A stretch of DNA of 56,332 nt, taken from assembly GCA_964440955.1 (NCBI GenBank), contig CAYTTP010000003.1, positions 1 through 56,332 on the forward strand, given 5' to 3'. A model generated the notes under the pieces. The model had not been told where the DNA came from. It ran no database searches and worked only from the letters and a program-made list of their open reading frames with translations. The translations under genes were made by a program, and so were the position numbers. This document shows positions 1 through 56,332 of the stretch, one piece after another. Source of the stretch: an uncultured Candidatus Saccharibacteria bacterium. Lineage in GTDB: Bacteria > Patescibacteriota > Minisyncoccia > Phycocordibacterales > WO2-35-19. How positions within the stretch are numbered: the first letter of the stretch is position 1; every line of letters starts with the position of its first letter.

Positions 1-282
1 TAAACTTCTTCTAATTATAGTTCACATGGTGTCTAGAGAAAGGGGTCCACTTCAATTTGTCCCACAACACCTTTGTCGGTAAAACCGTCCAGAAGGAACC
101 GGTCGAGCAATGCAACTCGTTGTATTTCGCTTACTTCAACTTTTATCTCTGTTTCGTACATAGTGCCTCCATTGTTAAATTACATTTATTTTACAAAAAA
201 ACAAGGGCCGACGATAGCTCCCTTACTTTTTCTATCCTTCTCGGGCGCTGTTATTGCAACACGAATAACAGCTAACTGTCAA

Positions 283-357
283 TGGTGACCCTACGGGGAG
301 TCGAACCCCGCTTTTCGCCTTGAAAAGGCGACGTCCTAACCGATAGACGATAGGGCC
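283..357 (-). tRNA. tRNA-Glu(UUC), CCA encoded
   Basis: The reverse complement folds as a cloverleaf: acceptor GGCCCTA/TAGGGTC, anticodon arm TCGCC-TTTTCAA-GGCGA, T arm CGGGG-TTCGACT-CCCCG, then A73-CCA. Confidence 0.9.
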
Positions 358-453
358 TTTAAATAGAAGCTAGAATCTGGAAGCCAGAATCTAGACAGGA
401 AAATAGTAACATTTTTTGCTAAAAACACAAAATTCACTATAATGCCATAATAA

Positions 454-604
454 GCGATATATACGGAAGTGTGGCTGAGTGGATGAAAAGCAAACTGCTT
501 TGCTTTTCATCCGGAGCAAAGCGTAGGTGGCAAATATGAAGCCACTGTTCGCAAAGCGACTTCCGTTTGAGCATCGCGATATATACGGAAGTGTGGCTGA
601 GTGG
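454..604 (+). repeat. 5'-side duplication of tRNA-Ser start with a 93-nt structured insert (variant of the tRNA-associated element)
   Basis: A 29-nt direct repeat GCGATATATACGGAAGTGTGGCTGAGTGG lies at 454-482 and 576-604. The insert 483-575 has a 14-bp hairpin with a CUGC apex. ACTTCCG (559-565) pairs with the duplicated acceptor 5' strand (464-470). Confidence 0.7.
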
Positions 605-673
605 TTGAAGGCACCGGTTTCGAAAACCGGCATGCTCGAAAGGGCATCAGAGGTTCAAATCCTCTCACTTCCG
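587..673 (+). tRNA. tRNA-Ser(CGA), class II, no CCA encoded
   Basis: Acceptor GGAAGTG/CACTTCC, anticodon arm CCGGT-TTCGAAA-ACCGG, long variable arm, T arm AGAGG-TTCAAAT-CCTCT, G73. Confidence 0.9.
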
Positions 674-850
674 CAAAACAAGGAACAAAATGAGTAGCAT
701 TTTGCGACTATGTTTTTGCGAGAAAAGGAGAGATTTGAAGACCTTTTGAGCTAAAATTAATTTTAAGAAAATTTTAGCCAAAAGGTGTACTGAAACTGTA
801 AGTTTCAAATCCTCTCACTTCCGCAAAACAAGGAACAAAATGAGTAGCAT
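654..850 (+). repeat. tRNA-3'-end-associated structured element, type B (tRNA-Ser copy), with 47-nt flanking direct repeats
   Basis: Segment 654-700 equals 804-850 (tRNA 3' 20 nt plus 27 nt of trailer, including the ATG of the next ORF). In the 103-nt insert, 712-739 is antisense to 804-829. The end GGTGTACTGAAACTGTAAGT resembles the tRNA-Leu(CAA) copy. Confidence 0.75.
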
Positions 851-1262
851 GTACCCCAAAACCTCCAAAAAACAAAAAATAAAAAAGATGGATACTCCGG
901 TTGGTCCGAAGGACAGTGCCGAAGTCATTTTCTTTGAAGATGCAAAAATTTTTCGTCTCTGGCTCTCGAAAAATGTCGAAAGAGAGGAGGGGATATGGGT
1001 CAGGTTTTTTAAAAAATCTTCTGGCAAGAAAACACTTACATACAAAGAAGCACTTGATGAAGCACTTTGTTTTGGTTGGATAGATAGTTTGTTGCGACGC
1101 TTTGATGACGAATCGTATATTCAAAAATTCACCCCTCGTCGAAAAAAGAGTATGTGGTCACAAGTAAACAAGGGTAAAGTTGCCGAGCTTATAAAAAAGA
1201 AGCGGATGACCAAGCATGGACTTTTTGAAATAGAGCGAGCAAAAAAAGATGGTCGGTGGTGA
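840..1262 (+). CDS. YdeI/OmpD-associated family protein (tentative)
   Basis: 140-aa ORF. FFEDAKIFRLWL...ALCFGWIDS...FTPRRKKSMWSQVN resembles the YdeI/OmdA family pattern. Confidence 0.55.
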   Translation: MSSMYPKTSKKQKIKKMDTPVGPKDSAEVIFFEDAKIFRLWLSKNVEREEGIWVRFFKKSSGKKTLTYKEALDEALCFGWIDSLLRRFDDESYIQKFTPRRKKSMWSQVNKGKVAELIKKKRMTKHGLFEIERAKKDGRW

Positions 1263-1327
1263 CAAAAAAATTTCTTAAATTGGTAATTTAAGAATGATTT
1301 AGCTTGTGATAATATCAAAAAATAAAG

Positions 1328-1398
1328 GGGCCCATAGTTAAGTGGTATAACGCATCCATGGCATGGATGAGGCCGGAGTCCGATTCTCCGTGGGTCCA
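1328..1398 (+). tRNA. tRNA-Ala(GGC), no CCA encoded
   Basis: Acceptor GGGCCCA/TGGGTCC gives the G3:U70 alanine identity pair. Anticodon arm CATCC-ATGGCAT-GGATG, A73. The T loop TCCGATT is atypical. Confidence 0.8.
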
Positions 1399-1545
1399 CA
1401 AGCGTGAAGAAAATCTAAACTGCTTTAGATTTTTAGCTTGTGGAAGGCGCAGTGATGTTTTTGTTTGAGCGAAGCGAAAGGCAAAAACCACGAGCCGGGG
1501 TCGCGAGATTTTTCTGTCAAGAAAAATACTTGTGACCACAAGCGT
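1396..1545 (+). repeat. tRNA-3'-end-associated structured element, type A (tRNA-Ala copy)
   Basis: Direct repeat CCACAAGCGT at 1396-1405 and 1536-1545. Contains a CUGC-apex hairpin (AAAATCTAAA-CTGC-TTTAGATTTT), a hairpin with a GAGCGAAGCGAAA loop, and the 3' module GGGGTCGCGAG-hairpin-ACTTGTGACC (1497-1537). Confidence 0.75.
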
Positions 1546-1598
1546 AAGAGTGCAAGCGCTTCATTTTGAATTTGGACAAAATATGTTAGAATAGCGGA

Positions 1599-2222
1599 AT
1601 GATAATTTCATACCACGGCGCACAAGCTTGTAAAGTCCAGTTTGGTGATACGACTATCGCTTTTGACCCTATTTCTAAGGAGTCAAAAATAAAGGCGGTA
1701 AGTTTTGGGGCTGACATCACTCTTATTTCCGTGAATCACCCTGATATGAATGGGGTAGAGCAAACAAGCCGTGGCGAAAAGAAAAGTTTTGTCGTTGGTG
1801 GTCCAGGAGAGTATGAAGTGCAGGGAGTTTTTATCAAGGGTTTGCCAAGTACCTCGACTTATGGAGGTGAAGAGATGATAAACACCATCTACACAGTGAG
1901 TTTGGAAAATATGAATATTTGTTTTTTGGGAGCGCTTGGGGATGCTGCTCTAAAAAGGGAAACTCTAGAACAACTCGAACAAATAGATATCCTATTTGTT
2001 CCAATAGGAGGAGAGGGTGTTTTAAATCCGGCCGAAGCTTATAAGCTTGCAGTATCGCTCGAGCCTTCAATCATTATCCCTATAAACTATGACGCGAAGA
2101 CTCTTGCACAATTTTTGAAAGAAGCTGGACAATCGACTGAGACTCTCGACAAACTCACTATTAAGAAAAAGGATTTGGAAGGAAAGGAAGGTGAAGTGGT
2201 AGTGCTTGACTCGTCCCGTTAG
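1599..2222 (+). CDS. MBL-fold metal-dependent hydrolase (UPF0173-like)
   Basis: 207-aa ORF. The N-terminus MIISYHGAQACKVQFGDTTIAFDP and the overall pattern are typical of small beta-lactamase-fold hydrolases. Confidence 0.65.
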   Translation: MIISYHGAQACKVQFGDTTIAFDPISKESKIKAVSFGADITLISVNHPDMNGVEQTSRGEKKSFVVGGPGEYEVQGVFIKGLPSTSTYGGEEMINTIYTVSLENMNICFLGALGDAALKRETLEQLEQIDILFVPIGGEGVLNPAEAYKLAVSLEPSIIIPINYDAKTLAQFLKEAGQSTETLDKLTIKKKDLEGKEGEVVVLDSSR

Positions 2223-2610
2223 AGTTTTTGTTATAATAATTTGCATGATCTTACAAAAGTACAACGCGATAATGACTCGCGAAAAAGAGTATCGCAATAA
2301 GTGGGCACTCGCGCTCACCGCTCTCACTTTTGTTTTGGTGCTTGCCGCCTTTGGTTTTTATAAGGGCTTCCTACCACTTGGTGGAGGTGCCGCCGCGCTC
2401 ACTTCAAGCCAAAAAGCAGCCGAAGAAGAAGCAGAGCGGGAGATGATAGCCAAAAATACTCAAAAAATGCCCTCACCTCTCCAAAATAGTGTTCAAACTA
2501 TCTCGACTGCCGCCTCCGAAATGAAAACTGTTTATGACTCTTTTGTCGGTAGCCTCTCCTCGGTGCTCGTGCCGTTTATTTCGAGTATCGATGTTTATAA
2601 TAAGGAATAG
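2206..2610 (+). CDS. hypothetical membrane-anchored protein
   Basis: ORF with one hydrophobic helix (WALALTALTFVLVLAAFGFY). The true start may be the ATG at 2272. Confidence 0.45.
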   Translation: MTRPVRVFVIIICMILQKYNAIMTREKEYRNKWALALTALTFVLVLAAFGFYKGFLPLGGGAAALTSSQKAAEEEAEREMIAKNTQKMPSPLQNSVQTISTAASEMKTVYDSFVGSLSSVLVPFISSIDVYNKE

Positions 2611-2663
2611 GTTGAAGCCAGGCTCTATTTTTGCTATACTTATAGACACAAATAACCTCATAT

Positions 2664-5129
2664 ATGGCTAAAAAACCGAGCAAAACCGAAGTGGAGGAAG
2701 TGGCACATGTAAGTGTTGTCCCACGTTCGATCGTGACCGAAATGAAAGAGTCGTTTATCGACTACGCGATGTCGGTCATCACTGACCGTGCCTTACCCGA
2801 CGTGCGCGACGGGCTAAAGCCAGTACATCGTCGCATCCTCTATGCAATGAACACTATGGGTCTCACCGCAAACGCCAAAACTCGAAAGTCGGCGACTGTG
2901 GTGGGAGAAGTGCTTGGTAACTATCACCCACACGGCGATCAGGCCGCTTATGACGCGATGGTCAAAATGGCCCAAGATTTTGGCCATCGTTACCCGCTTA
3001 TCGTCGGTCAAGGAAACTTTGGCTCGGTCGACGGCGATAGTCCTGCGGCAATGCGTTATACCGAAGCTAAAATGAGCAAGGTCGCAGGCGAGCTTTTGCG
3101 CGACATCCAAAAGGAAACTGTCGATTGGGTACCAAACTACGACTCAACCAAAAAAGAGCCAAAAGTATTGCCGGCCGCTGTGCCAAATATTTTACTAAAC
3201 GGTACTTTGGGTATTGCCGTTGGTATGGCGACCAATATTCCTCCACACAACTTGCGAGAGGTTATCGACGCAACTTCATACCTTATTGACAACAAAGACG
3301 CGACCACTGAAGACTTACTCCAATTTGTCCAGGGGCCGGACTTCCCACTTGGTGGCATCATTTTCAATAGCAAAGACATTCATCATGCTTATGCGACTGG
3401 TCGCGGCGGCATCGTCGCTCGCGGTGTGGCAGAGATAGTCGAAGACAAAAATATTTCTCAAATTGTTATTACTTCCATTCCGTTTCGCGTCAACAAATCA
3501 GCTCTTATTGAAAAGATCGCTGAGCTCGTGCGTGACAAAAAAATCGACGGCATCAAAGGTTTGCGTGACGAGTCGACCAAGGACATCAGAGTGGTGATTG
3601 ATCTCAAAAATGGCAGCCATCCTCAAAAGGTCTTAAACTTTTTATACAAGCACACTCAACTCGAAGAAACTTTTCACGTCAACTTGGTCGCTTTGGTTGA
3701 CGGCGTACCCCAAACACTCTCGCTTAAAGGTATTCTTGAAGAGTTTGTGAAGCATCGCCAAGTGGTGATCCGTCGCAGGACCGAATTTGACTTGCGTGAA
3801 GCCGAAGCACGCGAGCATATACTGCTTGGTCTCAAAAAGGCACTCGATCATATCGATGAAATAGTGAAGCTCATCAAAAAAAGCAAGGATGTCGATACAG
3901 CGAGAGCAAACCTCATGAAGGAGTTTAAGTTTTCCGAAATTCAGGCAAACGCTATTCTTGAGATGCGTCTCCAAAAGCTTGCTAGCCTTGAGCGTCAAAA
4001 AATAGAGGACGAATTGAAGGCTATCCAAACACTTATCAAAGAGCTTCGCGATATTTTGGCCAATCCAAAAAAGATTTTGACCATCATCAAAAAAGAGCTT
4101 TCCGAAATAAGTGAAAAGTATGGCGATGATCGTCGCACCAAGGTAGTCAAAGGTGGAGTCAAAATATTGACCGTCGAAGATTTGGTGGCTGATGAAGAAA
4201 ACACACTTATCCTCACTGCTGGTGGCTATGTGAAGCGTACTCACCCCGACGAATACAAAAAACAAAAACGCGGTGGGGTCGGCGTAGTTGACCTTGATAC
4301 CAAAGAGGAAGATTTTGTCACCCATTTTCTCACCGCTTCAACTCATTCGGACATACTATTTTTCACTGACCGTGGTAAGGCATACCAACTCAAGATGCAC
4401 GAACTTCCAGAAGGCAAGCGAGCCACTCGTGGCAAATCGATAATGAACTTCCTATCACTCTCTGAAGGTGAGCGAGTGACTTCTATTCTCCAAGTTTCAA
4501 AAGACTCAAAAGCAAATAAAGATTTGTCGCTCATCATGGTGACAGCTGATGGCACTGGCAAAAAAGTCTCGGCGGCAAGCTTCGCGGATGTGCGGGCAAG
4601 TGGTATCATTGCAATCAAACTCGAAACTGGCGATAGATTGGTGTCTGTTTCCCAGGTTTCAAAGAGTGACTCCTGTGTTATCGTCACGGCGCAAGGCCAA
4701 TCGATCCGCTTCAAAGAGTCTGATGTTCGAGAAATGGGTCGTACAGCGATAGGGGTACGGGTCATCAAACTCGACAAGGGCGACCGCGTTGTCGGAGCCC
4801 ACTCACTTTCCAAAGAAAATGAAAAGTCGGCGACCCTCCTTACTATGGGAGCAAATGGTTATGGTAAGCAAACTCCGATTTCTGAATACAAGATCCAGGG
4901 CAGAGGTGGCTCCGGTATCAAAACAAGCAATGTCACGAGCAAAACTGGTGAGATCATTGCTTCCACTATCATCAAGGGTGACGAGGAGGAAGCAGTCGCA
5001 ATGTCCAAAAAGAGCCAAGTCATTCGACTCGCTTTAAACGAAATACCGACTCTCGGTCGTTCGACTCAGGGGGTGCGTATCATGCGTATGCGTGAGGGGG
5101 ACAGTATTGCGTCGTTTATTTGTCTTTAG
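2664..5129 (+). CDS. gyrA: DNA gyrase subunit A
   Basis: 821 aa. Carries the GyrA N-terminal signature ([27 protein letters not shown] active-site Tyr region) and C-terminal beta-pinwheel repeats. Confidence 0.97.
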
Positions 5130-5131
5130 GT

Positions 5132-5166
5132 ATCACCCCCCTCCCCTCTTATAATTAAGAGGGGAG
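5132..5166. repeat. TCACCCC-hairpin intergenic motif, copy 1
   Basis: ATCACCCCCCT followed by the perfect hairpin CCCCTCTTA-TAAT-TAAGAGGGG, directly after the gyrA stop. Confidence 0.55.
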
Positions 5167-5223
5167 CCAAACCATCCCCAGCTTCTGATGCGATTTGTCT
5201 CTATATTTTCTATAATATAAAAC

Positions 5224-6507
5224 ATGACCAAATTTCAGGTTTTTCTTTTTGGGACTTTCCTGGTTTTTATAGTTGTTGGGGTTTTCATATTTTCAAACTA
5301 TAGAGGTGACTCTGAAGGTTCGGTGCCGGTCGTCGTTTGGGGTACTCTACCTACCAACACTTTTCAGTCGGCTGTCCAGGTGTCGGGTTTATATCAAAAC
5401 GAAAGTTACTCGGTGACCTATGTCGAAAAAAGTGAGGACTCTATCGATGCTGATTTTATTGAAGCGCTTGCTTCTGGCAGTGGTCCCGACCTATTTTTGC
5501 TTCCATCAAACAAAATAATCCTCCATCGCAACAAAATTTATGCCTTGCCTTACGACTTAATCACCGAACGTGATTTTAAGGATTATTTTATCGAAGGTAG
5601 TGAAATATACATGACGCCCGAAGGTGTGGTCGGCTTGCCGCTTTTGGTCGACCCGCTTGTCATGTATTGGAATAGGGATATTTTCACCGATGTCGGCCTA
5701 GTCGCCACACCAAAATATTGGGACGAATTTTTTGATCTTGCGGCTAAGATTTCAGTCAAGGATGGAGCTCTCAATGTTTCAAGGAGCGCAGTCGCTTTTG
5801 GCGAGTATGCAAACATTGCAAACGCCAAAGACATAGTGTTAAACCTTGCCCTTCAAGCTGGGACACCTATCACTATTTGGGAAAATGGCAAGGTAAGGAG
5901 TGTCTTTGCGGAGTCTTTGGGCAAGCCGACGGTCCCAGGGGACGCGGCGGTCAATTTTTATACCGAATTTAGCAACCCATCAAAAGCTTCGTACTCGTGG
6001 AATCGCGCCCTCCCCAACTCGACCAATTTTTTTCTAGCTGGTGACTTGGCTCTATATTTTGGCTTTGCAAGTGAAATCGGAACTTTGCAGCTCAAAAATC
6101 CAAACCTCAATTTTGATGTCGCAAGTACTCCTCTTTCGCGTGAAGGCGGGGTCAATGTTTCGCTCGGCAACTATCTTGGAGTGTCTGTGGTTAAAGCTTC
6201 AAAAAATCCAGCAGCTGCTTACGCTGTTGCCTCCATATTGGCTGGTACCGATAGTGTGAAAGCTCTCTCTCAAGCTCTTGATTTGCCACCGGCAAGGCGC
6301 GATTTGCTAAGTGAGAGGCAAGTAAGCGCACATCGTAGTGTGTTTTATACAAGTGCCATCCGCTCACGCAGCTGGCTTGACCCTTCACCCAAGGTTTCAA
6401 ATACTATTTTTAAAGACATGATAGAATCAATCACGAGCGGTCGAGCTCGGGCGGGGGAGGCAGTGACCCGCGTAGAGCGTGAATTAAATGCCTTGTTCAA
6501 CAAATAA
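5224..6507 (+). CDS. extracellular solute-binding-like protein with N-terminal membrane anchor
   Basis: 427 aa with an N-terminal TM helix. PDLFLL, VMYWNRDIF and LALYFGFASE segments resemble family-1 ABC substrate-binding proteins. No permease or ATPase gene is adjacent. Confidence 0.55.
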   Translation: MTKFQVFLFGTFLVFIVVGVFIFSNYRGDSEGSVPVVVWGTLPTNTFQSAVQVSGLYQNESYSVTYVEKSEDSIDADFIEALASGSGPDLFLLPSNKIILHRNKIYALPYDLITERDFKDYFIEGSEIYMTPEGVVGLPLLVDPLVMYWNRDIFTDVGLVATPKYWDEFFDLAAKISVKDGALNVSRSAVAFGEYANIANAKDIVLNLALQAGTPITIWENGKVRSVFAESLGKPTVPGDAAVNFYTEFSNPSKASYSWNRALPNSTNFFLAGDLALYFGFASEIGTLQLKNPNLNFDVASTPLSREGGVNVSLGNYLGVSVVKASKNPAAAYAVASILAGTDSVKALSQALDLPPARRDLLSERQVSAHRSVFYTSAIRSRSWLDPSPKVSNTIFKDMIESITSGRARAGEAVTRVERELNALFNK

Positions 6508-6514
6508 AAAATAA

Positions 6515-6952
6515 ATGAATCGTCAAAATTTTAAAAAAGTTTTCACTATTGTTTTGGTACTTGCTCTTGTGGCGAGCGTCATCCTACCTCTCTTCACTTC
6601 GGCTCAAACCACTGATGATTCTAATCCACTCGTCCCTTGCGGTGGTCCTGGCCAAAAAGCTTGTGGCTATTACGACTTGTTGCGACTTGTGAACAATCTC
6701 ATTGATTGGGTGATCAAAATATCCATCCCTATTTCGGCCGGCATTTTTGCTTGGGCAGGTATTCAATATATGATGACGGGTGTTATGGACAAAAAAGCTC
6801 AAGCCAAAAAAATGCTAATGAATACCTTTTGGGGTTTTGTTTTTATTCTCTCTGCTTGGATTATAGTGTCGCTTGTGATAAATACCTTGCTCAATCCGGA
6901 GTATCGGGCTGATGTTGATGATACAATAAATCTAACCAAACCAACCAACTAA
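6515..6952 (+). CDS. pilin-like small membrane protein (TrbC/VirB2-like, CPR T4SS-pilin type), long form
   Basis: Signal/TM segment, Cys pair (VPCGGPGQKACGY), then a two-helix hairpin with WAGIQYMMTG...AKKML...FILSAWIIV. Confidence 0.6.
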   Translation: MNRQNFKKVFTIVLVLALVASVILPLFTSAQTTDDSNPLVPCGGPGQKACGYYDLLRLVNNLIDWVIKISIPISAGIFAWAGIQYMMTGVMDKKAQAKKMLMNTFWGFVFILSAWIIVSLVINTLLNPEYRADVDDTINLTKPTN

Positions 6953-6954
6953 CC

Positions 6955-7371
6955 ATGAAAACATTTTTTAAAAAATATTTTTTTGTTTCGCTGATTACTT
7001 GTATTCTATCTTTGTCCTTTTTACCAAGCAGTTTATACTCTCAAGATGGTGGCAATCCTGGTGCTGGGGGTGGTAATCCGGGAGGTGGTTCCTCTTACCC
7101 AATCAAAATAGCAAACCCATTTAAACAAAGCAGTATCACCGACCTTATCACTATAATCATCAAAGAAATATTGATGCCAATAGGGGCAGTGATTGCGGTA
7201 CTTATGATCATGTATGCTGGTTTTATGTATGTTACTGCTCAAGGCAATTCAACTAAAATCACCGAAGCCACTAAAGCTCTCAAATATGCCGTCATCGGCT
7301 CAGCCATCCTTATCGGCGCTTGGACTATTTCCGAAGCTATTAGGGCGACTGTCGGTCAATTAAGGGTATAA
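6955..7371 (+). CDS. pilin-like small membrane protein, long form with Gly-rich spacer
   Basis: Signal peptide, GGNPGAGGGNPGGG spacer, then MYAGFMYVTAQGN...ATKALKYAVIGSAILIGAW, as in the preceding paralog. Confidence 0.6.
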   Translation: MKTFFKKYFFVSLITCILSLSFLPSSLYSQDGGNPGAGGGNPGGGSSYPIKIANPFKQSSITDLITIIIKEILMPIGAVIAVLMIMYAGFMYVTAQGNSTKITEATKALKYAVIGSAILIGAWTISEAIRATVGQLRV

Positions 7372-7387
7372 TTAAAACTCTAACAGG

Positions 7388-7669
7388 ATGAAAAACTTAA
7401 CCGAATTTATAACTTTTTTTACCGATATGGGGCTTAGGCTTGTACCACTATTTGCTGTCCTCGCCTTCATGTATTTTGTGTGGGGAGTAGCACGCTTCAT
7501 CAAAGCGGCGGGCAATGAAAAAGAGGTGGGGGACAGCAAAAAGATACTTATTTGGGGTGTTGTCGGCCTACTCGTGCTTACAAGTATTTGGGGTATTATT
7601 TCCTTTCTCAAAGGTGAGCTAAGATTTGGCGACAATGTTGGTATTCCTCAAATAAAATTTGAAAATTAG
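7388..7669 (+). CDS. pilin-like small membrane protein, short form
   Basis: 93 aa with two hydrophobic helices. Shared motif: YFVWGVARFIKAAGNEKE...LIWGVVGLLVLTSIWGII. Confidence 0.6.
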   Translation: MKNLTEFITFFTDMGLRLVPLFAVLAFMYFVWGVARFIKAAGNEKEVGDSKKILIWGVVGLLVLTSIWGIISFLKGELRFGDNVGIPQIKFEN

Positions 7670-7679
7670 ATGAAATAAA

Positions 7680-7949
7680 ATGAATGATTTTATTGATAAA
7701 GGTTATTCGATTATCACCAATACTCTCATCCCGCTTGGGTACTTTGTTTGCCTCTTTTACTTTGCTTGGGGTATTGCAAAGTACATCAAATCGATCGGTG
7801 ACGGCAAGGAGCAGGGCAGGCAAATAATGATTTGGGGAGTAGTTGGCCTTTTTGTAGTTACGAGTATTTGGGGTATTATTGAATTTATAAAGCTCGAAGT
7901 TGGCTTGCCTTTCGATAATTCAGAGCTCGATGCAAAAGTTTATAGGTAA
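7680..7949 (+). CDS. pilin-like small membrane protein, short form
   Basis: 89 aa. Motif: YFAWGIAKYIKSIGDGKEQGRQIMIWGVVGLFVVTSIWGII. Confidence 0.6.
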   Translation: MNDFIDKGYSIITNTLIPLGYFVCLFYFAWGIAKYIKSIGDGKEQGRQIMIWGVVGLFVVTSIWGIIEFIKLEVGLPFDNSELDAKVYR

Positions 7950-7961
7950 AAATATAAAAAC

Positions 7962-8318
7962 ATGAAAAATAATTTTAAAAAAATAATTCCGGTTTCCCTC
8001 TTCCTTTTACCAATTTTAACAAGCGCTCAACTTGATGGGACAGACAAATTTTTTGGGAAAGCAAAGTCAATCGTAAGTGATACTTTGGTACCAGGAGCAT
8101 TTTTTGTAGCCCTCGTGTATTTCTTCTACGGTATCGCCAAATACATCAAGTCTGAAGGTGCCGGCAAAGCCGAAGGCAAAATGATCATGGTGTGGGGAGT
8201 GGTCGCTTTGTTTGTTGCTTCGTCAGTTTGGGGTTTGGTCACTCTTTTACAAAAGGAAATAGGGATAAACAGTAACCCTGGCAGTATGAAAATACCAACT
8301 TTAGAAACATATAGATAA
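7962..8318 (+). CDS. pilin-like small membrane protein, short form with signal peptide
   Basis: 118 aa. Motif: YFFYGIAKYIKSEGAGKAEGKMIMVWGVVALFVASSVWGLV. Confidence 0.6.
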   Translation: MKNNFKKIIPVSLFLLPILTSAQLDGTDKFFGKAKSIVSDTLVPGAFFVALVYFFYGIAKYIKSEGAGKAEGKMIMVWGVVALFVASSVWGLVTLLQKEIGINSNPGSMKIPTLETYR

Positions 8319-8323
8319 TATTT

Positions 8324-8620
8324 ATGCTTACAAACACCGAAACTTTTTTGAATCAAGCTATTACTCTTTTGACCAATAGAGTCATACCTATTGTCTTTAT
8401 CCTCGCTACGCTCTACTTCTTTTGGGGCATTGTCAAATACATCAAGTCGGAAGGTGCTGGCAAAGCTGAAGGAAAAGCCATTATGGTGTGGGGAGTAGTA
8501 GCCCTTTTTGTGATGACTAGCGTATGGGGCATCGTTCGCTTGTTGAGAGTTGATTTGCTTAGTGGGCAGGACACCAACAGTATCCAAATCCCAACCGCCA
8601 CTTACGGTACTACTCGCTAA
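8324..8620 (+). CDS. pilin-like small membrane protein, short form
   Basis: 98 aa. Motif: YFFWGIVKYIKSEGAGKAEGKAIMVWGVVALFVMTSVWGIV, near-identical core to the previous gene. Confidence 0.6.
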   Translation: MLTNTETFLNQAITLLTNRVIPIVFILATLYFFWGIVKYIKSEGAGKAEGKAIMVWGVVALFVMTSVWGIVRLLRVDLLSGQDTNSIQIPTATYGTTR

Positions 8621-8751
8621 CCACTTCCCACCTACTCCCTACTCCCTCTGTGGATTACTTTTTGCTTGCAAAGGCAAAAAATGGTAAAGTAATGGTAAAT
8701 TAAAAATGTTTATTCATTTTAATTATTATTAAAAAGTATTTGCTAAATTAA

Positions 8752-9096
8752 ATGAAAAAAGTATCTATAGCAGTAGCGATGGCTCTTTTGCCACTTTCAA
8801 CCTTTGCCCAACAGCTCGGCAATATCAGCAACTTAGTTGATAGCGCAAGCGGTATAATCAATAAGGTTATACCTATATTGTTTACACTTGCTTTGCTCGG
8901 CTTCTTTTGGGGCTTGGTCAGATTTCTTTTTGGTGGTGCTGAAGACAAGGATCAGGCAAAAAACATTATGATTTGGGGCGTAGTAGCGCTTGCGGTCATG
9001 GCTTCAGTTTGGGGATTGGTCAACTTCCTTGGTTCGGCATTTAACATCAACAAGGATGCCGCTCCTTCTGTAAACCCTCTTATTCCAAAACCTTAG
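8752..9096 (+). CDS. pilin-like small membrane protein, short form with signal peptide
   Basis: 114 aa. Motif: FFWGLVRFLFGGAEDKDQAKNIMIWGVVALAVMASVWGLV. Confidence 0.6.
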   Translation: MKKVSIAVAMALLPLSTFAQQLGNISNLVDSASGIINKVIPILFTLALLGFFWGLVRFLFGGAEDKDQAKNIMIWGVVALAVMASVWGLVNFLGSAFNINKDAAPSVNPLIPKP

Positions 9097-9114
9097 TTGG
9101 TCTTTGGTCTACAA

Positions 9115-9148
9115 AACAAAAGAGCCGTATTGTACGGCTCTTTTGTTT
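9115..9148. terminator. bidirectional intrinsic terminator-like hairpin
   Basis: AAAGAGCCGTA-TTG-TACGGCTCTTT, flanked by an A-run and a T-run. Confidence 0.75.
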
Positions 9149-9187
9149 TCCCTTGAATTTTATTACCTAACATTTAGAATTAGAAAT

Positions 9188-9220
9188 ATCACCCCTAGCC
9201 CCTCTTACTTTAAGAGGGGA
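9188..9220. repeat. TCACCCC-hairpin intergenic motif, copy 2
   Basis: ATCACCCCTAG followed by the hairpin CCCCTCTTA-CTT-TAAGAGGGG. The arms are the same as in copy 1. Confidence 0.55.
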
Positions 9221-9251
9221 ACAACAACTTAATTTTTAATTTTCAATCCTT

Positions 9252-9515
9252 ATGCCTGTCATCAAAAGCTTGCTCAATCAAATAGCCACACTCTTTTTGA
9301 ACCCGCTCATCATTCTTGGTTTTGTTGTTGCTACACTCTATCTTTTTTGGGGTATTGGGCAAATGATACTAAACGCCGACTCAAGCAAGCTCGACGAACA
9401 TCGGAAGGGAGTTATTTGGGGCGTTGTTGGCTTACTTATCATGTTCTCCGTTTACGGCATTCTCCGTCTTGTTATCCAAACTTTTGAGATCGAGTGTAAT
9501 TTGTATTTTTGTTAG
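9252..9515 (+). CDS. pilin-like small membrane protein, short form (divergent)
   Basis: 87 aa. Motif: LYLFWGIGQMILNADSSKLDEHRKGVIWGVVGLLIMFSVYGIL. Confidence 0.55.
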   Translation: MPVIKSLLNQIATLFLNPLIILGFVVATLYLFWGIGQMILNADSSKLDEHRKGVIWGVVGLLIMFSVYGILRLVIQTFEIECNLYFC

Positions 9516-9558
9516 TTCCATTTAGAAAAATAAAAAAATAAGCATGAAAAAAGGGGCG

Positions 9559-10371
9559 CTAGCGCGCCCCTTTCGGTGGGAAGAACATGATGCCCACCTC
9601 CATTTTGCCTGGGTCCCGCTTGCGAACCCAGAGTTTCTCGGCATTCAGATGCACCCGCACCTTTGCTGCTGGGTCGAAACTCCTCTTTTCTCCCCGCTCG
9701 TTCAGGTATTCGATTGCCTCTTTTGTCGAGATGTTGTAAGTCCAGTTTACAGGGATTGTGACCCCTCCATTAAAGGTCTCACTATCTACCTCCAATTTGT
9801 AGGAGAACTCCCTGCCGATCTTCGGCGCCCAGCACTGAGCACTTCCGTGCCAAGCGATGAGCCCGACTTCATGGTACATTTTGACCATCTTCTGAAACTT
9901 CTCCTGAGTCTCAAAAAGGTCGGTCTCACACATCGCGACGGCTCGGAGTTCTTTTGGAGCCTTTGAGAGCATTCGCTCAAAGTTTTTCCTCTCCTTGAAT
10001 TCTTTGGCGGTTAGATCTCCACGGTCTACCACCGTATATGCTGTGGTGAGGAAAGCCACAGCTAAGATTGCTCCTAACCATTTTGCTGCTTTTTGAGCAG
10101 TCGGGTGGGGCTTCTTATCTGGGCCTTCCAAGGTATTCAAGAGGGCAACAATGAAGATGCCTAAATTGAAGACAACCAGAGAAAGTCCAGAAAAAAACAA
10201 GATTCTCCACATCCATGGTATGGCCTGGGAGATCAGCACATTGGCTAAAACAAGAGAGCCAATAATGATGATGGTATTATTCTTAAGTCTCTGCTGCTCT
10301 TCGGGTGTACCCGCAAGCATCAGAAGAAGCTTCTTGATTTTATTTGTGTTCATTTGTACCTCTCTTACCAT
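9559..10371 (-). CDS. hypothetical membrane protein with soluble C-terminal domain
   Basis: 270 aa with 3-4 hydrophobic helices in the N-terminal half. The stop sits inside the GC hairpin AAAGGGGCGC-TAGC-GCGCCCCTTT. Probably co-transcribed with the upstream SPFH gene. Confidence 0.5.
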   Translation of the reverse strand: MVREVQMNTNKIKKLLLMLAGTPEEQQRLKNNTIIIIGSLVLANVLISQAIPWMWRILFFSGLSLVVFNLGIFIVALLNTLEGPDKKPHPTAQKAAKWLGAILAVAFLTTAYTVVDRGDLTAKEFKERKNFERMLSKAPKELRAVAMCETDLFETQEKFQKMVKMYHEVGLIAWHGSAQCWAPKIGREFSYKLEVDSETFNGGVTIPVNWTYNISTKEAIEYLNERGEKRSFDPAAKVRVHLNAEKLWVRKRDPGKMEVGIMFFPPKGAR

Positions 10372-10437
10372 TATATCATATTTAGATAAAAAGTAAAGGG
10401 CTACCGGAATCCGGTAGCCCTTGGTTGAAAGGGTTGC

Positions 10438-11895
10438 TTATGGGTGAGGTTTCGGTGTTGCTGTGGGGTTCGTGGGTGGGGGTGGGGCTGAAGTAGGAGT
10501 GGTTACTATGGTCTGTACTGCTTTGGTTAGTGATCCAATAATGGATAAATCCATCGGCAGGATCACACCTCCTTTCCCTTGACTGGCTTCAACTGCCGCT
10601 TCAGTTTTCACAATGAGTTCACCCATAGGTGAATCACCGAGTGCGGCAATCTTAGCTTTGATACCAGCGGCTTCAGCAAGCATGTCAGCTTGTTTAGCTG
10701 ATGCATTACCTGCTCCTTCGTTGATCTTCTTTTTCTTGTCACCTTCAGAGATGTTAATCGTCGACTGCCGGGTACCCTCTGAAGCAGTGACGATAGCGGC
10801 TTTTTTGTAGCCAGCCTCCACTGCGTGCGCCATCTCCTTATTGACGTCTTTGGGGAAACCAGGGTCTTTGATGGAGACACTGATTAGATTTACTCCTAGG
10901 TTCGGGTTGGGGTTAGTAAGGCCTTGTTGGCTATTCGGCTCCCCGATCAACTGTTCGATTCGGTATCTGATAATAGCGCAAACAATGTCTTTGTGTGCGT
11001 TCATCATACCTGCCGTCATGACACCGGTGAGCTCTTGGATTGTTCCCTTTGCCACATTAGCGATATTTCTACTCAGTGTTTCAATATCACCAAGAGTAGA
11101 AATGAACTTGCCAGCGTCCTCGATCCTGTATGACAGGATTAGGCGTGGTTCGCATGTGATGGCTTGGTGTAGTGGGTCGTTCTTTGATTTCCCGTACTTC
11201 TGCACTTCTGGTAATCCTATCCTTAGGGCATCTGGGATATTACCTATGGTCCCTTTTGCCAAGAGGAGAGCGTCTATCGACGGGAAAGTCACTCTGAATG
11301 GCGCTCTGTCCAGAAAAGTGTTGTTGATTTTATCATCCACAATTGCTTTTCCGAGTGTATCTGTAAGATGGGACCCAACCTCCGTTTGGATGACATTTTC
11401 AGTCACTGTCTCTATCCTGTTTAATAAGGCAAAGACATAGTATAGGCCAGGCCCGACCTTCCCCTTATTGCGTTCAAGTTGGAGTCTTACCCCAATTTCG
11501 CCAATGACGACTCTTTTGAAGCTTATCAGTACATGCAGTGTAACTGCGATGCATGCGAGAGGCAGCCAGTTTGACTCTTCATCGCTTAGCACCATCCCCA
11601 CCATGATTACGGTAGGGTATGTTACTAGCGCTAACAAGGCATCAATCTGTGATAACAATGACTGGGGCCCGTTTACGGGAGGTATGTACTTAAACAACCT
11701 CCTGCCGTAGTATATTGTGGCCACTAGCATCGCAATTCCCACGGCATAGATGATATTCCACGGGAAACCATAGGTGACTACGCTTTGTAGCCATCCCCAG
11801 ATTTCTTTCAGTCTTGCTACTGTGTTTATTACTGCCACGAGTAGCCCGAGGATACCACCGGCCCACCATGCAATCTTCTTCTTTCTGGGCGACAT
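10438..11895 (-). CDS. SPFH/band-7 (flotillin/prohibitin-like) domain membrane protein
   Basis: 485 aa with N-terminal TM helices. The central region has SPFH-like character, followed by an Ala/Lys-rich coiled segment (EGDKKKKINEGAGNASAKQADMLAEAAGIKAKIAAL) and a Pro/Thr tail. Confidence 0.7.
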   Translation of the reverse strand: MSPRKKKIAWWAGGILGLLVAVINTVARLKEIWGWLQSVVTYGFPWNIIYAVGIAMLVATIYYGRRLFKYIPPVNGPQSLLSQIDALLALVTYPTVIMVGMVLSDEESNWLPLACIAVTLHVLISFKRVVIGEIGVRLQLERNKGKVGPGLYYVFALLNRIETVTENVIQTEVGSHLTDTLGKAIVDDKINNTFLDRAPFRVTFPSIDALLLAKGTIGNIPDALRIGLPEVQKYGKSKNDPLHQAITCEPRLILSYRIEDAGKFISTLGDIETLSRNIANVAKGTIQELTGVMTAGMMNAHKDIVCAIIRYRIEQLIGEPNSQQGLTNPNPNLGVNLISVSIKDPGFPKDVNKEMAHAVEAGYKKAAIVTASEGTRQSTINISEGDKKKKINEGAGNASAKQADMLAEAAGIKAKIAALGDSPMGELIVKTEAAVEASQGKGGVILPMDLSIIGSLTKAVQTIVTTPTSAPPPPTNPTATPKPHP

Positions 11896-12005
11896 AAATC
11901 TCCTTCTTAAGGTTGAACTATTTCTAGTCGCTATTATATCACTATTTCATAAAAAAGCAAGATTTGAGGTTGTGGGAATAGGTGTTGTGTGGTAAGGTTG
12001 TTTTA

Positions 12006-12572
12006 GGTCTTCATTTGAGATAACAGCTGTTACTTGTCGGCTTTGGCTTAGCGGGTTTTGCCCGTCTTCGCTAAAGCTTTGGCGGGTGATAGAGGAAAGT
12101 CCGAACATGGGTCTCGACCGAAAGGTACGGGAAAGAGTAGCGGGTAACGCCCGTCGTGCGCAAGCATAGGGTTGCGAACAGAAACGATCCGGTTAAGTCC
12201 GGCTGAAACGGCAAAATACCTATTTCCATGCAAGGCCGTACTGGGAGATGAAAGTTTCTCAGGGTGCCGCTAAAAATCCCCATAAGGATTTTTATCCTGA
12301 GCTAATTTAGGTACATATATCTAAATTGGTCGAAGGATTCTAATCATTAAGGATTGATGATTCGTTTGGCAACAAACGCAACAGATGAATTGTTATCACC
12401 AATTTTGTCTACCGGAGGTAGTAACAAAATTGAGTGTCCCGCGAAACGTAGTGGAGTGGGGCATATCCAACTTCGCCTTTCGATAAACTCAAGGCTACGC
12501 TGGATGCTCAATTTTGCAGCTACTTGCAGTAGGCAAAATTGGCACAGAATTCGGCTTATGATAATGAAGATC
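12006..12572 (+). ncRNA. rnpB: RNase P RNA (bacterial type A-like), expanded to about 567 nt
   Basis: GAGGAAAGTCC at 12092-12102 and ACAGAATTCGGCTTAT at 12544-12559. GGGTAACGCC, CAACAGAAA-like and AGATGAAT motifs lie between them. P1 pairs GGTCTTCATT (12006-12015) with AATGAAGATC (12563-12572). The P3 hairpin is at 12061-12086. Confidence 0.88.
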
Positions 12573-12582
12573 GAAAAATGCA

Positions 12583-12608
12583 AAAACCGCCCCTCAAAGG
12601 CGGTTTTT
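12583..12608 (+). terminator. intrinsic terminator after rnpB
   Basis: AAAACCGCC-CCTCAAA-GGCGGTTTTT. Confidence 0.8.
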
Positions 12609-12788
12609 GCTTCCTCAATTTTTTCTCATCTTTTATTTTTAATCCAATTACACAAGTTTTTACGATCGTGAAAACTTGTGTAGAGAGTATTTTTTTATTT
12701 TTATTGGAAATTTCCAGAATATCCCACGAGCTTGCTGTGGGGATGAATGGAAGTAAACAACCACCAGACTTAGGTCCGGTGGTTGTTT

Positions 12789-12827
12789 ACATATCTAAAA
12801 ATATGTATATTGAATGTGGAGGTGGTT
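12789..12827 (+). promoter_or_regulatory. conserved leader/RBS block of the HEAT-like paralog cassette (copy 1)
   Basis: ACATATCTAAAAATATGTATATTGAATGTGGAGGTGGTT is nearly identical to 13487-13527. It contains the ACATAT/ATATGT inverted repeat and a GGAGG RBS. Confidence 0.5.
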
Positions 12828-13439
12828 ATGAAAAAAGTGATCGCGGTGTTTGTTTGGACATTCTCACTTTTTGCCCAGCAGGATAACGCTCTTGTTTGCG
12901 AAAACTATCCGATCACCGATGGTCGGACAATTGAACAGAGAGCGAAGAGTCTGATGCTGTTTAATTACAGCTCGGAATACTTTGTCAGGATCTTGAAAGA
13001 TCCAAAGAAAAAATCGTGTAGGATGAACGCAGTGGTCTTTCTTGGCTTTATTGGTGGCGACAAAGAAGCCAAATTTCTGCACGACCTTATTCATGAGAGA
13101 GGGAAGGTGGATGAGGATGAAGTGTATGTTCGGGGGCTCGCGGTGTTGGCTCTTGGCAATATGGCTCGACGTTGTGTTGTGCGAGCTACGCCATACCTAT
13201 TTAGCATCTGGAGATCGGCGATGGCGTCGGAGATCGGTCTACCAGCGCCCTATCCAGGTGTTGATCCAAACATCTATTTTGCCAATAAAGCTATATTTTC
13301 CCTAGGCAATATAGGTCTTGTTGAGATAGAAAATATACTCAACAGGTTTGAGGGGTATAATGGCGGTGTATATAGGGAAGTTACAAGGAAGGCGGTTCAG
13401 GTAAGTAAGGAAAAAAGAATGAAGGGTTGTGTTCCTTGA
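12828..13439 (+). CDS. secreted HEAT/ARM-like repeat protein, paralog 1
   Basis: Starts at an ATG behind GGAGG. Signal peptide MKKVIAVFVWTFSLFA. Segments such as NAVVFLGFIGGDKEAKFL and RGLAVLALGNMA are HEAT-like. Confidence 0.55.
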   Translation: MKKVIAVFVWTFSLFAQQDNALVCENYPITDGRTIEQRAKSLMLFNYSSEYFVRILKDPKKKSCRMNAVVFLGFIGGDKEAKFLHDLIHERGKVDEDEVYVRGLAVLALGNMARRCVVRATPYLFSIWRSAMASEIGLPAPYPGVDPNIYFANKAIFSLGNIGLVEIENILNRFEGYNGGVYREVTRKAVQVSKEKRMKGCVP

Positions 13440-13460
13440 CTCCAAGTGGCAAGAATTTTG

Positions 13461-13486
13461 GCCGGCGCGCTCGCGCGCCGGCTTTT
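13461..13486 (+). terminator. GC-rich hairpin plus T-run
   Basis: GCCGGCGCGC..GCGCGCCGGC followed by TTTT. Confidence 0.7.
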
Positions 13487-13527
13487 CATATGTCTAAAAA
13501 ATATGTATATTAAACGTGGAGGTGGCT
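13487..13527 (+). promoter_or_regulatory. conserved leader/RBS block of the HEAT-like paralog cassette (copy 2)
   Basis: CATATGTCTAAAAAATATGTATATTAAACGTGGAGGTGGCT matches 12789-12827. Confidence 0.5.
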
Positions 13528-14163
13528 ATGAAAACTATCATTGCCGTGCTGTTTGCTTTTGTCGGCCTCTTCGGAGCCGACACGGAAAGTTTTATTTGTC
13601 GAGAGCCATTCGACTTGCATGGCTTCGGTCGTTTGGACCGGACCGAGAAGGTGAGGGATGAAATCCGCTCGCTCACTGGGTCCGACAACCCTGTTTGCGC
13701 TCGGAACGCTCTCCGCGCACTCGGACTCATGGGAGACCTTGAGTTTCTCACTTCAAGGTTCAGTCACGGAGAAGGTGAGCTCAGTCACGAAACATACAGC
13801 GATAAACTCGCGACCATGTCGGAGATCACAATGATTGCGATGAACTTTAAGGATGAGAGGGTGGGTAAGGATGCCCTCTTGTTTATGAAGGGTATTGCGG
13901 TTGACAATAGTTTGCCTTGGTGGCACGGCGCCTCAGAGGTCTTGGGAAGAAGTAAATACGACTCCACCAAGATCTTCACTGTGACAATGTTGTCGCGATT
14001 AGGGACGGAGGATGTGGAGAAATTCCTCCTATACGCCAAGGAGTCGGGGGTGATCTTTGGCAAGGGGAGGCTGGTTGATGTTTTGGACGCCGCTATTGAG
14101 GACAACTCAAAAAGAGCTTTCGAATATTTCTTCCACGGCCTATTCAGTCACCGTATGCCGTAG
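13528..14163 (+). CDS. secreted HEAT/ARM-like repeat protein, paralog 2
   Basis: Signal peptide MKTIIAVLFAFVGLFGA. ARNALRALGLMGDLEFL is a HEAT-like segment. The leader is the same as for paralog 1. Confidence 0.55.
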   Translation: MKTIIAVLFAFVGLFGADTESFICREPFDLHGFGRLDRTEKVRDEIRSLTGSDNPVCARNALRALGLMGDLEFLTSRFSHGEGELSHETYSDKLATMSEITMIAMNFKDERVGKDALLFMKGIAVDNSLPWWHGASEVLGRSKYDSTKIFTVTMLSRLGTEDVEKFLLYAKESGVIFGKGRLVDVLDAAIEDNSKRAFEYFFHGLFSHRMP

Positions 14164-14195
14164 GGCGGGTGACACGACCTATCTACTCCCCACCA

Positions 14196-14226
14196 AAAGC
14201 CGGCGCACCCCGCCGGCTTTCATTTT
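14196..14226 (+). terminator. intrinsic terminator
   Basis: AAAGCCGGCG-CACCC-CGCCGGCTTT, then CATTTTTT. Confidence 0.7.
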
Positions 14227-14303
14227 TTATATTCACACATTAATTTTTTGCTAGCTTAAAATCTTAGGTTAAAATACTTTTTCAACCAAAAACTATCTTG
14301 CTT

Positions 14304-14346
14304 ATCACCCCATCTCCCCCAATATCAGCCATAGCTGATATTGGGG
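14304..14346. repeat. TCACCCC-hairpin intergenic motif, copy 3
   Basis: ATCACCCCATCT followed by the hairpin CCCCAATATCAGC-CATA-GCTGATATTGGGG. Confidence 0.5.
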
Positions 14347-14347
14347 T

Positions 14348-14698
14348 TTAACCTCTAATTTTTATAATTAATTTTCTGATTAAATATCCCAAGACAAAGC
14401 CAGCGATAGCTAATATTATTGGTATATAAATATGATTAAAATCTCCTGCTACAAAATAAAGTATGGCTGGTAGTAATAACCAAAACTTTATTTTTGATGA
14501 TTCAAAAAATATTGGTACGAAAAAAATATATGCCAGCGGTACTCCTACTAGTGAGATCAATATATCCTTACTTACCCCTCTGGTGTTGTCATATTGTGGA
14601 GAAAATTTATCATACCAGTTACCAAATATATCTGACAAAAAATAACTGATAATTAAAACAGCTACAAACAACAATGTATTTTTTAAAAAATTTTTCAT
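14348..14698 (-). CDS. hypothetical small membrane protein
   Basis: 116 aa with about four hydrophobic helices. It abuts the downstream end of the large hydrolase gene. Confidence 0.5.
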   Translation of the reverse strand: MKNFLKNTLLFVAVLIISYFLSDIFGNWYDKFSPQYDNTRGVSKDILISLVGVPLAYIFFVPIFFESSKIKFWLLLPAILYFVAGDFNHIYIPIILAIAGFVLGYLIRKLIIKIRG

Positions 14699-14699
14699 A

Positions 14700-17249
14700 T
14701 TAATTATTCTTTAGTATAAATTCTAAATCTTTTTGTAATAAATCAAATGCTTCTTTAGTTATTTTGTTTTTCCTTACCAGTAATTTTAGCTCGGTCTCTA
14801 AAAGTCTCAACAATATTTTGTCAACAACTTTTTCAAATTTTCCATTGCGCTTTTTTTCGGACTTAACTATTAGCTTTGCTTGAGCGATCAAAGCTTCCTT
14901 GGTGCCTCTGTCTTTGATCCACTTCATACGATAGGCGCCTTCTATATCCTGAATCAACAGCTCGAGGGTGACTTGTCTTTCTGTTTCTATGACGTCTGGC
15001 TTACTTTCGTCGATCTTTATCTCTAAATCTGTTATTTGGTTTGGGGATGTTACTCCTTCTATTGTACTTGTAGCCACTTTTGTTTCGGTGATAAAACTTG
15101 TGAGTACTGTGTATTTGCCACCACTGTCAGTACCTTGAGTTTGTACCTTGTATTCTCCGTCCTGTGGATTGAGGATCACGATATACTCTTGGTCGGTCTG
15201 GTGGCCGGAATAAAATGCACCTGGTATTTGATCGTATTCGGTGTTAGTTGAAAAATCTTTGCCCACTTTTTTGCCATCAGGCGCAGTGACGACAAAGTCT
15301 ACAGGGGAGAGTAATTGAATTATCAAAGCCTTGCTATCTAGACCATAATTATTATCGAACGTGACAACTGGTTCTTTGCCCGTAAGTGTCTTGAATATTA
15401 TTCTTTGTGCTAATACCGGTATTCTGTCATGTGAAGCAGTTATTGTTTCGTTTGTAATAGATGGGTGTAAGGTCGACCCAATCAATGTGACTGTATTGTC
15501 TCCTGACCCTCTTTCTAATCCTTTATCGCCTGTTATTACATAAAAACCATCCGGTTCACCATGCTCCCACAGGCCAAGTTTATTACTAGGAACGATCCTT
15601 ATCTTTTCTATTGTCTTGTCTTCTCCAGAATCTCCGACAATATTTGTTATCTTTACTCCTGAGTTCAATAATTTATTTATCCCTGTCTGACTGTTCAAAT
15701 CTTCAAGAAAGTTATTTCTTGGGTAATTGGTAGGGTAGGTCCGCATTGCCACAGTACTTTTATCTTTCAGATAATCAAAGGTCGGTAGTAGCTCTTGGAC
15801 CGAAGTTATAGGTCTGTTTTGGATGTAGCTAAATATATTTTTGTAGCCATTTTTTAATGCCTCAGCTTGAAAGAAAGATTCAGCAAACATATCAAAAAAT
15901 GTATCTGGAAATCTTCCCCCCTCCCACTGCAAGTACGCTTTAGGCGAGCCTTGGTGAGGGGTGCCGAGGAAGATGAGTTGGTCAATATCGTTTTGATAAT
16001 GGTTTGATTGAATGTATTGCCTTGCGACTAGTCCTCCCATCGAGTGAGCTACTACATCGACTTTGTAGCAGGAAGTATCGTTTAGGTTTGCTAAGGTACA
16101 GGCTTCTTTCGCTTCGTTTATTTTTGTCCTCAAAGAGAGAGCGGTGAGTACGTTGGAGTCACGCCATTCGTAAGGGAAGGGGAATAAAGTTTTTTCTTTT
16201 TCGTAACCGTTTGCTGTAAGGGTGTCGATGAGGTCATCATAAGCGTGAAGGATAGGGTCGATCACTAGTTTGCCATTTTTGTAAGCGCTCCCCATGATAC
16301 CAGGTACGATGATGACCGGATTTATTTTTTGTTCCGTGCCGGGTAGAGAAGTGAGGAACGGGCTGAACAATACATTGCCACGCACTTTTTCTCGCGGGTC
16401 ATTTATTTCTCCATTTACTACTATTGGTCCAGCTGCATCGTTCCACCAATTATTGATCGCATTTAGCGTGTTTGTTGATTCATTGAAAACTGCGTATTCT
16501 TTGTTGTTCTCAAAAACTGAATCAGTCACATCTATATTGCCATCCACCATTCTTATGCCAGCTAAATTGTCTTTAAATACTGATTTTCTGATTGTGCTTG
16601 TGCCGTTATTTTGATAAATACCATAAATATTGTCTTCAAAAATTGAATCAGTAATATCAAGACTACCTTCGACATTTTGGATCGCGTATCCGTGGTTATA
16701 ATGTCCGACCGACCAATCAAAGAGAGTAGCGTAATTTCTTTTGAATTCAGAGTTTTTTATTGAAACATTTCCATTTAATATCCTGATTGCTGAATATTTG
16801 CCCCACCCATATCCGGCCGCGCCTGCATCTTTCAAAATAAGATTTTCTATTTCACCGACCCCGCCTTCTTTAAAATGTAGACCTTGCCAACTGCCTGGAG
16901 TTGAAGAGCTGGTTTCGCTATCTTCGTTTGTGTCGCCACCTATATCATCGAAAAAAGAAGTAAAAATTACCGGATTTTCTTTTGTGCCCTTTATTATTAT
17001 TTCACCCAAAATTGTTGGGCCATCGGTGCGAATATTTGTGTTTTTGGCTTTGACGACGACTCCTGCTTCGATCGTGAGTGTTGTATCGGGAAGTACCAAG
17101 AAATCACTATCAATAACATATACACCTCCAGTTGTTGTCCAAGTAGTGTCGCTTGAAATCGGGGCGGTAACAAATGTATCGGCACTTGCGATTTTTGAGC
17201 TAAATAAAAAGAGGGAGAGTAAGACGATTTTGCCGACAACGTTATTCAT
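14700..17249 (-). CDS. large secreted protein: beta-helix repeats plus alpha/beta-hydrolase (lipase/PGAP1-like) domain
   Basis: 849 aa with a signal peptide. The N-terminal region has repeated NxxG/IxN beta-helix-like units. The nucleophile elbow is VVAHSMGGLVARQY (GxSxG). Confidence 0.7.
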   Translation of the reverse strand: MNNVVGKIVLLSLFLFSSKIASADTFVTAPISSDTTWTTTGGVYVIDSDFLVLPDTTLTIEAGVVVKAKNTNIRTDGPTILGEIIIKGTKENPVIFTSFFDDIGGDTNEDSETSSSTPGSWQGLHFKEGGVGEIENLILKDAGAAGYGWGKYSAIRILNGNVSIKNSEFKRNYATLFDWSVGHYNHGYAIQNVEGSLDITDSIFEDNIYGIYQNNGTSTIRKSVFKDNLAGIRMVDGNIDVTDSVFENNKEYAVFNESTNTLNAINNWWNDAAGPIVVNGEINDPREKVRGNVLFSPFLTSLPGTEQKINPVIIVPGIMGSAYKNGKLVIDPILHAYDDLIDTLTANGYEKEKTLFPFPYEWRDSNVLTALSLRTKINEAKEACTLANLNDTSCYKVDVVAHSMGGLVARQYIQSNHYQNDIDQLIFLGTPHQGSPKAYLQWEGGRFPDTFFDMFAESFFQAEALKNGYKNIFSYIQNRPITSVQELLPTFDYLKDKSTVAMRTYPTNYPRNNFLEDLNSQTGINKLLNSGVKITNIVGDSGEDKTIEKIRIVPSNKLGLWEHGEPDGFYVITGDKGLERGSGDNTVTLIGSTLHPSITNETITASHDRIPVLAQRIIFKTLTGKEPVVTFDNNYGLDSKALIIQLLSPVDFVVTAPDGKKVGKDFSTNTEYDQIPGAFYSGHQTDQEYIVILNPQDGEYKVQTQGTDSGGKYTVLTSFITETKVATSTIEGVTSPNQITDLEIKIDESKPDVIETERQVTLELLIQDIEGAYRMKWIKDRGTKEALIAQAKLIVKSEKKRNGKFEKVVDKILLRLLETELKLLVRKNKITKEAFDLLQKDLEFILKNN

Positions 17250-17362
17250 ATAAATTGACCAGTAAAGCCTTTGAAATGGCTCTGCTTATAATTTGCCACC
17301 ATCATAACAAAAAAAATTTTGATAATTTTTAAAAATGGGGATAGTGGGGTATCATTGTAGCT

Positions 17363-17761
17363 ATGGAACAGGGTGTCGAACAAAAAAAGCGCATCAAATG
17401 GTGGATGGCTGGGTGTTTAGTCGCGGTAGCGGTTACAATCGACCTGATCCAACTTTTATTGACTTTGGTTGTTGTTGGGGCTGTGATAAGTCCAATCATA
17501 ACTATAGGAGCAACAATGCTCTTTTGGACATGGTATAAAATGCTCGGCATTTCTTTTGTGACCAATCCCAAGCAAATTGCGACTCTTACTACACAATTTT
17601 TTGGTGAATTGATACCTGTAGTTGATGTACTCCCACTTTGGACTATTGGTACTATCGTCACCATTGTTATCACTAATTCGGAAGACAAGGGAGGTTTGTT
17701 GGGCAAAGTGACATCTATTGCCGACTCCGCTACTCACTTCACGAGTGTGAAGAAGGTTTAA
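17363..17761 (+). CDS. hypothetical membrane protein
   Basis: 132 aa with 3-4 hydrophobic helices. Confidence 0.45.
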   Translation: MEQGVEQKKRIKWWMAGCLVAVAVTIDLIQLLLTLVVVGAVISPIITIGATMLFWTWYKMLGISFVTNPKQIATLTTQFFGELIPVVDVLPLWTIGTIVTIVITNSEDKGGLLGKVTSIADSATHFTSVKKV

Positions 17762-17768
17762 AATTTTG

Positions 17769-17849
17769 TGCTGGGGGGGAGACTTGAACTCCCACGGATT
17801 ACTCCACTGGTTCCTAAGACCAGCGCGGCTACCATTACGCCACCCCAGC
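17769..17849 (-). tRNA. tRNA-Leu(UAG), class II, no CCA encoded
   Basis: Reverse complement: acceptor GCTGGGG/CCCCAGC, anticodon arm CTGGT-CTTAGGA-ACCAG, long variable arm, T arm GGGAG-TTCAAGT-CTCCC, A73. Confidence 0.88.
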
Positions 17850-18003
17850 AGTGATTTGTGTTCATATAATACATCAAATTGATTATTTTTAAAGTGTTTT
17901 ATGTATAAATAAAAATCAAGATACAAACTTTCACGGCCGTGAAAAGTTGTATCAAAAGCATATTTCTTTGATATGAGAAGTATGTTATAAATATTCTGAT
18001 CGC

Positions 18004-18076
18004 CCGCCCGTAGCTCAGTTGGTAGAGCAGCTCCCTCTTAAGGAGATGGTCGTAGGTTCGACTCCTACCGGGCGGA
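18004..18076 (+). tRNA. tRNA-Lys(CUU), no CCA encoded
   Basis: Acceptor CCGCCCG/CGGGCGG, D arm GCTC-AGTTGGTA-GAGC, anticodon loop CTCTTAA, T arm GTAGG-TTCGACT-CCTAC, A73. The C1:G72 pair is unusual. Confidence 0.85.
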
Positions 18077-18239
18077 CAATATTGTTTCGCAATATTGTTC
18101 GACCGAGCACGCAAACTGCTTTGCGTGCGTGTAGGAAGTCGAAAGCCGGAGCCATGTTGAGCGAAGCGAAACAGGCGAGGCGGGGTCGCAAGATTTTGCT
18201 AAGCAAAATACTTGTGACCGACTCCTACCGGGCGGACAA
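18059..18239 (+). repeat. tRNA-3'-end-associated structured element, type A (tRNA-Lys copy 1), with 21-nt direct repeats
   Basis: CGACTCCTACCGGGCGGACAA lies at 18059-18079 and 18219-18239. The element carries TGTTCGACCG (antisense to the acceptor 3' strand), a CUGC-apex hairpin, GTAGGAAGTCG (antisense to CGACTCCTAC), a GAGCGAAGCGAA loop, and GGGGTCGCAAG-hairpin-ACTTGTGACC. Confidence 0.78.
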
Positions 18240-18372
18240 GCGTGAAGAAAATCTAAACTGCTTTAGATTTTTAGCTTGTCCGAGACGGAGCCATGTTTTT
18301 GTAGCAACAAAAACAGGCGAGTCAGGATCGTGGAAATTTTTGAGCGACGGCGATAAAATTATCCATGATGAC
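18240..18372 (+). repeat. tRNA-3'-end-associated structured element, type A, second tandem copy (divergent 3' module)
   Basis: It starts with AGCGTGAAGAAAATCTAAACTGCTTTAGATTTTTAGCTTGT, identical to the tRNA-Ala copy. The 3' module GTCAGGATCGTGGA-hairpin-TCCATGATGAC is analogous but diverged. GACAATATTG recurs at 18075 and 18370. Confidence 0.65.
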
Positions 18373-18449
18373 AATATTGCGAAGTGGTGATGATTTACGA
18401 AACTTAATATAAAACGAAGGGCACTCGATGTTCGGGTGCCCTTAGGAAT

Positions 18450-19046
18450 TCATCTGGTCTTGTTCAGCACGTCTTTTATGTCGAAGACGGGGAGCCTATG
18501 CTTTATTCGAAGCCATCTTCTCTGCGTGATCCAACTACCGTCGATCATCACGAATGACTCGTATTTCAATGAGAAGTTGGCTAGCACAAACCCGTCCGAG
18601 TCTTCGATGCCGAGCGCCTCAATAACTGCTCGGGCAATCACGATCGCTTGATCGCAAAACTCTTCGCTGTCAGTGAGATTGAAGGTCAGCGTGAATTTCC
18701 CATCGATCCACGACTTATCCTTTGGTGGGTCGACACGGACTCCGTATTGACGGGCAGCATTGGGGCCATCCGTCAATTTTTTAAAAGCAGATTTGAGACG
18801 TTCGACGATCGCTTCTGTCGCTGTGTCGACGTTGTGGCTCTGCTTTATGTGAAGGACCATCACTCCACGTCTTTGATCTTCTTGGTCAGAGTATGCAGAG
18901 AATGCCGACATCCCGTGCACATCATGTCGTCGATGCTGTGAAAGGCACTTCGACACTTTTCTATCGAAGTCCCCATTCTCGGTAATAGATGTGCGAAGAC
19001 CTATACTGCAATCCCACGTAATAGTAGTCTTATTCCATGTATTCAC
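18450..19046 (-). CDS. hypothetical protein (no recognisable motif)
   Basis: 198-aa ORF in a visibly GC-richer segment. The hairpin AAGGGCAC...GTGCCCTT lies just downstream of its stop. Confidence 0.45.
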   Translation of the reverse strand: MNTWNKTTITWDCSIGLRTSITENGDFDRKVSKCLSQHRRHDVHGMSAFSAYSDQEDQRRGVMVLHIKQSHNVDTATEAIVERLKSAFKKLTDGPNAARQYGVRVDPPKDKSWIDGKFTLTFNLTDSEEFCDQAIVIARAVIEALGIEDSDGFVLANFSLKYESFVMIDGSWITQRRWLRIKHRLPVFDIKDVLNKTR

Positions 19047-19185
19047 GTCCTCTCCTTGTTGTTCATTAAACCTAAGTTTCTAGGGGCTGTATTATCCCCC
19101 AGACATTCAGAGTAATCTGTTTTTAATACTAATGATAAATTTTTAGAAAGCAAATACTTTGAAGCTCCTTTACTAAGGAGTAAAG

Positions 19186-19273
19186 TGGTGCTCGGGGTGA
19201 GACTCGAACTCACACGTCCTGTAACGGACAAGGGATTTTAAGTCCCTCGTGTCTACCATTCCACCACCCGAGC
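19186..19273 (-). tRNA. tRNA-Leu(UAA), class II, CCA encoded
   Basis: Reverse complement: GCTCGGG...anticodon arm GGGAC-TTAAAAT... (loop CTTAAAA), long variable arm, T arm GTGAG-TTCGAGT-CTCAC, then CCCGAGC-A-CCA. Confidence 0.88.
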
Positions 19274-19359
19274 TTTATAAAAAATTTCTATCCGCCTTCG
19301 CTAAAGCTACGGCGGGACGCTGAAATTTTATAGTCACTTCCTTTCTTAAAATTTCGCGG

Positions 19360-19432
19360 AGGCCTGGGAGGGATTCGCACCCTCGTATAGCGGTTTTGCA
19401 GACCGCCGTGTTAGCTTCTTCACCACCAGGCC
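19360..19432 (-). tRNA. tRNA-Cys(GCA), no CCA encoded
   Basis: Reverse complement: acceptor GGCCTGG/CCAGGCC with U73 (Cys identity), anticodon arm GCGGT-CTGCAAA-ACCGC, T arm GAGGG-TGCGAAT-CCCTC. Confidence 0.82.
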
Positions 19433-19509
19433 ATTTATCACTTGCTTGTCCCGCCGAAGCCATTTTGTGTTGGTGGCGAAGGGGGAGCGACTAGGTCACT
19501 TTCGTGATT

Positions 19510-19845
19510 TTAGCCTTTTTGGAGCAATTCATCAATTCTTTGCCTGTTGTGTTCGCCGTGATCAACTTCAAAATTGATATGTGGTACGAAACCAAGTGAG
19601 CTGTTCTCCATTACAAACTTTCTAAAATCACGATTTTTGCGCTTAGCAAAAAGCAAAACATTGGGCTCTTCACTTTCTGGTAGAGCGGTGAAGTATACGA
19701 GCGCGTGTTTACCTTTGTCGTATACTTCTGTCCGGGTCACGGTCATGAGAGAGTTTCTGTTTGACTCTACAGCAAAATATCGGGCGGCTAGCTCGGTAAG
19801 TAGAGAAGCAAGTTTTTCATCCTTGTGTTGCTTTTCGTTTTTCAT
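19510..19845 (-). CDS. rbfA: ribosome-binding factor A
   Basis: 111-aa ORF immediately downstream of infB (conserved infB-rbfA order). The pattern LTELAARYF...LMTVTRTEV...ALVYF is RbfA-like. Confidence 0.65.
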   Translation of the reverse strand: MKNEKQHKDEKLASLLTELAARYFAVESNRNSLMTVTRTEVYDKGKHALVYFTALPESEEPNVLLFAKRKNRDFRKFVMENSSLGFVPHINFEVDHGEHNRQRIDELLQKG

Positions 19846-21324
19846 TTAGGCTTTGACCATTCTTACTGCTTCGATTCGGTCACCGGGGACGAGCTCTATT
19901 TTTGATTCGATCATGAGCCCACACTCGTCACCCTCTTTGGCTCGTCCGGATTTTATTTTTTGGACTTGAAGTTCGCGGATCATGCCATGGCCTATCACGG
20001 CATCGCGGCGAAGTATTTTGAGCTCCTCGCCTTGACCGATTTCACCCGACTCGACCCTCGCTCCAACCACTTGCTTGTCCTTATTTTTGCTAAAAACCTT
20101 GAGGATCTTGCCTGAACCAGTGATACTCTCAATCATCTCAATTGGAGTCGCTTCCTTCATTTTTTCATGGACGTATTCTACAAGCTCGTAGATTATCTTG
20201 AATATTTTGACCTCAACTTTGTCGCGCAAAGCCAGAGTTTCGGCGTTTTTGTCGACAATGACACTAAAGCCAATGACCGGACTCTTTTTTATATTGGCAG
20301 TTTTGATGTCGCTTTCGCTTATAGCTCCTACTCCGCGGCTCACTATTTTGGCAAATATTTTTTCATTACCAAGCTTTTTAAATTCATGTTCGATCGCGTC
20401 TAGCGAACCAAAGGTGTCAGCCTTTATGACAATAGGGAAAGCGATGCCGTTTTCGTTTGTATCGATTGTTTTTGATTCATTTATTTTGTCGTTTATTTGG
20501 GAATATTCGAGGGCTTCATCTTTGGTTTTGAAAGCTTGAAACTGGCCGCCCACCTTTGGTGTCCCACTCCAACCGACGATTTTGACAGGGCTTGAAAATG
20601 TAGCTGATTCGATCGCTACACCTGCGCTATTTTCGATATTTCTCACTGACACATAAGCTCCGGGGGCACCCAAAAATAATCCAGATCGGATACTACCGTC
20701 TTTAATGACCAAGGTTGCGCGCACTCCCTGCTTTGGGTTCAAGTCGCATTCAACAACAAAACCACTACCTAAAGTGTCACTTTCACCTACAAGTTCTTCA
20801 AGGTCGGCCTGCAGAGTGATGAGTTCCAAAAGTTCGCTTACACCTTCACCGGTCTTGCTTGATATTGGGGCGCAAGGCACTGTCCCGCCCCAACCTTCAA
20901 CAAAGACCTCTCTTTCTGCAAGATCTTGCTTTACTTTGTCGATATTGGCTCCGGGTTTGTCTATTTTACTTATTGCCACAATGAAAGGGAGAGAATTTTT
21001 TTTGATATAGTTTAATGCTTCGACGGTCTGTGGTTTGACACCGTCTTCAGCGGAAACAATGAGGATGGCGATGTCGGCTACTCTAGAACCGCGTTCGCGA
21101 ATAGCATAAAAAGCTTCATGGCCCGGTGTATCCAAAAAAGTGATCGTCTTTTTTTCTCCTGCTATTTCAGTAGTGGCTTCATAAGCGGAGACGTGTTGGG
21201 TTATCCCACCACTTTCTTTGTCGGTAGTATTTTCTTTTCGTATATAGTCGAGCAGAGTTGATTTGCCATGGTCAATATGGCCCATCACCACGACGACTGG
21301 CGGTCGGGCTGTTTTTTTATTCAT
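19846..21324 (-). CDS. infB: translation initiation factor IF-2 (short form lacking the long N-terminal region)
   Basis: 492 aa. G1 GHIDHGKSTLLD, G3 DTPGHEAF, G4 SKID, and C-terminal beta-barrel domains. Confidence 0.95.
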   Translation of the reverse strand: MNKKTARPPVVVVMGHIDHGKSTLLDYIRKENTTDKESGGITQHVSAYEATTEIAGEKKTITFLDTPGHEAFYAIRERGSRVADIAILIVSAEDGVKPQTVEALNYIKKNSLPFIVAISKIDKPGANIDKVKQDLAEREVFVEGWGGTVPCAPISSKTGEGVSELLELITLQADLEELVGESDTLGSGFVVECDLNPKQGVRATLVIKDGSIRSGLFLGAPGAYVSVRNIENSAGVAIESATFSSPVKIVGWSGTPKVGGQFQAFKTKDEALEYSQINDKINESKTIDTNENGIAFPIVIKADTFGSLDAIEHEFKKLGNEKIFAKIVSRGVGAISESDIKTANIKKSPVIGFSVIVDKNAETLALRDKVEVKIFKIIYELVEYVHEKMKEATPIEMIESITGSGKILKVFSKNKDKQVVGARVESGEIGQGEELKILRRDAVIGHGMIRELQVQKIKSGRAKEGDECGLMIESKIELVPGDRIEAVRMVKA

Positions 21325-21862
21325 TTATTTTTTGTCTGTCTTGAGCTTCTTGTCCTTCAAATCCTTCATGACTACTTTGAGGTTTTCGAACGGATCGGAG
21401 AGCTTTTTCTATTGTTTGCTCCTCTTCTTCACCGAGCTCGTACTCGCTTTTCCATGAAGTGAGTGGTTTAGCGAATACGTTTGTTCTCTCGCGTGTGTGC
21501 ATGCTTGTTATCACGACACCATCGCCTTTTTCGTCCGCAAATACCGATACAAAACTCTGGTTGCCACCCACCCCCTCACCCTGGAATGGATTGTAGCGAA
21601 GCGTTTTTGCGCTCATTAGTTTTTGCTGTATTCTCCGGTCGAGATCTTTCATGTAATCTATTGCTTCGTCCCTAAACTTGAGCAGGTCATGAACAGTTGC
21701 ACCATGTCTTTGAAGCAGTGACTCTACGTCTGGCATTTTTGCCGAAGCGAAAATTTTGCTGACTCTTCGATGCATCCAAATCGCTAAAGCTAGGGCGACT
21801 AGGGAAGTCGTTAGGCAAAGAGCAATGGCGATATGTATGCCGTATACATATATGAAAGACAT
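21317..21862 (-). CDS. DUF4446-like membrane-anchored protein
   Basis: N-terminal TM helix, then LRYNPFQGEGVGGNQSFVSVFADEKGDGVVITSMHTRERTNVFAKP, which is typical of DUF4446. Confidence 0.6.
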   Translation of the reverse strand: MSFIYVYGIHIAIALCLTTSLVALALAIWMHRRVSKIFASAKMPDVESLLQRHGATVHDLLKFRDEAIDYMKDLDRRIQQKLMSAKTLRYNPFQGEGVGGNQSFVSVFADEKGDGVVITSMHTRERTNVFAKPLTSWKSEYELGEEEEQTIEKALRSVRKPQSSHEGFEGQEAQDRQKINE

Positions 21863-21928
21863 GCGCGAAATTGTACACTATTTTTATATAAAAAGGAATA
21901 TTTTGGCTGTTATGATAGTATTTGTCTC

Positions 21929-23134
21929 ATGAATTGGTTTAAAAAGAATAAAAGGATATTTCTTGACCATGCTTCGACGACCCCAGTTGAACCAGCGGTT
22001 TTGAAACAAATGAGTACTATCCAAAAAGATTTTTGGGCAAACCCATCCTCTATACATGACGATGGTTTGAAGGCAAAAGAGCTTCTTCGTGAGGCAAGGT
22101 CTAGTATTGCACTTTCATTGGGGGTGCAGGCGTCAGAAGTGTACTTTACTTCGGGTGGGACCGAGGCTTTGAACATAGCTATTTTGGGTACGGCTTTGGC
22201 TTATAGGAGAGTTTATGATAAAGAGCCACACATCATCACTTCAACTATCGAGCATCCGGCTGTCCTCGAACCGATAAAGCATTTGGCACGAAATGGTCTT
22301 GCTAAGATTTCCTACATTCAACCAAATGAGGAGGGGATAGTTTCCCCCGAATCTATCAAAAAAGAACTTTGCGACGAAACGGCACTTGTCGTTATTCAAC
22401 ACGCGAACAATGAGATAGGGGTCATTCAGCCAGTCCAAACTATTGGGCGAATGATCGAACAATTTAGAGGAGAAAAAAAGGGACACCATTCAAAATTTTC
22501 CCACCAGCCTCATCCATATTTTTTGGTCGATGCAAGTCAGAGTATTTTGTATGAAAATGTTTCGCCAAACCGTTTGCATGCCGACATCATAGTTTTTGAT
22601 GGTATAAAAATGTATGGTCCGCGTGGAGTGGGAGCTATGGTCGCAAGACGTTTTTCCCTTATTGACCCCATCATCTTTGGTGGTGGTCAAGAGGAAGGGC
22701 TTCGCCCTGGTACCGAAAATGTGGCTTCGGCTTGCGGGCTTGCCGAAGCTCTGAAAATCGCTGATAAAATAAGAAAGTCCGAATCAGAAAGGTTGGCAAA
22801 AATCCGAGACTATTTTTTTGGTCGTATAGAAAAAGAATTTCCAAAAATTTCTATAAACGGCTCAAAGGAGTTTCGTTTGCCAAACAATATAAATATTTGC
22901 ATCAAGGATGAGAAGGTTGACTCTGAGTTTTTGGTTATCAAGCTCGACACTTTGGGTTTTTCTGCTTCTTCTGCTTCCGCCTGCCACACTCTTTCTTTGG
23001 AAAATTCTTCGTATGTTGTTTCGGCGCTCGGTGACCTTGATTGTGCTTCTCGCTCGCTCCGCTTCACTCTTGGTCGCGATACCAAAAGGCAGGACATAGA
23101 CAGGTTGATCGATGCTCTCAAAAAGATCTTATAA
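21929..23134 (+). CDS. cysteine desulfurase (class V aminotransferase, NifS/IscS-like)
   Basis: IFLDHASTTPV start, FTSGGTEALN, HANNEIG, the FDGIKMYGPRG lysine region, and the active-site loop SASSASACH. Start chosen at the internal ATG 21929. Confidence 0.85.
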   Translation: MNWFKKNKRIFLDHASTTPVEPAVLKQMSTIQKDFWANPSSIHDDGLKAKELLREARSSIALSLGVQASEVYFTSGGTEALNIAILGTALAYRRVYDKEPHIITSTIEHPAVLEPIKHLARNGLAKISYIQPNEEGIVSPESIKKELCDETALVVIQHANNEIGVIQPVQTIGRMIEQFRGEKKGHHSKFSHQPHPYFLVDASQSILYENVSPNRLHADIIVFDGIKMYGPRGVGAMVARRFSLIDPIIFGGGQEEGLRPGTENVASACGLAEALKIADKIRKSESERLAKIRDYFFGRIEKEFPKISINGSKEFRLPNNINICIKDEKVDSEFLVIKLDTLGFSASSASACHTLSLENSSYVVSALGDLDCASRSLRFTLGRDTKRQDIDRLIDALKKIL

Positions 23135-23242
23135 TTTTTATCCCCAAATTGTTTTTAAATTTTATTTTTGGTATCATTATTTTAAATGTTTTCGTTTTTT
23201 AAAGTTTTCAATATTTAATTTTCAATCTTCAATTTTAAAAAC

Positions 23243-24067
23243 ATGGAAGATCTAACCAAACATCAACTTATTCTCCTCACCATCTTGATAACCTTCGTGA
23301 CTTCGATCGCGACGGGTATTATTACCTTTACTCTTTTGTCCGAAGCTCCAGTCGAGGTGACTCAAACCATCAACCGAGTGGTAGAAAAGACGATTGAACA
23401 GGTGGTGCCAGTTGAAACAGGTAAGACCGAAACAAAAGTCACCACTGTTGTCGTGAGTGAGGAGGATAGGGTACTTGAGTCAATATCCAAAAATGAAAAA
23501 TCTATCGTCCGTCTCAAAACGCGCGGCAATGACGGTACTGAAGTTTTTTCGGGTCTTGGTATTGTGGTGAATACAAGTGGTGTAGTCGTATCTGACTTAA
23601 GAAGTTATAATCCAGGTTTCGCTTATACTATTATATTGAGCAACGGCAAAACTTACTCATCTCAAAAAGTTTTTGCCGATACTGAAAACGGTCTTGTCTT
23701 TATTACACCTAGTATTCAAAAAAATGACCCTGGTCCGCACTCGTTTTCACCGGCCTCGTTTGGCGACTCTTCGAAGCTCAATATTGGTCAAACCGTTATC
23801 GCTGTCTCTGGTCGCGAGTCAAATGCGGTATCAATCGGGCGTATCCGCCAGCTTATAAAGTCGGCCGATGGCAAAAAAATTCTCGATATATTCTCTGATA
23901 TTGCGCTCGGTCGTAGTACCCCAGGTAGCCCTATCCTCAATCTTTCGGGTGAAATAGTCGGTATGGAAAAGGTGGTCAGTGAAGGCGATGATACTTACTC
24001 TTACACCCCAATTCAGGACATCACAGCTACCTTCAAAAATGCCCTTGCCGAGCTCGCCAAAAACTAA
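23243..24067 (+). CDS. membrane-anchored trypsin-like serine protease (HtrA-like core, no PDZ)
   Basis: 274 aa with an N-terminal TM helix. SGLGIVVNTSGVVVS and GRSTPGSPILNLSGEIVGM resemble the S1C protease core. Confidence 0.55.
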   Translation: MEDLTKHQLILLTILITFVTSIATGIITFTLLSEAPVEVTQTINRVVEKTIEQVVPVETGKTETKVTTVVVSEEDRVLESISKNEKSIVRLKTRGNDGTEVFSGLGIVVNTSGVVVSDLRSYNPGFAYTIILSNGKTYSSQKVFADTENGLVFITPSIQKNDPGPHSFSPASFGDSSKLNIGQTVIAVSGRESNAVSIGRIRQLIKSADGKKILDIFSDIALGRSTPGSPILNLSGEIVGMEKVVSEGDDTYSYTPIQDITATFKNALAELAKN

Positions 24068-24117
24068 GACCAAACTCAAGTGGCTTGACCTCTGATTTTA
24101 TGCTATAATGGCTATAA

Positions 24118-26832
24118 ATGACGCCATTTAACCATTTTACTACCAAAGCCAAAGAAGCCATAAAACGTGCTCACGAGCTCGTTATTGAACGAGGCCAAAA
24201 CCACGTCGGACCACTCCAGCTTTTGACTGCTCTCATCTTGCAGGAGGAAAGTATGGTTGCCTCTATTTTGGATCGCCTGGAGGTTGATACCATCCTTCTC
24301 ACCGATTCTCTTTTTGATGCGATGGAGGGCGCGATTGTTGGCAATACTTCTACTCCTTCATATCAAATTTATTTGACGCCAGAGCTTGCGCATATTATCG
24401 AGCATTCTTCTAAGGTGGCTTCTTCGATGAACGATGAATTTGTCTCGACCGAGCACCTCTTTATTGCTTGTCTAGAAGTGCCAAGTCAGGCGCGCGACAT
24501 TCTTTCCAAATTCAAAATCGAAAAAGACAAAGTGATGTTTTTGATCCAAGAAATAAAAGAAGGGAGAGTCAACGAACCAAAACAGCCGCAAAAAAACAAA
24601 ACTCTGGTCAAATATACTCGCTCGCTCACCAAGCTTGCCAAAGAAAACAAGCTTGACCCGGTGATTGGTCGCGATGAGGAAATTTCCCGAATCATTCAAA
24701 TACTTTCACGTAGGACAAAAAACAATCCAATCCTCATCGGTGAGGCTGGGGTAGGCAAAACTGCTATCGCTGAAGGTCTTGCTATGCGCATGGCAAACGG
24801 TAATGTGCCTGAATCATTGAAGGACAAAGAAATAGTTTCCCTAGATTTGGGGTTGCTTGTCGCGGGTACCAAGTTTCGTGGTGAGTTTGAAGAACGTCTA
24901 AAAAATATAATCAAAGACATTGAAAAGTCAGAGGGCAAGATTATTTTGTTTATCGATGAAATCCACACTATCGTTGGTGCCGGTAGTGCTGAAGGTTCGC
25001 TCGATGCCTCCAATATGCTGAAGCCTCCACTTGCAAGAGGTGAGCTAAGGGCGATTGGCGCGACCACTATCAAGGAATATCAAAAACATATCGAAAAGGA
25101 CCCGGCCCTTACTCGTCGCTTTCAACCGGTGTATGTTTCCGAACCTTCAGTTGATGATGCGATCACTATTTTGCGTGGACTCAAAGAAAAGTACGAGCTC
25201 TATCACGGTGTCCATATAACTGATGATGCTATCAAGTCGGCTGTCAATCTTTCTTCTCGATATATTGCTGACAGGTTTTTGCCGGACAAAGCAGTTGACC
25301 TCATCGACGAAGCTGCTTCTCACCTCAAAATATCGTTGGAAAATATGCCACCTATTTTGCAAGAAACTAATTCTAAAATAGTAAAGCTTGAAATTGAGCG
25401 CGAAGCTTTGAAAAAAGAAGCAGAAAACAAAAATAGCAAAGCCAAAGCCCGCCTCCAAGAAATTGAAAAAGAGGTAGCTGATCTTAAGGAAAAGACCGGA
25501 GAGATAGATTTGAAATGGAAAAACGAAAAGGAGACTGTTGGTGAAATAAAGCGAATCAAAAAAGAGCTTGAATCTGCTCGCCTTGAAGCTGAGGCTGCTG
25601 AAGCACGGGTGGATTTGGGTCGAGCCGCTGAAGTACGCTACGGTAAGATACCAAGCTTAGAAAAGGACCTCGATACCAACGTCAAAAAACTCAAAAAACT
25701 CCAAAGCTCTCGTCGTATTTTGAAAGAGGAAATAACTGAAAATGATATTGCCAATATTGTAGCCAAATGGACGGGCATCCCAGTTTCTAGAATGCTTGAA
25801 GAAGAGGCTGAAAAACTTTCTCGAATGGAAGAAAATTTGAAAAAGAGAATCGTCGGTCAAGATGAAGCCGTCCAAAAAATTTCTGACACGATCAAACGCT
25901 CTCGTGCTGGTATTTCTGATCCAAATCGTCCGATCGGCTCCTTCATCTTTTTGGGTCCAACCGGAGTGGGAAAGACAGAGCTTACCAAAGCACTTGCCGA
26001 ATTTATGTTCAACGACGAGAAGGCGCTCATCCGTGTTGATATGTCCGAATTTATGGAAAAACACTCGGTTTCCAAGCTTATTGGCGCACCTCCTGGCTAT
26101 GTTGGTTTTGACGAAGGGGGTGGTATCACAGAGATGGTGCGTCACCGGCCGTATTCGATAGTTTTGTTCGACGAAATCGAGAAGGCTCACCCTGAAGTGT
26201 TTAACGTGCTCCTTCAAGTGCTCGACAATGGCCGACTTACCGACTCAAAGGGTCGCACTGTCAACTTCAAAAACACGATCATTATTATGACTTCAAATAT
26301 TGGTGCTCAATATATCGATAAGATGGAAAGGATGGGCTTTGGTGAAAATAGGAGTGATGAAAAAAATTATAATGATGTTAAAGACAGGGTGCTTGAAGCA
26401 ACCAAAGACTATTTCCGTCCGGAGTTTTTGAACCGCATTGACGACATTATTGTCTTTGATGTTTTGCCGATTGAAGCGATTCGCGATATCGTCCGCATTC
26501 AAGTTGATTTGGTCAAGGAGCGATTGGCTCAAAAAGAAATTTCTCTCGAGCTTTCTTCTGAAGCTTATGAATATCTTGCGAAAGAAGGTTACAATCCACA
26601 GTATGGTGCTCGCCCACTCAAGCGTGTAATCCAAAATAAGATTTTAAACAAAGTTGCTTCTCTCATTATAAGCAAGGGGATCATGAAAGGTGGCACAGTT
26701 TCTATTTCTGTCAAAAAATCAACCAATGCTTCAGGACCTGATGAACTTGTCTTTGATATCAAAAAAGGCCGTCGGGGTTCAATCATCGAAGCCTCTCTTC
26801 TCGACGACACCCCAAAAGAAACCGTGGTGTAA
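24118..26832 (+). CDS. clpB: ATP-dependent chaperone ClpB
   Basis: 904 aa with a Clp N domain. NBD1 Walker A GEAGVGKT and Walker B ILFIDEIH, a long coiled-coil M domain, NBD2 GPTGVGKT and [10 protein letters not shown]. Confidence 0.96.
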
Positions 26833-26841
26833 AAATGGAAA

Positions 26842-26864
26842 GGCGTTCACTAAAAGTGAACGTC
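26842..26864 (+). terminator. hairpin after the clpB stop (weak terminator; no T-run)
   Basis: GGCGTTCAC-TAAAA-GTGAACGTC. Confidence 0.4.
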
Positions 26865-26877
26865 GATATAAAGTACT

Positions 26878-26883
26878 TATAAT
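26878..26883 (+). promoter_or_regulatory. possible -10 box for the RT leader RNA
   Basis: A perfect TATAAT. The -35 region is weak (AGTGAA at 17-nt spacing). Confidence 0.35.
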
Positions 26884-26889
26884 TCCCTA

Positions 26890-27135
26890 GAACACCACTT
26901 ATGAGCACGTGAGAGAAAGATGAACGAACATTGGTGGTGTCCTAAGCCCGAAAGTGGCGAGGGTAAGGCCGCTTGAGATCCAAGTCGGACTACCAGCATA
27001 CCCCCAAGATCTTCTGGTTTACTCTAAAGAGAGTATTCCGCTCCATCGTGTGACGATGAAGGCTGTTTTTCGACGTCTCTCACAGGTCCAAGCCGGACTG
27101 TTTTGATTGTAGCATGTTTTTATATATAAGTTTAG
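26890..27135 (+). ncRNA. candidate structured noncoding leader RNA of the RT module
   Basis: About 250 nt with no credible ORF. Stems: ACACCAC/GTGGTGT (26892-26898/26934-26940), GTGAGAGA/TCTCTCAC (26909-26916/27076-27083), CATCGT-GTG-ACGATG (27044-27058). A 13-nt direct repeat lies at 26979 and 27087. Confidence 0.45.
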
Positions 27136-28056
27136 TTGTATAAATCAAATAAAATAGGTTATCCTCTGTTCGGAGGCCTTGTGGATAAACCTGCATTTGA
27201 AAGGTATTTTCTGAGAGATGTAAATCATCAGAGTGGTAGGGTGAAAAATCGAGAAATTTTTGCTCCAAACGATTCAATGCGTGAGGTGCAAGAGGGTATA
27301 GTGGCCAAACTTCGGTCTTTGGAGATTGAGATGCCGAGCGCGACTGGTGGTGTCAGGAATGGTTCGCCAGTCAATAACGTCCTCAAACATTGGTCACCTT
27401 ACAATAAGAGTGCGAGATACTTTTTTCTGCTTGATCTAGCATCTGCTTACAAGAATGTCCTTGTGAGCGATATGTTAGTTGAACTGAAGAGGGTGTGGCC
27501 ACATGATTGCGACGAGAAGTTTGTTCAGAGTGTTATGAATCACTGCTTGATACCGGGTGAGGGTTTGGCAACTGGAGGTAACGCCTCGCCAGATATTTTC
27601 AACCTATGTATGGAGATTTCGATTGATCGGCAAATACGCTCGTATGCCGAATACAACGATCTCACCTACACTCGTTATCTCGATGATCTGACTTTCTCAT
27701 CTCCTTTTCCGATAGGTAAGAGGAAGAGGAATACGATCATCAAGATTCTCACTGAAGCTGGTTGTGTCGTTAACCATCAAAAGTCTCAGGTGCTTGATAT
27801 CGAAAAGCATCATGTGGAAATAAATGGTATCGGCTTGCGTCGTAGCGGACACTTCTTCATGCCTAGTCGGGTCTTGGATGAGTTAAAAAACTTGCTCTAT
27901 CGGGCAACTAGAGGGGAGTCCATTTCCGATTCTCTCATTCAAGGCAAGATGGGCGGGTTCATCTATCTTAGGAGAAAAGGCTTGCTTGCTCTGACCGAGA
28001 GAGAACGTAATATCCTTCGACGGTACGAGCAATATCTGCCGTTGCGCCGGGGTTAA
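27136..28056 (+). CDS. reverse transcriptase, minimal stand-alone type (retron/defence-RT-like)
   Basis: RT motifs: NREIFAPNDSMREVQ, SATGGVRNGSPVNNVLKH, FFLLDLASAY, GLATGGNASPDIFNL, YTRYLDDLTFSS (27676-27687), VNHQKS, EINGIGL. The likely true start is GTG 27181, behind GGAGG at 27172-27176. Confidence 0.88.
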   Translation: MYKSNKIGYPLFGGLVDKPAFERYFLRDVNHQSGRVKNREIFAPNDSMREVQEGIVAKLRSLEIEMPSATGGVRNGSPVNNVLKHWSPYNKSARYFFLLDLASAYKNVLVSDMLVELKRVWPHDCDEKFVQSVMNHCLIPGEGLATGGNASPDIFNLCMEISIDRQIRSYAEYNDLTYTRYLDDLTFSSPFPIGKRKRNTIIKILTEAGCVVNHQKSQVLDIEKHHVEINGIGLRRSGHFFMPSRVLDELKNLLYRATRGESISDSLIQGKMGGFIYLRRKGLLALTERERNILRRYEQYLPLRRG

Positions 28057-28130
28057 ATCCTCGGCGCTCTGTTTTTAATAGTGTGTAAAAATTTTGAAAT
28101 ATCTGGTATTGTGTGCGGAGGAGGTGAACT

Positions 28131-28535
28131 ATGTCCAGTATCTCGAATAGAGAAATGACATTTGTTGTAGCTGTTCTGTACTCTTTGCCCGAAAAGTGGC
28201 GAGGGGTTGGCCGTTCTTTCTCGTTTGAGGATGTGCAAGATAGGCTACATCTTGCTTGGCATAGACTCTATCAAGAAGGATTGCTTGGGGAGTTTGGTGA
28301 ATCGTTTTCTTTTGACGCTCTTTGTGGCTCAGACAGTCTTGGGCAAGCACTTCGCACAGCTGCGGTAGATGGGCTCATAAGGATCGGTGGCTCTGATATG
28401 GCTTATCATGTTGATGTCCTGAAGCCTGACCAAATTGATCGTATGTTAGAGTCGTGCGTAATAGACCGAAGTGCCGTGACTACTGCTGTCAAACGTCTCG
28501 AAGCTATTCTCGAAGAGAAACCCTCCCCGGCTTAG
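28131..28535 (+). CDS. hypothetical 134-aa protein, RT-associated
   Basis: Strong RBS GGAGGAGG 7 nt upstream of the ATG. Same strand as the RT and 74 nt after it. No motif recognised. Confidence 0.6.
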   Translation: MSSISNREMTFVVAVLYSLPEKWRGVGRSFSFEDVQDRLHLAWHRLYQEGLLGEFGESFSFDALCGSDSLGQALRTAAVDGLIRIGGSDMAYHVDVLKPDQIDRMLESCVIDRSAVTTAVKRLEAILEEKPSPA

Positions 28536-28553
28536 AGTCGGGGAGTTTGGTTT
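28523..28553 (+). terminator. hairpin plus T-rich tract closing the RT module
   Basis: CTCCCCG-(9 nt including the stop)-CGGGGAG, then TTTGGTTTG. Confidence 0.55.
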
Positions 28554-28597
28554 GTAATAAACTAAAAATCTGTTAAAATCTCAAAAGTAATAATATT

Positions 28598-28681
28598 GCG
28601 TCGGTGGTAGAGTGGTCAATTACAACAGACTGTAAATCTGTCGCCCATTGGGCTACGCAGGTTCGAATCCTGCCCGGCGCA
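28598..28681 (+). tRNA. tRNA-Tyr(GUA), class II, no CCA encoded
   Basis: Acceptor GCGTCGG/CCGGCGC, anticodon arm CAGAC-TGTAAAT-CTG, long variable arm CGCCCATTGGGC, T arm GCAGG-TTCGAAT-CCTGC, A73. Confidence 0.88.
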
Positions 28682-28872
28682 CAAAATAAAACCCAGCTTC
28701 TGCTGGTGTTTTATTTTGTGCGCCGGAAGTGCAGCTTTGTGTAGCAAAGCGTAGCACGGATTCGAAAGGCGGAAGAAATTTTTTAGCAAAAAAATTTCTG
28801 AGCCGGGGTCGCGAGCGATTTTGCTTGACTGAAGCAAAATCGACTTGTGACCGAATCCTGCCCGGCGCACCA
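28664..28872 (+). repeat. tRNA-3'-end-associated structured element, type A (tRNA-Tyr copy), with 19-nt direct repeats
   Basis: CGAATCCTGCCCGGCGCAC lies at 28664-28682 and 28852-28870; the second copy reads through to ...ACCA. Internal antisense segments are GTGCGCCGG (28718-28726) and GCACGGATTCG (28754-28764). The 3' module GGTCGCGAG-hairpin-CTTGTGACC is at 28807-28852. Confidence 0.8.
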
Positions 28873-29031
28873 CTTCGCTCTGTTATCACAGAGCTTCGCG
28901 GTGCAAGCACAAAAAGATCCCCAGAGATGGTGGTATTTTTGTTATAATTAAGCGAAGTGGTCCCGCGGAGCTAAACCCAGCAAAGCTTTAGCGAAGTTGG
29001 GTAGCGGAGTGGGGCACAAATAAAATTATAT

Positions 29032-29232
29032 GAAAAAGACGCCTTGAGAGGCGTCTGGATGAGGGTGGGGAGTCAGGCTGCCGCAGGACGCGGATTATCC
29101 TATTCTCATAGGACAGACCGCTATTTGCCTATCTCTACCCACCCTCAAGCGGTGAGGATGAAGAGAGCTTCACGCAGGGCGCTTGCGCTGGCACCTGTGT
29201 GGGGTGGGTTGCTCAATCTCCATCCTCACGCA
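29032..29232 (-). ncRNA. unclassified GC-rich structured sRNA (about 200 nt)
   Basis: Consensus promoter upstream and an intrinsic terminator (AGACGCC-loop-GGCGTCT plus U5) at the 3' end. Two long irregular helices: GUGAGGAUGGAGA..GAGC/GCUC..UCUUCAUCCUCAC and GAGGGUGGG.../...CCCACCCUC, with internal GNRA-type loops. Confidence 0.65.
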
Positions 29233-29238
29233 TTTACT

Positions 29239-29267
29239 ATTATAGCAAATGTTTGATTGCCTGTCAA
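29239..29267 (-). promoter_or_regulatory. consensus sigma70-type promoter for the sRNA
   Basis: On the minus strand: TTGACA (29267-29262), a 17-nt spacer, then TATAAT (29244-29239). Confidence 0.7.
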
Positions 29268-29285
29268 TAAATTTCAGTGGAAAGA

Positions 29286-30584
29286 TTATTTACCAATCAG
29301 GGCTTCACTCCATTTGTAAATATTGCCCGCACCCATAAGGACGATGCAGAGAGGTTTATCTGATTTTATCGTTTCTATTTCTCGTTTTAGTTCCCCAGCA
29401 TTTTCTACTGTATTAGCTTCAGTATGTTTATTGACTGCTTCAGCAAGGGTTTGGTTCGTCACTACACCTGTGGCATTTTCCTTATTTATATATATAGGCG
29501 CAATGAAAACTTTGTCGGCAATTTTTAGCGATTCGACAAAATCGTCAAAAAACATTTTGGTTCGGAGTTCTTGATGTGGTTCGAAAACACAGACAAGGGT
29601 GTGTTCTGGGTATTCCCCCTTTAGAGCTGAAAGGGAAGCGGTGATTTCGGTTGGGTGGTGAGCATAATCCGTATAAAAAATATTTCCATCTTTTTCGTCT
29701 ACCTTTTCGAGTCTTCTCCATGTGCCTCTAAAATCTTTTAGAGCATTTTCTGATTTTTCTTTTGGGATGTTTAAACTTTCAGTTGCCGTAATAGATGCTT
29801 TGGCGTCTAAGATATTGTGCTTCCCTGGTACTAAGAGTTTTATATTCAAATCATTTTTTGTGTAATCCAAAACTTTAGCTTGAACATTTTTCAAAACTGG
29901 TTCGATGTTTGGGTGGTTGGGGTCGGTCACGATAAACCCATCTCGACCAACTTTTTGGGCTATTTCTTCAAAAGCATTTTGAATGTCGGCAAGGTCTTTG
30001 TAATAGTCGAGGTGATCAGCTTCAATATTGGTGATCACTAAAATAGAAGGGGAGAGATTTAAAAATGATCTTTTATATTCACATGCCTCGACGACCAGAT
30101 ATTTTGATTTGCCAGCGACGAAGTTTGTGTATTCTTGGGCCTTTGAATCAATCATTTTCGAACCAACAACGATAGTCGGGTCGAAGCCTGCTTCTTGGAG
30201 AATGTGGCCGATCATGGCAGTGGTCGTCGTTTTGCCGTGAGTGCCAGCTATCGCGATTGTATACATTTGCTTTGAAAGTTCTCCTAAAGCTTGAGGATAG
30301 GTGATACAAGTAAGACCTCGTTTGCGAGCCTCGATAAGCTCTGGATTTTCCTCTGTTATCGCTACGGTATAGATGACAATCTCGACATTATTACCAATAT
30401 TTTCGGGCCTTTGACCGATCATAATTTCAACTCCTATTTTTTGGAGTGCCTCGGTTATTTCTGAAGCAGAATTATCCGAGCCGGCTACCTTTTTGCCTTG
30501 CAAGACAAGCATTTTGGCGATGGCTGAAATCCCAATCCCGCCAATGCCTATAAAGTGATAGTTGTTTTTTGAAAAGATATCCAC
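29286..30584 (-). CDS. murC: UDP-N-acetylmuramate--L-alanine ligase
   Basis: 432 aa. HFIGIGGIGISAIA, the GTHGKTTTT P-loop, and Mur ligase middle and C-terminal domains. Confidence 0.92.
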   Translation of the reverse strand: MDIFSKNNYHFIGIGGIGISAIAKMLVLQGKKVAGSDNSASEITEALQKIGVEIMIGQRPENIGNNVEIVIYTVAITEENPELIEARKRGLTCITYPQALGELSKQMYTIAIAGTHGKTTTTAMIGHILQEAGFDPTIVVGSKMIDSKAQEYTNFVAGKSKYLVVEACEYKRSFLNLSPSILVITNIEADHLDYYKDLADIQNAFEEIAQKVGRDGFIVTDPNHPNIEPVLKNVQAKVLDYTKNDLNIKLLVPGKHNILDAKASITATESLNIPKEKSENALKDFRGTWRRLEKVDEKDGNIFYTDYAHHPTEITASLSALKGEYPEHTLVCVFEPHQELRTKMFFDDFVESLKIADKVFIAPIYINKENATGVVTNQTLAEAVNKHTEANTVENAGELKREIETIKSDKPLCIVLMGAGNIYKWSEALIGK

Positions 30585-30628
30585 TGCACAATTATTACAT
30601 ATGTGATATAAAAATTGTAGGAGGTCAC

Positions 30629-30856
30629 ATGTTTGAACCTGATACCTGTGTCCGGCTTAAGGAGCGTGGTTCGGACGAGTTTTCTACAAGACTTTTGGAT
30701 GGTTGGAGAAAGGCGTATGCTCATCTTGAACCGTTTTTCGTCCATCAACATCCCGATTCGGAACATGTTTCAATCAGGGGTGCAGATGGGCAGATTATCC
30801 ACTTTGGTAGTGTGGAATGTCCATTACTCCATATCTCGTTTATCGAGGTAGTCTGA
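30629..30856 (+). CDS. hypothetical small protein (75 aa)
   Basis: An ATG 4 nt after AGGAGG (30619-30624). It sits alone on the + strand between murC and murB, with a GC-rich hairpin downstream. Confidence 0.4.
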   Translation: MFEPDTCVRLKERGSDEFSTRLLDGWRKAYAHLEPFFVHQHPDSEHVSIRGADGQIIHFGSVECPLLHISFIEVV

Positions 30857-30902
30857 TGGTCTCTTTCAAAAGACTGGCGGTCATCTAGGTGGCCGCCAAT
30901 TT

Positions 30903-31952
30903 TTATTCCACCAGATTTACTTCGCGCTCGAGGGTAATGCCGAATTTTTTATATACGCTATCGCTGATATATTTTTGAGCTTTGAGTAAGTCTTTAAATG
31001 AAGCCTTGTTTGGATTGGTGAGGACTAGGGCGTTATTTTTGTAAATAACAATATTTGAAATCGTTTTACCTTTGAGGCCTAAACTATCAATCAAAAAACC
31101 TGCCGGCACCTTGGTACCCTCTTCTGATTCAAAAAGTGGCAGGGTGGGGAATTTTTGTTTTAATTTTTTGGCTGACAATTTTGAGATAAACGGGTTTTTA
31201 AAAAACGAGCCACAGTTTGGGATTATTTTTGGGTCGGGTAGTTTGTGAGCACGTATTTTTATAATAGCTTTTCGTATTTGTTTTAAATTTGGAGACGTGA
31301 TGCCTTGCTCCGCAAAATAGTTTTGAACATCTTTATAATTTGGTATTTTTACATTATTGATATGATCCCCCTTCGCTTTGTTTCGGCGTGGCAAGTTGTG
31401 AGTAGGGTGTAATTTGAAAGTGACATAAGTGATAACCCATCTTTTTGGGTATTTTTTAAAAATACTATTTCGATAACTAAATTGGCAGTCCTTGTTTTTA
31501 AGGGTGACCCATTTTTTTGTTTTTGTATCATAAGCTTCGACCAAAACAATTGTATCTTTTACTTCGCTTCCATAGGCACCAATATTTTGAATAGGGGAAG
31601 CACCAACCGTACCAGGGATAGCGGAGAGTGCTTCAATACCAGAAAGATTTTTGGAAACGGTGAATTTCACGAACTTATCCCAATTTTCTCCAGCTCCTAC
31701 TCTGATCATTGTTGATTTTGAGTTTGTCTGCCTAACCTCCACTCCTCGTATTTTTATAAGGCCGATTATATAAGGAAGTGAGGTATCGGAAAATATACTA
31801 TTGCTTCCCCCTCCTAAAATGATAGTTTTGTTTTTGTCCGATCTTTCTACAAATCTTTCTATATCACTCTTTGTTCTTAAAATAGATAGAGACAGAGCTT
31901 TGCCCCCGATCCGCATAGTACTCAAATGACGCGTTTCCACAGTTTTTTTCAT
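30903..31952 (-). CDS. murB: UDP-N-acetylenolpyruvoylglucosamine reductase
   Basis: 349 aa. FAD-binding PCMH-type N-terminus (ILGGGSNSIF) and a MurB C-terminal domain. Confidence 0.9.
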   Translation of the reverse strand: MKKTVETRHLSTMRIGGKALSLSILRTKSDIERFVERSDKNKTIILGGGSNSIFSDTSLPYIIGLIKIRGVEVRQTNSKSTMIRVGAGENWDKFVKFTVSKNLSGIEALSAIPGTVGASPIQNIGAYGSEVKDTIVLVEAYDTKTKKWVTLKNKDCQFSYRNSIFKKYPKRWVITYVTFKLHPTHNLPRRNKAKGDHINNVKIPNYKDVQNYFAEQGITSPNLKQIRKAIIKIRAHKLPDPKIIPNCGSFFKNPFISKLSAKKLKQKFPTLPLFESEEGTKVPAGFLIDSLGLKGKTISNIVIYKNNALVLTNPNKASFKDLLKAQKYISDSVYKKFGITLEREVNLVE

Positions 31953-31986
31953 ATAAAAATTATATCACATATGATATATTACCAAT

Positions 31987-33495
31987 ATGAGCAATCAACA
32001 ACGCATAGGGGCACTTATCAAAAGTCTTAGGGAAAGGAGAGGTCTCACTCAGCAGGAATTTGCAAAACACCTTAAGACTTCACAGAGTGCGGTAGCGCGA
32101 ATGGAAAGTGGTAATCAAAATTTTACTTCTAAAGAAATAGAGAAAATAAGTGAGGCATTAGATCGCAAGATAATAGCTCTCGATGAAAGTATCGATTTTA
32201 AGATTGAGGGTGGGTATCGTCTTAAAGGTTCTGTTGATACAAACCCATCTAAAAATGGTGCGTTGGGTTTGCTTTGTGCTTCTCTTTTAAACAAATCAAA
32301 GACTACACTTCATGGTATTCCAAAGATTGAGGAAGTTTTTCGTTTGATCGAGGTTTTTAAGAGTATTGGCATTTCTGTCTCTTGGGTTGGTCCTCAATCA
32401 TTAGAAATAATTCCTCCAAAAAAATTTAGTATAAAAAATATAAATAATAAATCTGCTGGCAAAATACGCTCAGTCCTCATGATGATTGGTGCCTTGATTC
32501 ATCACGAAAAGGAGTTTCGCATACCACATGCTGGTGGTTGCAAAATGGGCGAGCGAACAATAGAAGCTCATCGGCACGGACTCAACTCACTCGGTGTTTC
32601 TATTATGACAGGTGAAGATTCTTATAAAATTTCTAGTGGTAAATTGTCCGCTACTCCTATTGTCATGTATGAATCAAGTGATACCGCGACAGAAAACATT
32701 TTGATAGCTGCCTCACTTATACCTGGCAAAACAGTCATTGAATTTGCTCCGCCAAATTACCAAGTACAGGAAGTTTGTTTTTTCTTGGAGACTTGCGGAG
32801 TAAAGATTGAAGGTATCGGTACAACCACGCTTACTGTACATGGTGTGTCTCAAATAGATAGACCGATCGAGTATCACAATAGCGAAGACCCGATTGAATC
32901 GATGATGTTTATCTCGGCTGGTATCACTACTAATTCGACGCTTACTATAAAGAGATGCCCCTATGATTTTTTGAAATTGGAAATGCTCAAACTAAAGAAG
33001 ATGGGGTTGAAGTACAAAATGAGTAAGCAATATTTTTCGCACAACGGTCGAACAAAACTTGTTGATATAACGGTCTACCCATCAAAGCTAGTGGCTCCAA
33101 GTGATAAGATACATGCTCAACCATACCCAGGTATAAACTCTGACAACCTTCCGTTTTTTGTACCGATTGCTACTCAAGCAGAAGGGCGCACTCTCATCCA
33201 TGATTGGATGTGGGAAAATAGAGCTATCTATTTTACTGAAATCAATAAACTTGGAGGTTCAGTAGCGCTCGCTGATCCACATAGGGTATTTGTAAACGGA
33301 CCAACCAAACTTTCAGGTACTCAAGTAGTTTGTCCACCGGCACTACGTCCAGCAATGATTATTTTGATTGCAATGCTTTCAGCTAAGGGGACATCGATCC
33401 TTCGAAATGTATACTCGATTTATCGTGGTTATGAGGAAATAGCAGAGCGTCTCAACGCTCTCGGTGCTAAAATACAAGTAATAAAAGGAATGTAA
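31987..33495 (+). CDS. murA: XRE-type HTH domain fused to UDP-N-acetylglucosamine 1-carboxyvinyltransferase
   Basis: N-terminal region of about 65 aa: LRERRGLTQQEFAKHLKTSQSAVARMESG (HTH_3-like). The remainder has the MurA/EPSP-synthase fold with PSKNGAL and the catalytic-Cys loop PHAGGCKMGERT. Confidence 0.85.
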   Translation: MSNQQRIGALIKSLRERRGLTQQEFAKHLKTSQSAVARMESGNQNFTSKEIEKISEALDRKIIALDESIDFKIEGGYRLKGSVDTNPSKNGALGLLCASLLNKSKTTLHGIPKIEEVFRLIEVFKSIGISVSWVGPQSLEIIPPKKFSIKNINNKSAGKIRSVLMMIGALIHHEKEFRIPHAGGCKMGERTIEAHRHGLNSLGVSIMTGEDSYKISSGKLSATPIVMYESSDTATENILIAASLIPGKTVIEFAPPNYQVQEVCFFLETCGVKIEGIGTTTLTVHGVSQIDRPIEYHNSEDPIESMMFISAGITTNSTLTIKRCPYDFLKLEMLKLKKMGLKYKMSKQYFSHNGRTKLVDITVYPSKLVAPSDKIHAQPYPGINSDNLPFFVPIATQAEGRTLIHDWMWENRAIYFTEINKLGGSVALADPHRVFVNGPTKLSGTQVVCPPALRPAMIILIAMLSAKGTSILRNVYSIYRGYEEIAERLNALGAKIQVIKGM

Positions 33496-34871
33496 TGGAT
33501 ATTAAAGGTAAAAAAGTGTTATTGATGGGATTGGGGATTTTAGGTGGCGGAGTAGCGACTGCGCGATTTTTAGTAGAGCAGGGAGCTATACTCACTGTGA
33601 CTGATATGAAAGATGCAAATTATCTTGCGTCATCACTTGAAAAACTCTCTGATCTAAAAGAGAAAATAAAGTGGGTGCTTGGCGAACACAGGGAGGAAGA
33701 TTTTTTAGAGTGCGACATACTTGTCATCAACCCAGACGTACCAGCCTCAAACCCGTTTGTCGAAAAGGCGAGACAGGCCGGCAAACCAATCGAAAATGAA
33801 TTGACTTTGTTTTTCAAATTTTCTCCATGCAAAAGCATTATCGCGATCACTGGTACTCGTGGCAAGACAACAACGACCAATTGGACCGGACACATTTTGA
33901 AAGAAGCGGGGATTGATGCACGGGTGATCGGTAATGATCCGGAGAGACCATTTCTTTCGGAAATCAAAAAATGCACCAAAGATACAGTCGCGGTTATTGA
34001 AACTCCTTCTTTTCAACTTGAAATATTTGGTGAGTCTGGTTGCGCTCCTCACATCGCAGTCATCACCAACCTCTATCAAGACCATTTGAGTCGCCACAAA
34101 ACAATGGAAGAATATGCGCTTGCTAAGGCCAATATTTTTAAAAATCAGAAACCTGGTGACTATTTATTGCTCGATGATTATTTTGATGAATGGACTCAGT
34201 TTTTTATCTCTAAAAGTTCGGCGACGGTCCATCATTATGCTGATTTTTCTATCATCGGTTTTGACGCTCGTGGTTTTGCCGAGAAGTATGGTCGTCATAA
34301 TTTGAAGAACCTGCGCGCTGCTATTTCCGCATGTCATTTTTTTGGATTGACTCTTGAACAAATACTTCCGGCTATTGAGACATTGCCATTCATTCACTGG
34401 AGGCAGGAGCTTGTGTACGAGAGCGATAAACTAAAAATTTATAACGACACTGCAGCCACTTCCCCTGAAGCTTCGATGGTAGCTATAGAGCGCTTTCATA
34501 CTGAAAAGCAAAAGTCGGCTATCCCCTCGCTTGGACGTTTTTTCCCTGATCTTAATAACATGATCCTTATTTGTGGCGGAACTGATCGCGAGCTTGAGTT
34601 TAAAGGTTGGGCGCAAACAGTCAAAAAATATCTAAAACCAGAACAAGTAGTTTTTCTTTCTGGTAGTGCGACCGAAAAAATGAAAAAAGAACTGGAGTGG
34701 GAAAGTTATAATGAACACGACACGCTCGAGCAATGTTTTAAAAGCGCTCTTGACTTAGCTTCTAGGGGCAGGTCGGTGATCGTGTTCTCCCCTGGAGCAA
34801 AAAGTTTTGAAAAATTCAAAAATGAGTTTGATCGAGGCGAAAAGTTTAATGAACTCGTAAAGATGTTATAA
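33495..34871 (+). CDS. murD: UDP-N-acetylmuramoylalanine--D-glutamate ligase
   Basis: 458 aa. The GTRGKTTTT P-loop and Mur ligase domains. Start overlaps the murA stop (TAATG). Confidence 0.9.
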   Translation: MDIKGKKVLLMGLGILGGGVATARFLVEQGAILTVTDMKDANYLASSLEKLSDLKEKIKWVLGEHREEDFLECDILVINPDVPASNPFVEKARQAGKPIENELTLFFKFSPCKSIIAITGTRGKTTTTNWTGHILKEAGIDARVIGNDPERPFLSEIKKCTKDTVAVIETPSFQLEIFGESGCAPHIAVITNLYQDHLSRHKTMEEYALAKANIFKNQKPGDYLLLDDYFDEWTQFFISKSSATVHHYADFSIIGFDARGFAEKYGRHNLKNLRAAISACHFFGLTLEQILPAIETLPFIHWRQELVYESDKLKIYNDTAATSPEASMVAIERFHTEKQKSAIPSLGRFFPDLNNMILICGGTDRELEFKGWAQTVKKYLKPEQVVFLSGSATEKMKKELEWESYNEHDTLEQCFKSALDLASRGRSVIVFSPGAKSFEKFKNEFDRGEKFNELVKML

Positions 34872-34882
34872 TCCCAATTGTT

Positions 34883-35725
34883 ATGCAACAATACTGCTTT
34901 TTTAATGGCAAAATCGTACCAATAGAGGAGGCGAAAGTCTCTGTTTTGGACATTGGGCTTTTGCGAGGTTATGGTATTTATGATGGTATCCCAAGCTTCA
35001 ATGGTAAACCATTTCGTTTTGCTGATCATTGGAGCAGGTTTGTCGCTGGGGCACATACGCTCAATTTGAACATCCCGATCACTGAAGAGAAGGCAGAAAA
35101 AGTAGTGATTGAGTTGCTTGAAAAAAACGGAATGACTGAGAGAGCTAACGTGCGTTTTATTTTGACTGGTGGCGACACGATAAGTGGTATTGAATATGAT
35201 TTTGAAAAGCCTACATTCTACATAATCACTGAAAGATGGGAGAAGCTTCCAGAGGAAGTGTATAGCGAAGGTGCCAAACTTATCACCTACCGTCACGTAC
35301 GAGAGTTACCAGAATCAAAAACTATCAATTATATTCGCGCTGTCAATTTGCAAAATTTTAAAAAAGAGGAGAAGGCTCTCGAGATCCTGTATACCTACGA
35401 TGGCGAGGTGCTTGAGTGCGCGACTAGCAATGTTTTTCTTGTAAAGAACAAAAAAATCATCACTCCGGCCGAAAATGTTTTGAAGGGTATCACTCGCAGG
35501 GTTGTGCTCGAAATTGCTTCCGATACTTACGAAGTCGAGGAAAGGATAGTACATGAAAGTGAGCTCAAAGAGGCTGATGAGGTATTTATTACTTCCTCAT
35601 TTAAAGATATAGTCCCGATAGTCAAAATAGACGATATGGTGGTCGCAAATGGAGAGGTGGGAAGTGTCACTAAAGACATAATGTTTCGGTATAGACGAGT
35701 CATTCAAAACGTTCCCCTCGCTTAG
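34883..35725 (+). CDS. class IV aminotransferase (D-amino-acid/branched-chain type)
   Basis: 280 aa. Fold-type IV motifs: LRGYGIYD, ECATSNVFLVK, GITR. Sits in a mur cluster, which is compatible with D-Glu supply. Confidence 0.8.
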   Translation: MQQYCFFNGKIVPIEEAKVSVLDIGLLRGYGIYDGIPSFNGKPFRFADHWSRFVAGAHTLNLNIPITEEKAEKVVIELLEKNGMTERANVRFILTGGDTISGIEYDFEKPTFYIITERWEKLPEEVYSEGAKLITYRHVRELPESKTINYIRAVNLQNFKKEEKALEILYTYDGEVLECATSNVFLVKNKKIITPAENVLKGITRRVVLEIASDTYEVEERIVHESELKEADEVFITSSFKDIVPIVKIDDMVVANGEVGSVTKDIMFRYRRVIQNVPLA

Positions 35726-35896
35726 CACACATAATTTTCTGCTGAAAATTTGTTCTGCTCGGTGCACCTGCGCAAGGCACGCTCGGGGAAGTTTCTGAAT
35801 GGCTCGTCCCTCATTGCAAATAATTAGCTTTGTGTTATTATTGGCTCTGTCCTAAATGGTATCTTAATTTTCAATCTTTAATTCTAAATTCAAAAA

Positions 35897-36052
35897 ATGT
35901 CCCAAGACCAACTTATAAAATTGATGCATAAGGCGACTGGCGAGATCTACTGGACCCGCAAAAACAAGCGAAAAGTAGAGCGCAAGATCGAGCTCAAAAA
36001 ATACAGCAAAAAGCTCCGCAAACGAGTGGTTTTTAAAGAAATCAAGAAGTAG
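35897..36052 (+). CDS. rpmG: 50S ribosomal protein L33
   Basis: A 51-aa ORF not in the track: MSQDQLIKLMHKATGEIYWTRKNKRKVERKIELKKYSKKLRKRVVFKEIKK. This is the L33 pattern (YxTxKNKR...LELKKY...). Confidence 0.85.
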   Translation: MSQDQLIKLMHKATGEIYWTRKNKRKVERKIELKKYSKKLRKRVVFKEIKK

Positions 36053-36064
36053 TCGCAACAAAAA

Positions 36065-36086
36065 CTGGCTCATCGAGCCAGTTTTT
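36065..36086 (+). terminator. intrinsic terminator after rpmG
   Basis: CTGGCTC-ATC-GAGCCAG followed by TTTTT. Confidence 0.8.
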
Positions 36087-36106
36087 GTTAGTATCAAGTT
36101 ACTATA

Positions 36107-36203
36107 GGGCCTATAGTTCACCATGTCATTCGCGAATGACGTGGTCAGTGGTAGAATAGCGGTCTCCACCCCGTCGCTCGCGAGCGACAGGGTCCAAAAC
36201 CAA
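36107..36203 (+). pseudogene. tRNA-Trp-like 5' fragment interrupted by two palindromic insertions
   Basis: GGGCCTATAGTTCA..TCAGTGGTAGAATAGCGGTCTCCA..CCAAAACC shares ATAGCGGTCTCCAAAACC with the real tRNA-Trp. Insertions are CCATGTCATTCGCGAATGACGTGG (36121-36144) and CCCCGTCGCTCGCGAGCGACAGGG (36169-36192). No 3' half is present. Confidence 0.55.
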
Positions 36204-36209
36204 TACCAG

Positions 36210-36470
36210 ATGTATTACGTCTATATTCTTAAAAATTTAGAGTCTGACTACTTATACATAGGCTACAGTTGTAATCTCAGAAGGAGAATAGAAGAACATA
36301 AAAGTGGTAAGGTTTATACCACCAAGCGATTAGGTAAAAATATCGAGCTTATTTACTACGAAGCTTATAAGAGCAAAGAGGATGCGCAGGATAGGGAAAA
36401 GAGTTTTAAAAAATCTGGTTCAGTGTATAATGGCCTTATTAAAAGAATAAAGAGAAGTAGGGGTGATTAG
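36210..36470 (+). CDS. GIY-YIG nuclease family protein (short stand-alone type)
   Basis: MYYVYILKNLESDYLYIGYSCNLRRRIEEHKSG...YYE... carries the GIY-YIG motifs. The last 10 nt overlap the tRNA-Trp 5' end. The track ORF from 36123 reads through the pseudo-tRNA and is probably not the real start. Confidence 0.8.
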   Translation: MYYVYILKNLESDYLYIGYSCNLRRRIEEHKSGKVYTTKRLGKNIELIYYEAYKSKEDAQDREKSFKKSGSVYNGLIKRIKRSRGD

Positions 36471-36534
36471 TTAAGTGGCATAATAGCGGTCTCCAAAACC
36501 GCGGTCGTGGGTTCGATTCCCTCATCACCCGCCA
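36461..36534 (+). tRNA. tRNA-Trp(CCA), CCA encoded
   Basis: Acceptor GGGTGAT/ATCACCC, anticodon arm GCGGT-CTCCAAA-ACCGC, T arm GTGGG-TTCGATT-CCCTC, then G73-CCA. Confidence 0.9.
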
Positions 36535-36588
36535 AGTCGGGTAGCGCCCGAGACGCGTTAATGAAATACTTTTTAGGTTTTGCATAGA
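36510..36588 (+). repeat. att-like repeat A (tRNA-Trp 3' end plus trailer)
   Basis: GGTTCGATTCC...CCCGCCAAGTCG-hairpin-AGACGCGTTAATGAAATAC-TTTTTAGGTTTTGCATAGA aligns with 37861-37939. Confidence 0.65.
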
Positions 36589-37256
36589 TGAAGGATACAA
36601 AATATTCGTATCAGAATTTAGTAGGATATATAAGTAGAATAATATTTATATTTGGCGTACCACTTATATTTGTCTATTTTTTTATTTATAAACCACTCAC
36701 TTTAAATAAATGTTTTTCATTTGTTAGTGAGGATGCTCTAAATAACAAGACTGTTGAAATTCAGGTGATCCGTTCTTTGGACCAGGTTGCACAAGAAATT
36801 AAATCATTGGATCCTATTTTACCATTAAATAATGACTGGTTTAAATTTAATGTAACTTTTAGTAATAATTTTAAAGTTGCAATAGTAACATCTAAACCAG
36901 ATTCATACACAGAGGCAACGACAACTTTTTTCTTAGAAACAAAAAACGGAAGCTCTACTATTCCATATGACCAGAAAATAATCATCAATGAAGTAGGGTC
37001 AGAAAATTTAAATAGTCTTATTACAAATCTTGGTTTTATTACAAACAATAAACCTATTTATGTACCTGGCGGCAGTATGATTTCCTTACAAACTAATCCA
37101 AATTTAGGTCAGTTCTGCTCTTTAGTGGAATTAAGTAGAAAATACAAGTTATTAATATACATTGAATCTCTTATAATATTTATTGGTCTGCTTTTAATAA
37201 CCAAAGAAATAATTAGCTTTATAAAACAAGGATTTTCAAATTATTTTAAATTATGA
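36588..37256 (+). CDS. hypothetical membrane protein (very AT-rich)
   Basis: 222 aa with N- and C-terminal hydrophobic helices. No motif recognised. Confidence 0.45.
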   Translation: MKDTKYSYQNLVGYISRIIFIFGVPLIFVYFFIYKPLTLNKCFSFVSEDALNNKTVEIQVIRSLDQVAQEIKSLDPILPLNNDWFKFNVTFSNNFKVAIVTSKPDSYTEATTTFFLETKNGSSTIPYDQKIIINEVGSENLNSLITNLGFITNNKPIYVPGGSMISLQTNPNLGQFCSLVELSRKYKLLIYIESLIIFIGLLLITKEIISFIKQGFSNYFKL

Positions 37257-37283
37257 TAACCTCTGGCCAGAAGGAGGTATGTT

Positions 37284-37763
37284 TTGAACGAACATTGGAC
37301 AGAGATTGAAATTCAAGCTTTGGCCGGAGTCTCAACGTTTGAGGAATTGGCTGAGGTTGCAGTTTGTATTGTTGGACGCATGAGTGCAACTGGAAAGGAG
37401 GTAGTCCAAATCTGTGGGCCAATGAGTACTGGCGGGCTCGGCAACCTAAAGGACAACATGGCCCGTTTTCGTTTGGCCATTGATCGAGCTGCTGAAAATG
37501 GCATCTTGGTCTTCGACCAAATTCCTTTCCAGAACGAGATTATCCGTCTCTGTTCTTTTAAGGAAGGGCAAGACAAATACGATTGGGAGATTCTTGAGGT
37601 TTTCTACAAAAGAATTTTCGAATCAGGTTATGTCCATCGTGCTCTTTTTCTACCAGGTTGGGAGGATTCAGTGGGAGCGAGTTGGGAGCGAGAACTTACA
37701 ACCAAACTTGGCCTCATTGTTGAAGACTACCCAGTCGAGTGGCTTCAGGATTTATGGGTCTGA
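37284..37763 (+). CDS. hypothetical protein
   Basis: 159 aa. TTG start 6 nt after AAGGAGG. GC-richer than the neighbouring ORFs. Confidence 0.5.
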   Translation: MNEHWTEIEIQALAGVSTFEELAEVAVCIVGRMSATGKEVVQICGPMSTGGLGNLKDNMARFRLAIDRAAENGILVFDQIPFQNEIIRLCSFKEGQDKYDWEILEVFYKRIFESGYVHRALFLPGWEDSVGASWERELTTKLGLIVEDYPVEWLQDLWV

Positions 37764-37805
37764 ACAGAAGTTCAGACCCAATTTTGTTACCGCCCGAGAT
37801 GCTTC

Positions 37806-37939
37806 GATTATGCTAGTATAAAAATAATAAGAAAAGCCTTGTGGTGCAATGAACAAAAGAGGTTCGAATCCGAGACGGCCCGCCAAGTCGTGCACAGCAC
37901 GAGATGCATTAATGAAATAGTTTTCTAATTTTGCATAGA
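37806..37939 (+). repeat. att-like repeat B (tRNA-3'-end-like GGTTCGAATCCGAGACGGCCCGCCA with shared flanks)
   Basis: 37861-37939 matches repeat A. 37806-37885 matches 38878-38957 (TGCTAGTATAAAA...CTTGTGG...CCGAGACGGCCCGC). No cloverleaf can be drawn. Confidence 0.6.
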
Positions 37940-37974
37940 CTTACCTTAAATTTATGAGCTGATATAATTTTGGT

Positions 37975-38388
37975 ATGAAAATCATTGATCCCGGCCATAT
38001 CTACGAGCTAAGGCAATTAGGCGATGATAAGACTCAAACTCTGACTTTTATAAAACGTTCTAGTGGTACAATCCAATATGATAAAGAATGGTCAGGACTT
38101 CAAACTCAAGAAGTTTTAAGAGCTTTGATAGATAGGACTTTATATTTAGATAAGGTTTTAGAATGTAAAGAAACAAAAGAAGCAATTAAACATCTCCGAG
38201 CTACCTTATACTGGTATGAAGTGAGAGCTTTGAGGAGAAAAAGATCAAAAACAAATCGAACAACAAACAACCATGATGATTCTGAAACTCCTCCCTATGA
38301 AATGCAATATGCTCCAGATATTCCATTTACTGAAGTTGATATAGAGAAAAAAGAGATTGGAGAGGATGGTCATATAATTCAGTATTAA
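37975..38388 (+). CDS. hypothetical protein
   Basis: 137-aa ORF. No motif recognised. Confidence 0.45.
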   Translation: MKIIDPGHIYELRQLGDDKTQTLTFIKRSSGTIQYDKEWSGLQTQEVLRALIDRTLYLDKVLECKETKEAIKHLRATLYWYEVRALRRKRSKTNRTTNNHDDSETPPYEMQYAPDIPFTEVDIEKKEIGEDGHIIQY

Positions 38389-38390
38389 AT

Positions 38391-38879
38391 ATGAGGAATT
38401 CTACTCTTGTTTTTTTGGTTAAAAGGAATACTAGCAAGAATATTGAAAATATTTGTCTTGCTATGAAAAAGAGAGGCTTTGGGGCTGGGCGATATAACGG
38501 CACAGGTGGAAAGGTAGAAGAAGAAACTATAGAAGAAGCAGCCATTCGGGAAACAAGAGAGGAGATTGGTGTTCAAGTGGAAAATTTAGTTAAAGTTGCA
38601 AAATTAGAATTTAGATTTCCACATAATCCAGCATGGGATCAGATAGTGCATGTATTTTTGTCAGAAATTTGGGATGGAGAACTGACGGAAAGTGAAGAGA
38701 TGAAACCAGAATGGTTTTCGGTTAGTAAGATTCCATACGATACTATGTGGCCAGATGATAAGTTCTGGTTGCCAAAAGTTATTGCTGGAGATCTGATTAA
38801 AGGTAGTTTCGTCTTTGGTGAGAATGATATTGTAGTTCAGCAAGAAGTCGATGTGGTATCTATGTTCAGGGAAGCTTAG
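38391..38879 (+). CDS. NUDIX hydrolase (MutT-like)
   Basis: Nudix box GGKVEEETIEEAAIRETREEIGV. Confidence 0.85.
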   Translation: MRNSTLVFLVKRNTSKNIENICLAMKKRGFGAGRYNGTGGKVEEETIEEAAIRETREEIGVQVENLVKVAKLEFRFPHNPAWDQIVHVFLSEIWDGELTESEEMKPEWFSVSKIPYDTMWPDDKFWLPKVIAGDLIKGSFVFGENDIVVQQEVDVVSMFREA

Positions 38880-38957
38880 ATTGTGCTAGTATAAAATTGA
38901 TTAGAAAAATCTTGTGGGACGACAAACTTAAAATGTTTGAACCCGAGACGGCCCGCA
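38878..38957 (+). repeat. att-like repeat C (partial)
   Basis: TTGTGCTAGTATAAAATTG...TCTTGTGGGACGACAAAC...TTTGAACCCGAGACGGCCCGCA aligns with 37806-37885. Confidence 0.55.
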
Positions 38958-38966
38958 ATATTTGAA

Positions 38967-39506
38967 ATGAATAACAATCTCAAAACAGCGGTGTTTGCCA
39001 ATGGATGCTTTTGGTGTACAGAAGCAGTATTTAAAATGCTTAGAGGAGTTTTGTCGGTAGTACCCGGATATACAGGAGGTGACACACCAAACCCAACTTA
39101 TGACAACGTTTGTAGTGGTGCGACCGGACACGCTGAAGCTATAAAAATTGAGTATGACTCGACTATTATTTCGTATGAAGATTTGCTTACTGTCTTCTTT
39201 TACACTCATGATCCAACCACTCTAAACAGACAGGGCAATGATGTAGGTACCCAATACCGTTCGGCCATCTTTTACACAACAAGCGAAGAGAAAGAAAAAG
39301 CAGAAGCGGTAATAAAAGAATTAAATGATAAACATGCATACGATAAGCCGATAGTCACAGAGGTGACTTTGCTGGACCATTTTTATGAAGCAGAAAATTA
39401 TCACCATGATTATTATGAAAATCACAAAGATCAAACTTATTGCAACCTTGTCATAACACCCAAACTTGAAAAGATGCAAAAGCGCTTTGCTGAATTATTA
39501 AAATAA
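38967..39506 (+). CDS. msrA: peptide-methionine (S)-S-oxide reductase
   Basis: [15 protein letters not shown] active-site motif. Start chosen at the internal ATG 38967. Confidence 0.92.
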
Positions 39507-39517
39507 ATTTAAATATT

Positions 39518-39910
39518 ATGGACGAGCAGGAAATCAAAAACAAGCTTACACCTGAAGAATATGTTGTTTTGAGGGAGAAGGGTACTGAAGCGCCTTTTTC
39601 CGGCAAATTACTTCATGAAAAAAGGAGTGGTACTTACAATTGCAAAGTTTGTGGGACTGCCCTTTTTGCTTCGACTGCTAAGTTTGATTCGGGTACTGGT
39701 TGGCCTTCGTTTGACCAAGCTCTGCCTGACGCAGTGAAAGAAATCGAGGACAATAGCCATGGTATGCGTCGAGTGGAGATAGTTTGTGCGAAGTGTGGCT
39801 CTCACCTCGGGCATGTTTTCCCTGATGGACCAACAAAAACCGGCATGCGCTATTGTTTAAATTCGGTCTGTCTTGATTTGTCGCCTGACAAGGATCAACC
39901 TCTAAATTAA
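39518..39910 (+). CDS. msrB: peptide-methionine (R)-S-oxide reductase
   Basis: CKVCGTALF...[12 protein letters not shown] zinc CxxC pairs and the catalytic RYCLNS. Confidence 0.92.
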
Positions 39911-40899
39911 TCCAAAAATTTCCTCACTTCCTTTTTGATGAGGGAGGATTTGGGGGTAAGTCTCTCGACAGAGCTCGGGGTGAACTTTTCGACTTCGCTC
40001 AGGGTAAGCCACCTAATATTTTTGTCTTTCTTGAACCAAGTCATCTGGCGTTTGGCGTAATGCCAAATGGCGGTTTCAAGTTGGGCAAGCATTTCTTCTT
40101 TTGTTATTTTATTCTGCAAAAATAAGGCTAGGTATTTGTATTCAAGTCCGAGTTCTTGCATGCGTTTAAAACTCAAGCCTTTAGCGTGGAGTTTTTTGGC
40201 TTCTTGTACCATGCCCTGCTTCATACGTTTTAGTAGGCGAGTATGAATTCTTTTTCTTAACTCCTCTCCCTCTATTTTTATGCCTATCTTGCATACTTCG
40301 TACCCGCCCGCTTCGACTACGCTTACGTGTCGGGCAGGTTTCCTAGCTTCTAGATTCGAGCTTCTAGATTCTAGTTTTGGAACATGTCCCAAAGCCTCCA
40401 CTATTTCAATCGCCCTTATCAATCGTCGAGGGTTTTTGGAATCGATGGTTTTGGCTCTGTCGGGATCAAGTTTTTGGAGCATTTTAAACAAGCTCTCGGT
40501 CGATTTGGTTCCAAGTTTCTTTCTTAGTTTTTCATTTGGTGGTACTTCAGGAATTTGTTTGTCGCCCAAAAGAGCGTCAATATAAAATCCGGTTCCACCA
40601 CAAATAATTGGCACTTTACCTTTCTCTACAATTTGTCCGATCGTCGCTTTTGTAGATGTGACAAAGTCGGAAGCGGTAAATTGATTTTTTGGATTTGCGA
40701 CATCAAGGAGGTGGTGTGGGATGCCTCGCATTTCTTTTTTTGTTATCTTGCCGGTCCCTATATTGAGTCCTTTGTAAACTTGGCGAGAATCAGCGGAAAT
40801 CACTTCGCCGTTTATGGCTCGCGCCAACTCTACCGCCAAGTTGCTTTTGCCACTCGCCGTCGGCCCGCAGATAATTATAATTTTTTGCCTCGCTCTCAT
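39907..40899 (-). CDS. miaA: tRNA dimethylallyltransferase
   Basis: GPTASGKS P-loop, [13 protein letters not shown], and GGTGFY motifs. Confidence 0.9.
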
Positions 40900-40949
40900 T
40901 TCTAGAGTATATTGATTTTTACTTGATTTTCAATATAATTTTAGAGTAT

Positions 40950-41030
40950 GCCGGAGTGGCGGAATGGTAGACGCGCACGACTCAAAATCGTGTCTCGCAA
41001 GGGGTGGAGGTTCAAGTCCTCTCTCCGGCA
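40950..41030 (+). tRNA. tRNA-Leu(CAA), class II, no CCA encoded
   Basis: Acceptor GCCGGAG/CTCCGGC, anticodon arm CACGA-CTCAAAA-TCGTG, variable arm, T arm GGAGG-TTCAAGT-CCTCT, A73. Confidence 0.88.
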
Positions 41031-41190
41031 CAGATTGAGCAAAGCGAAAGTGGTGTCGGAGAGGCGTAGCTTTTTGTAAAAAAGCGTTACGCGGACTTGA
41101 AACCCGATTGAGATTTTTTAGGAGTATCGCGAACTAAAAAACCAATTGGGGTACTGAGTCTGTAAGACTCAAGTCCTCTCTCCGGCACCA
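41012..41190 (+). repeat. tRNA-3'-end-associated structured element, type B (tRNA-Leu copy), with 20-nt direct repeats
   Basis: TCAAGTCCTCTCTCCGGCAC lies at 41012-41031 and 41169-41188; the second copy ends ...ACCA. TGGTGTCGGAGAGG (41051-41064) is antisense to CCTCTCTCCGGCACCA. GGACTTGA (41093-41100) is antisense to TCAAGTCC. It begins with GAGCAAAGCGAAAG. Confidence 0.78.
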
Positions 41191-41224
41191 GAATTTTGCT
41201 CTTCTGTGTTAGAATATTTTTGTA

Positions 41225-42253
41225 ATGAACAATAATTCAAATTTTTATCAAAATTCAATATTTTGGGTGGAGGTAGACAAAATCAAACCAAACCCATTTC
41301 AGCCACGGCGCGAATTTGACCCAGAGGCTCTTAAGGCACTCGCTGATTCTATAAAACAATATGGAGTTTTGCAGGCACTTGTGGTCACACGACGCGAATT
41401 TGAAAAACCGGAAGGCGGGCTTGGAGTTGAATATGAACTTATCGCCGGTGAACGCAGGCTTCGAGCCTCAAAAATAGCTGGTCTCTCTCAAGTACCGGTT
41501 TTGATACGTATCGGGGAAACAGATACAAAGCACGCCGAAGATTTGATGAAGCTCGAACTTGCAATCATCGAAAACGTTCAACGAGAGGATCTAAATCCGG
41601 TCGAAAGAGCCAAAGCTTTCAAAAAACTTGCCGACGATTTTGGTTTCAAACATCAACAAATTGCCCAGAAGATAGGTAAGAGTCGAGTGTATGTGACAAA
41701 CACAATGCGCATACTTGATTTGCCGGAAGAGATGCTCATCGCTCTTTCGGAAGGAAAAATCAATGAAGGCCATACTCGCCCACTACTCATGCTCATCGAA
41801 AGACCAGAAGAACAAAAAGTGCTCTTTCAAGATATCATGCTCCGCAAAATGACTGTGCGGGAAGCAGAGGTAGCGGCGCGACGTATTGCTCTTGAGAGGG
41901 TGCGCAAAATAAACGCTTCGATTGACCCAGAAATAATGGCTTTGGAAGAAAAATTTACTGAGTCGCTCGGTACTCGAGTACGTATTGAAAAGAAAGAAAA
42001 TGGCGGCAAACTTATGATCGAGTTTTTCTCGAATGATGATTTGGAAGATATTTTGAAGATGATAAATAAAAAAGAGAATCATGAATTAGGTATTATGAAT
42101 CATGGCGAGGAAAAGGAGGAAGAAGGCCAAAAAATAGAAGACGATAGGACGGGGGAGCAAATAAAAGTAGCAGAAGAAACACCAATCCCAACTCTGGACG
42201 AGGCAGCGAAGCAAGAGGAGGAGCTCTATTCGATCAAAAACTTTTCTCTTTAA
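41225..42253 (+). CDS. parB: ParB/Spo0J family partition protein
   Basis: ParB box IAGERRLRA, the HTH region QQIAQKIGKSRVYVTNTMR, and an acidic C-terminal tail. Confidence 0.85.
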   Translation: MNNNSNFYQNSIFWVEVDKIKPNPFQPRREFDPEALKALADSIKQYGVLQALVVTRREFEKPEGGLGVEYELIAGERRLRASKIAGLSQVPVLIRIGETDTKHAEDLMKLELAIIENVQREDLNPVERAKAFKKLADDFGFKHQQIAQKIGKSRVYVTNTMRILDLPEEMLIALSEGKINEGHTRPLLMLIERPEEQKVLFQDIMLRKMTVREAEVAARRIALERVRKINASIDPEIMALEEKFTESLGTRVRIEKKENGGKLMIEFFSNDDLEDILKMINKKENHELGIMNHGEEKEEEGQKIEDDRTGEQIKVAEETPIPTLDEAAKQEEELYSIKNFSL

Positions 42254-43627
42254 TTAAAGATTTCCCCTTATATACTTTTTAGCAAAACTTGTTTTTGCAT
42301 ATTCAAGCCATTTGCGGTTTGGCTTAGAATTTTTGTTGGTTACAACTTCGACGATCTCGCCTCCCTTGAGGATGGTGTCGATTGATTTCATTTGGCCATT
42401 TACTTTTGCTCCTGACATTTTATTACCGATCGCTGAGTGTATCGAATAAGCAAAGTCGATAACCGATGCTCCTTGTGGCAAATCAACAACATCTCCCTTT
42501 GGAGTGAAGACAAATATTCGCTCGCTTAAGAAATCGGTCTTGATATCTTTTTCTGAAAATTCAGCCATAGCTTCAAGCCATGGAGCCAGTTGTTTTTGGG
42601 TTGCTCCTTTGTAGACTCCATGAGAAGCTACTCCGTACTCGGCAGAAGTATGCATTTCTTCTGTTCGGATTTGAATCTCGACCATATCACCGTTGCCAGT
42701 AAATACGGTAGTATGCAGGCTTTGGTAACCGTTTTGTTTTGGGAAAGCAATATAATCTTTTATCTTGCCTGGGACTGGTTTCCATGAAGCATGAACGATA
42801 CCAAGGGCTCGATAACAGTCCTCGGTCTTTTTGGTGATGATACGCATGGCGAGGACGTCAGTTATCTTGTCGATATCTTTTTTGCTTTTCAAATATTTTT
42901 TGTATAAGCTCCACGACCCCTTAACCCGATAGTCAGAATGAAATTCGACAAAATTGGCTGAAGCCAGTTCTTTACTTACTGACTTTCTAAATTTTTCTAG
43001 ATTCTTGACACGTGAGTCGTAATCTTTTTTTATAAGCTCTGTTATTTCCTTATAACCAAGAGGTTCTACATATTTGAAAGCGAGGTCTTCGAGTTCTCTC
43101 GACAATTTCCTGATACCAAGTCGATAGGCTATCGGAGCGTATATCTCAATGGTCTCTCTCGCTATGCGAAACTGTTTTTCTTTAGGTACAAATTCAAGAG
43201 TTTGCATATTGTGAAGTCTGTCGCAGAGCTTCACTATAAGAACACGGATATCCTTTGATGTTGCAAGAAGTAGTTTGCGTAGAGATTCGTTGTGTCTGTC
43301 GGATCCATGGTATCGAAGCTCGCCAAGTCGAGAAACACCTTCGACAATAAATCGTACATCTTTGCCAAATTCTGCTTCAATGGTCTCGGTTGTCATCTTG
43401 GTGTCTTCTATTACATCATGCAATAGTCCGGCACTTATAGTCGTAGCGTCCATACCAAGTTCGGCTATCTTTAAAGCTGTCAAAAATAGGTGATTGAAAT
43501 ACGGTTCACCGCTGTGTCTTTTTTGATCCCTGTGCGCTCTTTCGGCAAAATCATAAGCTCGCGACACCATATCGCTCTCTTCTTTCGATACTACAAATTC
43601 TAAGAGCTTTTTTAGGTTCGGCTCCAT
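42254..43627 (-). CDS. RelA/SpoT-family (p)ppGpp synthetase/hydrolase, short form
   Basis: HD domain (HRDQKRHSGEPYFNHL...LHDVIED), synthetase core (GYQSLHTTV) and a TGS domain. No ACT domain. Confidence 0.88.
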   Translation of the reverse strand: MEPNLKKLLEFVVSKEESDMVSRAYDFAERAHRDQKRHSGEPYFNHLFLTALKIAELGMDATTISAGLLHDVIEDTKMTTETIEAEFGKDVRFIVEGVSRLGELRYHGSDRHNESLRKLLLATSKDIRVLIVKLCDRLHNMQTLEFVPKEKQFRIARETIEIYAPIAYRLGIRKLSRELEDLAFKYVEPLGYKEITELIKKDYDSRVKNLEKFRKSVSKELASANFVEFHSDYRVKGSWSLYKKYLKSKKDIDKITDVLAMRIITKKTEDCYRALGIVHASWKPVPGKIKDYIAFPKQNGYQSLHTTVFTGNGDMVEIQIRTEEMHTSAEYGVASHGVYKGATQKQLAPWLEAMAEFSEKDIKTDFLSERIFVFTPKGDVVDLPQGASVIDFAYSIHSAIGNKMSGAKVNGQMKSIDTILKGGEIVEVVTNKNSKPNRKWLEYAKTSFAKKYIRGNL

Positions 43628-43674
43628 TTTTTGATTATGCAGGAGATATTTGATTTTGTAAAACTATTTAAAAT

Positions 43675-45933
43675 CTATTCAGTTTTCTTTTTGAAACGAC
43701 CGCGACCAAATTTTTTTGGTTCTTTGAATATTTCCAATGCTCTCTCTAAGGATACTGTATAAACATCGTCGGTCTTGAGTGAGCGAAAATCTTTTTGATG
43801 GACGACATATGGTCCAAAACGACCGATGTTTGCGCTTATCATTTCGCCAGTCTCGGTGTGGACTCCAAGCTCGCGAGGCAAGCTCAAATATTTGAGGGCT
43901 TCCTCGAGAGTCACTTCGTTTGGATTTTTGTCTTTCGGGATACTCGCCCTTCGTGGCTTCTCTTTTTTTGTCTTTATTTTTTTACTCTTTTTTTCTGATG
44001 ATTTTTCTTCTATATTTTCAATTTTCAATTTTTCTTTTTCAATTTGGATTCCTCCGAGTTGGACATACGGTCCAAACCTGCCATCCATCACGTAGACTGG
44101 CAGATTGGACACAGGGTCAATACCAATTGCTTCAGCTTCCTTTACTTCAGAGCCATCGATATTTCTCATTCCTTTGCATGTAGGAAAATCCTCGCAAGAG
44201 AGAAACTTACCACCCTTGCCAAGCTTTACTACCATGCCTTTGCCACAGACTGGACATTTTAGTTTTGGATCAGCTTCACCAAGGGTGGTCAGCTTTGCTG
44301 TTTTGTCTTTTTCTTTTACTTCCTTTATAAATGGTTTATAAAATTCTTCGAGAGTAGTTTTGTAGTCGCGCTTGCCGTCGGCGATATCGTCGAGTTCGTT
44401 TTCCATCTCTGCGGTGAAGGTGTCGCTAATATAATTTTCAAAGTTATTCTCAAGAAAAGTTGAAACCACATCACCGGTGTCGGTCGGTTTTAGAGTCCTA
44501 CCGTCTTTTTCGACATAGCCACGCTCAATGATGGTGTTGATTATAGAAGCATAAGTTGAAGGTCGGCCGATACCACGTTTTTCGAGCTCTTTGATAAGCC
44601 CTGCTTCACTGTAACGGTTTGGTGGCTCGGTTTGTTTTTCCTCACTTTTTATATCAAGGAGGTTTAATGGTTCATTTGTCGTGACCTTTGGCAAAATGAC
44701 ATCTTCACCTTTGGCGCGTGGGTCGGCAAGAAGCCAACCTTCTTTGACGACTCGGGAACCATTTGAATGGAAATCGGGGATCTTACTTTGCGAAACGGTG
44801 CTCACTATTTTGGTGCGCATCACGAGTGCATCCACCATCTGGCTTGAAACAGCTCTTTGCCAGATGAGTTTGTAAAGTTTTTTTTGATCTTCGGTACTAC
44901 CTACTTCTTCGCGTTCGAAATGGGTAGGGCGGATCGCTTCGTGGGCCTCTTGGGCATTTTTGGATTTGGTTTTGTAGCCACGGGTTTGTACCATCTCCGC
45001 ACCATATTTTTTGGAGACGATTGTTTGTATTTGACCGATTGCTACTTGAGCCATGTTGAGGCTGTCGGTGCGCATATAGGTAATGTGTCCGGCTTCATAG
45101 AGTTTTTGAGCGGCCATCATGGTGCGCTTTGGTGAAAAGCCGAGTCGAGTCGAGGCTGACTGTTGCAAGGTGGAGGTGCTAAATGGCGGACGAGGGCTAC
45201 GTTTTGCTTCGGTTTCGGTCACTTCTTTCACACTCCACGAACCAGTCTTTACTGCTTCATAAATCTTATCCGCTTCCTCTTTGGTTTTTGGTTCAATTTC
45301 GCAAAAAGCTTGAAATGGGGCTTTGGAATTATTTTCTAAGGTCGCACCAATAACAAAAAAAGTTTCCGGTTTGAAGGCTCGGATTTCGCGTTCGCGCTCC
45401 ATGAGTATTCGGAGGGCGGGTGATTGGACGCGTCCGGCTGAAAGACCATAACGTACCTTTTTCCAGATGAGGCCTGATAGGTCGTAACCAACGAGGCGAT
45501 CGAGGACTCGCCGTGCTTCTTGGGCTTTGCGCAAGTCTTGGTCAATTGCTCGAGGATGCTTCAGAGCTTCTTCAATCGCTTCTTTGGTTATCTCTTGATA
45601 TGTAACTCTTTTAATTTTCGAATCTTCAATCTTCAATTTTTTAATCTCTTCCGCGAGGTGCCAAGCTATCGCTTCGCCTTCACGGTCGGGGTCGGTCGCG
45701 AGGAGTATTTCGTCTGCCTTTTTGGCCAGCCTCCCTATTTCTTCGATCACTCTCTCTTTACCTTTGGAGATTTCGTAGTGGGGGACAAAGCCTGCTTCGA
45801 TATCGATTGCCTTTTTGTTTGACTTTGGTAAGTCACGCACATGACCAACGCTTGCGACTACATTAAAATCACTACCGACATACTTGCCGATAGTTTTGGC
45901 TTTGGCGGGCGACTCGACGATGAGTAATTTCAT
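43675..45933 (-). CDS. topA: DNA topoisomerase I
   Basis: Toprim start MKLLIVESPAKAKTI, the active-site region HITYMRTDS, one CxxC...CxxC zinc ribbon, and C-terminal RFGPYV repeats with a Lys-rich tail. Confidence 0.95.
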   Translation of the reverse strand: MKLLIVESPAKAKTIGKYVGSDFNVVASVGHVRDLPKSNKKAIDIEAGFVPHYEISKGKERVIEEIGRLAKKADEILLATDPDREGEAIAWHLAEEIKKLKIEDSKIKRVTYQEITKEAIEEALKHPRAIDQDLRKAQEARRVLDRLVGYDLSGLIWKKVRYGLSAGRVQSPALRILMEREREIRAFKPETFFVIGATLENNSKAPFQAFCEIEPKTKEEADKIYEAVKTGSWSVKEVTETEAKRSPRPPFSTSTLQQSASTRLGFSPKRTMMAAQKLYEAGHITYMRTDSLNMAQVAIGQIQTIVSKKYGAEMVQTRGYKTKSKNAQEAHEAIRPTHFEREEVGSTEDQKKLYKLIWQRAVSSQMVDALVMRTKIVSTVSQSKIPDFHSNGSRVVKEGWLLADPRAKGEDVILPKVTTNEPLNLLDIKSEEKQTEPPNRYSEAGLIKELEKRGIGRPSTYASIINTIIERGYVEKDGRTLKPTDTGDVVSTFLENNFENYISDTFTAEMENELDDIADGKRDYKTTLEEFYKPFIKEVKEKDKTAKLTTLGEADPKLKCPVCGKGMVVKLGKGGKFLSCEDFPTCKGMRNIDGSEVKEAEAIGIDPVSNLPVYVMDGRFGPYVQLGGIQIEKEKLKIENIEEKSSEKKSKKIKTKKEKPRRASIPKDKNPNEVTLEEALKYLSLPRELGVHTETGEMISANIGRFGPYVVHQKDFRSLKTDDVYTVSLERALEIFKEPKKFGRGRFKKKTE

Positions 45934-46116
45934 AATACGAAGTAACGAATTGATTGCGAATATATACGAATGTATCTAAGAATAAATGGAAAAGGCGGAA
46001 AATGCAAAATCGCACCTCAAACAGACCTCACCCTCGCTCCGCTCTCCTTACAGGAGCTGTACACCTTTCGCATTAGGAAATGCTCAAGGTCTTGCGAAGC
46101 TCCACGCATTCACTTC

Positions 46117-46143
46117 TCACCCTCTCCTAGACTTAGGAGAGGG
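46117..46143. repeat. TCACCC-hairpin intergenic motif, copy 4
   Basis: TCTCAC, then the hairpin CCCTCTCCTA-GACT-TAGGAGAGGG. Confidence 0.45.
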
Positions 46144-46227
46144 AAAGCAAGAACAACAAACAAAAAAGGGCAAGCCCAGTCGCGTCTGACGCGGCTGGGC
46201 TTGGATTGAAAAAGTTTCAGTCCTCGT

Positions 46228-46374
46228 TTAGTGTCGTAGCTTATGACGAAGCTGGATAACAAACAAGAGTAAGATTGTGAGGAAGGCTAGGCCTATCCTA
46301 CCCATGCCGCTTTCGATAGACGGCAGAAGTAGGATGGAACCAAGCAGGGCCGTAACTGAAAGAGTTTTTAGCAT
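46228..46374 (-). CDS. possible 48-aa hydrophobic peptide
   Basis: MLKTLSVTALLGSILLLPSIESGMGRIGLAFLTILLLFVIQLRHKLRH. It is followed on the minus strand by the hairpin AGCCCAGCCGCG-TCAGA-CGCGACTGGGCT plus T6. No clear RBS. Confidence 0.3.
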   Translation of the reverse strand: MLKTLSVTALLGSILLLPSIESGMGRIGLAFLTILLLFVIQLRHKLRH

Positions 46375-46398
46375 GGAGGAACTCTGACAAATAGCATA

Positions 46399-47286
46399 CT
46401 ACACTTTCCGCACTTCTCCAAGGGATTCCTTAATGAGGCTTTTGAGCTCGAGGAGGGAGAGCAGGGTTTGAGCTTCGCCGACGTGGATTGAGTGGTCGGT
46501 CGAGAGCTTTCGGATGATTTCGTCTCGCGGGAGTGGTTCGTTGAGAAGTCGAAGTATTAATATTTCTTTTTCACTGCAATCAAAATATTTATCCTCGTCA
46601 CGCCGTAGCGGGGCGGAGGCGGATTCATCGAGTATACCAAGCGCCTCCAAAATGTCGTCACTGTTTCGAATCGGGGTCGCTCCGAGGCGGATGAGCATCA
46701 AAGGTCCTTCACTGGTTGAATTCCAAACGCTCCCCGGTACAGCAAGTACCTCTCTGTTGTATTCGGTCGCAAACTTGGAAGTGATGAGGGTGCCCGACTT
46801 TTTTTCTGCTTCGATAACAAGGGTTGCGTGTGACATGCCGGCCATGATGCGATTGCGTTGAGGGAAGCTGTATTGGGTCGCTTTGAAGTCTGGTTCAAAT
46901 TCGGAAAGCAGAGTACCACCTTCTTTTACTATTTTTTCAGCAAGCAGTATGTGTGATTGGGGGTGAAGTACTTCTGGTGAAAGCCCGGAGCCGGGGACGG
47001 AAATGGTCGGTAATTTGTTTTTGAGGGCAGAGTTATGAGCAATTGAGTCGATACCAAGTGCCAAACCGGAGACTATTGTCACAGGATTTCCTTTCAAACC
47101 CTCGATCAAACTTTCAGTCACCTCCTTGCCATATTGGGTGTATTTGCGCGCACCGACCACACAAAGAAGTTTGCGACTCCAGTCAGGCACTTGGCCTGCA
47201 AAGTTTAGTTTTAGAGGAGGCTTTGGAATTTCGGAGAGCAGGGGAGGCCAATTGGTGGTGTCGAGATTTTTTATTTCGTAGGCCAT
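46399..47286 (-). CDS. dprA: DNA-processing protein DprA
   Basis: Rossmann-like core VSGLALGIDSIAH...AEKKSGTLITS and a C-terminal winged-helix-like tail. Confidence 0.88.
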   Translation of the reverse strand: MAYEIKNLDTTNWPPLLSEIPKPPLKLNFAGQVPDWSRKLLCVVGARKYTQYGKEVTESLIEGLKGNPVTIVSGLALGIDSIAHNSALKNKLPTISVPGSGLSPEVLHPQSHILLAEKIVKEGGTLLSEFEPDFKATQYSFPQRNRIMAGMSHATLVIEAEKKSGTLITSKFATEYNREVLAVPGSVWNSTSEGPLMLIRLGATPIRNSDDILEALGILDESASAPLRRDEDKYFDCSEKEILILRLLNEPLPRDEIIRKLSTDHSIHVGEAQTLLSLLELKSLIKESLGEVRKV

Positions 47287-47404
47287 ATGGGTTTAGGTTT
47301 CCAAATATTATAACATCTGTTAATATTTGAATCATGAAGTACGAATCATGAATTATGCAAATTGTGCCCATAATTTATGACTCATAATTCAATATTCATC
47401 CACC

Positions 47405-48676
47405 ATGCTTGATATCAAATTTATCCGTGAAAATGCAGATCTTATAAATGAAGGTGCTAAAAAGAAACACATCGATTTTGATGTGAAGGCTCTTATTGAA
47501 GTTGATGATGCTCGTCGGGAACTCTCTAAATCAATAGAAGAAAAAAGAGCTCTTCAAAATATTGTTAGCACTCAAATACCAAATGCTTCAGAAGAAGAAA
47601 AGAAGGCTCTCATCGAAGATATGCAACCAATAAAGGAGTCTCTCCAAAAATTGGAAGAAGAATATAAAAACGTGATGACTGCTTGGCAGAAGCTTATGGT
47701 CTCGGTGCCAAATATCCCCGATGTCTCGGTGCCAGATGGTGAGGACGATAGTGGTAATGTAGAAATAAAAAAGTGGGGAGAGATAAAACAATTTAATTTT
47801 AAACCCAAAGACCATATTGAGTTGATGGAAAGTTTGGATTTGGCTGATTTTGAAATGGGTGCCAAAGTCTCTGGTTTTAGAGGGTATTTTTTGAAAAATA
47901 CTGGTGCGGAACTTGCTTTTGCTGTTTGGAGCCTTACTCTCGATTTGTTTAGAAAAAACCACCCAGAATACGGTTTGATGTTTGTACCATCGCTCGTGCG
48001 TCGCGAGACTCTTATGGGTACAGGTTATTTGCCACAAGGGGAGGACGACATGTATAAAACCCAAGACGATGACTACCTTGCTGGGACGGCTGAAGTGGCG
48101 ACTATGAGCTACTTTGCCGATACTGTATTGGAAAAGAACTCTTTGCCGATGAAGAAACTTGCTTTTTCACCGGCTTTTCGTAGAGAAGCGGGGAGTCACA
48201 ATAAAGATGTAAAAGGACTTTATAGAGTCCATGAGTTTATGAAGCTTGAGCAGGTGATCTTGTGCGAAGCTTCTCATGAAGAATCAGTAAAATATCATGA
48301 GGAACTTCTTTTAAATGCAGAAGAAATATTACAAGCCTTAAAATTGCCATATCATGTGGTGGTGAATTGTGGTGGCGACTTGGGGCTTGGCCAAGTCAAA
48401 AAATATGATGTTGAAACTTGGATGCCTTCAAAAGAAAAATATGGTGAGACCCACTCATGCTCTTACTTTCATGATTTTCAAACACGTCGACTCAATATTC
48501 GCTATCGTGACACCGATGGCAAGTTGAAATATGCTCACTCTTTAAACAATACAGCTGCAGCTACTCCCCGCCTCCTTATTCAAATAGTTGAAAACTATCA
48601 AAACGAAGACGGTTCGATAACTATTCCAGAAGTTTTGCGACAGTACATGGGAGGAAAAGAAAAAATCACGCTATAA
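47405..48676 (+). CDS. serS: seryl-tRNA synthetase
   Basis: N-terminal coiled-coil arm and class II motifs (FRREAGS, GETHSCS, NNTAAATPR). Confidence 0.95.
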   Translation: MLDIKFIRENADLINEGAKKKHIDFDVKALIEVDDARRELSKSIEEKRALQNIVSTQIPNASEEEKKALIEDMQPIKESLQKLEEEYKNVMTAWQKLMVSVPNIPDVSVPDGEDDSGNVEIKKWGEIKQFNFKPKDHIELMESLDLADFEMGAKVSGFRGYFLKNTGAELAFAVWSLTLDLFRKNHPEYGLMFVPSLVRRETLMGTGYLPQGEDDMYKTQDDDYLAGTAEVATMSYFADTVLEKNSLPMKKLAFSPAFRREAGSHNKDVKGLYRVHEFMKLEQVILCEASHEESVKYHEELLLNAEEILQALKLPYHVVVNCGGDLGLGQVKKYDVETWMPSKEKYGETHSCSYFHDFQTRRLNIRYRDTDGKLKYAHSLNNTAAATPRLLIQIVENYQNEDGSITIPEVLRQYMGGKEKITL

Positions 48677-48684
48677 TAGTTTGC

Positions 48685-49476
48685 ATGCAGGAAAAGCGCT
48701 TTCAAGAAAGGGCGTCAAGCCGGATAGCTTCGCGCAATAAATTTCGCCACCAGATGCTTGTCGGCTTCAGGATTTTTTTGTTGCTCTGTTTTATTTCGTT
48801 TTTGATATTTTTTTTGAGAACTGAAAAACTGCAAATCCAAAATGTTGAGGTTTTTGGAGTAGTGGAAAGCGAAGCTCGGGAGGTGCGTTTGGCGGCGCTC
48901 GCGTTTTTGGCCAAACCAAAACTAGCCATTGTGCCGGGTACTCATACTCTTTTTATAAATGAAGACGCACTTGCAAAATATCTCAAGCAAAAATCCCAAT
49001 CGATCGAGCAACTAGAAGTCAGTACCGAAATTTGGAATCGAAAAGTTCAAATTTCTTTACTTGAATACTCGGCTGATTTTTTGTGGTGCCGAGGTGAAGC
49101 CGAGTGTTTCAATATGACAAAAGATGGTTTGGTTTTTGAGAGGTCGTCTGAAAGTGGGGGCAAGCTGATTTTTAAAGGTTTGTTGGAAGGAGAACCTGTT
49201 TCCCAAAAATTTGCTACTCCGGAGCGTATGCGAGAGTTTGCTGAAATAGCTACGCTTCTTGCTTCGAAAAATATGAGCGTTTCCTTAATTGAAATTGTTT
49301 CTTTACATAAGGGAGTCATGAAAACTTTAGGGTGTGACATTGTCTTTGATCCAGAAGGAAAGATCGTTGAACAAGTCAAAAATGCTATTACTGTGATTGA
49401 AGACCTTGCCTTGCACGGCGAGGCAGATGTGGAGTATGTGGATGCAAGATTTGGTAACAAAGTTTTTTACAAGTGA
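48685..49476 (+). CDS. FtsQ/DivIB-like membrane protein (POTRA-like), tentative
   Basis: Basic N-terminus, one TM helix, then LQIQNVEVFGV..., which is typical of a POTRA start. Confidence 0.4.
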   Translation: MQEKRFQERASSRIASRNKFRHQMLVGFRIFLLLCFISFLIFFLRTEKLQIQNVEVFGVVESEAREVRLAALAFLAKPKLAIVPGTHTLFINEDALAKYLKQKSQSIEQLEVSTEIWNRKVQISLLEYSADFLWCRGEAECFNMTKDGLVFERSSESGGKLIFKGLLEGEPVSQKFATPERMREFAEIATLLASKNMSVSLIEIVSLHKGVMKTLGCDIVFDPEGKIVEQVKNAITVIEDLALHGEADVEYVDARFGNKVFYK

Positions 49477-49488
49477 TATAATTTTTAA

Positions 49489-49890
49489 ATGAGCTCAACT
49501 TATCATACCGAGTCTTATTTGGTTGCTTATCTGCACTTTCATTATGGTCGAGGTCTACGTGAACTTTTGGGAGTGGCTCAAAATTTACTCTGGTTCATTC
49601 TTCACTTCTTTTCGATAAAACTTTTGTTCCGGACACTTTTTGCGCCGTGGCATCGTTTGGGTGAAGCTTATGGCTCCATTATCAACTTTGAAGCTTTCTT
49701 TTCTGTTTTTATTGTGAATATATTGATGAGGTTGGTTGGTTTTGTGACTAGAAGTGTGGTTATTGTGATGGGCTTGATCGCTTATGTTGTCACCTTTGTT
49801 GGTTCGGTAGCGATGTTTTTGGTTTGGGTTTTTGCTCCGATTTTGTTTGTTGGGATGCTTGTTTTGTCGATAACTTTTTTTGCCATATAA
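49489..49890 (+). CDS. hypothetical membrane protein
   Basis: 133 aa with three hydrophobic helices. Confidence 0.45.
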   Translation: MSSTYHTESYLVAYLHFHYGRGLRELLGVAQNLLWFILHFFSIKLLFRTLFAPWHRLGEAYGSIINFEAFFSVFIVNILMRLVGFVTRSVVIVMGLIAYVVTFVGSVAMFLVWVFAPILFVGMLVLSITFFAI

Positions 49891-49893
49891 AAC

Positions 49894-52311
49894 ATGACTT
49901 TCAAACACTTGCAGGAAATTTCGGTCCCTCATTTCTACGCTCTTGCGATTGATCGTTTTTTGCCAGAGAGGGTGAGGTTATTTTTGCGATATCTAGCTCT
50001 TGTGACCGCAGCTGTTTCTTTTGCTTCTTCGTTTGGCTCTCTCCCTCTATATTTTGGTTATGGTGATGCGATTTTCTTTTTGAGTATTTCTATTTATCTT
50101 TTGCTTTCCTGTCTTGAGTTTTTTTATCGTTCCAGCAAAAACGAAGGTATAGGTCGGATGCGGATAATAGAAAATATCGCGGGCGGCCCAGAGATAGATT
50201 ATAGTCTTTCTTCTATTATTTTTGCCACTGACGAGATAGATGCGACTCGCGCTATTTTTGAAACAAAAGTTGGCAAGGAGGTGCTTTTGCGAAGCGGACT
50301 CTCTCTTGAAATGATCCAAAAATTTATCCATTCGGATCGACATCCCATCATTTCCTCTTCACTTTCGTATGGTGATGGTGAAGTAGTTGGTTTTGTATCG
50401 TATCTTGAAACTATCTACGAAGCCGACGAAAGCTTCCGTTCTTTTTTGTCGAGGTATGCAGTCACTCGAGAAGATTTTTTGGGAGCGGCCGCTTGGGTTG
50501 GTCATAAAGAAGCCAAAAAGAGAAGGGAAAATCGTTTTTGGAGCAGGGAAAATTTGGGAGCTATCCCCTCGATTGGTACGAGTTGGGCTTATGGTATGCC
50601 CTATGATTTAAACGAATATGGCCGACCTTTCAATGACGCCCTGCTTGTGCCGATAGATCTTGAAAATGGTTATCGTCAAAAAGAAGTAGAAACTTTGGAA
50701 GGTGTGCTGACGCGAGTGAGCGAAGCAAATGCGATAATAATAGATGACGACGAGAGTGTGGTTCGGGATATTTTGGCGCGCTTTGTCAAAAACATAAAGC
50801 TCGGCACCATCATGCCAGCTCTCGAACACAAACAACTTATTGAGCTTGATTGGCAGTCGCTTGTTTCTAATTTTAAAGACAAATCAGCTTTCGAAAACCA
50901 ATTTATGAAAATAATGCAGGAGTCGGCTCTTGCTGGCAATGTTTTGCTTTATATTCCCGACTTGTCTGGATTTATTTCTAGATTAAAAAATGCGGGCATC
51001 AATCTGTCTTCACTTATTTCGCCATACCTTGCTTCTTCAAGACTTCATATTATCACTCACGCAACGACAGCCGACTTTCATTTTTTTATTGAAACGAGTA
51101 GCGCTTTGCTTGGCAGGTTTGAGCGTATCATTCCTGAGCCGGCAGGCGCTCCGGCTACTACTTCTGTTTTGCTTGAGCAATCAACTATTTTGGAAGAGAG
51201 ATACCAGATTATTTTTTCGTATCCTTCACTTGTTTCGCTTGTTGAAGCGGCGGAGCGGTTTGTTACCTATGGAGAGATGCCGGGCAAGGCTTTGGATTTG
51301 ATTTATGAGATTGCGCCTTGGGCAGCTGAAAAAGGAGACGATATAGTTTCTAAACAAGATGTTGCTGTTTTTGTTTCAGGCAAGACAGGTATCAAAACAG
51401 GCGAAATACAAGCTGATGAGATGGAGCGGATCGAGCATCTCTCGGAGGCTTTGCACAAGCGAGTAGTCGGTCAAAACGAAGCGGTAGAGGCGGTGGTTGG
51501 TGCTATTCGTCGTTCGCGTTCGGGGATAGGCAATCCAAAGCGTCCAATTGCCTCCTTTTTGTTTTTGGGTCCGACCGGAGTGGGCAAAACCGAAGTATCA
51601 AAGGCGCTTGCTGAGAGTTTTTTTGGTGATGAACATAAGATGATTCGTTTTGATATGTCAGAGTACGATGCACCCGACGCTCTACCTCGCCTTATTGGCA
51701 ATTTTGCGGAAAACAAAAAAGGCATACTCGCGAGCAAGGTTCGCGACAATCCATACAGTGTTCTCTTGCTCGATGAGTTTGAAAAAGCTTCGCCAGATGT
51801 ACTCGATTTGTTTTTGCAGGTACTCGACGAGGGAGTTTTTAGTGATGCGGAAGGTAAACCGGTTGGTTGTCGAAACTTGATTATTATTGCAACCTCAAAT
51901 GCTGGAGCGGAATATATTTGGGAAAAAGCAAAAACTGGAAGTTTGGTAGCAGCGAAGGACGAGATTGTGGACAATATAGTTAAAGACCATGTGTTTAAAC
52001 CAGAACTTCTAAACCGTTTTGATGGTGTTATTTTATTTCATCCGCTTGAAAAGACTGATCTCGAACATGTGACTCGTATTGGCTTGGAAAAATTGGTCTC
52101 TCGTCTCAAAGAAAAAAATATTGAATTTGTCGTTTCTGATTTTTTGGTTAAACATGTAGCGGCAAAAGGTGAGGATCCAAAGTTTGGTGGGCGGGCGATC
52201 AATCGCGCTATTCAAAGCGAGGTGGAGGATGTGGTTGCGCGAAAAATAGTGAGTGGGGAGGTGAAGCCGGGTTCTAAATTGGAGCTTACTCAAGCTGATT
52301 TCAATAGTTGA
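49894..52311 (+). CDS. membrane-anchored Clp/Hsp100-family AAA+ protein with degenerate first nucleotide-binding domain
   Basis: N-terminal TM helices. The region collinear with ClpB NBD1 lacks Walker A (AIIIDDDESVVRD where ClpB has [11 protein letters not shown]) and Walker B (LLYIPDLSG). NBD2 is intact ([17 protein letters not shown]). Confidence 0.8.
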   Translation: MTFKHLQEISVPHFYALAIDRFLPERVRLFLRYLALVTAAVSFASSFGSLPLYFGYGDAIFFLSISIYLLLSCLEFFYRSSKNEGIGRMRIIENIAGGPEIDYSLSSIIFATDEIDATRAIFETKVGKEVLLRSGLSLEMIQKFIHSDRHPIISSSLSYGDGEVVGFVSYLETIYEADESFRSFLSRYAVTREDFLGAAAWVGHKEAKKRRENRFWSRENLGAIPSIGTSWAYGMPYDLNEYGRPFNDALLVPIDLENGYRQKEVETLEGVLTRVSEANAIIIDDDESVVRDILARFVKNIKLGTIMPALEHKQLIELDWQSLVSNFKDKSAFENQFMKIMQESALAGNVLLYIPDLSGFISRLKNAGINLSSLISPYLASSRLHIITHATTADFHFFIETSSALLGRFERIIPEPAGAPATTSVLLEQSTILEERYQIIFSYPSLVSLVEAAERFVTYGEMPGKALDLIYEIAPWAAEKGDDIVSKQDVAVFVSGKTGIKTGEIQADEMERIEHLSEALHKRVVGQNEAVEAVVGAIRRSRSGIGNPKRPIASFLFLGPTGVGKTEVSKALAESFFGDEHKMIRFDMSEYDAPDALPRLIGNFAENKKGILASKVRDNPYSVLLLDEFEKASPDVLDLFLQVLDEGVFSDAEGKPVGCRNLIIIATSNAGAEYIWEKAKTGSLVAAKDEIVDNIVKDHVFKPELLNRFDGVILFHPLEKTDLEHVTRIGLEKLVSRLKEKNIEFVVSDFLVKHVAAKGEDPKFGGRAINRAIQSEVEDVVARKIVSGEVKPGSKLELTQADFNS

Positions 52312-52331
52312 TTTTGTGTTAGGATGGAGGC

Positions 52332-53357
52332 ATGAATTTTTGGAATAAAATGGAAAAGCCGATCCTATGCCTTGCACCAATGGCCGATGTTACCGATGCT
52401 AGTTTTCGTCGTGTTATTTCCAAATGTTCAAAGATTGAAGGCAGTGTGCCTTTTGTCACCTGGACAGAGTTTGTCTCAGCGGATGGTTTGGTGCTTGCAC
52501 CCGAAAAAGGCAAGCAAAAGCTTTTAAAAGATTTGGAGTATGATGAAAGCGAGCGCCCAATAGTTGCCCAACTTTTTTCGGGTCGTCCAGAGATGATGGA
52601 AAAGGCTGCCTACTTGGTCGCCTCTTTGGGTTTCGATGGACTTGATATCAATATGGGCTGTCCGGACAAAAGTGTTGAAAAGCAAGGTGCTGGTGCTGCT
52701 CTTATCAAAAATCCCAATTTGGCTCGCGAAATTATTAAAGCAGCGAAGCGTGGAGTGGAAAGGTTTGCTGAAGAAAAAGGTCTTGAGGAGGCAATACCAG
52801 TATCGGTCAAAACTCGCCTCGGCTACAATCAAGACGAGCTAGAGACTTGGTTGCCGGAACTTTTGGCAGAGCAACCAGCGGCTATCACCATTCATGCGCG
52901 AACTAGAAAAGAAATGTCAAAGGTGCCTGCGCGATGGGAGAGGGTGAAGAGGGCGGTCGAGATAAGAGGAGGAGCCGAAAAGACACTTATCTTTGGCAAT
53001 GGTGATGTTGAAAATATCGATGAGGCGCTAAAGTTAGCAAAAGAAACAGGTTGTGATGGTGTGATGTTGGGGAGAGCAATCTTTGGCAATCCTTATATTT
53101 TTTCGAAGCACGAACCAACTTTTGAAGAGCAGCTTGTAGCACTTCTTGAACACACCAAGACTTTTGATACAGTATTGGGTGGGATAAAAAATTTTGCACT
53201 AATGAAAAAACATTTCAAATCATACCTTTCTTTGGGTACGAGACCTCATACACCAGAAATAGACAAAAGAGTCATAGCTTTAAAAGACGCTCTTCTTGAG
53301 GCTAAGGATGCCGGGGGAGTTATCACCATCATTTCAAATTTTTTGTCGTATAATTAG
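52332..53357 (+). CDS. tRNA-dihydrouridine synthase
   Basis: LAPMADVTD and DINMGCP motifs in a TIM-barrel Dus family pattern. Confidence 0.88.
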   Translation: MNFWNKMEKPILCLAPMADVTDASFRRVISKCSKIEGSVPFVTWTEFVSADGLVLAPEKGKQKLLKDLEYDESERPIVAQLFSGRPEMMEKAAYLVASLGFDGLDINMGCPDKSVEKQGAGAALIKNPNLAREIIKAAKRGVERFAEEKGLEEAIPVSVKTRLGYNQDELETWLPELLAEQPAAITIHARTRKEMSKVPARWERVKRAVEIRGGAEKTLIFGNGDVENIDEALKLAKETGCDGVMLGRAIFGNPYIFSKHEPTFEEQLVALLEHTKTFDTVLGGIKNFALMKKHFKSYLSLGTRPHTPEIDKRVIALKDALLEAKDAGGVITIISNFLSYN

Positions 53358-53360
53358 TAA

Positions 53361-53582
53361 ATGGAATTCTTAAACAAATTATTCAATATTTCGATAACTG
53401 GCGAATCAGTCGCTGACCTTATCTTTTTCTTTGTTTCTGCTTTTTCTCTGATCCTTACATTCATTTTGTTTTTTCATTGGCGGCGCTACGGTATTGGGAG
53501 GATCGGTATTTCGATCGCAGAAATAATTTATTTGGTCGGTTCGGCTGGTTTGATTATGTTTGTCTTTTTACAATTACCTTAA
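53361..53582 (+). CDS. hypothetical small membrane protein
   Basis: 73 aa with two hydrophobic helices. Confidence 0.4.
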   Translation: MEFLNKLFNISITGESVADLIFFFVSAFSLILTFILFFHWRRYGIGRIGISIAEIIYLVGSAGLIMFVFLQLP

Positions 53583-53586
53583 ATAA

Positions 53587-54118
53587 ATGGTCAACTTTGA
53601 ACCTGGAGAGGAAGTGATGCTTGTCGTACGTAGGCACTATTTTGTTCTTCTGCCTTTTGTCTTGGCGCTTATCTTGCTTGCAGTATTACCGCTTTTTTTT
53701 GAAAACTTTTTTCACTAGCCAATTTTTGGCACTTGATCCAAGTTTGATCGGAGGCTTTTTGAGTTTTATTGATGAATGGGGAGGGTTTGCTTACTCCGTT
53801 TGGTTTTTTATTTTATGGATGATTTTTTTCATTGAGTGGACCGACTACTATTTGGATTTTTGGGTTATCACAAATCGGCGCATTGTTGATGCCGAACAGA
53901 TAGGGTTTTTCAGGAGGCAGGTGGTGAGTTTGGGTTACGAACAAATTCAAGACATCACAGTCGAGACTAAAGGCTTCATTCGCACTATCTTCAATTTTGG
54001 GACGCTTCATATTCAAACTGCCGGTGAACGTAATGATATAGTGATCAGTGACGCTCATTTTCCCGAGGATGCTAGATCTTTGATTTTGAAACTCCAAGAG
54101 CAATCCAAAGCCAGATAG
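53587..54118 (+). pseudogene. bPH2 (YdbT-like, DUF304) membrane protein with a frameshift at a T-run
   Basis: Frame 1 (ATG 53587) gives MVNFEPGEEVMLVVRRHYFVLLPFVLALILLAVLPLFFENFFH, then TAG 53716. Removing one T from T6 (53707-53712) joins it to ...TSQFLALDP...LDFWVITNRRIV...GTLHIQTAG (track ORF 53621-54118). Confidence 0.6.
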
Positions 54119-54656
54119 CTCCGACGAGATAGCCCGCTAATACATCGGAGAGATAATGGACTCCAAGGTAGAGCCTGCTTAGACCGATCAAAAATATCAA
54201 GGTAGTTAGAAAAATTATCATTTTGTTTTTGAGATGATGTTTTTCGTGCTTGCCTGTCGTAGCTTGAAGAGAGGGAGGAGCGAAGTCGGGTTTCCAAATA
54301 AGAGAAATCAAAAAGCCATAGAGGGCGATTGCGATCGCGCTATGCCAACTTGGAAAGGAATGTGTACTTTCAAAATAAAATGCTCCAAGTGGTCGAGTGC
54401 GCTCAAAAAATTCTTTTAAAAAATAAACTGAAAAAGAACTACCGACAATTGAAACAATCAATCCCCATATCTTGTAAGTGTGTTTGTGTATAAACAAGGA
54501 AAGGGAAGTGAGGATGGTCACGATCGCGACTACTGTGTACCCAGCCGAGTAAGTAACAATAAGCATGAGGGCAGAGAGCCATTCGCTTTGATGATTTATA
54601 AAAAAATGCAACACTACTTGGTCAATAAAATACATTACATTTATTATATACCACAA
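54072..54656 (-). CDS. PAP2-family phosphatase (undecaprenyl-diphosphatase-like)
   Basis: PAP2 motifs: ERTRP, SFPSWHS, SRLYLGVHYLSDV. Six TM helices. Confidence 0.8.
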   Translation of the reverse strand: MWYIINVMYFIDQVVLHFFINHQSEWLSALMLIVTYSAGYTVVAIVTILTSLSLFIHKHTYKIWGLIVSIVGSSFSVYFLKEFFERTRPLGAFYFESTHSFPSWHSAIAIALYGFLISLIWKPDFAPPSLQATTGKHEKHHLKNKMIIFLTTLIFLIGLSRLYLGVHYLSDVLAGYLVGAIWLWIALGVSKSKI

Positions 54657-54729
54657 TGGTTGCCTAAGGGGTGATGTTTCTGGTACAATGCTCTCGTTCT
54701 TTGAAATTCCAAAAATTAGATTTTTTTGC

Positions 54730-55061
54730 TCCGGGATAGCTCAGCGGTAGAGCGAGCGACTGTGTCGTGACGCAGCTTCCAAAAGAAATTTTGGTTGAAA
54801 AACGAGGTGAATTCGGGGGAACCCCAAGTGGGCAATCCCGAGCCAATCCTAAATTAAAGAAAGATATTGTTGTGTAAAAACTTTAATTAAGGCAGGTGTA
54901 GAGACTATTCCGAAAGGAAGTACTTACTCCGTATTTCGGAGTCGGGAAGCGCCTCGCTCCTAATAGCCAATTTGGTTAAAGGAGATGATATAGTCCATAC
55001 TTCTAGTAATAGAAGAGAATATGTAATCGCTTGGTCGTAGGTTCGATCCCTACTCCCGGAG
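54730..55061 (+). tRNA. tRNA-Asn(GUU) interrupted by a group I intron in the anticodon loop; no CCA encoded
   Basis: Exons 54730-54763 and 55024-55061 join to give acceptor TCCGGGA/TCCCGGA (U1:A72, G73 as in tRNA-Asn), anticodon arm AGCGA-CTGTTAA-TCGCT, T arm GTAGG-TTCGATC-CCTAC. Confidence 0.85.
54764..55023 (+). ncRNA. group I intron (IC3-like), 260 nt, no ORF
   Basis: The 5' exon ends in U and the intron ends in G. GCAG (54772-54775) can pair with the exon CUGU as P1. The core strings GAATTCGGGGGAACCCCAAG, GAGCCAA and GGTGTAGAGACTA (54895-54907) match the conserved core of bacterial tRNA group I introns. Confidence 0.85.
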
Positions 55062-55077
55062 CAAAGGAATTTAATAT

Positions 55078-55452
55078 ATGACCCTTGAGTATATAGATCA
55101 TATAGTTTTAATAGTTAAAAATATTGAAGAAACTGAGAAGTTTTATTCTTCTTTTCTTGGTAAACCCGAATATCAGGATGAAAACCAAGTTGCCTATAAA
55201 ATTGGAGAAACTAAAATTTTCTTCGGTTTACCTTATGGAGAATATGAGAAATCAGATAAGGATAAAACAAGTTTGAATCACTTAGCTTTCGGAGTAAAGA
55301 CAGGAGAAGAATTGAGAAATATTGAGAAAGTTCTAAATGACGCAGGTATACAAAATAGCGGAATAAAAATAGATAAGTATGGTAACAAAGAATTTATATG
55401 GTTTGATGATCCGAGCAGTATTCGTTTAGAGATTTATTGCAGGCCAGAATAA
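55078..55452 (+). CDS. VOC (glyoxalase/bleomycin-resistance/dioxygenase) family protein
   Basis: IDHIVLIVKNIEETEKFY and LNHLAFGV motifs. Confidence 0.75.
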   Translation: MTLEYIDHIVLIVKNIEETEKFYSSFLGKPEYQDENQVAYKIGETKIFFGLPYGEYEKSDKDKTSLNHLAFGVKTGEELRNIEKVLNDAGIQNSGIKIDKYGNKEFIWFDDPSSIRLEIYCRPE

Positions 55453-55454
55453 TT

Positions 55455-55988
55455 ATGAATAAAACTAACCTCGAACTAAAACATTACTGTAAGGACTTCA
55501 CTAAGATTAGAACTGTTTTGAAAGGAATAGGAGCTAAAAAGGTTATGGTCAAAAACCAAAAGGATTATTTCTTTAATTTGCCTGCTATAAATAAAGCTAA
55601 ATCTCCAAGGTTAAAATTGAGGATTGAAAATAAAAAACAATATCTTATTTATTATGAAAGACCAAAGTTTGTTAAGGGTAAAGATACAGCTTCTGATATT
55701 AAACTTTATGATGTAAAAGATAAGAAACTTTTACCATTCCTTATTAAATCCCTGGGAACCCAAGCAATCGTCGAAAAAAAGCGAGAAGTTTGGAGAAAGA
55801 CCAACACTGTATTTCATTTGGATACTGTGAAGAGTGTCGGTGGTGTATTTGAGGTAGAACTACAAAAGAAAGGCGGTCTAATTACTGAGGATGACAGAAA
55901 AATCTTCAAATCTTATCAGGATAAATTACTCCCTTTTCTGGGTTCGGTTATAAAAGGTTCTAACGTGGATTTAGTAAATAAGTTATAA
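55455..55988 (+). CDS. CYTH-domain protein (class IV adenylate cyclase/CyaB-like)
   Basis: NLELKHY...QKDYFF...RLKLRIEN...LIYYERP...FHLDTV..VGGVFEVEL pattern. Start chosen at the internal ATG 55455. Confidence 0.65.
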   Translation: MNKTNLELKHYCKDFTKIRTVLKGIGAKKVMVKNQKDYFFNLPAINKAKSPRLKLRIENKKQYLIYYERPKFVKGKDTASDIKLYDVKDKKLLPFLIKSLGTQAIVEKKREVWRKTNTVFHLDTVKSVGGVFEVELQKKGGLITEDDRKIFKSYQDKLLPFLGSVIKGSNVDLVNKL

Positions 55989-56332
55989 CATCCTGAAGTT
56001 TTTCTCTGAGACAAATAGTCTCTATTCTTTCTTCAACTACTTCTTCAAATTTCCCGACTTCATCGATATGAGGATCGGCTCCTTGTTCTGGTTTAAATCT
56101 ACCTACACCTTTTTTACATTTTTAGTTGCAACAGGATTCATGTCTTAAATTAAGCATAATTTACCACATTTTAGGCCTTCAGTAAACGATTTTTCTTATG
56201 CTAAAATATCTTAATCAAGCCATTTTTATAGATATTGACTAATTACTAATAATATGCTAATATATGAATAGTTTAGAAATGTAAATTCTGGGGTGAAGTG
56301 CAACTGCAGTTGCTAATACCTCAGAGTATACC

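Follow-up and report, generated by a model that had tools for sequence, protein, structure and literature searches.

A duplicated tRNA-Ser tail and an apparently undescribed family of tiny non-coding elements behind tRNA genes of Patescibacteria

In the stretch of DNA analyzed here (the window, i.e., the whole 56,332-nt contig CAYTTP010000003.1 of assembly GCA_964440955.1, whose positions are used as coordinates throughout), the 3' end of an intact tRNA-Ser(CGA) gene and its downstream flank occur twice, separated by a short non-coding insert. This arrangement raises the question of what kind of sequence lies between the two copies, how the repeat came about, and whether the start of the following gene was duplicated with it. 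Comparisons within the window and among other genomes suggest an answer that involves a widespread and apparently undescribed family of tiny non-coding elements located behind tRNA genes.

The tRNA-Ser locus

The exact identity of the two repeat copies, which had been originally predicted, was confirmed (47/47 nt for 654-700 and 804-850). A match of this length is far beyond chance, and it widens to 50 nt with one mismatch when 651-700 is compared with 801-850. The repeat consists of the last 21 nt of tRNA-Ser (654-674, beginning at T-loop position 54/55), a 15-nt trailer, and ATGAGTAGCAT. An AAGGAA Shine-Dalgarno-like box lies within the trailer at 680-685 and again at 830-835. The 103-nt insert between the copies (Table 1) contains no ORF, and its two ends (TTTGCGACTAT... 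and ...CTGTAAGT) do not form an inverted repeat with one another; the inverted repeats at this locus are found between the element and its target, not between the element ends.

The insert also carries a segment antisense to the tRNA end (S'), which had been described as nearly continuous over 28 nt. The antisense relationship is real, whereas its continuity did not hold up, with approximately 24 matched positions and 4 gaps in the alignment of 712-739 with 804-829. The same local score was reached by 2 of 2000 shuffles of the insert. S' is predicted to be able to pair with either sense copy (654-679 or 804-829), and the fold predicted by RNAfold pairs 712-739 with 804-829. The H1 hairpin, which interrupts S' in most family members, is absent from the tRNA-Ser copy. 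With a covariance model (R1) based on 112 members of the family, 717-853 obtains a score of 80.3 bits (E = 1.4e-17), a match that is not independent because the tRNA-Ser copy is itself part of the model building.

Table 1. Features of the tRNA-Ser locus and related elements in the window
Feature	Position	Strand	Remarks
5' mirror-image element	454..609	+	454-487 = 576-609, 34 nt, one mismatch
tRNA-Ser(CGA), intact	587..674	+	ARAGORN; Rfam tRNA model, 58.5 bits
Direct-repeat copy 1 (tRNA 3' part, trailer with AAGGAA, ATGAGTAGCAT)	654..700	+	Completes the working tRNA-Ser
Decoy ORF, 19 codons, MSSILRLCFCEKRRDLKTF*	690..749	+	Duplicated Shine-Dalgarno-like box and ATG; translation
Non-coding insert, 103 nt (type B element body)	701..803	+	Between the repeat copies, just behind tRNA-Ser
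Antisense segment S'	712..739	+	Imperfect reverse complement of TTCAAATCCTCTCACTTCCGCAAAAC; alignment and shuffle test
Hairpin H2 of the conserved core (ACCTTTTGAGCTAAAATT ... AATTTTAGCCAAAAGGT)	741..786	+	Base stem covaries family-wide
Family signature GGTGTACTGA-AA-CTGTAAG-TT-TCAA	784..808	+	Motif scan
Hairpin H3 (GAAAC TGTAA GTTTC)	792-806	+	3' strand enters the T-loop box of repeat copy 2
Direct-repeat copy 2	804..850	+	tRNA 3' fragment now outside any tRNA, trailer, AAGGAA, ATG 840
ydeI-like ORF	840..1262	+	ATG 840 inside repeat copy 2; deposited annotation starts at ATG 888
Type A element at the very 3' end of tRNA-Ala	1396..1545	+	Repeat of just 10 nt (CCACAAGCGT)
Type A element behind tRNA-Lys	18059..18238	+	20-nt repeat, 18059-18078 / 18219-18238
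Type A element behind tRNA-Tyr	28664..28870	+	19-nt repeat, 28664-28682 / 28852-28870
Second type B element, behind tRNA-Leu(CAA)	41012..41188	+	20-nt repeat, 41012-41031 / 41169-41188

The original prediction counted the start codon of the downstream gene as part of the repeat and regarded ATG 690 as a decoy upstream of the real gene. ATG 690 does open a short ORF that runs into the insert and stops at 747-749, and ATG 840 does lie within the second repeat copy; its role as the true start is, however, not established. In the deposited record, a 124-aa product starts at ATG 888, the 16 residues encoded by 840-888 are not conserved in homologues, and most ydeI-like homologues begin near residue 17. 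On the basis of these comparisons, a duplicated start codon of the downstream gene is only possible. The nearest ydeI-like homologue is 65% identical, and the gene is C-terminally truncated relative to its homologues of approximately 190 aa. On the + strand, the search for terminator-like sites between tRNA-Ser and the ydeI-like ORF found none, so that the element would form a transcribed leader of this gene. The search for orthologous or empty tRNA-Ser/ydeI junctions found none, and exact-protein look-ups gave nothing. Metagenome scans with the empty-site pattern and the trailer recovered the locus neither filled nor empty from a collection that does not include this species, and no empty allele or excised form was found.

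A mirror-image element was also observed on the 5' side of the same tRNA. Its repeat covers 11 nt of leader and tRNA-Ser positions 1-23, ending just past the D-loop GG, and its 88-nt insert (488-575) contains an antisense stretch (CGACTTCC) as well as a hairpin whose loop is CTGC. A promoter-like site is predicted at 416-443, upstream of the first copy of this 5' repeat. An upstream copy of the tRNA's own first 16 nt was detected for 10 of the 192 tRNAs in the fetched loci, and two loci (L025 and L033) have the same 5'-type junction, after GAGTGG. This element, the scale of the family, and the covarying core described below were all absent from the original prediction.

Related elements in the window and across Patescibacteria

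More than half of the tRNA genes in the window carry such elements. The proposal of a discrete type B element was borne out, as both its right-end motif and its layout were seen again at tRNA-Leu(CAA) of the window and in no fewer than 120 other genomes. The tRNA-Leu element has antisense parts at 41050-41064 and 41093-41101 and is scored at 80.2 bits by R1, with this copy likewise belonging to the model-building set. Elements of a sister type (type A) were found behind tRNA-Lys, where the right end reads GGGGTCGCRAG..ACTTGTGACC and a further element follows in tandem from 18239, as well as at tRNA-Tyr and tRNA-Ala; contigs of the same strain from independent Logan assemblies end within the tRNA-Ala element. 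At both tRNA-Tyr and tRNA-Leu, CCA follows the downstream copy only. In addition, tRNA-Trp of the window is associated with two gene cassettes, each bounded by tRNA-tail-like sequence. The sole reverse transcriptase found is encoded by a retron-type ORF at 27136-28056 (RVT_1, 2e-13; RT_II-A retron model, 1.7e-23), approximately 26 kb from the tRNA-Ser element and preceded by about 250 nt of structured non-coding DNA. A link between the elements and this retron was considered and dropped, as none of the related loci has such an enzyme.

A motif search with the right end retrieved at least 120 loci, all of them in Patescibacteria assemblies. In approximately 90 of these loci the motif lies 80-150 nt behind a same-strand tRNA, and 92 of the 159 same-strand tRNAs in all retrieved loci have the motif no more than 260 nt downstream; the bearing tRNAs belong to 18 amino-acid types. 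The common layout begins with the tRNA and its trailer, where a terminator-like hairpin is often present. Next comes S', which copies the 3' part of the tRNA (T-loop, T-stem, and 3' strand of the acceptor) in antisense and is usually interrupted by H1; then a conserved core formed by H2, GTACTGA, and H3 (with a TGTAA loop), whose two hairpins covary strongly; and finally tRNA sequence in sense orientation for the second time, starting in the T loop and reaching the 3' end or sometimes beyond. H3 ends in the T-loop box TTCGA/TTCAA. Most elements directly follow a terminator-like hairpin with a T run, both tandem arrays and truncated copies occur, and about 9 loci have cargo of 1-3.3 kb between the tRNA and the element. 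At least two unrelated cores, those of types A and B, occur in this one layout. Some elements are found at the same tRNA across different species (such as L015 and L040), indicating that they are old and conserved.

No type B match was present in viral contigs, and the single type A match among them (L004) is located on a contig with ordinary cellular genes. Analysis of the whole window with Rfam 15 returned only tRNAs and one group I intron and no match to the elements; for 380-1600, no relevant Rfam match was obtained at E up to 10, and the same was true for 10 related loci. Several structured RNAs (hammerhead-like, group I/II intron, tmRNA, and bulge-helix-bulge intron) were considered and rejected on account of a misfit in motif order, lack of a model match, or the complete tRNA already present upstream. 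No description of these elements was found in the literature searched, and they go unmentioned in a paper on the group I introns that occur in tRNA genes of Patescibacteria.

The relationship between each element and its own tRNA was examined for 88 elements, allowing at most one mismatch and taking the expectation from random re-pairing. The T-stem/acceptor 12-mer of the own tRNA recurs after the motif in 50 of the 88 elements (1.4 expected), whereas the antisense acceptor 7-mer and the antisense T-stem/T-loop 7-mer are found inside the insert in 58 (17.9 expected) and 74 (17.2 expected), respectively. The sense copy is exact in 48/88 elements and the antisense copy in 12/88; together with the 47/47 repeat and the approximately 24/28 agreement of S' at tRNA-Ser, these values imply that S' looks older than the duplication. 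Where the two sense copies differ, S' is nearer to the upstream tRNA copy in 21 cases and to the downstream copy in 1. This bias was dropped as a sign of selection because neutral decay of the downstream copy alone predicts the same, and the downstream tRNA tail is decayed in approximately 40% of copies.

The two edges of the duplication behave differently. It had been proposed that the duplicated segment is defined by the target locus and not by the tRNA, which proved half correct: the right edge depends on the locus, but the left edge is set by the tRNA and lies at the conserved TTCGA/TTCAA T-loop box in every member. Among 26 loci with a repeat of at least 19 nt, the right edge ranges from 2 nt before to 47 nt after the called tRNA end and in 20 of them lies within 3 nt downstream of it. 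Repeat lengths are 10, 19, 20, and 47 nt in the window and reach 42 nt at a single insertion and 67 nt in a tandem copy elsewhere, and the locus-specific flank within the repeat amounts to 26 nt at tRNA-Ser and a whole terminator in locus L050. An encoded CCA was detected in 6/50 downstream copies, 16/99 element-free tRNAs, and 6/92 element-bearing tRNAs. These counts indicate that the downstream copy keeps the original flank.

The core shows strong signs of conserved pairing. Paired cells reach 97.6% (76% in shuffles), compensatory cells number 243 (66 in shuffles), and the covariation score of 0.494 (0.119 in shuffles) was reached by none of 500 shuffles and collapsed in slid controls. The two free pairs of H3 show 38 and 60 compensatory changes among 112 sequences. 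On the other hand, in counts meant to tell RNA folding from DNA folding, mismatches in the helices are equally often G-T and A-C in one count (20 vs 20) and show no G-T excess in the other (19 vs 13), which weakly argues against a classical structured RNA. Moreover, cores that are at least 88% identical were found behind different tRNAs, with identity ending at the core edges and both S' and the sense copy following the local tRNA. The tRNA-Ser core of the window, with a nearly identical H2, occurs behind tRNA-Val, tRNA-Glu, and tRNA-Arg elsewhere (L023, L077, and L047), and the similar cores at a tRNA-Tyr and a tRNA-Leu (L059 and L075) belong to one assembled genome. These sequence comparisons indicate that the core moves or is exchanged between tRNAs.

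Possible origins of the elements

All-against-all clustering of 927 ORFs from 120 loci revealed no element-associated protein family. The largest protein clusters are common to no more than 13 of the 120 loci and, as judged by eye, appear to be housekeeping. No obvious integrase was seen by eye among the cargo ORFs, no recombinase was present among 20 ORFs of the window, and neither blastp nor tblastn found relatives of the window reverse transcriptase in the 120 loci. With an insert devoid of ORFs and none of the protein families enriched across the 120 loci, the elements are best regarded as non-autonomous.

The best explanation, to which we give about even confidence, is that the tRNA-Ser insert is one copy of a family of protein-less, non-autonomous insertion elements for the 3' flanks of Patescibacteria tRNA genes, and that the repeat is duplicated target. 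The duplication has one fixed and one variable edge, and from this anatomy we infer how the element may have entered. It would have been inserted behind tRNA-Ser with concomitant duplication of a segment that begins at the T-loop box and stops 26 nt beyond the tRNA, so that the intact tRNA would remain on the left and a non-functional tail with the copied flank (ribosome-binding site and ATG) on the right. The universally conserved T-loop box, mimicked by the 3' end of the element itself, would fix the left edge, and the right edge would vary between loci. Most plausibly, S' would serve as a pairing module by which the element, folded as a single strand, stays attached to the 3' half of the tRNA, and any enzyme involved would have to act in trans. 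Several observations can nevertheless be read otherwise: a regenerated tRNA with a displaced fragment is also the geometry of a classical integrase, identical cores at different tRNAs might result from gene conversion between resident copies instead of transposition, the old copies shared between species would also fit a retained function, and gene conversion rather than recency could keep the repeat copies identical. A bolder version of the insertion reading, possible but doubtful, is that the elements are self-targeting and guided by base pairing, in which case S' would anneal as folded single-strand DNA or RNA to the tRNA 3' half, the 3' end of the element, mimicking the palindromic T-loop box, would prime or join there, and the target tail would be copied as a by-product. 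If true, this would represent a new programmable insertion into conserved boxes of tRNA genes, with types A and B using the T loop and the 5' type using the D-loop GG; it would be driven by base pairing and need just host enzymes or one unlinked trans factor.

The geometry shared with integrases makes classical site-specific integration a possible, though not a probable, origin of the repeat. The elements would then be minimal integrative elements, gene-free attachment sites that a tyrosine integrase encoded elsewhere recombined within the T loop; the 3' end of the upstream tRNA and its trailer or terminator would have arrived with the element, and the downstream copy would be the displaced original. 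The intact tRNA with a displaced 3' fragment at tRNA-Ser, which recurs in 50 of 88 family members, and the direct repeats that begin in the T loop and run to the tRNA 3' end or beyond are consistent with it, and so are the tandem arrays, the cargo at about 9 loci, the two tRNA-Trp cassettes, the restriction of CCA to the downstream copies at tRNA-Tyr and tRNA-Leu of the window, and an upstream-copy terminator that differs from the downstream-copy flank at several loci (such as L022 and L030). However, no recombinase is encoded in the insert or adjacent to it, and no integrase stands out in the 120 loci, the cargo, or the 20 window ORFs. Ordinary integrase synapsis requires more than a double-stranded circle of just 120-190 bp. 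Furthermore, an attachment site leaves the antisense copy and the covarying but sequence-unconserved hairpins unexplained, and the element would have to have carried 26 nt identical to the host flank, including part of a gene. A rather unlikely view is that of a resident functional RNA, in which S', core, and tRNA tail would form a small RNA resembling a tRNA (the "top half" of acceptor and T arm, its T loop replaced by a three-way junction) and kept for processing, stability, or control of the downstream gene, with the repeat as a local duplication under selection. Predicted folds do pair S' with the downstream tail into a tRNA-like acceptor, T-stem, and branch hairpins, the core covaries strongly, some elements are conserved at the same tRNA between species, and the tRNA-Ser element would lie in a leader that has no terminator-like site on the + strand. 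Yet the mismatches lack the excess of G-T over A-C typical of structured RNAs, most elements are placed directly behind a terminator-like hairpin, about 40% of downstream tails are decayed, at least two unrelated cores share the layout, tandem and truncated copies occur, no Rfam family matches, and the downstream genes are unrelated.

Copying through RNA, i.e., a reverse transcriptase that copies element RNA or retron-like single-stranded DNA into tRNA genes, is quite improbable. The window encodes a candidate enzyme; S' has the orientation of DNA copied from the 3' end of the tRNA, as in the primer-binding site of retroviruses; and target-primed reverse transcription typically gives variable-length duplications, with which the variable repeat length would agree by analogy. 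Against it, the window enzyme has no relative in the 120 loci, H1 interrupts S', which is hence not a plain tRNA copy, and CCA follows just 12% of downstream tails, a background level on which copying of a mature tRNA was rejected. A mis-joined or expanded repeat in one metagenome-assembled contig is very unlikely because the architecture recurs in the same order, and with a repeat that fits the local tRNA, in more than 120 independent assemblies from many studies, as well as at several other tRNAs of the same contig; still, family repeats do break short-read assemblies (as in the Logan contigs mentioned above), and a second assembly of the tRNA-Ser locus was not found.

Patescibacteria genomes are tiny, yet more than half of the window's tRNA genes bear such elements, and the family occurs in at least 120 species-level genomes and at 18 tRNA specificities. 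With regard to annotation, the elements give rise to fragments of tRNAs, to decoys of ribosome-binding sites and start codons, and to breaks in assemblies, and they mark hot spots where gene cassettes also gather. The combination of a constant scaffold with target-matched sense and antisense parts and no linked protein raises the testable possibility of base-pairing-guided insertion. If an unlinked integrase does the work instead, gene-free attachment-site elements of approximately 100-190 nt would represent an unusual extreme.

Comparison with known systems

With respect to genomic islands and tycheposons, the Islander abstract and the tycheposon paper describe integrases that leave an intact tRNA and a partial copy as direct repeats. 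The elements resemble them in using tRNA genes as targets, in these flanking repeats, in a repeat that extends from a tRNA loop to or past the 3' end, and in tandem arrays at one tRNA. However, islands and tycheposons are kilobases long and carry their own integrase, whereas the tRNA-Ser insert has 103 nt, no ORF, and no linked recombinase, and it combines an antisense copy of the target with a covarying core, neither of which attachment sites are known to need.

Similarities to MITEs, REP/BIME, Correia, and ERIC sequences include a small, non-coding, multi-copy, intergenic, hairpin-rich, and non-autonomous nature. Unlike MITEs, the tRNA-Ser element has no matching terminal inverted repeats, and the family is strictly associated with tRNA 3' ends in one orientation, with part of each element matched to its target. 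MITEs normally have fixed target duplications of 2-10 bp, whereas the duplication here is long and variable, typically approximately 10-23 nt and 47 nt at tRNA-Ser. Long duplications that differ in length with each insertion are shared with IS1634-type elements. The latter are 1.5-2 kb in length, encode a transposase, and have terminal inverted repeats and target duplications of tens of bases with varying length; they show neither tRNA specificity nor an antisense segment. Palindromic elements derived from IS200/IS605 adjoin a short fixed motif, are driven by TnpA, and produce no target duplication, in contrast to the 10-47 nt duplicated here. Retron non-coding RNA has a branching G and lies beside its reverse transcriptase; its paired ends are superficially similar, but the tRNA-Ser element is about 26 kb from the sole reverse transcriptase found, which has no relative in the 120 loci.

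The integron attC site and the XerCD site of CTX phage function as a folded single strand, an imperfect palindrome in which pairing is kept and sequence is variable. The folded strand mimics the double-stranded target, tiny gene-free cassettes exist, and arrays accumulate. The likeness to the present elements (a folded imperfect palindrome of variable sequence, small gene-free units, and arrays) is one of principle only: attC is defined by the IntI integrase, attI, and conserved R and L boxes, and the target here is a tRNA gene. Group II introns (EBS/IBS) and the bridge RNA of IS110 do not duplicate 20-47 nt of target, and the elements have no intron domains, Rfam match, or IS110-type recombinase; what they have in common with both is a target-complementary segment that varies while the scaffold is constant.

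The Ser repeat and other elements of the window

The direct repeat around the 3' end of tRNA-Ser is exact (47/47), as the original prediction had stated, and is real rather than an artefact; extended to 651/801 it reaches 50 nt with one mismatch. Because tRNA-Ser(CGA) occupies 587-674, the repeat begins within the T loop, and it comprises the 3' strands of the T-stem and acceptor followed by 26 nt of flank, namely an AAGGAA box and ATGAGTAGCAT. The insert between the copies has no ORF of its own. The antisense stretch described as nearly continuous is present, its score being equalled in just 2 of 2000 shuffles, but it is an imperfect reverse complement in which about 24 positions match and 4 gaps occur. 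An ORF of 19 codons does open at ATG 690, the duplicated codon regarded as a decoy start. The insert belongs to a large family of insertion elements that flank tRNAs, here termed type B and sharing a right-end motif, and this copy appears recent.

Features of the window and their positions
Feature	Position	Remarks
Promoter-like site	416-443	Ahead of the first 5' copy
5' repeat	454-487 and 576-609	34 nt, one mismatch; leader and first 23 nt of tRNA-Ser
5' element	454-609	Mirror-image; 88-nt insert
tRNA-Ser(CGA)	587-674	
Ser repeat	654-700 and 804-850	47 nt
Ser insert	701-803	103 nt
Antisense stretch	712-739 against 804-829	
ydeI-like gene	840-1262	
tRNA-Ala element	1396-1545	Type A; 10-nt repeat
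Diverged direct repeats	7544-9363	65-98 nt; 60-80% identity
tRNA-Lys element	18059-18400	Type A; 20-nt repeat; two in tandem
Probable retron unit	26880-28535	
Reverse transcriptase ORF	27136-28056	Pfam RVT_1; PADLOC RT_II-A, 1.7e-23
134-aa ORF	28131-28535	No family match; between reverse transcriptase and tRNA-Tyr
tRNA-Tyr element	28664-28870	Type A; 19-nt repeat
tRNA-Trp cassettes	36461-38956	Two, 1.35 and 1.07 kb
tRNA-Leu(CAA) element	41012-41031 and 41169-41188	20-nt repeat
Degenerate type B-like core	45997-46132 (-)	Between dprA and the next gene
Apparent tRNA-Asn(GUU)	54730-55070	Anticodon loop split by intron
Group I intron	54754-55016	Rfam, 78 bits

The same arrangement was found at tRNA-Leu(CAA), tRNA-Lys, tRNA-Tyr and tRNA-Ala. 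The right end at tRNA-Leu(CAA) is nearly identical to that of the Ser insert (GGKGTACTGA-NN-CTGTAAG-NN-TCAA), and a small hairpin is altered on both of its arms (GAAAC/GTTTC in Ser vs GAGTC/GACTC in Leu). Type A elements have the antisense/hairpin/sense layout of type B with a different core and a different conserved right end, GGGGTCGCRAG..hairpin..ACTTGTGACC; just three further copies occur within the 120 type B loci listed. In addition, the insert of the mirror-image element upstream of tRNA-Ser carries antisense CGACTTCC and has a predicted tRNA-like fold. An upstream copy of the tRNA's own first 16 nt was detected at 10 of 192 tRNAs in related loci, including loci L025 (tRNA-Ser(cga)) and L033 (tRNA-Tyr). 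At these two and at tRNA-Ser of the window, the junction of the 5' type lies directly after the D-loop GG. Types A and B have their junction at the T-loop box. No other sequence blocks are as conserved across all tRNAs as these two, and joining there would let one mechanism serve many different tRNAs.

Several related sequences were also observed. A type B-like core (GACCTTGAGCAT..GCGAAAGGTGTAC..CTCCTGTAAGGAG) that is degenerate and has no tRNA nearby gave a weak match to the family model (13.7 bits, E = 0.07). Three Logan contigs of the same strain (L001-L003), independent short-read assemblies encoding a protein identical to the product of 1599-2222, all stop inside the tRNA-Ala element, 115-188 nt upstream of that protein gene; thus, such repeats fragment assemblies. 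The 34.7-kb IMG/VR contig L004, flagged viral, ends in two or more type A-like units in tandem and a partial third cut by the contig end, beside ordinary cellular genes (serine acetyltransferase, UDP-glucose epimerase and cytidine deaminase).

Distribution and layout of the type B family

Scanning of the right-end motif over one genome per species yielded at least 120 loci, and all listed matches belong to Patescibacteria assemblies (Paceibacterota, Nomura-, Taylor-, Kaiser- and Lloydbacteria, Minisyncoccia and others). Within the sources searchable here, the family is apparently undescribed. ARAGORN placed a same-strand tRNA upstream of 90 of the 122 motif matches listed, covering 18 amino-acid types, and in nearly all of these 90 the motif follows the tRNA end by roughly 80-150 nt (five are further off or abutting). 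Several of the other matches lie at a contig edge or behind an intron-containing tRNA.

Directly behind the tRNA comes a trailer, in very many cases an almost perfect hairpin that has a T run and adjoins the tRNA end with one arm and the antisense segment with the other. Next come an antisense copy of the acceptor's 3' strand, hairpin H1 (its loop being, for instance, CTGGGAG or AACTGCTT; missing in the Ser copy and in loci L037 and L063), an antisense copy of T-stem and T loop, hairpin H2, GTACTGA, hairpin H3 with a TGTAA loop, and finally the T-loop box, where the tRNA tail appears in sense orientation for the second time. In the 88 elements that have a tRNA next to them, allowing at most one mismatch and taking random re-pairing as the expectation, the T-stem/acceptor 12-mer recurred downstream of the motif in 50 (expected 1.4), and the insert contained the antisense acceptor 7-mer in 58 (expected 17.9) and the antisense T-stem/loop 7-mer in 74 (expected 17.2). 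In an alignment of 112 cores, 97.6% of cells in the two core helices were paired (76% in shuffles) and 243 were compensatory (66 in shuffles); the covariation score of 0.494 (0.119 shuffled) was matched by none of 500 shuffles and collapsed when partners were slid. Because the retrieval motif itself fixes, at least partly, 9 of the 13 core pairs, the covariation evidence is carried by the H2 base stem and two free H3 pairs.

Possible movement, structure and origin of the repeat

Cores at least 88% identical were found behind different tRNAs; the Ser core also lies behind Val, Glu and Arg tRNAs in other genomes, and one assembled genome holds both L059 (Tyr) and L075 (Leu). In pairwise alignments, core identity ends at the core edges, and the antisense and sense segments fit the local tRNA. 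Transposition with retargeting would place like cores behind unlike tRNAs in this way, and gene conversion of cores among resident copies would explain them equally. As for the repeat, three observations favour host sequence duplicated at insertion. It includes purely local flank, 26 nt in the Ser copy and an entire terminator in locus L050, so the proposal that the locus and not the tRNA sets the duplicated segment holds for this part, but the segment starts at the T-loop box. The 26 nt in the upstream Ser copy are functionless, yet identical to those downstream, and the Ser sense copies match throughout whereas the antisense segment differs at several positions and is gapped. Of 88 family members, 48 carry an exact sense copy but only 12 an exact antisense copy; the antisense segment therefore looks older than the repeat. 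It would travel with the element, the repeat being produced on arrival. The original flank stays with the downstream copy. CCA is encoded behind 12% of downstream copies and 16% of element-free tRNAs, but only 6.5% of element-bearing tRNAs. These figures also argue against copying from mature, CCA-tailed RNA.

Folding predictions give strong, tRNA-like structures in which branches join an acceptor and a T-stem, and this speaks for elements acting as structured RNA. That reading is weakened by helix mismatches without G-T excess over A-C (20 vs 20, and 19 vs 13), by the terminator-like hairpin directly ahead of most elements and by decay of the downstream tail in about 40% of copies. On the + strand between tRNA-Ser and the ORF no terminator-like site was found, and the Ser element would therefore be transcribed. 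Overall, the evidence leans, though not decisively, towards structure relevant in single-stranded DNA, or repeats from templated copying.

Neighbouring genes and comparison with known systems

The start codon of the ydeI-like gene had been placed in the repeat. ATG 840 has a better ribosome-binding box than ATG 888, but a gene start there is still in doubt: the record deposited for this 56,332-base contig gives a 124-aa product with N-terminus MDTPVG, that is, ATG 888. Most homologues (the nearest other one 65% identical) begin at about residue 17 of the longer version, whose first 16 residues show no conservation among them. The gene lacks the C-terminal third of its ~190-aa homologues and may have been truncated by rearrangement. 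It ends directly after the conserved GRW, the PF13376 part, C-terminal in all close homologues, is missing, and tRNA-Ala with its own element lies 65 nt beyond.

No protein family was associated with the elements among the 120 loci listed, and no recombinase or integrase was found among 20 window ORFs. In about nine loci (including L009, L053, L060, L064, L072, L086, L089 and L093), 1-3.3 kb of cargo separates the type B element from its cognate tRNA, with no obvious integrase among the cargo genes as judged by eye. The cargo ends of L060 and L064 share the motif TTCCAATT..ACTAA..GGGTCA, suggesting yet another tRNA-tail-targeting element family. The retron-type reverse transcriptase of the window has no relative in any related locus; with ~250 nt of non-coding DNA upstream that folds strongly, its region is probably a retron defence unit.

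Behind tRNA-Trp lie two cassettes that encode a DUF4406 and a NUDIX protein and contain two further, unknown ORFs. Both cassettes end in a conserved ~60 nt followed by a tRNA-tail-like GGTTCGAATCCGAGACGGCCCGC, unlike the resident tail; they resemble an array of cassettes founded at a tRNA. In loci L092, L098, L118, L097 and L080, no tRNA precedes the type B element; inter-locus conserved sequence lies there instead, 250-600 nt upstream, with recurring blocks GGAATCAGCCGAGG..CGAATCCTTTCCC and a start similar to GTGCGCACGGG. This sequence has no Rfam, tRNA or tmRNA match and may represent a structured RNA or an intron of unknown kind. The apparent tRNA-Asn, missed by ARAGORN, agrees with the recent report of group I introns in Patescibacteria tRNA genes (PMC13011429). 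The diverged repeats, in a run of small ORFs, look like a tandem set of paralogues encoding small membrane proteins.

Integrase-borne islands and tycheposons have the same geometry as the type B elements, but no linked recombinase, their defining feature, was found with the latter, which are 10-100 times smaller, and those systems leave the antisense segment and the covarying core unexplained. With neither terminal inverted repeats nor a fixed short duplication, the elements fall outside MITEs, and no Rfam family matches them. Folded attachment sites, IS1634-type long repeats and guide-bearing elements offer resemblances rather than memberships. The Ser element is classed as a variant among tRNA-targeting insertion or integration elements, for which pairing-guided insertion has a credible chance and is testable.

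Follow-up and report, generated by a model that had tools for sequence, protein, structure and literature searches.

A structured insertion module at the ends of tRNA genes, as seen at the 5' side of a tRNA-Ser gene in a Saccharibacteria contig

The window, i.e. the whole 56,332-nt stretch of DNA that was analysed, carries an intact tRNA-Ser(CGA) gene (587-674, + strand; ARAGORN, Rfam tRNA model 58.5 bits) which is preceded on its 5' side by a partial copy of itself. The repeat covers 34 nt with one mismatch (454-487 versus 576-609), and its exact part of 29 nt (454-482 = 576-604) consists of 11 nt of leader, GCGATATATAC (454-464), and tRNA-Ser positions 1-18 (465-482 in the first copy). The first copy (454-482) provides a spare 5' arm, the second (576-604) is part of the functional gene, and an insert of 93 nt (483-575) lies between them. 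Since the leader and tRNA positions 1-18 are repeated after the core, the tRNA-Ser downstream is intact. The original prediction had described a 29-nt repeat of 11 nt of flank plus tRNA positions 1-18 around a 93-nt insert, and these coordinates are confirmed.

The features of the element are all on the + strand. A CUGC-tipped hairpin, TGGATGAAAAGCAAA-CTGC-TTTGCTTTTCATCCG, has arms of 14 nt each (481-494 and 499-512) that are 100% complementary around the loop CTGC, and a T.G pair lengthens the stem to 480-513. This hairpin had been placed within the insert; it is present, but its first two G's (481-482) belong to the repeat and correspond to the G17/G18 region of the tRNA, i.e. its base is built on a tRNA-derived GG. 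It is followed by GAGCAAAGCG (514-523), a GC-AAA-GC mini-hairpin with G/A flanks, which represents the second conserved core element of the family, GAGCRAAGCG, a motif of nearly invariant alignment columns found downstream of the hairpin. The predicted fold further includes a small hairpin, GTGGC-loop-GCCAC (527-545), also present in loci L086, L102, and L091, in which GCCAC(T) (541-546) has an alternative partner in the copied GTGGC (472-476). A second mini-hairpin, TCGC-AAA-GCGA (549-559), bulges out of the closing strand and has a homologous counterpart, CCGC-GAA-GCGG, in L086 and L102. The closing strand itself, ACTTCCG (559-565), pairs with CGGAAGT (464-470) with predicted probabilities of 0.76-0.98, and as ACUUCCG it is identical to the tRNA-Ser's own acceptor 3' strand plus discriminator. 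The complement had thus been recognised correctly, but it is not the end of the insert, as a spacer of 10 bases, TTTGAGCATC (566-575), leads from the clamp to the second repeat copy; when 440-680 was folded, ATCGC (573-577) was able to pair with GCGAT (454-458). A palindrome at the junction, ATCGCGAT (573-580), might have been the signature of a hairpin intermediate; this was rejected, since the palindrome does not recur in relatives. Since the 3' part of the insert complements the copied arm (GCCAC, ACUUCCG), the spare arm is locked in an interrupted helix of about 14 bp that closes the module.

Segment 464-565 was predicted to form a closed multi-branch fold of -43.7 kcal/mol (z = -5.2), and 0 of 200 shuffled sequences folded as well, in agreement with the original prediction of a closed RNA upstream of the real tRNA. 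The same closure appeared together with the tRNA cloverleaf in the fold of 440-680. The element (454-575) gave no match to the Rfam tRNA model RF00005 even at E<=10, and ARAGORN reports only 587-674. Upstream of the partial tRNA copy lies a sigma-70-like promoter match, TTGCTA-16-TATAAT (416-443, + strand; 10 of 12 consensus positions), which is a consensus match only; no second promoter-like site and no terminator-like site was found in 360-900. This single promoter-like site and the lack of a terminator support co-transcription of the module with the tRNA.

In silico, the tRNA 3' strand is captured by the spare 5' arm once the clamp is removed. For the wild-type transcript 450-680, the predicted probability of the real acceptor stem was 0.98 and that of the decoy pairing 0.015, whereas the values were 0.19 and 0.80 with 541-565 shuffled, and 0.23 and 0.76 with 541-565 deleted. 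For the insert on the 3' side of tRNA-Ser, equilibrium folding predicts the opposite outcome, with the tRNA 5' strand pairing with the distal copy. Therefore, it is the order of transcription, and not thermodynamics alone, that carries the argument that the clamp insulates the tRNA.

The element on the 3' side of tRNA-Ser (701-850, + strand) is a mirror arrangement in which an insert of 100 nt (701-800) is followed by a 50-nt copy (801-850) of 651-700 with 98% identity, comprising the T-loop, the end of the tRNA, and the next 26 nt. ORF 840-1262 has its start codon in this duplicated flank, and the predicted fold of the element is closed (z = -4.7). In most of the 3' forms, the identity block begins at C56 in the T loop and extends to the 3' end of the tRNA; the sequence on the left side of the T-loop copy, …GTGAC, does not vary between tRNAs and shows no T-stem mimicry. 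Five tRNAs of the window (Ser, Ala, Lys, Tyr, and Leu-CAA) carry elements and all of them are on the + (G-rich) strand, while no element accompanies any of the four on the - strand. A covariance model built from 5' cores (R1) scored 75 bits on window 477-529 and matched the Ala 3' element (1402-1482, E 1e-4), the second (18240-18290, E 7e-4) and first (18105-18174, E 1e-3) Lys elements, and the Tyr 3' element (28674-28757, E 7e-3), with a weak match to the Leu 3' element. Since a model built on 5' cores recovers the 3' elements of the window, and these follow the mirror rule, the earlier idea that both are mirror images within one family is right. The window holds at least six copies of the module.

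The CUGC hairpin is conserved as a structure. In an alignment of 20 relatives, 94.6% of cells were paired and nine pairs had changed on both sides; none of 500 shuffles reached the observed value, and slid controls gave 38-53%. A strand or RNA signature was also sought in the wobble pairs of the hairpin stem, and the ratio of G.T to A.C (10:4) is too weak to decide.

A pattern scan of public genomes returned 83 loci, compared with about eight expected by our own chance estimate, and a scan of metagenomes returned 42, while viral contigs searched with the same pattern gave no match. The relatives are mostly from CPR/Patescibacteria, with several phyla involved (CPR, Elusimicrobia, and Campylobacterota), and 3' elements are present in numerous metagenome-assembled genomes of Saccharibacteria. 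Sequence comparison thus identifies the arrangement at 454-575 as one copy of a widespread family of structured insertion modules at tRNA gene ends. The modules are gene-less, about 75-160 nt in size, and share a conserved core of a long hairpin tipped by AAACUGCUUU and one or more GAGCRAAGCG mini-hairpins; the apex and the GAGCRAAGCG motif are strongly conserved in sequence across phyla, whereas the stems covary. The orientation is always that of the tRNA sense strand, and the order of the core is the same in 5' and 3' forms. The 5'-type relatives, with cores almost identical to that of the window's tRNA-Ser element, sit at tRNA-Ser(CGA, GCU), Leu(CAA, GAG, TAG), Tyr, Cys, and Glu, where the core is joined right after the D-loop G18G19 of a partial tRNA copy upstream of the intact gene. 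The window's junction, GAGTGG|ATGAAAAGC, is identical in L040, L086, L094, L095, and L101. At two tRNA-Gln loci (L063 and L068) the partial copy extends deeper into the tRNA, in L068 up to the T loop. The 5' duplications begin at 0 to -12 of the leader and the 3' duplications end at +0 to +33 past the tRNA, lengths that are at odds with a classical target-site duplication of fixed size. Tandem and truncated copies occur, and in Campylobacterota the core is also found in non-tRNA contexts, inside ORFs and inside repeats bounded by terminal inverted repeats (TIRs), the latter being roughly 500 bp in Campylobacteraceae.

The family appears to be previously undescribed, as no match was found in Rfam or the literature. 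Scanning the window with 4227 Rfam covariance models at gathering thresholds gave only tRNAs and a group I intron, and a scan of 380-1600 at E<=10 gave nothing credible. Full-text literature searches, including sequence motifs, gave no description of the module family, and a paper on tRNA introns in Patescibacteria is silent on the module.

The clamp recurs in the relatives and follows the tRNA. The 3' part of the insert paired with its own tRNA arm at -18.6 kcal/mol in a set of 15 independent relatives of the 5' type, compared with -13.1 kcal/mol for the arms of others (0 of 10000 permutations), and the specificity was strong in 11 of the 15. The own and cross values for the 3' type were -12.1 versus -6.1 and -17.1 versus -9.6 kcal/mol (0 of 10000 each). 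The relatives are therefore not plain duplications without a compensating strand; duplications of that plain kind would have spoken against the original prediction. The pairing is GGAAGT/ACTTCC in the window, GGAGG/CCTCC in L086 and L102, GCCGGGATGG/CCATCCCGGC in L094, and GCCCGGGTG/CACCCGGGC in L101. The pseudo-copy in L068 has a compensatory A-T where the neighbouring real tRNA has G-C, and in L086 the clamp has been remodelled rather than lost, with the pairing moved into the leader. The proposal of a structured body clamped by a tRNA acceptor helix holds as to the clamping of a tRNA end to its complement, but the helix is not specifically that of the acceptor: the clamp takes in the T-loop and the 3' strand of the T-stem in 3' elements, it uses tRNA positions 5-19 or 8-12 in several 5' elements, and a larger 5' subtype (L039, L041/L100, and L095) has no acceptor clamp at all. 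Tandem G.A mismatches are present in the arms, which are therefore not perfect templated copies.

The presence of the module is patchy at orthologous, syntenic tRNAs. At L039, which is syntenic with the window (divergent tRNA-Ser/tRNA-Glu), the 5' side of tRNA-Ser is empty and tRNA-Glu carries an element; at L095 an element lies 5' of a tRNA-Tyr that closely resembles the window's tRNA-Tyr, and the 5' side of the latter is empty. One metagenome-assembled genome has three copies, at tRNA-Phe (L017), tRNA-Leu (L032), and tRNA-Pro (L070), with near-identical bodies and arms matched to each tRNA. Similarly, the Ala element and the second Lys element of the window share the same hairpin, and the next 4 nt match the last 4 nt of each tRNA.

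An enzyme that could account for movement was sought near the elements. Pfam scans of about 38 ORFs of the window revealed no integrase and no transposase, and no ORF of the TnpA (Y1 HUH) or TnpB type was found in the window. All-versus-all clustering of 925 ORFs from the flanks gave only syntenic housekeeping genes and no recurrent protein beside the elements. Some loci contain larger islands flanked by copies of the tRNA 3' part, among whose ORFs no recognisable recombinase was seen (translations and cargo labels were read by eye). A retron-type reverse transcriptase is encoded in the window at 27136-28056, 26 kb from the tRNA-Ser element; the module was rejected as a retron non-coding RNA, since it is not immediately upstream of this gene and the elements are dispersed at tRNAs. 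Retroposition of a mature tRNA was rejected as well, since neither copy has CCA and the boundary is fixed at C56, which is not the position expected for a stop at m1A58.

The explanation preferred here, to which we give about an even chance of being correct, takes the module for a structured repeat, mobile but non-autonomous, whose transcript forms the leader of the pre-tRNA and whose clamp is kept by selection. The module would be, or would recently have been, mobile DNA moved by a putative trans-acting activity; the patchy presence at orthologous tRNAs, the near-identical bodies of the Phe, Leu, and Pro copies, and the TIR-bounded repeats of Campylobacteraceae speak for mobility. It would have no promoter of its own but would depend for its transcription on that of the tRNA (416-443), forming the 5' leader of pre-tRNA-Ser, which RNase P would remove by cutting at 586/587. 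The clamp, transcribed before the tRNA, would neutralise the decoy arm; selection may maintain it because an unpaired 5' arm that is made earlier would capture the acceptor 3' strand and misfold an essential tRNA. The purpose of locking the spare tRNA piece in a helix would thus probably be to leave the real tRNA free to fold, as the modelled ensembles suggest. The lack of a transposase, integrase, or other recurrent protein beside the elements, the variable duplication lengths, the larger 5' subtype that lacks the clamp, and the predicted folding of the 3' insert count against this explanation, and arms that match each tRNA even in recent copies are not explained by simple cut-and-paste.

A mobile repeat of this kind resembles MITEs, REP/BIME, BOX, Correia, and Rickettsia palindromic elements, which are likewise gene-less, multi-copy, patchy, hairpin-forming, and modular. 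Such small interspersed repeats may also sit in transcripts and even in ORFs, and the Campylobacteraceae copies of the module lie in TIR-bounded units. Unlike MITEs, the CPR modules have neither conserved TIRs nor a fixed target duplication; their only inverted ends are derived from the neighbouring tRNA and differ for each tRNA, and TIRs are found only in the Campylobacteraceae host repeat. The junctions at two elbow nucleotides (G19 and C56) are a further difference from the small interspersed repeats.

Among the alternatives, the likeliest, although it is still considered unlikely, is that the module has been domesticated as a functional small RNA, which RNase P (RNase Z for the 3' forms) would free from the pre-tRNA as a species of about 100-120 nt. 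The clamp would give the RNA defined ends and stability, and the hairpin tip and GAGCRAAGCG loops would bind protein or RNA in trans. Such a function is consistent with the conservation of the AAACUGCUUU apex and GAGCRAAGCG across phyla while the stems covary, with the constant tRNA-sense orientation and common core order, and with the remodelling rather than loss of the L086 clamp. The Ser(CGA) elements of several lineages (the window, L051, L086, L102, and L123) look orthologous and share one specific sub-architecture, which could alternatively to recent movement reflect long-term retention for function. On the other hand, a functional RNA is difficult to reconcile with the patchy presence at orthologous tRNAs, with tandem and truncated copies, with the Campylobacterota copies within ORFs and TIR-bounded repeats, and with the lack of a conserved neighbouring gene and of an Rfam family. 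A K-turn, an H/ACA-like pocket, a Y RNA/Ro site, and an anticodon-loop reading of the CUGC tip were each rejected by eye since the required features are absent. MALAT1 mascRNA and mitochondrial tRNA punctuation are comparable in that a tRNA-derived helix within a longer transcript could serve RNase P/Z as a recognition site and set the ends of the RNA; the module differs in having only an acceptor-like helix and part of a D arm, with no T arm and no match to the tRNA model.

It is also conceivable, though rather doubtful, that the tRNA arms are guides, the anti-arm base-pairing with the end of a tRNA gene and thereby directing insertion of the module. A single-stranded form of the module (DNA or RNA) would pair with the target, an unlinked enzyme would insert it at the elbow (G19 or C56), and the arm sequences would be re-specified for every new tRNA. 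The matched arms of the Phe, Leu, and Pro copies, the 4-nt matches of the Ala and Lys elements, and the fixed junctions allow guided insertion but do not demand it. If correct, tRNA genes would be the targets of a natural insertion element, about 100 nt long, that is guided by nucleic acid and can be programmed. Among known systems, IS200/IS605 single-strand transposons and their non-autonomous PATE derivatives are comparable in that they are likewise strand-specific and have subterminal hairpins instead of TIRs. In IS200/IS605, nucleotides at the foot of a hairpin base-pair with the target next to the left end and so recognise it, and the 4 nt after the Ala and Lys hairpins of the window, which match the last 4 nt of each tRNA, are a likeness to this. 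Unlike in IS200/IS605, the pairing in the module is 12-20 nt rather than 4-5, no TnpA/TnpB was found in the window, a duplicated tRNA end would be unexpected, and no leading- or lagging-strand bias was seen. For replication-coupled single-strand transposition, the one-sided strand distribution in the window was not borne out by GC skew, which showed no bias over 120 tRNAs, although skew is noisy in loci of 8 kb. The folded attachment sites of CTX phage have the same order of target copy, spacer, inverted copy, body, and target copy, which is there the trace of a folded single strand that integrates by mimicking its target; the likeness is topological only, since the module has no phage or Xer/dif involvement.

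Alternatively, the copies could be attL/attR-like footprints of a tyrosine-integrase-type integration at the tRNA gene, the element having since been lost or miniaturised, which is regarded as improbable. Integrase att cores classically occupy the part of a tRNA gene between the T loop and the 3' end, and this is also where the identity block of the 3' forms mostly lies (C56 to the 3' end); tandem accretion at one tRNA and the larger islands with flanking tRNA 3' copies point in the same direction. In tRNA-targeting integrative elements, such as mycobacteriophage L5 and P4-type islands, attL and attR include partial tRNA copies. The module resembles these elements in that a partial copy of the tRNA end flanks the inserted DNA and leaves the gene intact, in the T loop to 3' end copied by its 3' forms, and in its accretion in tandem. 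It differs in its insert of only 90-160 nt, the integrase not found, its 5'-end/D-loop variant, its arm complement, and its covarying core; a duplicated 3' part of the tRNA, as in integrative elements, is present at the 3' elements of the window and absent from the tRNA-Ser 5' element. An integration footprint is further opposed by the absence of an integrase among the window ORFs (Pfam), the island ORFs (read by eye), and the locus flanks, and by the empty viral contig scan. Remnants would not retain a covarying hairpin or arm complements, and a symmetric core site would show T-stem mimicry rather than a constant …GTGAC. To our knowledge, no integrase class duplicates a tRNA 5' end with the junction in the D loop.

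A switch that acts in cis on the maturation of the tRNA, in which the complement pairs with either of two identical arms and a binder of the core decides on folding or processing, is quite improbable. The order of arm copy, core, anti-arm, spacer, and real arm (mirrored at the 3' side) is a two-state topology, and whether real or decoy pairing prevails in the predicted ensembles depends on the clamp. However, this topology follows automatically from any duplication-plus-clamp arrangement, the elements occur on many different tRNAs without pattern and also in non-tRNA contexts, and the larger subtype has no clamp. Lastly, although short tandem duplications do occur, nothing beyond this favours a local duplication by replication slippage beside an unrelated hairpin, which is scarcely credible and already refuted by the comparative data: a chance origin of the tRNA-Ser arrangement is excluded, since dozens of other genomes have the same architecture, with independent relatives sharing junction, core, and clamp.

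The module is of interest as a recurrent and so far overlooked feature. In CPR/Patescibacteria, genomes are tiny and tRNA genes are single-copy, and yet copies of this one structure, which duplicates part of the tRNA, lie next to many of them, at the 5' or the 3' side. A spare tRNA end that is paired to a complement borne by the insert (except in the larger 5' subtype) suggests a way for a parasite to spare an essential RNA gene of its host, and the source of the tRNA-matched arms could reveal a new insertion mechanism. The module affects the annotation of tRNA genes, because partial copies and pseudo-tRNAs appear, would affect pre-tRNA processing, and possibly has a bearing on genome dynamics across CPR, Elusimicrobia, and Campylobacterota. 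An origin of the module as a plain pseudo-tRNA, by tandem duplication and decay, was rejected, since the T-loop complements of the 3' type are left unexplained; it does account for the acceptor 3' strand and for the tRNA pieces that follow the core in L041 and L039.

The tRNA-Ser(CGA) gene, detected by ARAGORN and Rfam at 587-674, is preceded by a partial copy of its own 5' end. Direct sequence comparison confirmed the predicted 29-nt repeat (454-482 = 576-604), which consists of 11 nt of upstream flank and tRNA positions 1-18 and brackets a 93-nt insert (483-575); with one mismatch, the repeat extends to 34 nt (454-487 versus 576-609). The CTGC-apex hairpin of the original prediction is present as a perfect 14-bp hairpin (481-494/499-512; within 480-513 once a T.G pair is added), but its first two Gs are tRNA-derived and lie outside the insert to which it had been assigned. 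Similarly, the closing strand ACTTCCG (559-565) does pair with the duplicated CGGAAGT (464-470); however, the insert does not end there, and a 10-nt spacer precedes the second repeat. The proposed closure of the module is supported by folding, both of 464-565 alone (-43.7 kcal/mol, z = -5.2 against shuffles) and of 440-680, where the closure and the tRNA cloverleaf are both present.

In an alignment of 20 cores, 94.6% of cells in the CUGC hairpin are paired, compared with 38-53% for slid controls. Nine of the hairpin pairs are changed on both sides (34 cells), a level reached by none of 500 shuffles, and the apex and adjoining A/U tracts are invariant. The alignments indicate that the module structure is under selection. 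In the 5' type, in which the core is joined to a partial tRNA copy upstream of the gene, pairing of the 3' part of the insert is much stronger with the arm copied at the same locus than with arms taken from other elements. This clamp co-varies with the arm: GGAAGT/ACTTCC in the window, GGAGG/CCTCC in L086 and L102, GGAAG/CTTCC in L098, GCCGGGATGG/CCATCCCGGC in L094, and GCCCGGGTG/CACCCGGGC in L101, as well as in L115 and L120 (L-numbers denote relative loci from pattern scans of public genomes and metagenomes). Therefore, these relatives possess the compensating strand and are not plain duplications. Elements at tRNA-Ser(CGA) have exactly the sub-architecture of the window (GCCAC, a bulged GCRAAGC mini-hairpin, and the acceptor 3' strand), and the L068 pseudo-copy carries A6-T67 in place of the G6-C67 of its tRNA. 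In the mirror-image 3' type, two stretches beside the hairpin pair with the neighbouring tRNA, each specifically: the preceding 14 nt with its last 10 nt, and the following 18 nt with its T loop and T-stem 3' strand. Overall, the comparative data largely uphold a structured body clamped by a tRNA-end helix, but the clamp is missing in a larger subtype (L039, L041/L100, L095), in which tRNA sequence resumes after the core instead (in L041, AGACGCACTAGCCT = tRNA positions 21-34).

A mirror element occupies the 3' side of tRNA-Ser, where 651-700 recurs at 801-850 around a 100-nt insert (701-800) for which a closed fold is also predicted. The 50-nt copy (801-850) starts in the T loop, passes the tRNA 3' end, and takes in 26 nt of flank. 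This flank contains the start codon of the ORF 840-1262; therefore, the RBS and ATG of this ORF are duplicated. A 16-codon ORF (690-740) now follows the first copy. Four other tRNAs of the window have inserts of 100-170 nt downstream: tRNA-Ala (1400-1537), for which only 10 nt (CCACAAGCGT) recur, and tRNA-Lys (18080-18218), tRNA-Tyr (28683-28851), and tRNA-Leu(CAA) (41032-41168), followed by copies from the T loop to the 3' end at 18219-18239, 28852-28870, and 41169-41188, respectively. At tRNA-Lys, a second element starts from 18240, forming a tandem pair of the 3' type (18080-18370). By their ends, the 3'-type elements of the window fall into two kinds, GGGGTCGCGAG-hairpin-ACTTGTGACC and GGTGTACTG-hairpin, the latter with TGTAA as its loop. 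None of the four minus-strand tRNAs of the window has an element. A covariance model (R1), built solely from an alignment (A2) of 5'-type cores of other genomes and the 5' core of the window, matches the 3' elements of Ala, Lys (both), and Tyr with E-values from 1e-4 to 7e-3; its match to Leu(CAA) is weak. Since a model of 5' cores detects 3' elements, the two forms have one common core, in agreement with the single family originally proposed. An orphan element-like sequence (…GGTGTACAGCTCCTGTAAGGAG…) at 46029-46130 (minus strand), with no detected adjoining tRNA, matches R1 weakly (E about 1).

In species-representative genomes, the pattern AAACTGCTTT-N(11-41)-GAGCRAAGCGWA found 83 stretches versus roughly 8 expected by our own chance estimate, mostly in Saccharibacteria, Paceibacterota/Parcubacteria, and other CPR lineages, the remainder being from Elusimicrobia, one ruminal alphaproteobacterial MAG, and Campylobacterota. 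The same pattern had no match in viral contigs. Another pattern, designed for the subfamily with an A-rich hairpin, found 42 metagenome contigs, and many metagenome matches are of the 5' type with a core near-identical to that of the window (TGG|ATGAAAAGCAAACTGCTTTGCTTTTCATCC GAGCRAAGCGAGG). In Campylobacteraceae MAGs (L016, L020, L021, L022, L082), CUGC/GAGCRAAGCG units occur without tRNAs, in variable number, within repeats of roughly 500 bp that have TTAAACCCAAATTTTGCATTAG inverted repeats at their ends. Sulfurovum-like contigs (L034, L099, L113) have a single unit, likewise without a tRNA, inside an ORF.

The 5'-type relatives lie upstream of tRNA-Ser(CGA, GCU), Leu(CAA, GAG, TAG), Tyr, Cys, and Glu, and their junction is always directly after the D-loop GG; in tRNA-Gln relatives, the partial copy extends to the anticodon region (L063) or to the T loop (L068). 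For the 3' type, T-loop C56 is nearly always the first nucleotide of the copy. These two fixed junctions, G19 and C56, are known from established tRNA structure to pair together at the elbow. The duplication boundaries are fixed at the elbow side and variable at the outer side, which falls at 0 to -12 of the leader in the 5' type. Among 3' elements, about two thirds of the outer boundaries lie at the discriminator +0-2, and those of L006, L036, and L046 lie at the end of a terminator U-tract. A disrupted tRNA copy may be the source of the acceptor 3' strand in 5' elements; this strand is, in the window and L101, the tRNA's own 3' strand with the discriminator. Such inheritance cannot account for the T-loop complements of the 3' type. 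Simple templating of the arms is unlikely since they are imperfect copies with tandem G.A mismatches. Retroposition of a mature tRNA is argued against by the lack of CCA in both copies.

Several findings suggest present or recent mobility of the module. Occupancy differs between orthologous tRNAs. In L039, a Paceibacterota MAG syntenic with the divergent tRNA-Glu/tRNA-Ser pair of the window, the 5' side of tRNA-Ser is empty and a 5' element lies on tRNA-Glu. L095 has a 5' element on a tRNA-Tyr that closely resembles the tRNA-Tyr of the window, which has an empty 5' side. The Cys-Leu-Lys-Leu cluster beside infB bears different elements in five genomes. One MAG has near-identical bodies at tRNA-Phe, -Leu, and -Pro, with arms that fit each tRNA; in the window, the Ala and second Lys elements are 90% identical in the hairpin region, which is then followed by 4 nt complementary to the last 4 nt of each tRNA (TGGA versus TCCG). 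Tandem and truncated copies occur, and several relatives have runs of at least two elements at a single tRNA (L045 3049-4260; L104 4000-4283; L070 4700-5062). A simple tandem duplication of 94 nt affects the region upstream of one tRNA-Cys among the relatives. Pfam scans of the window ORFs and clustering of the locus-flank ORFs yielded no linked recombinase or transposase and no other recurrent protein.

Near the locus, only one site resembles a promoter (416-443, 10/12 matches), and it lies upstream of the partial tRNA copy; the interval 454-587 has none, nor is a terminator predicted. Since a single such site precedes the partial copy with no terminator, the module is inferred to be the 5' leader of pre-tRNA-Ser, which RNase P would cut off. 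In the partition function of the transcript 450-680, the real acceptor stem has a probability of 0.98 and the decoy, in which the spare arm pairs with the tRNA 3' strand, 0.015; the values become 0.19 and 0.80 when 541-565 is shuffled, and 0.23 and 0.76 when it is deleted. The purpose of the clamp is plausibly to neutralise the decoy, because both would be transcribed ahead of the tRNA. For 3' elements, this argument would need the tRNA to fold first; equilibrium folding of the tRNA-Ser 3' insert favours the distal copy, and thermodynamics alone leaves the neutralising role unsettled.

The element resembles several known kinds and has the defining features of none. It is alike in kind to the att duplications of integrative elements but has no integrase found with it, and we know of no precedent for the 5' variant among them. 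Unlike MITE/REP-like repeats, it occurs in CPR without conserved TIRs or a fixed TSD; unlike IS200/605-type hairpin elements, it has no partner enzyme found and no strand bias; and unlike tRNA-like processing signals, it has no tRNA-model match. No Rfam family matched the module in the window scan, and no description of its family was found in the searchable literature. The module is classified as a small non-autonomous repeat that is structured and specialised for the ends of tRNA genes.

Several other features were observed in the window. Directly before tRNA-Tyr sits a unit (26833-28535) with a retron-type reverse transcriptase (27136-28056; PADLOC RT_II-A 1.7e-23, NCBIfam retron St85 1e-21). 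The enzyme gene is preceded by 300 nt of non-coding DNA, possibly msr/msd, and followed by an unannotated 134-aa ORF; no link between this enzyme and the tRNA-end elements was found. The region after tRNA-Trp (36510-36588) is repeated twice (37798-37939, 38871-38956) at intervals of about 1.0-1.35 kb, with a different tRNA-like 3' end (GGTTCGAATCCGAGACGGCCCGCCA), and between the repeats lie small cargo ORFs (DUF4406-like, NUDIX), an arrangement reminiscent of a series of tiny islands. At 7388-9515, repeated DNA segments accompany a run of small paralogous ORFs (about 90-140 aa), whose products look by eye like small membrane proteins. Within 54730-55072, a tRNA that ARAGORN misses is split by a group I intron (54754-55016, Rfam 78 bits); the tRNA exons are read by eye as tRNA-Asn(GUU), with the intron in or beside the anticodon, and the arrangement resembles the Patescibacteria tRNA introns of PMC13011429.

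Follow-up and report, generated by a model that had tools for sequence, protein, structure and literature searches.

Patescibacteria carry a type IV secretion system (T4SS) together with arrays of small pilin-like genes; these were essential in the one species tested and have no assigned function in the literature (PMC11665869, PMC12857230), and no pilus has been seen so far in any Patescibacterium (PMC12857230). In Candidatus Southlakia epibionticum ML1 (Saccharimonadia), a six-gene PF18895 array, SEML1_0014-0019, lies beside T4SS genes, and each of its members is essential by Tn-seq (PMC10633639; Wang et al. 2023). A survey of the group defined a VirB2 array as a series of two or more VirB2-like genes of low mutual identity that stand in tandem or have one non-pilin gene between them. 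It described arrays of 2-11 genes (within-array identity 25% on average and 54% at most) that are often located away from virB4 and occur mainly in Microgenomatia and Saccharimonadia, and it mentions neither a solute-binding protein (SBP) nor a conserved gene order (Quinonero-Coronel et al. 2025, PMC12102498). Tandem VirB2 paralogs with divergent exposed parts are also found in Bartonella and Anaplasma, where they have been read as antigenic or host-adaptation variants (cited in PMC12102498).

Here we analysed a 56,332-nucleotide stretch of DNA (hereafter, the window), a chromosomal contig of a Paceibacteria MAG on which such an array is surrounded by housekeeping genes. The window’s nearest relatives are Candidatus Zambryskibacteria MAGs of the class Paceibacteria, in agreement with the CPR/Patescibacteria host proposed by an initial annotation made from the sequence alone. 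Since the general phenomenon of Patescibacteria pilin arrays is already published, the finding as that annotation stated it is not new.

Eight tandem genes of a T4SS pilin family

The array (6515-9515) consists of eight neighbouring ORFs on the + strand, encoding proteins of 145, 138, 93, 89, 118, 98, 114 and 87 aa (g1 to g8), which differ in length and sequence so as to form two classes: the long g1 and g2 and the short g3-g8. The g1 protein (6515..6952) has a signal peptide (...TSA|Q), a Cys pair at C42/C50 (CGGPGQKAC) and two transmembrane (TM) helices, and g2 (6955..7371) has a signal peptide, a Gly-rich disordered spacer, an I.I.NPFK motif and two TM helices. The short genes, i.e., g3 (7388..7669), g4 (7680..7949), g5 (7962..8318), g6 (8324..8620), g7 (8752..9096) and g8 (9252..9515, with a C-terminal Cys pair, IECNLYFC), share the core YF.WGI.KYIKS...GK.IM.WGVVALFV..S.WG. 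These exact ORF coordinates, lengths and motifs uphold the initial annotation, which had described eight tandem genes in two length classes, the long ones with a signal peptide and either a Cys pair or a Gly-rich spacer, and the short paralogs, of 87-118 aa, with a common core motif.

PF18895 (T4SS_pilin) was the best Pfam match for all eight genes. Taking membership as a whole-protein score of at least the curated gathering score of 26.6 bits, five of the eight belong to the family (g1 39.4, g2 41.0, g3 31.0, g6 32.5 and g7 36.7 bits), while g4 (25.9 bits), g8 (24.2 bits) and g5 (22.7 bits) fall slightly under the cut-off and share 38-58% identity with array members above it. The PF04956 (TrbC/VirB2) gathering score of 27.9 bits was passed by g2 alone (30.3 bits); g1 reached 18.3 bits, and the Pfam profile search returned no PF04956 match for the six short genes. 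The short class and the g2 class are homologous (hhalign probability 96.8%, E 2.5e-10), and because the tie of the short class to TrbC/VirB2 runs through this alignment, it is an indirect one. All eight proteins also matched NF045849, a Mycoplasma ICE pilin-like family, though weakly (12-31 bits; best g2, 31.0 bits, E 1.4e-7); these scores lie below the 40-bit family cut-off, and the window proteins are therefore not members.

The array genes stand far beyond chance expectation, with PF18895 E-values of 1e-4 to 2e-10 and the same array in at least 80 other species. Nearly all of the 62 database relatives of g6 carry PF18895, and nearly all relatives of g2 carry both PF18895 and PF04956. Source annotations call relatives of the array proteins ‘pilin’ or ‘VirB2 component’, and one g2 relative is named ‘VirB2 component (pilin)’ by its source. 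Type IV (T4P/T2SS) pilins were considered and rejected, as the proteins have no class III signal (G|F/M-x-x-x-E), possess two hydrophobic helices each, not one, and gave no T4P Pfam matches. Judged by their profile scores and relatives, the eight genes are VirB2/TrbC-superfamily paralogs of PF18895, the pilin family of the chromosomal, conjugation-independent T4SS of Patescibacteria, and g2 is the most VirB2/TrbC-like member of the array. The VirB2/TrbC-type assignment made initially is thus borne out by the HMM search that had been proposed as its check.

Membrane architecture and signal peptides

Hydropathy and sequence reading place two hydrophobic helices in all eight proteins, with a short Lys-rich loop between them. 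AlphaFold2 models agree with the two-helix hairpin topology that had been proposed, both for g6 (a hairpin with helices 2-41 and 46-79) and for g2 (pLDDT 79, helices 61-94 and 99-137). Solved structures were searched by fold and by sequence, and no VirB2/TraA pilins were retrieved; the structural searches returned generic hairpins only, and helical hairpins discriminate poorly in such searches. The hydrophobic core is conserved, and the N- and C-terminal tails are divergent. We infer that each array protein is a two-helix membrane hairpin, whose Lys-rich loop would be cytoplasmic and whose variable N- and C-terminal tails would face outward.

Signal-peptide-like N-termini, with [ST]-x-A|Q or, in g2, S|Q at the predicted cleavage site, are present in g1, g2, g5 and g7; on sequence reading g3, g4, g6 and g8 have none, and the same holds for 57 of the 61 members of class 8. 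The former four proteins would be made with a cleavable signal peptide, and the latter four would insert directly. Among relatives, every class 1 member (78 of 78) has at least two Cys, and the g2 class has a conserved NPF motif.

A conserved module led by an SBP gene

Upstream of g1 lies the gene for a 427-aa, membrane-anchored SBP of the sugar/oligosaccharide type (5224..6507, + strand; SBP_bac_1/SBP_bac_8, Pfam E-values 5.5e-18 and 9.7e-18), whose matches in a PDB profile search were sugar-binding proteins only (best 4r9f, E 7.6e-16). Its stop lies 7 bp before g1, and it is the first gene of a conserved module. SBP relatives were found in 500 genome stretches of the Paceibacteria lineage, and a membrane-anchored sugar-type SBP gene followed by 5-8 pilin-like genes was found in 80 species-level genomes. 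Wherever sequence was available, loci selected by the SBP had pilin genes directly 3' of the SBP gene (80/80), and contigs selected by their pilins all showed the arrangement gyrA-SBP-array (6/6). Over 78 loci in which the array directly follows the SBP gene, the median SBP-to-g1 gap is 1 bp, and in 28 of them the genes overlap. No ABC permease or ATPase was found near the array. Two further features of the surroundings are that gyrA is syntenic with the module and that a gene for an SPFH/Band-7-like membrane protein, on the opposite strand, is a frequent convergent neighbour, present in part of the loci only.

In the window, the gaps from the SBP gene through g6 measure 2-16 bp. A 131-bp spacer precedes g7 (a spacer of ~90-100 bp 5' of class 7 is conserved across loci), and a strong hairpin follows it (9113..9149, + strand; 17-bp stem, 3-nt loop, then a U-run), which is intrinsic-terminator-like or attenuator-like and has a dG of -23.3 kcal/mol (z -5.6; 0 of 200 shuffles as stable). 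In relatives, a hairpin and T-run follow 25% of class-7 genes. g7 is a candidate for a separately expressed subunit. A GC-rich hairpin (9550..9573, no strand assigned) lies between g8 and the convergent gene at 9559-10371 (- strand), with a dG of -29.2 kcal/mol in an 85-nt stretch (z -4.3). It is likely a bidirectional terminator that closes the module, and a hairpin and T-run follow 66% of class-8 genes in relatives.

An old and ordered set of paralogs

According to the initial annotation, adjacent short genes share near-identical core DNA, which would suggest recent duplication or gene conversion; neither point withstood comparison of the genes. Protein identities between paralogs within the array are 17-58%, the best DNA similarities are 79.6% over 98 bp (g5 versus g6) and 80.7% over 57 bp (g3 versus g4), and no two array genes match exactly over more than 18 nt. 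The array genes share no long identical DNA tracts. Moreover, every array gene is closer to the same-position gene in other species than to its array neighbours; g3, for example, has positional orthologs with 50-64% identity in the 25 nearest species, and such orthologs of g4 are likewise present in its nearest relatives. Of 68 loci, 56 have the classes in colinear order (0.21 expected by chance), and the array is therefore old and ordered. Class 1 comes first in 67 of the 68 loci, class 2 second in 66 and class 8 last in 60. Recombining or antigenic-variation cassettes, whose copies should share long near-identical DNA tracts and be more alike within than between genomes, were rejected as an identity for these genes on the same sequence comparisons.

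The g5/g6 pair alone looks like a lineage-level extra copy: the two are 53% identical and both find their best match in gene 4 of one related locus (L007), and two other related loci (L011, L012) also have eight-gene arrays with a 5-5 pair. The middle positions show some lineage turnover, with classes 4-7 duplicated or lost and class 7 the most often duplicated (111 members in 80 loci). The pilins also evolve faster than their neighbours, with median identities of 46-57% versus 83% for GyrA and 61% for the SBP.

Secretion machinery

No T4SS component was found among the window ORFs scanned, i.e., those of at least 110 aa that are not nested in longer ones and lie outside an overlapping set at 17329-17926; for these ORFs, the initial remark that the window holds no VirB4 or VirD4 stands. 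Nor was any T4SS gene, VirB4 included, found within 10 kb of the array in ~85 related loci. The accompanying suggestion to look for the machinery beyond the window could be followed in relatives, where published tables place VirB4 elsewhere in six of nine array-carrying assemblies; a lack of secretion machinery, which the annotation had named as a ground for refutation, therefore does not apply to these relatives. Of the three listed without VirB4, two come from small drafts, and VirB3 and TrsD are still present in one. For the genome of one related locus (L071), the published table lists VirB4, TrsD and VirB3 together, a coupling protein (T4CP) and, at a distance of four genes from virB4, a separate pilin of PF18895; this pilin, rather than the array, could be the machine’s own. 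As no T4SS gene lies nearby, what links the array to the machine is its family and the joint occurrence of the two in other genomes.

Discussion

We consider it probable that the array proteins are co-expressed with the SBP and serve as non-redundant subunits in a pilus or conduit of the T4SS type. The eight proteins would constitute an old, ordered set of distinct, non-interchangeable subunits (two long ‘leader’ types, several short ones and a fixed last one) that resembles a set of major and minor pilins, and the array would be co-transcribed, and probably translationally coupled, with the membrane-anchored sugar-type SBP. Most likely, the subunits would be extracted from the membrane by a VirB4-TrsD-VirB3(-VirB6) machine whose genes lie elsewhere on the chromosome, and which would assemble them into a polymeric surface pilus or conduit for host-cell contact or exchange, with the SBP at or near the structure as a glycan-binding or sensing partner. 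That each of the six ML1 pilins is essential in Tn-seq argues for non-redundant subunits.

For Patescibacteria arrays the idea of variant pilins has been put forward (PMC12102498), by which the genes would be a reservoir of interchangeable, alternative major subunits, born of recent duplication or gene conversion and serving host-range switching or evasion. A conserved hydrophobic core with divergent tails, the turnover of classes 4-7 between lineages and the faster evolution of the pilins would all suit such a reservoir, but we find it quite improbable for an array that has no identical DNA tracts (at best 80% over 98 bp), whose members are closer to cross-species orthologs than to one another, whose order is conserved and in which classes 1, 2 and 8 keep essentially the same place throughout; the tight operon shows no sign of one-at-a-time expression, and individual essentiality, as in ML1, is not expected of redundant variants. 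We give equally little credence to the notion that the Pfam label is misleading and that these are ordinary small inner-membrane two-TM proteins with a housekeeping role, e.g., as SPFH/Band-7 partners, and no tie to secretion or pili. The generic hairpins returned by structural searches, the three genes under the Pfam cut-off, the SPFH-like neighbour and the housekeeping genes all around speak for it; yet g2 independently passes the TrbC/VirB2 model and nearly all its relatives carry both domains, the same family occurs inside an experimentally essential T4SS cluster, and the SPFH gene lies on the opposite strand, behind a likely terminator and in part of the loci only.

Unlikely, in our estimation, is also a T4SS-independent assembly centred on the SBP, in which the seven or eight hairpins form a fixed hetero-oligomer or a short pseudopilus that holds or presents the SBP, or couples uptake or signalling. 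The strict and tight coupling of SBP and pilin genes in all loci and pilin-selected contigs examined, the lack of an ABC permease, ATPase or T4SS gene nearby, a single-copy, fixed-order make-up that fits a defined complex, and the relative with a separate PF18895 pilin beside virB4 are all consistent with such an assembly. However, streamlined genomes can keep gene order without functional coupling, and gyrA is syntenic too. Such an assembly would be a functional counterpart of the archaeal ‘bindosome’, in which sugar-binding proteins join small proteins that resemble pilins, but the latter belong to a different family, the type IV pilins with a class III signal. Elsewhere, PF18895/TrbC goes with T4SS loci, the S. 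epibionticum array being inside a T4SS cluster, and in the survey 1135 of 1948 assemblies had pilin genes near virB4 (PMC12102498).

An unlikely proposal is that the SBP and seven-or-eight-pilin operon forms a functional unit of its own in Paceibacteria, with VirB2-type subunits building a structure on the cell surface by which a sugar-binding protein is carried or served; in a stronger version, this structure would work without the VirB4 machine. If this were true, T4SS-type pilins of Patescibacteria would be tied to host-glycan capture or sensing, and not to DNA or effector export. Returning to the array as a set of non-redundant subunits, in a large Paceibacteria lineage the pilin paralogs are a fixed, ordered and anciently conserved set, not a pool of recent variants, which favours a multi-subunit structure, and the sugar-type SBP that always leads the array is a concrete, testable partner. 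Counts of SBP-led arrays also appear too low under current HMM thresholds: for two genomes with the SBP-array module, a single VirB2 away from virB4 is all that the survey’s tables give, which suggests that its thresholds miss arrays of this lineage (PMC12102498).

Comparison with known systems

Like the Gram-negative VirB2/TrbC proteins (Agrobacterium VirB2, RP4 TrbC), the array proteins are small and have a pair of hydrophobic helices linked by a short basic loop. The signal peptide of VirB2 is cleaved, leaving an N-terminal Gln, and cleavage would leave the same residue in the predicted signal-peptide members of the array. In contrast to the Gram-negative proteins, those described here belong to a monoderm host, come as many paralogs without a virB-type operon, and lack a signal peptide in half of the cases. 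They also resemble Mbov_0395/MMCAP2_0565 of Mycoplasma ICEs, small pilin-like two-TM proteins from a wall-less/monoderm T4SS of the MPF-FATA kind, but these are single-copy and located on a mobile element. Unlike in the Bartonella and Anaplasma arrays, order and class identity are kept across species here, and there are no recombination tracts.

Closer to home, the eight tandem genes, with their 17-58% mutual identity, constitute a Patescibacteria VirB2 array as defined in the survey. A similar array is that of ML1, likewise a tandem, same-strand series of small, divergent PF18895 proteins in a Patescibacterium (six proteins of 103-185 aa, some matching TrbC). The ML1 array, however, lies inside a T4SS cluster, beside VirB4, PrgI and VirB6-like genes, whereas the array described here numbers eight genes, of which four encode proteins that lack a signal peptide, and has no T4SS gene within 10 kb; and while no SBP gene is recorded among SEML1_0008-0019, here the array comes after an SBP gene that neighbours gyrA.

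An array of eight pilin-like genes

Eight genes (g1-g8) lie in tandem on the forward strand, all opening with an ATG codon: g1 (6515-6952, 145 aa), g2 (6955-7371, 138 aa), g3 (7388-7669, 93 aa), g4 (7680-7949, 89 aa), g5 (7962-8318, 118 aa), g6 (8324-8620, 98 aa), g7 (8752-9096, 114 aa) and g8 (9252-9515, 87 aa). The genes from g1 to g6 are separated by 2-16 bp, and longer gaps precede g7 (131 bp) and g8 (155 bp). Downstream of g7, a perfect 17-bp stem is followed by a U-run (9113-9149 (+), dG -23.3, z -5.6), and a GC-rich hairpin (9550-9573) lies between g8 and a convergent gene. Ahead of g8, the spacer that follows the g7 terminator also holds a 9-bp GC-rich hairpin, CCCCTCTTA...TAAGAGGGG (9199-9219 (+), dG -14, z -3.6), which could act as a g8 leader structure. 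A sigma-70 promoter scan returned weak 9-of-12 matches alone (15 versus 9.9 expected), and was given no weight as evidence.

Two genes converge on the array, encoding a 270-aa protein with no Pfam match (9559-10371 (-)) and a multi-TM protein of 485 aa that resembles SPFH/Band-7 proteins and ends in a Pro-rich tail (10438-11895 (-)); SPFH-like genes appear again downstream of the array in three related loci (L005, L007 and L090). We considered the 485-aa protein as a VirB10 candidate and rejected the match as probably spurious: its TrbI score, 19.5 bits, is under the cut-off (35), and the protein belongs with SPFH/Band-7 membrane proteins and is encoded on the strand opposite to the array.

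The initial annotation had described the array proteins as VirB2/TrbC-like, and profile searches agreed. PF18895 (T4SS_pilin) was the top Pfam match for all eight, five of which exceeded the curated cut-off of 26.6 bits, with g4 (25.9), g8 (24.2) and g5 (22.7) falling slightly under it; g2 also passed the TrbC/VirB2 model (30.3 bits, cut-off 27.9), and a database search with it returned orthologs only. Among NCBIfam models, a Mycoplasma ICE pilin-like family was matched below threshold only. A profile-to-profile comparison showed the long class (g2-type) and the short class (g6-type) to be homologous (96.8% probability, E 2.5e-10).

Reading the eight sequences directly, we noted signal-peptide-like N-termini in g1 (TSA|Q), g2 (LYS|Q), g5 (TSA|Q) and g7 (TFA|Q); the remaining four (g3, g4, g6 and g8) start ~10-20 residues ahead of their first hydrophobic helix. 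The loops between helices are Lys-rich, and by the positive-inside rule they would therefore be cytoplasmic, with both the N- and C-terminal tails directed outward. AlphaFold2 modelled g6 as a helical hairpin (helices 2-41 and 46-79), and in g2 it placed a disordered, Gly-rich spacer between the signal-peptide helix and two further helices (61-94 and 99-137); the predicted hairpins have the form expected for the family. Searched against solved structures, a profile built from all eight proteins matched at chance level only (a signal peptidase subunit, E 0.013), and neither VirB2 nor TraA was hit. As the solved-structure searches overall returned generic hairpins and no pilins, we count them as uninformative.

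A solute-binding protein gene leads the array

Immediately upstream of g1 lies a gene for a sugar-type solute-binding protein (SBP; 5224-6507 (+), 427 aa), which carries an N-terminal membrane anchor and stops 7 bp ahead of g1. This SBP is a distant member of sugar/oligosaccharide-binding family 1, and its closest relatives (identity up to 65%) are found in Candidatus Zambryskibacteria MAGs, which belong to GTDB class Paceibacteria (Table S1, PMC12102498). No ABC permease or ATPase gene was found near the SBP gene.

We scanned an SBP alignment against one genome per species, which yielded 500 stretches with a relative, and fetched the best 80. In these, wherever downstream sequence was present, the SBP gene preceded a run of PF18895-like genes on its own strand, in most cases 5-8. 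Between the SBP stop codon and the ATG of the first pilin gene the median distance was 1 bp, with 70 of 78 loci at 20 bp or less and 28 showing a gene overlap, mostly of 4 bp. Upstream of the SBP gene the junction is looser, and a methyltransferase gene or a transposase can intervene. In L090, for instance, gyrA is separated from the SBP gene by an insertion at 6244-6891 (-) that comprises a transposase of the Y1 (IS200/IS605) type and a small ORF. Nothing is inserted there between the SBP and pilin genes, as would be expected if constraint acts on the SBP-pilin junction. When contigs were instead picked through g6 relatives, all six showed the same arrangement, gyrA-(methyltransferase)-SBP-array. 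The array is also present in a closed genome of 742 kb (OZ246398.1). We conclude that the SBP belongs to a module with the pilin genes.

The array is old and ordered

Adjacent short genes had been attributed to recent duplication or gene conversion, which proved wrong. Paralogs within the window share 17-58% protein identity; the best DNA match, g5 versus g6, is 79.6% over 98 bp, and the longest exact match for any gene pair is 18 nt, so that no gene-conversion tracts are present. In syntenic contigs, every window gene finds its best match in the gene at the same position. We then assigned each relative gene to its best window class (1-8). Among the 68 loci that have five or more genes, class order was colinear in 56 (0.21 expected by shuffling); the first position went to class 1 in 67 loci, the second to class 2 in 66 and the last to class 8 in 60. 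Class-specific features are kept as well, namely the Cys pair of class 1 (at least two Cys in 78/78 members), the 'I.I.NPFK' motif after a low-complexity spacer in class 2, and the absence of a signal peptide in class 8. An extra copy is suggested for the g5/g6 pair alone, and the same 5-5 pattern occurs in L011 and L012, two further related loci.

Across the 25 nearest species, median identity was 83% for GyrA, 61% for the SBP and 46-57% for the pilins, which are fast-evolving yet retained. Three further array-bearing contigs were 100% identical to the window, which left no strain-level variation to analyse, and dN/dS was set aside because synonymous sites would be saturated between species at 46-57% protein identity.

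The window also encodes a 306-aa reverse transcriptase (27136-28056 (+), RVT_1 E 1e-14), followed by a 134-aa ORF (28131-28535) with no Pfam match and tRNA-Tyr (28598-28682). A diversity-generating retroelement acting on the pilins was rejected, as no template/variable-type repeat pair lies nearby or elsewhere in the window; the enzyme may belong to a retron or be of another kind.

Genomic setting and secretion machinery

The window spans an entire NCBI MAG contig (56,332 bp) and carries housekeeping genes (gyrA, infB, clpB, mur genes, topA, parB, relA and serS) and ten tRNAs. Directly 3' of the tRNA Ala, Lys and Tyr genes lies a repeat of ~50-70 nt with 77-79% identity (1492-1537, 18177-18237 and 28800-28870), and there are also inverted repeats, both short, at 28674-28726 and 28774-28799. 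A group I catalytic intron (54754-55016 (+), Rfam RF00028, 78 bits, full-length model match) is flanked by ORFs at 54072-54656 (-) and 55078-55452 (+). A second Clp/Hsp100-like protein (49894-52311 (+), 805 aa) has C-terminal AAA_2 and D2-small domains only, its N-terminal 550 residues being without annotation; the two ORFs preceding it (48685-49476 and 49489-49890) have no Pfam match. A MurA-like enolpyruvyl transferase with a fused N-terminal HTH_3 (Xre-type) DNA-binding domain is encoded at 31987-33495 (+).

In line with the initial annotation, the ORFs of at least 110 aa that were scanned in the window yielded no VirB4, VirD4, VirB6 or any other T4SS domain. Nor did any related locus hold a VirB4-sized ATPase family within 10 kb of the array. 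A published survey lists VirB4 for six of nine module-bearing assemblies; of the other three, two are small drafts (440 and 510 kb) and the third keeps VirB3 and TrsD (PMC12102498). For one relative, L071, it lists a T4CP (gene 136), a PF18895 pilin near VirB4 (gene 156), VirB4 (160), TrsD (161) and VirB3 (162), together with a single 'T_virB2' match distant from VirB4 (gene 409; Table S3, PMC12102498), probably a g2-type gene. Machinery is therefore present in relatives, yet about 250 genes off, and the survey's thresholds catch one module member only.

We lean towards reading the eight as VirB2-type subunits that are not redundant with one another and are expressed together with the SBP. After insertion into the membrane as hairpins, they would be built by a VirB4-type machine, encoded far from the array, into a pilus or conduit on the cell surface serving host interaction; here we infer the T4SS dependence, the filament and the role of the SBP. 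The tight SBP-pilin junction and the distance to VirB4 would also suit a T4SS-independent assembly centred on the SBP, which we consider unlikely given that the pilin family is otherwise tied to T4SS loci. Less likely still, in our estimation, are interchangeable variants for host adaptation, as suggested in PMC12102498 and, in the form of recent duplicates with diversified ends, in the initial annotation: rapid divergence might suggest them, and the order, orthology and DNA data speak against them. Equally improbable, we think, are ordinary membrane proteins under a misleading label; generic structural hits would fit these, and the TrbC/VirB2 match of g2 and the occurrence of the family in an essential T4SS cluster speak against them.

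Comparison with known arrays

VirB2-like arrays of 2-11 genes with low within-array identity have been described in 383 Patescibacteria assemblies, and 1135 of 1948 assemblies had pilins close to virB4 (PMC12102498). Candidatus Southlakia epibionticum ML1 has six PF18895 genes (SEML1_0014-0019) within its T4SS cluster, each of them scored essential (PMC10633639). Reviews call the function of the Patescibacteria T4SS unknown, with no pilus shown yet (PMC11665869, PMC12857230). The main text of PMC12102498 mentions no solute-binding protein, substrate-binding protein, SBP or gyrA, and a full-text literature search found no paper connecting PF18895-type pilins with a solute-binding protein. The array studied here is a further member of the described type, from which it differs in its SBP leader, its detachment from virB4, its conserved positional classes and its four members without a signal peptide. 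The array type itself being already described, what is modestly new is the conserved order led by the SBP.

Follow-up and report, generated by a model that had tools for sequence, protein, structure and literature searches.

The window (the whole stretch of DNA that was analysed, 56,332 nt) contains a tRNA-Lys gene followed by two tandem elements of ~140 nt each, Lys1 and Lys2, with an exact repeat of the last 21 tRNA nucleotides between them. Both match R1, a covariance model that was built for this analysis with Lys2 left out of the seed. The features of the locus, all on the + strand, are as follows.

18004..18076 (+): tRNA-Lys(CTT), 3' end at 18076/77 (ARAGORN; Rfam tRNA, 69 bits)
18059-18079 (+): proximal target copy "S" within tRNA-Lys, from C56 through the discriminator plus CAA (exact repeat)
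18077..18097 (+): Lys1 spacer hairpin (CAATATTG-TTTCG-CAATATTG), paired in the minimum-energy fold
18096..18105 (+): G1, the first part of the Lys1 antisense arm, complementary to the acceptor 3' strand and ACA
18107..18128 (+): Lys1 hairpin P2, with conserved loop AAACUGCUUU
18131..18144 (+): Lys1 antisense arm part 2 (G2, GTAGGAAGTCG) plus AAA, complementary to T-loop/T-stem nucleotides 54-65
18145..18181 (+): Lys1 hairpin P4, with a G-N-C/G-N'-C base, a GGA/GA internal loop, and an GAGCGAAGCGAAA tip (R1 alignment)
18184..18219 (+): Lys1 hairpin P5, GGUCGCAAG...ACUUGUGACC (R1, 80.8 bits)
18219..18239 (+): distal copy of tRNA-Lys nucleotides 56-73 plus CAA (exact 21-nt repeat)
18240..18371 (+): element Lys2, 3'-end type (R1, 27.2 bits, E = 5e-6)
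18236-18279 (+): Lys2 left stem and hairpin P2'
18274-18281 (+): Lys2 antisense arm, GCTTGTCC
18282-18323 (+): Lys2 hairpin P4'
18325-18371 (+): Lys2 diverged hairpin P5'
18372..18384 (+): apparent native 3' flank of tRNA-Lys (CAATATTGCGAAG), the same as the post-tRNA sequence at 18077

The repeated segment (CGACTCCTACCGGGCGGACAA, 18059-18079 and 18219-18239) has its left edge precisely at C56 of the T-loop, and its first base is also the final C of Lys1 P5. We read the distal copy as the displaced original 3' end of the tRNA-Lys gene. The tandem arrangement thus stands as first described, and so does the bracketing of the array by GACAATATTG, which is found at only two sites in the whole 56 kb (18075 and 18370). 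The two elements represent different insertion types, with the Lys1 junction in the T-loop and the Lys2 junction directly after the discriminator base, and the nested layout fits Lys2 having been placed inside a former 26-nt identity block of Lys1. A tRNA-Lys gene fused straight to its native flank, i.e., an empty site, would read ...GGGCGGACAATATTGCGAAG.

Two internal pairings of Lys1 had been reported. In one, TGTTCGACCG (18096-18105) and CGGGCGGACA form eight Watson-Crick pairs and one G.T pair over 10 positions; in the other, GTAGGAAGTCG (18131-18141) and CGACTCCTAC pair except for one bulged A. Both belong to the minimum-energy fold (-73.6 kcal/mol, z = -6.7, none of 200 shuffles equally stable), and together they make up a single antisense arm to the tRNA 3' segment, interrupted by a hairpin. 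A promoter-like site is predicted upstream of tRNA-Lys, and no terminator is predicted from the tRNA to the end of the array, the spacer at 18077..18097 included. The elements are therefore probably co-transcribed with tRNA-Lys, which makes a role as RNA just as compatible.

Elements of the same architecture lie behind four other tRNA genes of the window.

1399..1546 (+): behind tRNA-Ala(GGC), 3'-end type (R1, 71.6 bits at 1435-1544)
28683..28872 (+): behind tRNA-Tyr, T-loop type, with a terminator-like spacer (R1, 75.5 bits)
41032..41192 (+): behind tRNA-Leu(CAA), a second family of the same architecture, assigned from sequence (R1, only 9 bits)
675..850 (+): behind tRNA-Ser(CGA), second family, then a 50-nt repeat of the tRNA end

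The Ala element carries CCACAAGCGT at both 1394 and 1537. The Tyr element is predicted to fold with -99 kcal/mol (z = -9.9) and has a terminator-like site at 28693-28706. In the Leu-CAA element, a GUACUGA-stem-GUA-stem arrangement takes the place of P5, and the tRNA's own 3' 16 nt reappear 139 nt downstream; relatives of this second family were found. The tRNA-Ser repeat (D15) matches 651-700 to 801-850 at 98%.

The start of Lys2 had been described as identical to the tRNA-Ala copy over 41 nt; the exact match is in fact 44 nt (1398-1441 and 18236-18279), within a block of 90% identity over 67 nt. The 2 nt that follow the 44-nt block (CC in Lys2, GG in Ala) complement each tRNA's own end. Beyond the conserved core, elements within a genome otherwise have only blocks of 14-17 nt in common. 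Lys1 and Lys2 are likewise not two copies of one sequence but diverged members of one family (80.8 vs 27.2 bits), and dating the insertions by aligning them is not meaningful because they are different subtypes. Of the repeated, recent insertion proposed in the preliminary description, the stacking of inserts at one tRNA is supported, whereas recency in general is not: only the 44-nt hairpin module looks recently exchanged between the Ala element and Lys2. The elements within one genome are old and diverged, so that their current mobility is only putative.

All six element-bearing tRNA genes of the window are on the G-rich + strand and all four element-free ones on the - strand, a bias toward the strand that serves as lagging-strand template. 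A wider test of strand bias was significant only in the phylogenetically non-independent IF-2 set and gave p = 0.5-0.8 in pattern-selected loci, and as support for integration the split is suggestive only. The element-bearing tRNAs of the window also lack an encoded CCA, which is present in the element-free tRNAs and in some distal copies; across 364 tRNAs there is no such association (18% in both groups).

Members of the family consist of an antisense arm to the T-loop-to-3'-end segment of the tRNA, hairpins P4 and P5, and a sense copy of the tRNA from C56. In the model, P5 reads GGUCGCGAG...CUUGUGACC, with arms GGTCGCGAG / CTTGTGACC and two near-invariant G.U pairs (118/124 and 100/124 rows), which place the fold on the tRNA-sense strand. 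The P4/P5 core covaries strongly: 94.8% of cells are paired, compared to 70.9% after shuffling, with 696 vs 183 double changes and a value of 0.56 vs at most 0.08 in slid controls. The P4 N/N' pair is realised as CG (68), GC (25), AU (17), and UA (6), and the 15 pairs of P5 are 97.4% paired. This covariation of P4 and P5 is independent of the tRNA. Across the six variable pairs of P5, only five of about 710 cells are G.U, all from one pair. The P2 loop AAACUGCUUU has four exact copies in the window (492, 1417, 18113, and 18255), every one inside an element, with varying stems; it is also present at eight other loci (L050, L052, L059, L064, L067, L068, L071, and L106).

The arm follows the tRNA rather than the distal copy. 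Where the T-loop is TTCAAAT, the arm reads ATTTGAA and is thus antisense to the loop rather than a sense copy, and P2 is element-specific, so that a second degenerate tRNA copy was rejected as an explanation. At mutated positions of the distal copy, the arm still pairs with the tRNA version in 60 of 87 cases, compared to 6 of 87. At the level of positions the arm thus holds the tRNA version without compensatory change, and the apparent covariation of P3 therefore reflects common descent from each tRNA and not selection. Better conservation of the arm than of the distal copy did not hold up: unbiased tests gave p = 0.08-1.0, and a value of p = 0.0009 came from a biased set in which cases had been chosen for a differing distal copy. 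The Tyr and Lys arms complement the gene flank past N73 and not the mature CCA end, which points to pairing at the level of DNA or primary transcript; the Leu-CAA arm extends to complement CCA. In many members, G1, G2, and the distal copy mimic an acceptor/T-arm stack, and in many G1 is missing (e.g., L114 and L082). A splicing model with the distal copy as alternative 3' exon was discarded, as distal copies have often decayed to their first 7-10 nt.

Outside the window, the same architecture occurs downstream of more than 100 tRNAs of nearly every isotype and of two tmRNAs (L049 and L071). R1 has more than 150 matches in Patescibacteria and Elusimicrobia (E down to 1e-25), and the hosts include many ultra-small (CPR) bacteria. 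The junction is either at C56 (T-loop type) or after N73 (3'-end type), and the sequence GTGAC|C(G/A)A... is the same behind different tRNAs and the two tmRNA genes. A C56 junction followed by a copy of at least 12 nt is found in 40 of the 79 motif matches that have an upstream tRNA. The repeat is 19-29 nt long with a fixed left and a ragged right edge, and so resembles the identity blocks of integrases and not a fixed target-site duplication. Among 189 CPR tRNAs from 80 unselected loci, 22 have a copy of their own 3' end downstream and none has one upstream.

Occupancy is patchy among orthologous CPR tRNAs; in a distant comparison, one tRNA-Tyr has a plain terminator (L127). Arrays of three to five units with progressively decayed distal tRNA fragments are found at L045 and L112, which have three R1 matches each, as does L005. 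Some members enclose 1-3 kb of cargo and end in the same P5 and tRNA fragment, among them units of 1.2 kb (L093) and 3.3 kb (L050); the latter, at an Elusimicrobium tRNA-Val, is missing from a related tRNA-Val locus (L060). The cargo genes encode Nudix, kinase-like, lipoprotein, and DUF4406 proteins. The earlier view that the array is not a plain trailer is borne out by the shared architecture behind other tRNAs, the decaying arrays, the patchy occupancy, and the presence or absence of cargo units. We saw neither excised or circular forms nor empty sites at the level of strains among contigs of the same species, which end within the repeat or the tRNA, or among the nearest relatives, whose neighbouring proteins are only 60-76% identical. 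No consistent gene lies downstream of the elements.

The family is previously undescribed, and the tRNA-Lys locus is a stack of two miniature, gene-less members. At the gathering threshold, Rfam 15 recovered the tRNA alone, and at E <= 10 it had no credible match over 17950-18450; in 33 related loci Rfam found tRNA, tmRNA, RNase P, and other unrelated families, none over the elements. On visual inspection, the order of the junction is not that of a hammerhead core, and the motifs of box C/D RNAs are absent. Searches of phage, plasmid, and IMG/VR sequences gave no match to the family, and full-text literature searches, including the motif sequences themselves, returned nothing relevant to it.

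The 140-190-nt units have no ORF, and neither they nor the cargo units contain an integrase, transposase, or other recombinase. Screening the window genes with Pfam, PADLOC, and NCBIfam likewise identified no recombinase anywhere in the 56 kb, the contig has no TnpA (Y1) or TnpB gene, and ORF clustering over about 120 loci identified no recurrent recombinase neighbour. Upstream of tRNA-Tyr, at a distance of 550 nt, is a gene for a retron-type reverse transcriptase, which has no homologue in the other 200 loci. Small GIY-YIG nucleases are encoded directly upstream of tRNA genes in these genomes.

We give an even chance to the reading that the elements are integrase-less integrative units that target tRNA genes, with the 21-nt repeat as the displaced original tRNA end. 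tRNA and tmRNA genes are the classical targets of integrative elements, which we count in its favour, as we do the recurring junction, the variable repeat length, the decaying arrays, the cargo-bearing versions, the patchy occupancy, the covariation of the core, and the match of the arm to the tRNA version. The failure to find a recombinase, an excised form, or an empty site, the divergence of elements within one genome, and their probable co-transcription with the tRNA count against it. Each unit would bring a replacement T-loop-to-3'-end segment (S), a spacer hairpin, the antisense arm (A), P4, and P5, and strand exchange would be site-specific, at C56 of the T-loop (Lys1 type) or just past the discriminator (Lys2 and Ala type). 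This would leave an intact tRNA followed by the unit and shift the original tRNA end downstream; a regenerated tRNA could be struck again, giving rise to arrays, and larger versions would bear cargo genes in the manner of cassettes. The active form may be the folded tRNA-sense strand, as RNA or as single-stranded DNA (cf. integron attC and the CTX phage attachment site), in which A and S would rebuild a duplex copy of the target stacked on P5, with the crossover point at the foot of P5. The three-way junction would then be recognised by a trans-acting enzyme encoded elsewhere.

A bolder proposal is put forward tentatively and is on balance unlikely: the elements would be mobile elements of a new class, targeted by a folded nucleic acid. 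The arm would read the tRNA or tmRNA gene by base pairing and dock it against P5, and a small structure-specific enzyme would join the element at C56; candidates are a host Xer-type recombinase or the GIY-YIG nucleases upstream of tRNA genes. Since the T-loop is nearly universal, an arm of 7 nt would be enough to reach any tRNA, and it could be lengthened later by templated copying. With cargo, this would amount to an integron-like gene-cassette system of CPR bacteria and Elusimicrobia that is anchored on tRNA genes.

Several known systems share parts of this architecture. Tyrosine-integrase islands and prophages also target the 3' part of tRNA and tmRNA genes, restore the gene, and leave the displaced 3' fragment at the far end. 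As in the elements, the identity block of tRNA-integrated islands extends to the 3' end from either the T-loop or the acceptor end, and accretion is in tandem. The T-loop and 3'-end sublocations of integration were reportedly distinguished by Williams in 2002. Unlike such islands, of which Islander is a catalogue (PMC4383910), the units are only 140-190 nt long and without integrase, which the cargo-bearing versions lack as well, and have a conserved structured core with strand-specific G.U pairs. They also carry the target in antisense, a feature that classical attP sites lack and that counts against the integrative reading.

Integron attC and the CTX phage site are, like the elements, short imperfect palindromes that fold on one strand; in these sites the crossover lies at the foot of a hairpin and the folded strand mimics a duplex target, as both would here. 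Integron cassettes are similarly arrayed, with promoter-less cargo genes between recombination sites and the enzyme encoded outside the cassette. In contrast to attC, the elements have no RYYYAAC ... GTTRRRY (R''/R') boxes in their P5 arms, their arrays begin at a tRNA gene, which is the target, and they fold into a three-way junction that includes a target-specific arm; neither an integron integrase nor attI was found in the window or the neighbouring ORF clusters. CIMEs and other att-flanked derivatives without recombinase share the flanking attachment-site repeats, the lack of recombination genes, and tandem build-up at one site. CIMEs measure kilobases and derive by deletion from a parent element that can be recognised, whereas we found no parent of the elements, whose conserved part is a folded core. 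Classical MITEs have terminal inverted repeats common to all copies and a short, fixed target-site duplication; in the elements, arm A and copy S form an inverted repeat that changes from tRNA to tRNA, and the repeat is of variable length.

That the elements are instead cellular structured non-coding RNAs from the 3' trailer of the tRNA transcript is unlikely, though a serious alternative. The arm would pair with the tRNA's own 3' half or the downstream copy, in control of tRNA maturation or as part of a tRNA-like minihelix that RNase P and RNase Z would process; a host factor would bind P4 and P5, and arrays would come from local duplication. Such an RNA would fit the strong covariation, the G.U pairs conserved on the tRNA-sense strand, the high stability of the RNA folds (z = -6.7 and -9.9), the promoter-like site with no predicted terminator until the array end, the mimicry of the acceptor/T-arm stack in many members, and the fact that very small genomes have kept the elements at 12% or more of their tRNAs. 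Yet many members have a terminator-like hairpin between tRNA and core, many lack G1 and thus the acceptor mimic, and the distal copy decays with no compensatory change in the arm. A housekeeping RNA would not be expected to come in cargo units or decaying arrays or to show indels between related species, a selected RNA helix would usually contain more G.U pairs than does the variable part of P5, and no consistent gene lies downstream.

Non-autonomous relatives of IS200/IS605-type single-strand DNA transposons, or a TnpB-style scaffold-plus-guide RNA, would have P5 as right end, the arm as an internal guide that chooses the target, and the tRNA segment after P5 as the flanking "guide". This is improbable. 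IS200/IS605 ends, palindrome-associated elements, and TnpB guide RNAs do share strand-specific hairpins directly at the junction, target choice by internal base pairing, and a scaffold followed by about 20 nt of target, and the strand bias of the window and enriched GCGAAGC mini-hairpins point the same way. However, these transposons have conserved left ends and 4-5-nt targets and duplicate no target, whereas here P5 is the conserved right-end hairpin, the left end is tRNA-specific, a tRNA segment of 19-29 nt is repeated, and the tRNA is regenerated by the element-borne copy; the lack of TnpA and TnpB genes in the window also argues against them, and the strand bias is not clearly borne out by the wider test. 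Still less probable is a retro-element whose arm is a primer-binding site for the tRNA 3' end and whose reverse-transcribed cDNA recombines into the tRNA gene. The arm is antisense to exactly the 3'-terminal part (roughly 20 nt) of a specific tRNA that LTR elements use as primer, the Leu-CAA arm reaches CCA, and a reverse transcriptase gene lies near tRNA-Tyr. Against this, the arm mostly complements the gene flank and not CCA, LTRs are absent, and the reverse transcriptase has no homologue at the other loci and classifies with retrons, which prime from their own RNA; group II introns were not found in Patescibacteria in a survey (PMC13011429). A static spacer, with chance repeats or remnants of an old local tRNA duplication and neither function nor mobility, is hardly credible. 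It would account for the divergence of elements within a genome and for the failure of our searches to find a mobilising enzyme, but it is contradicted by the more than 150 family matches with a core conserved in sequence and structure across phyla, the covariation, and the copies that lie only downstream, as well as by the identical junction position behind different tRNAs and the identical 44-nt block at two loci 17 kb apart.

Few mobile elements are recognised in the tiny genomes of CPR bacteria, and the units lie behind roughly one eighth of their tRNA genes and more than half of those in the window. If mobile, they would constitute an overlooked route of gene flow, with Nudix, kinase-like, and lipoprotein genes among the cargo, and a cause of assembly breaks and mis-called ORFs. 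If targeting is indeed by base pairing next to a hairpin, this would be a compact, potentially reprogrammable insertion system. The three-way junction, a structured element that lacks annotation, has covariation support on a par with that of curated RNA families and so deserves a family model.

There are 15 copies of the mini-hairpin GCGAAGC; the broader motif GC[AG]AAGC occurs 17 times vs 2.5 expected, and the reverse complement three times. d(GCGAAGC) forms an unusually stable DNA hairpin, and as support for integrative units this enrichment is suggestive only.

The tRNA-Lys gene of the window is followed by two tandem elements, Lys1 (proximal) and Lys2 (distal), arranged as follows:

18004-18076, + strand: tRNA-Lys(CTT), called by ARAGORN and Rfam
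18059-18079 and 18219-18239: exact 21-nt repeat, running from T-loop C56 to the discriminator base plus CAA
18236-18279: block of 44 nt in Lys2, exactly identical to 1398-1441 at the tRNA-Ala locus
18075 and 18370: the only two occurrences of GACAATATTG in the window

These coordinates bear out the preliminary description, which had reported a repeated tRNA end, an identity between Lys2 and the tRNA-Ala copy, and bracketing of the array by GACAATATTG. The two internal pairings that it had proposed for Lys1 are both present in the minimum-energy fold of the region, which is much stabler than shuffled sequences (z = -6.7). Its interpretation as repeated, recent insertion is partly supported: insertion is upheld by units behind tmRNA genes, arrays, cargo, and patchy occupancy, and recency applies to the 44-nt module only.

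Read from the sequence, the same layout recurs 3' of tRNA-Ala, Tyr, Leu-CAA, and Ser in the window. The tRNA is followed by a spacer hairpin (terminator-like in many units), an antisense arm complementary to the T-loop-to-3'-end segment of the tRNA, hairpin P4, hairpin P5 (arms GGUCGCGAG...ACUUGUGACC), and, directly 3' of P5, a repeat of the tRNA in sense orientation that starts at C56, which we call the distal copy. In some units the antisense arm is split by hairpin P2 with the loop AACUGCUU. Lys1 is of this T-loop type; Lys2 and the Ala element represent a second, 3'-end subtype, in which the junction directly follows the discriminator base and the repeat is limited to a few bases.

The sequence ACAATATTG, which follows the element-borne tRNA segment of Lys1, is the same as GACAATATTGCGAAG after Lys2, apparently the native tRNA-Lys flank. 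In the simplest history, Lys1 was in place first, with a 26-nt identity block, and Lys2 then inserted into the displaced fragment, behind its discriminator base; the opposite order of insertion is possible. The 44-nt hairpin module is identical in Lys2 and the Ala element, and the 2 nt that follow it are CC in Lys2 and GG in Ala, each complementary to its own tRNA end, so the module looks recently exchanged and the arm is target-specific. Beyond this module, elements within the genome have just the conserved core in common, and the label "recent" does not fit the whole family. The structured sequence also gives rise to a spurious 123-aa open reading frame (18019-18390), which runs through the tRNA and both elements and might be annotated as a gene in error.

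A search with the two P5 arms, taking one genome per species, returned more than 118 loci, a lower bound; nearly all of those listed are from Saccharibacteria, Paceibacteria, other Patescibacteria, or Elusimicrobia. Among the 120 motif matches listed, 79 have a same-strand tRNA end within 260 nt upstream, covering nearly every isotype, and 40 of these 79 carry at least 12 nt of that tRNA's 3' end directly after P5. A covariance model of the element core (R1), built from 12 seed sequences, scored Lys1, Tyr, and Ala at 80.8, 75.5, and 71.6 bits and recovered Lys2, which was outside the seed, at 27.2 bits (E = 5e-6). R1 has 124 matches in the window and 99 comparison loci, 29 more in 28 further loci, and 17 in 569 kb of unselected sequence from ultra-small bacteria (CPR). 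The family is a real and widespread set of structured, tDNA-anchored units. Rfam 15 holds no family matching the elements, phage and plasmid collections gave no match, IMG/VR gave three, and literature searches found no description of the family, which apparently has none. A second family has another terminal hairpin (GUACUGA-stem-GUA-stem) and includes the Leu-CAA and Ser elements of the window.

In the 124-sequence alignment, whose fitting to R1 somewhat inflates these figures, 94.8% of cells pair (70.9% when shuffled), double-sided changes number 696 (183 when shuffled), and the covariation score is 0.56, compared with at most 0.08 with slid partners. The variety of pair types at individual positions of P4 and P5 is unambiguous despite this inflation. 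Covariation in P3, the pairing of the arm with the distal copy, is inherited from the tRNAs and does not reflect selection. Among 87 positions at which the distal copy has changed, the arm retains pairing with the tRNA version at 60 and pairs with the distal version at 6. A first test suggesting that the arm is better conserved than the distal copy was selection-biased, and unbiased versions were not significant.

Insertion is indicated by several features outside the Lys locus. Elements also lie 3' of tmRNA genes (comparison loci L049 and L071), and arrays of three to five units have progressively decayed downstream tRNA fragments (L045, L112). Some units carry cargo between the spacer and P4/P5: 1.2 kb with a Nudix gene and a P-loop kinase-like gene in L093, and 3.3 kb with a kinase-like gene and two lipoprotein genes in L050, where the related L060 has 29 nt only. 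Among 189 tRNAs in an unbiased sample of 80 loci, with an IF-2 gene as the sole criterion of choice, 22 are followed within 450 nt by a near-exact repeat of their own 3' 16 nt, and no tRNA has such a repeat upstream; many of these copies belong to the second family. Orthologous tRNA-Cys, tRNA-Leu, and tRNA-Lys genes in this sample are occupied in some genomes and unoccupied in others.

The Islander paper (PMC4383910) describes elements in tRNA and tmRNA genes that regenerate the gene and displace a fragment, and the present units show the same regenerated gene and displaced fragment. Integrase genes are absent from the units, their cargo, and the 56-kb contig, and no recurrent recombinase was found among the neighbours of the elements. 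We give about even chances to the units being integrase-less integrative elements. Such a unit would be mobilised in trans, with the three-way junction as the recognised substrate; pairing of the arm with the tRNA segment would rebuild a duplex copy of the target, stacked on P5, and crossover would occur at the P5 foot. The main rival, a cellular RNA role, seems rather improbable to us.

The folded molecule may be RNA or single-stranded DNA. Two near-invariant G.U pairs in P5 (118 and 100 of 124 rows; 117 and 99 of 123 distinct rows) would be C.A mismatches on the opposite strand, placing the fold on the tRNA-sense strand. Their conservation speaks for RNA, as does the tRNA-Lys locus, which has no predicted terminator before the array end. 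Other features speak for single-stranded DNA: the arm is complementary to the gene flank and not to a CCA end, terminator-like spacers are common, the variable part of P5 is almost free of G.U pairs, and GCGAAGC mini-hairpins are enriched in a strand-specific manner. A further point for DNA is that the + strand, G-rich throughout 1-56332 by GC skew, has all six tRNAs that bear an element or a cassette (Ser, Ala, Lys, Tyr, Trp, and Leu-CAA), and the four on the - strand (Glu, Leu-TAG, Leu-TAA, and Cys) have none; beyond the window this bias was significant solely in the phylogenetically non-independent IF-2 set (p = 0.5-0.8 for pattern-selected loci). An association of elements with a missing CCA was true of the window only.

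Downstream of tRNA-Trp (36461-38956) lie two tandem gene cassettes of 1.3 and 1.0 kb, with these open reading frames:

36588-37256: open reading frame
37284-37763: DUF4406
37975-38388: open reading frame
38391-38879: NUDIX

Each cassette starts with the hairpin motif CCAAGTCG-stem-CGAGA, also found 3' of tRNA-Glu in L093, and ends with a 3' fragment of a different tRNA (GGTTCGAATCCGAGACGGCCCGCCA).

Further arrangements lie at the 5' sides of tRNAs. Duplications flank tRNA-Ser(CGA) on both sides (464-605 and 651-850). The upstream one (464-492 equals 577-605) comprises 29 nt, 10 nt of flank plus the first 19 nt of the tRNA, and encloses an 85-nt structured insert with an element-type AAACUGCUUU hairpin; the downstream one repeats 50 nt of the 3' end. 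Across about 1.5 Mb of loci, all eight small GIY-YIG nuclease reading frames end -6 to +54 nt from a same-strand tRNA start:

36123-36470: GIY-YIG nuclease in the window
L015, L018, L057, L112, L177: one each in these comparison loci
L145: two

Four of the eight have a displaced copy of the tRNA 5' 18 nt immediately ahead of the reading frame, some 300-350 nt upstream; L015 makes a fifth, with the copy at -31, within the reading frame or beyond its end. The fragment in L112 extends to the anticodon loop. The arrangement mirrors that of the 3' elements, and the nuclease is a candidate for an enzyme that cuts tDNA. A family of 220-aa proteins (L003, L028, L048, L098, L197, and others) has an N-terminal helix-turn-helix as its only Pfam match. 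Of its ten occurrences, four are 32-69 nt upstream of a same-strand tRNA gene, and a fifth, in L003, is at a distance of 286 nt.

Just upstream of tRNA-Tyr, the region 26860-28535 encodes a retron-type reverse transcriptase (27136-28056; RVT_1 E = 1e-14, PADLOC RT_II-A E = 2e-23), which has no homologue in the other loci. A 270-nt non-coding stretch ahead of the gene may be its msr/msd RNA, and a 134-aa reading frame without a family match follows the gene. After the displaced tRNA-Tyr fragment, a further structured stretch (28873-29010), bracketed by CCACTTCGC...GCGAAGTGG and ending near GGGGCACAAATAAAA, which is similar to the tRNA-Tyr end and flank, may be a unit of a different family. A group I intron (54754-55016, 78 bits) lies between genes, in a gap around which no tRNA was called. 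Group I introns are reported to interrupt tRNA-Asn and tRNA-Asp of Patescibacteria (PMC13011429), and this one may lie within a tRNA gene missed by ARAGORN; in L015, another group I intron is immediately preceded by an R1 element. Four independent assemblies of the same species from other samples (among L122-L125 and L208) end inside the Lys2/Ala 44-nt module and one more ends inside tRNA-Lys; short-read assemblies are broken by repeats at these loci. Paralogy among small T4SS/TrbC-like pilin genes that lie in a run at 6515-9515 accounts for the window's largest families of direct repeats.
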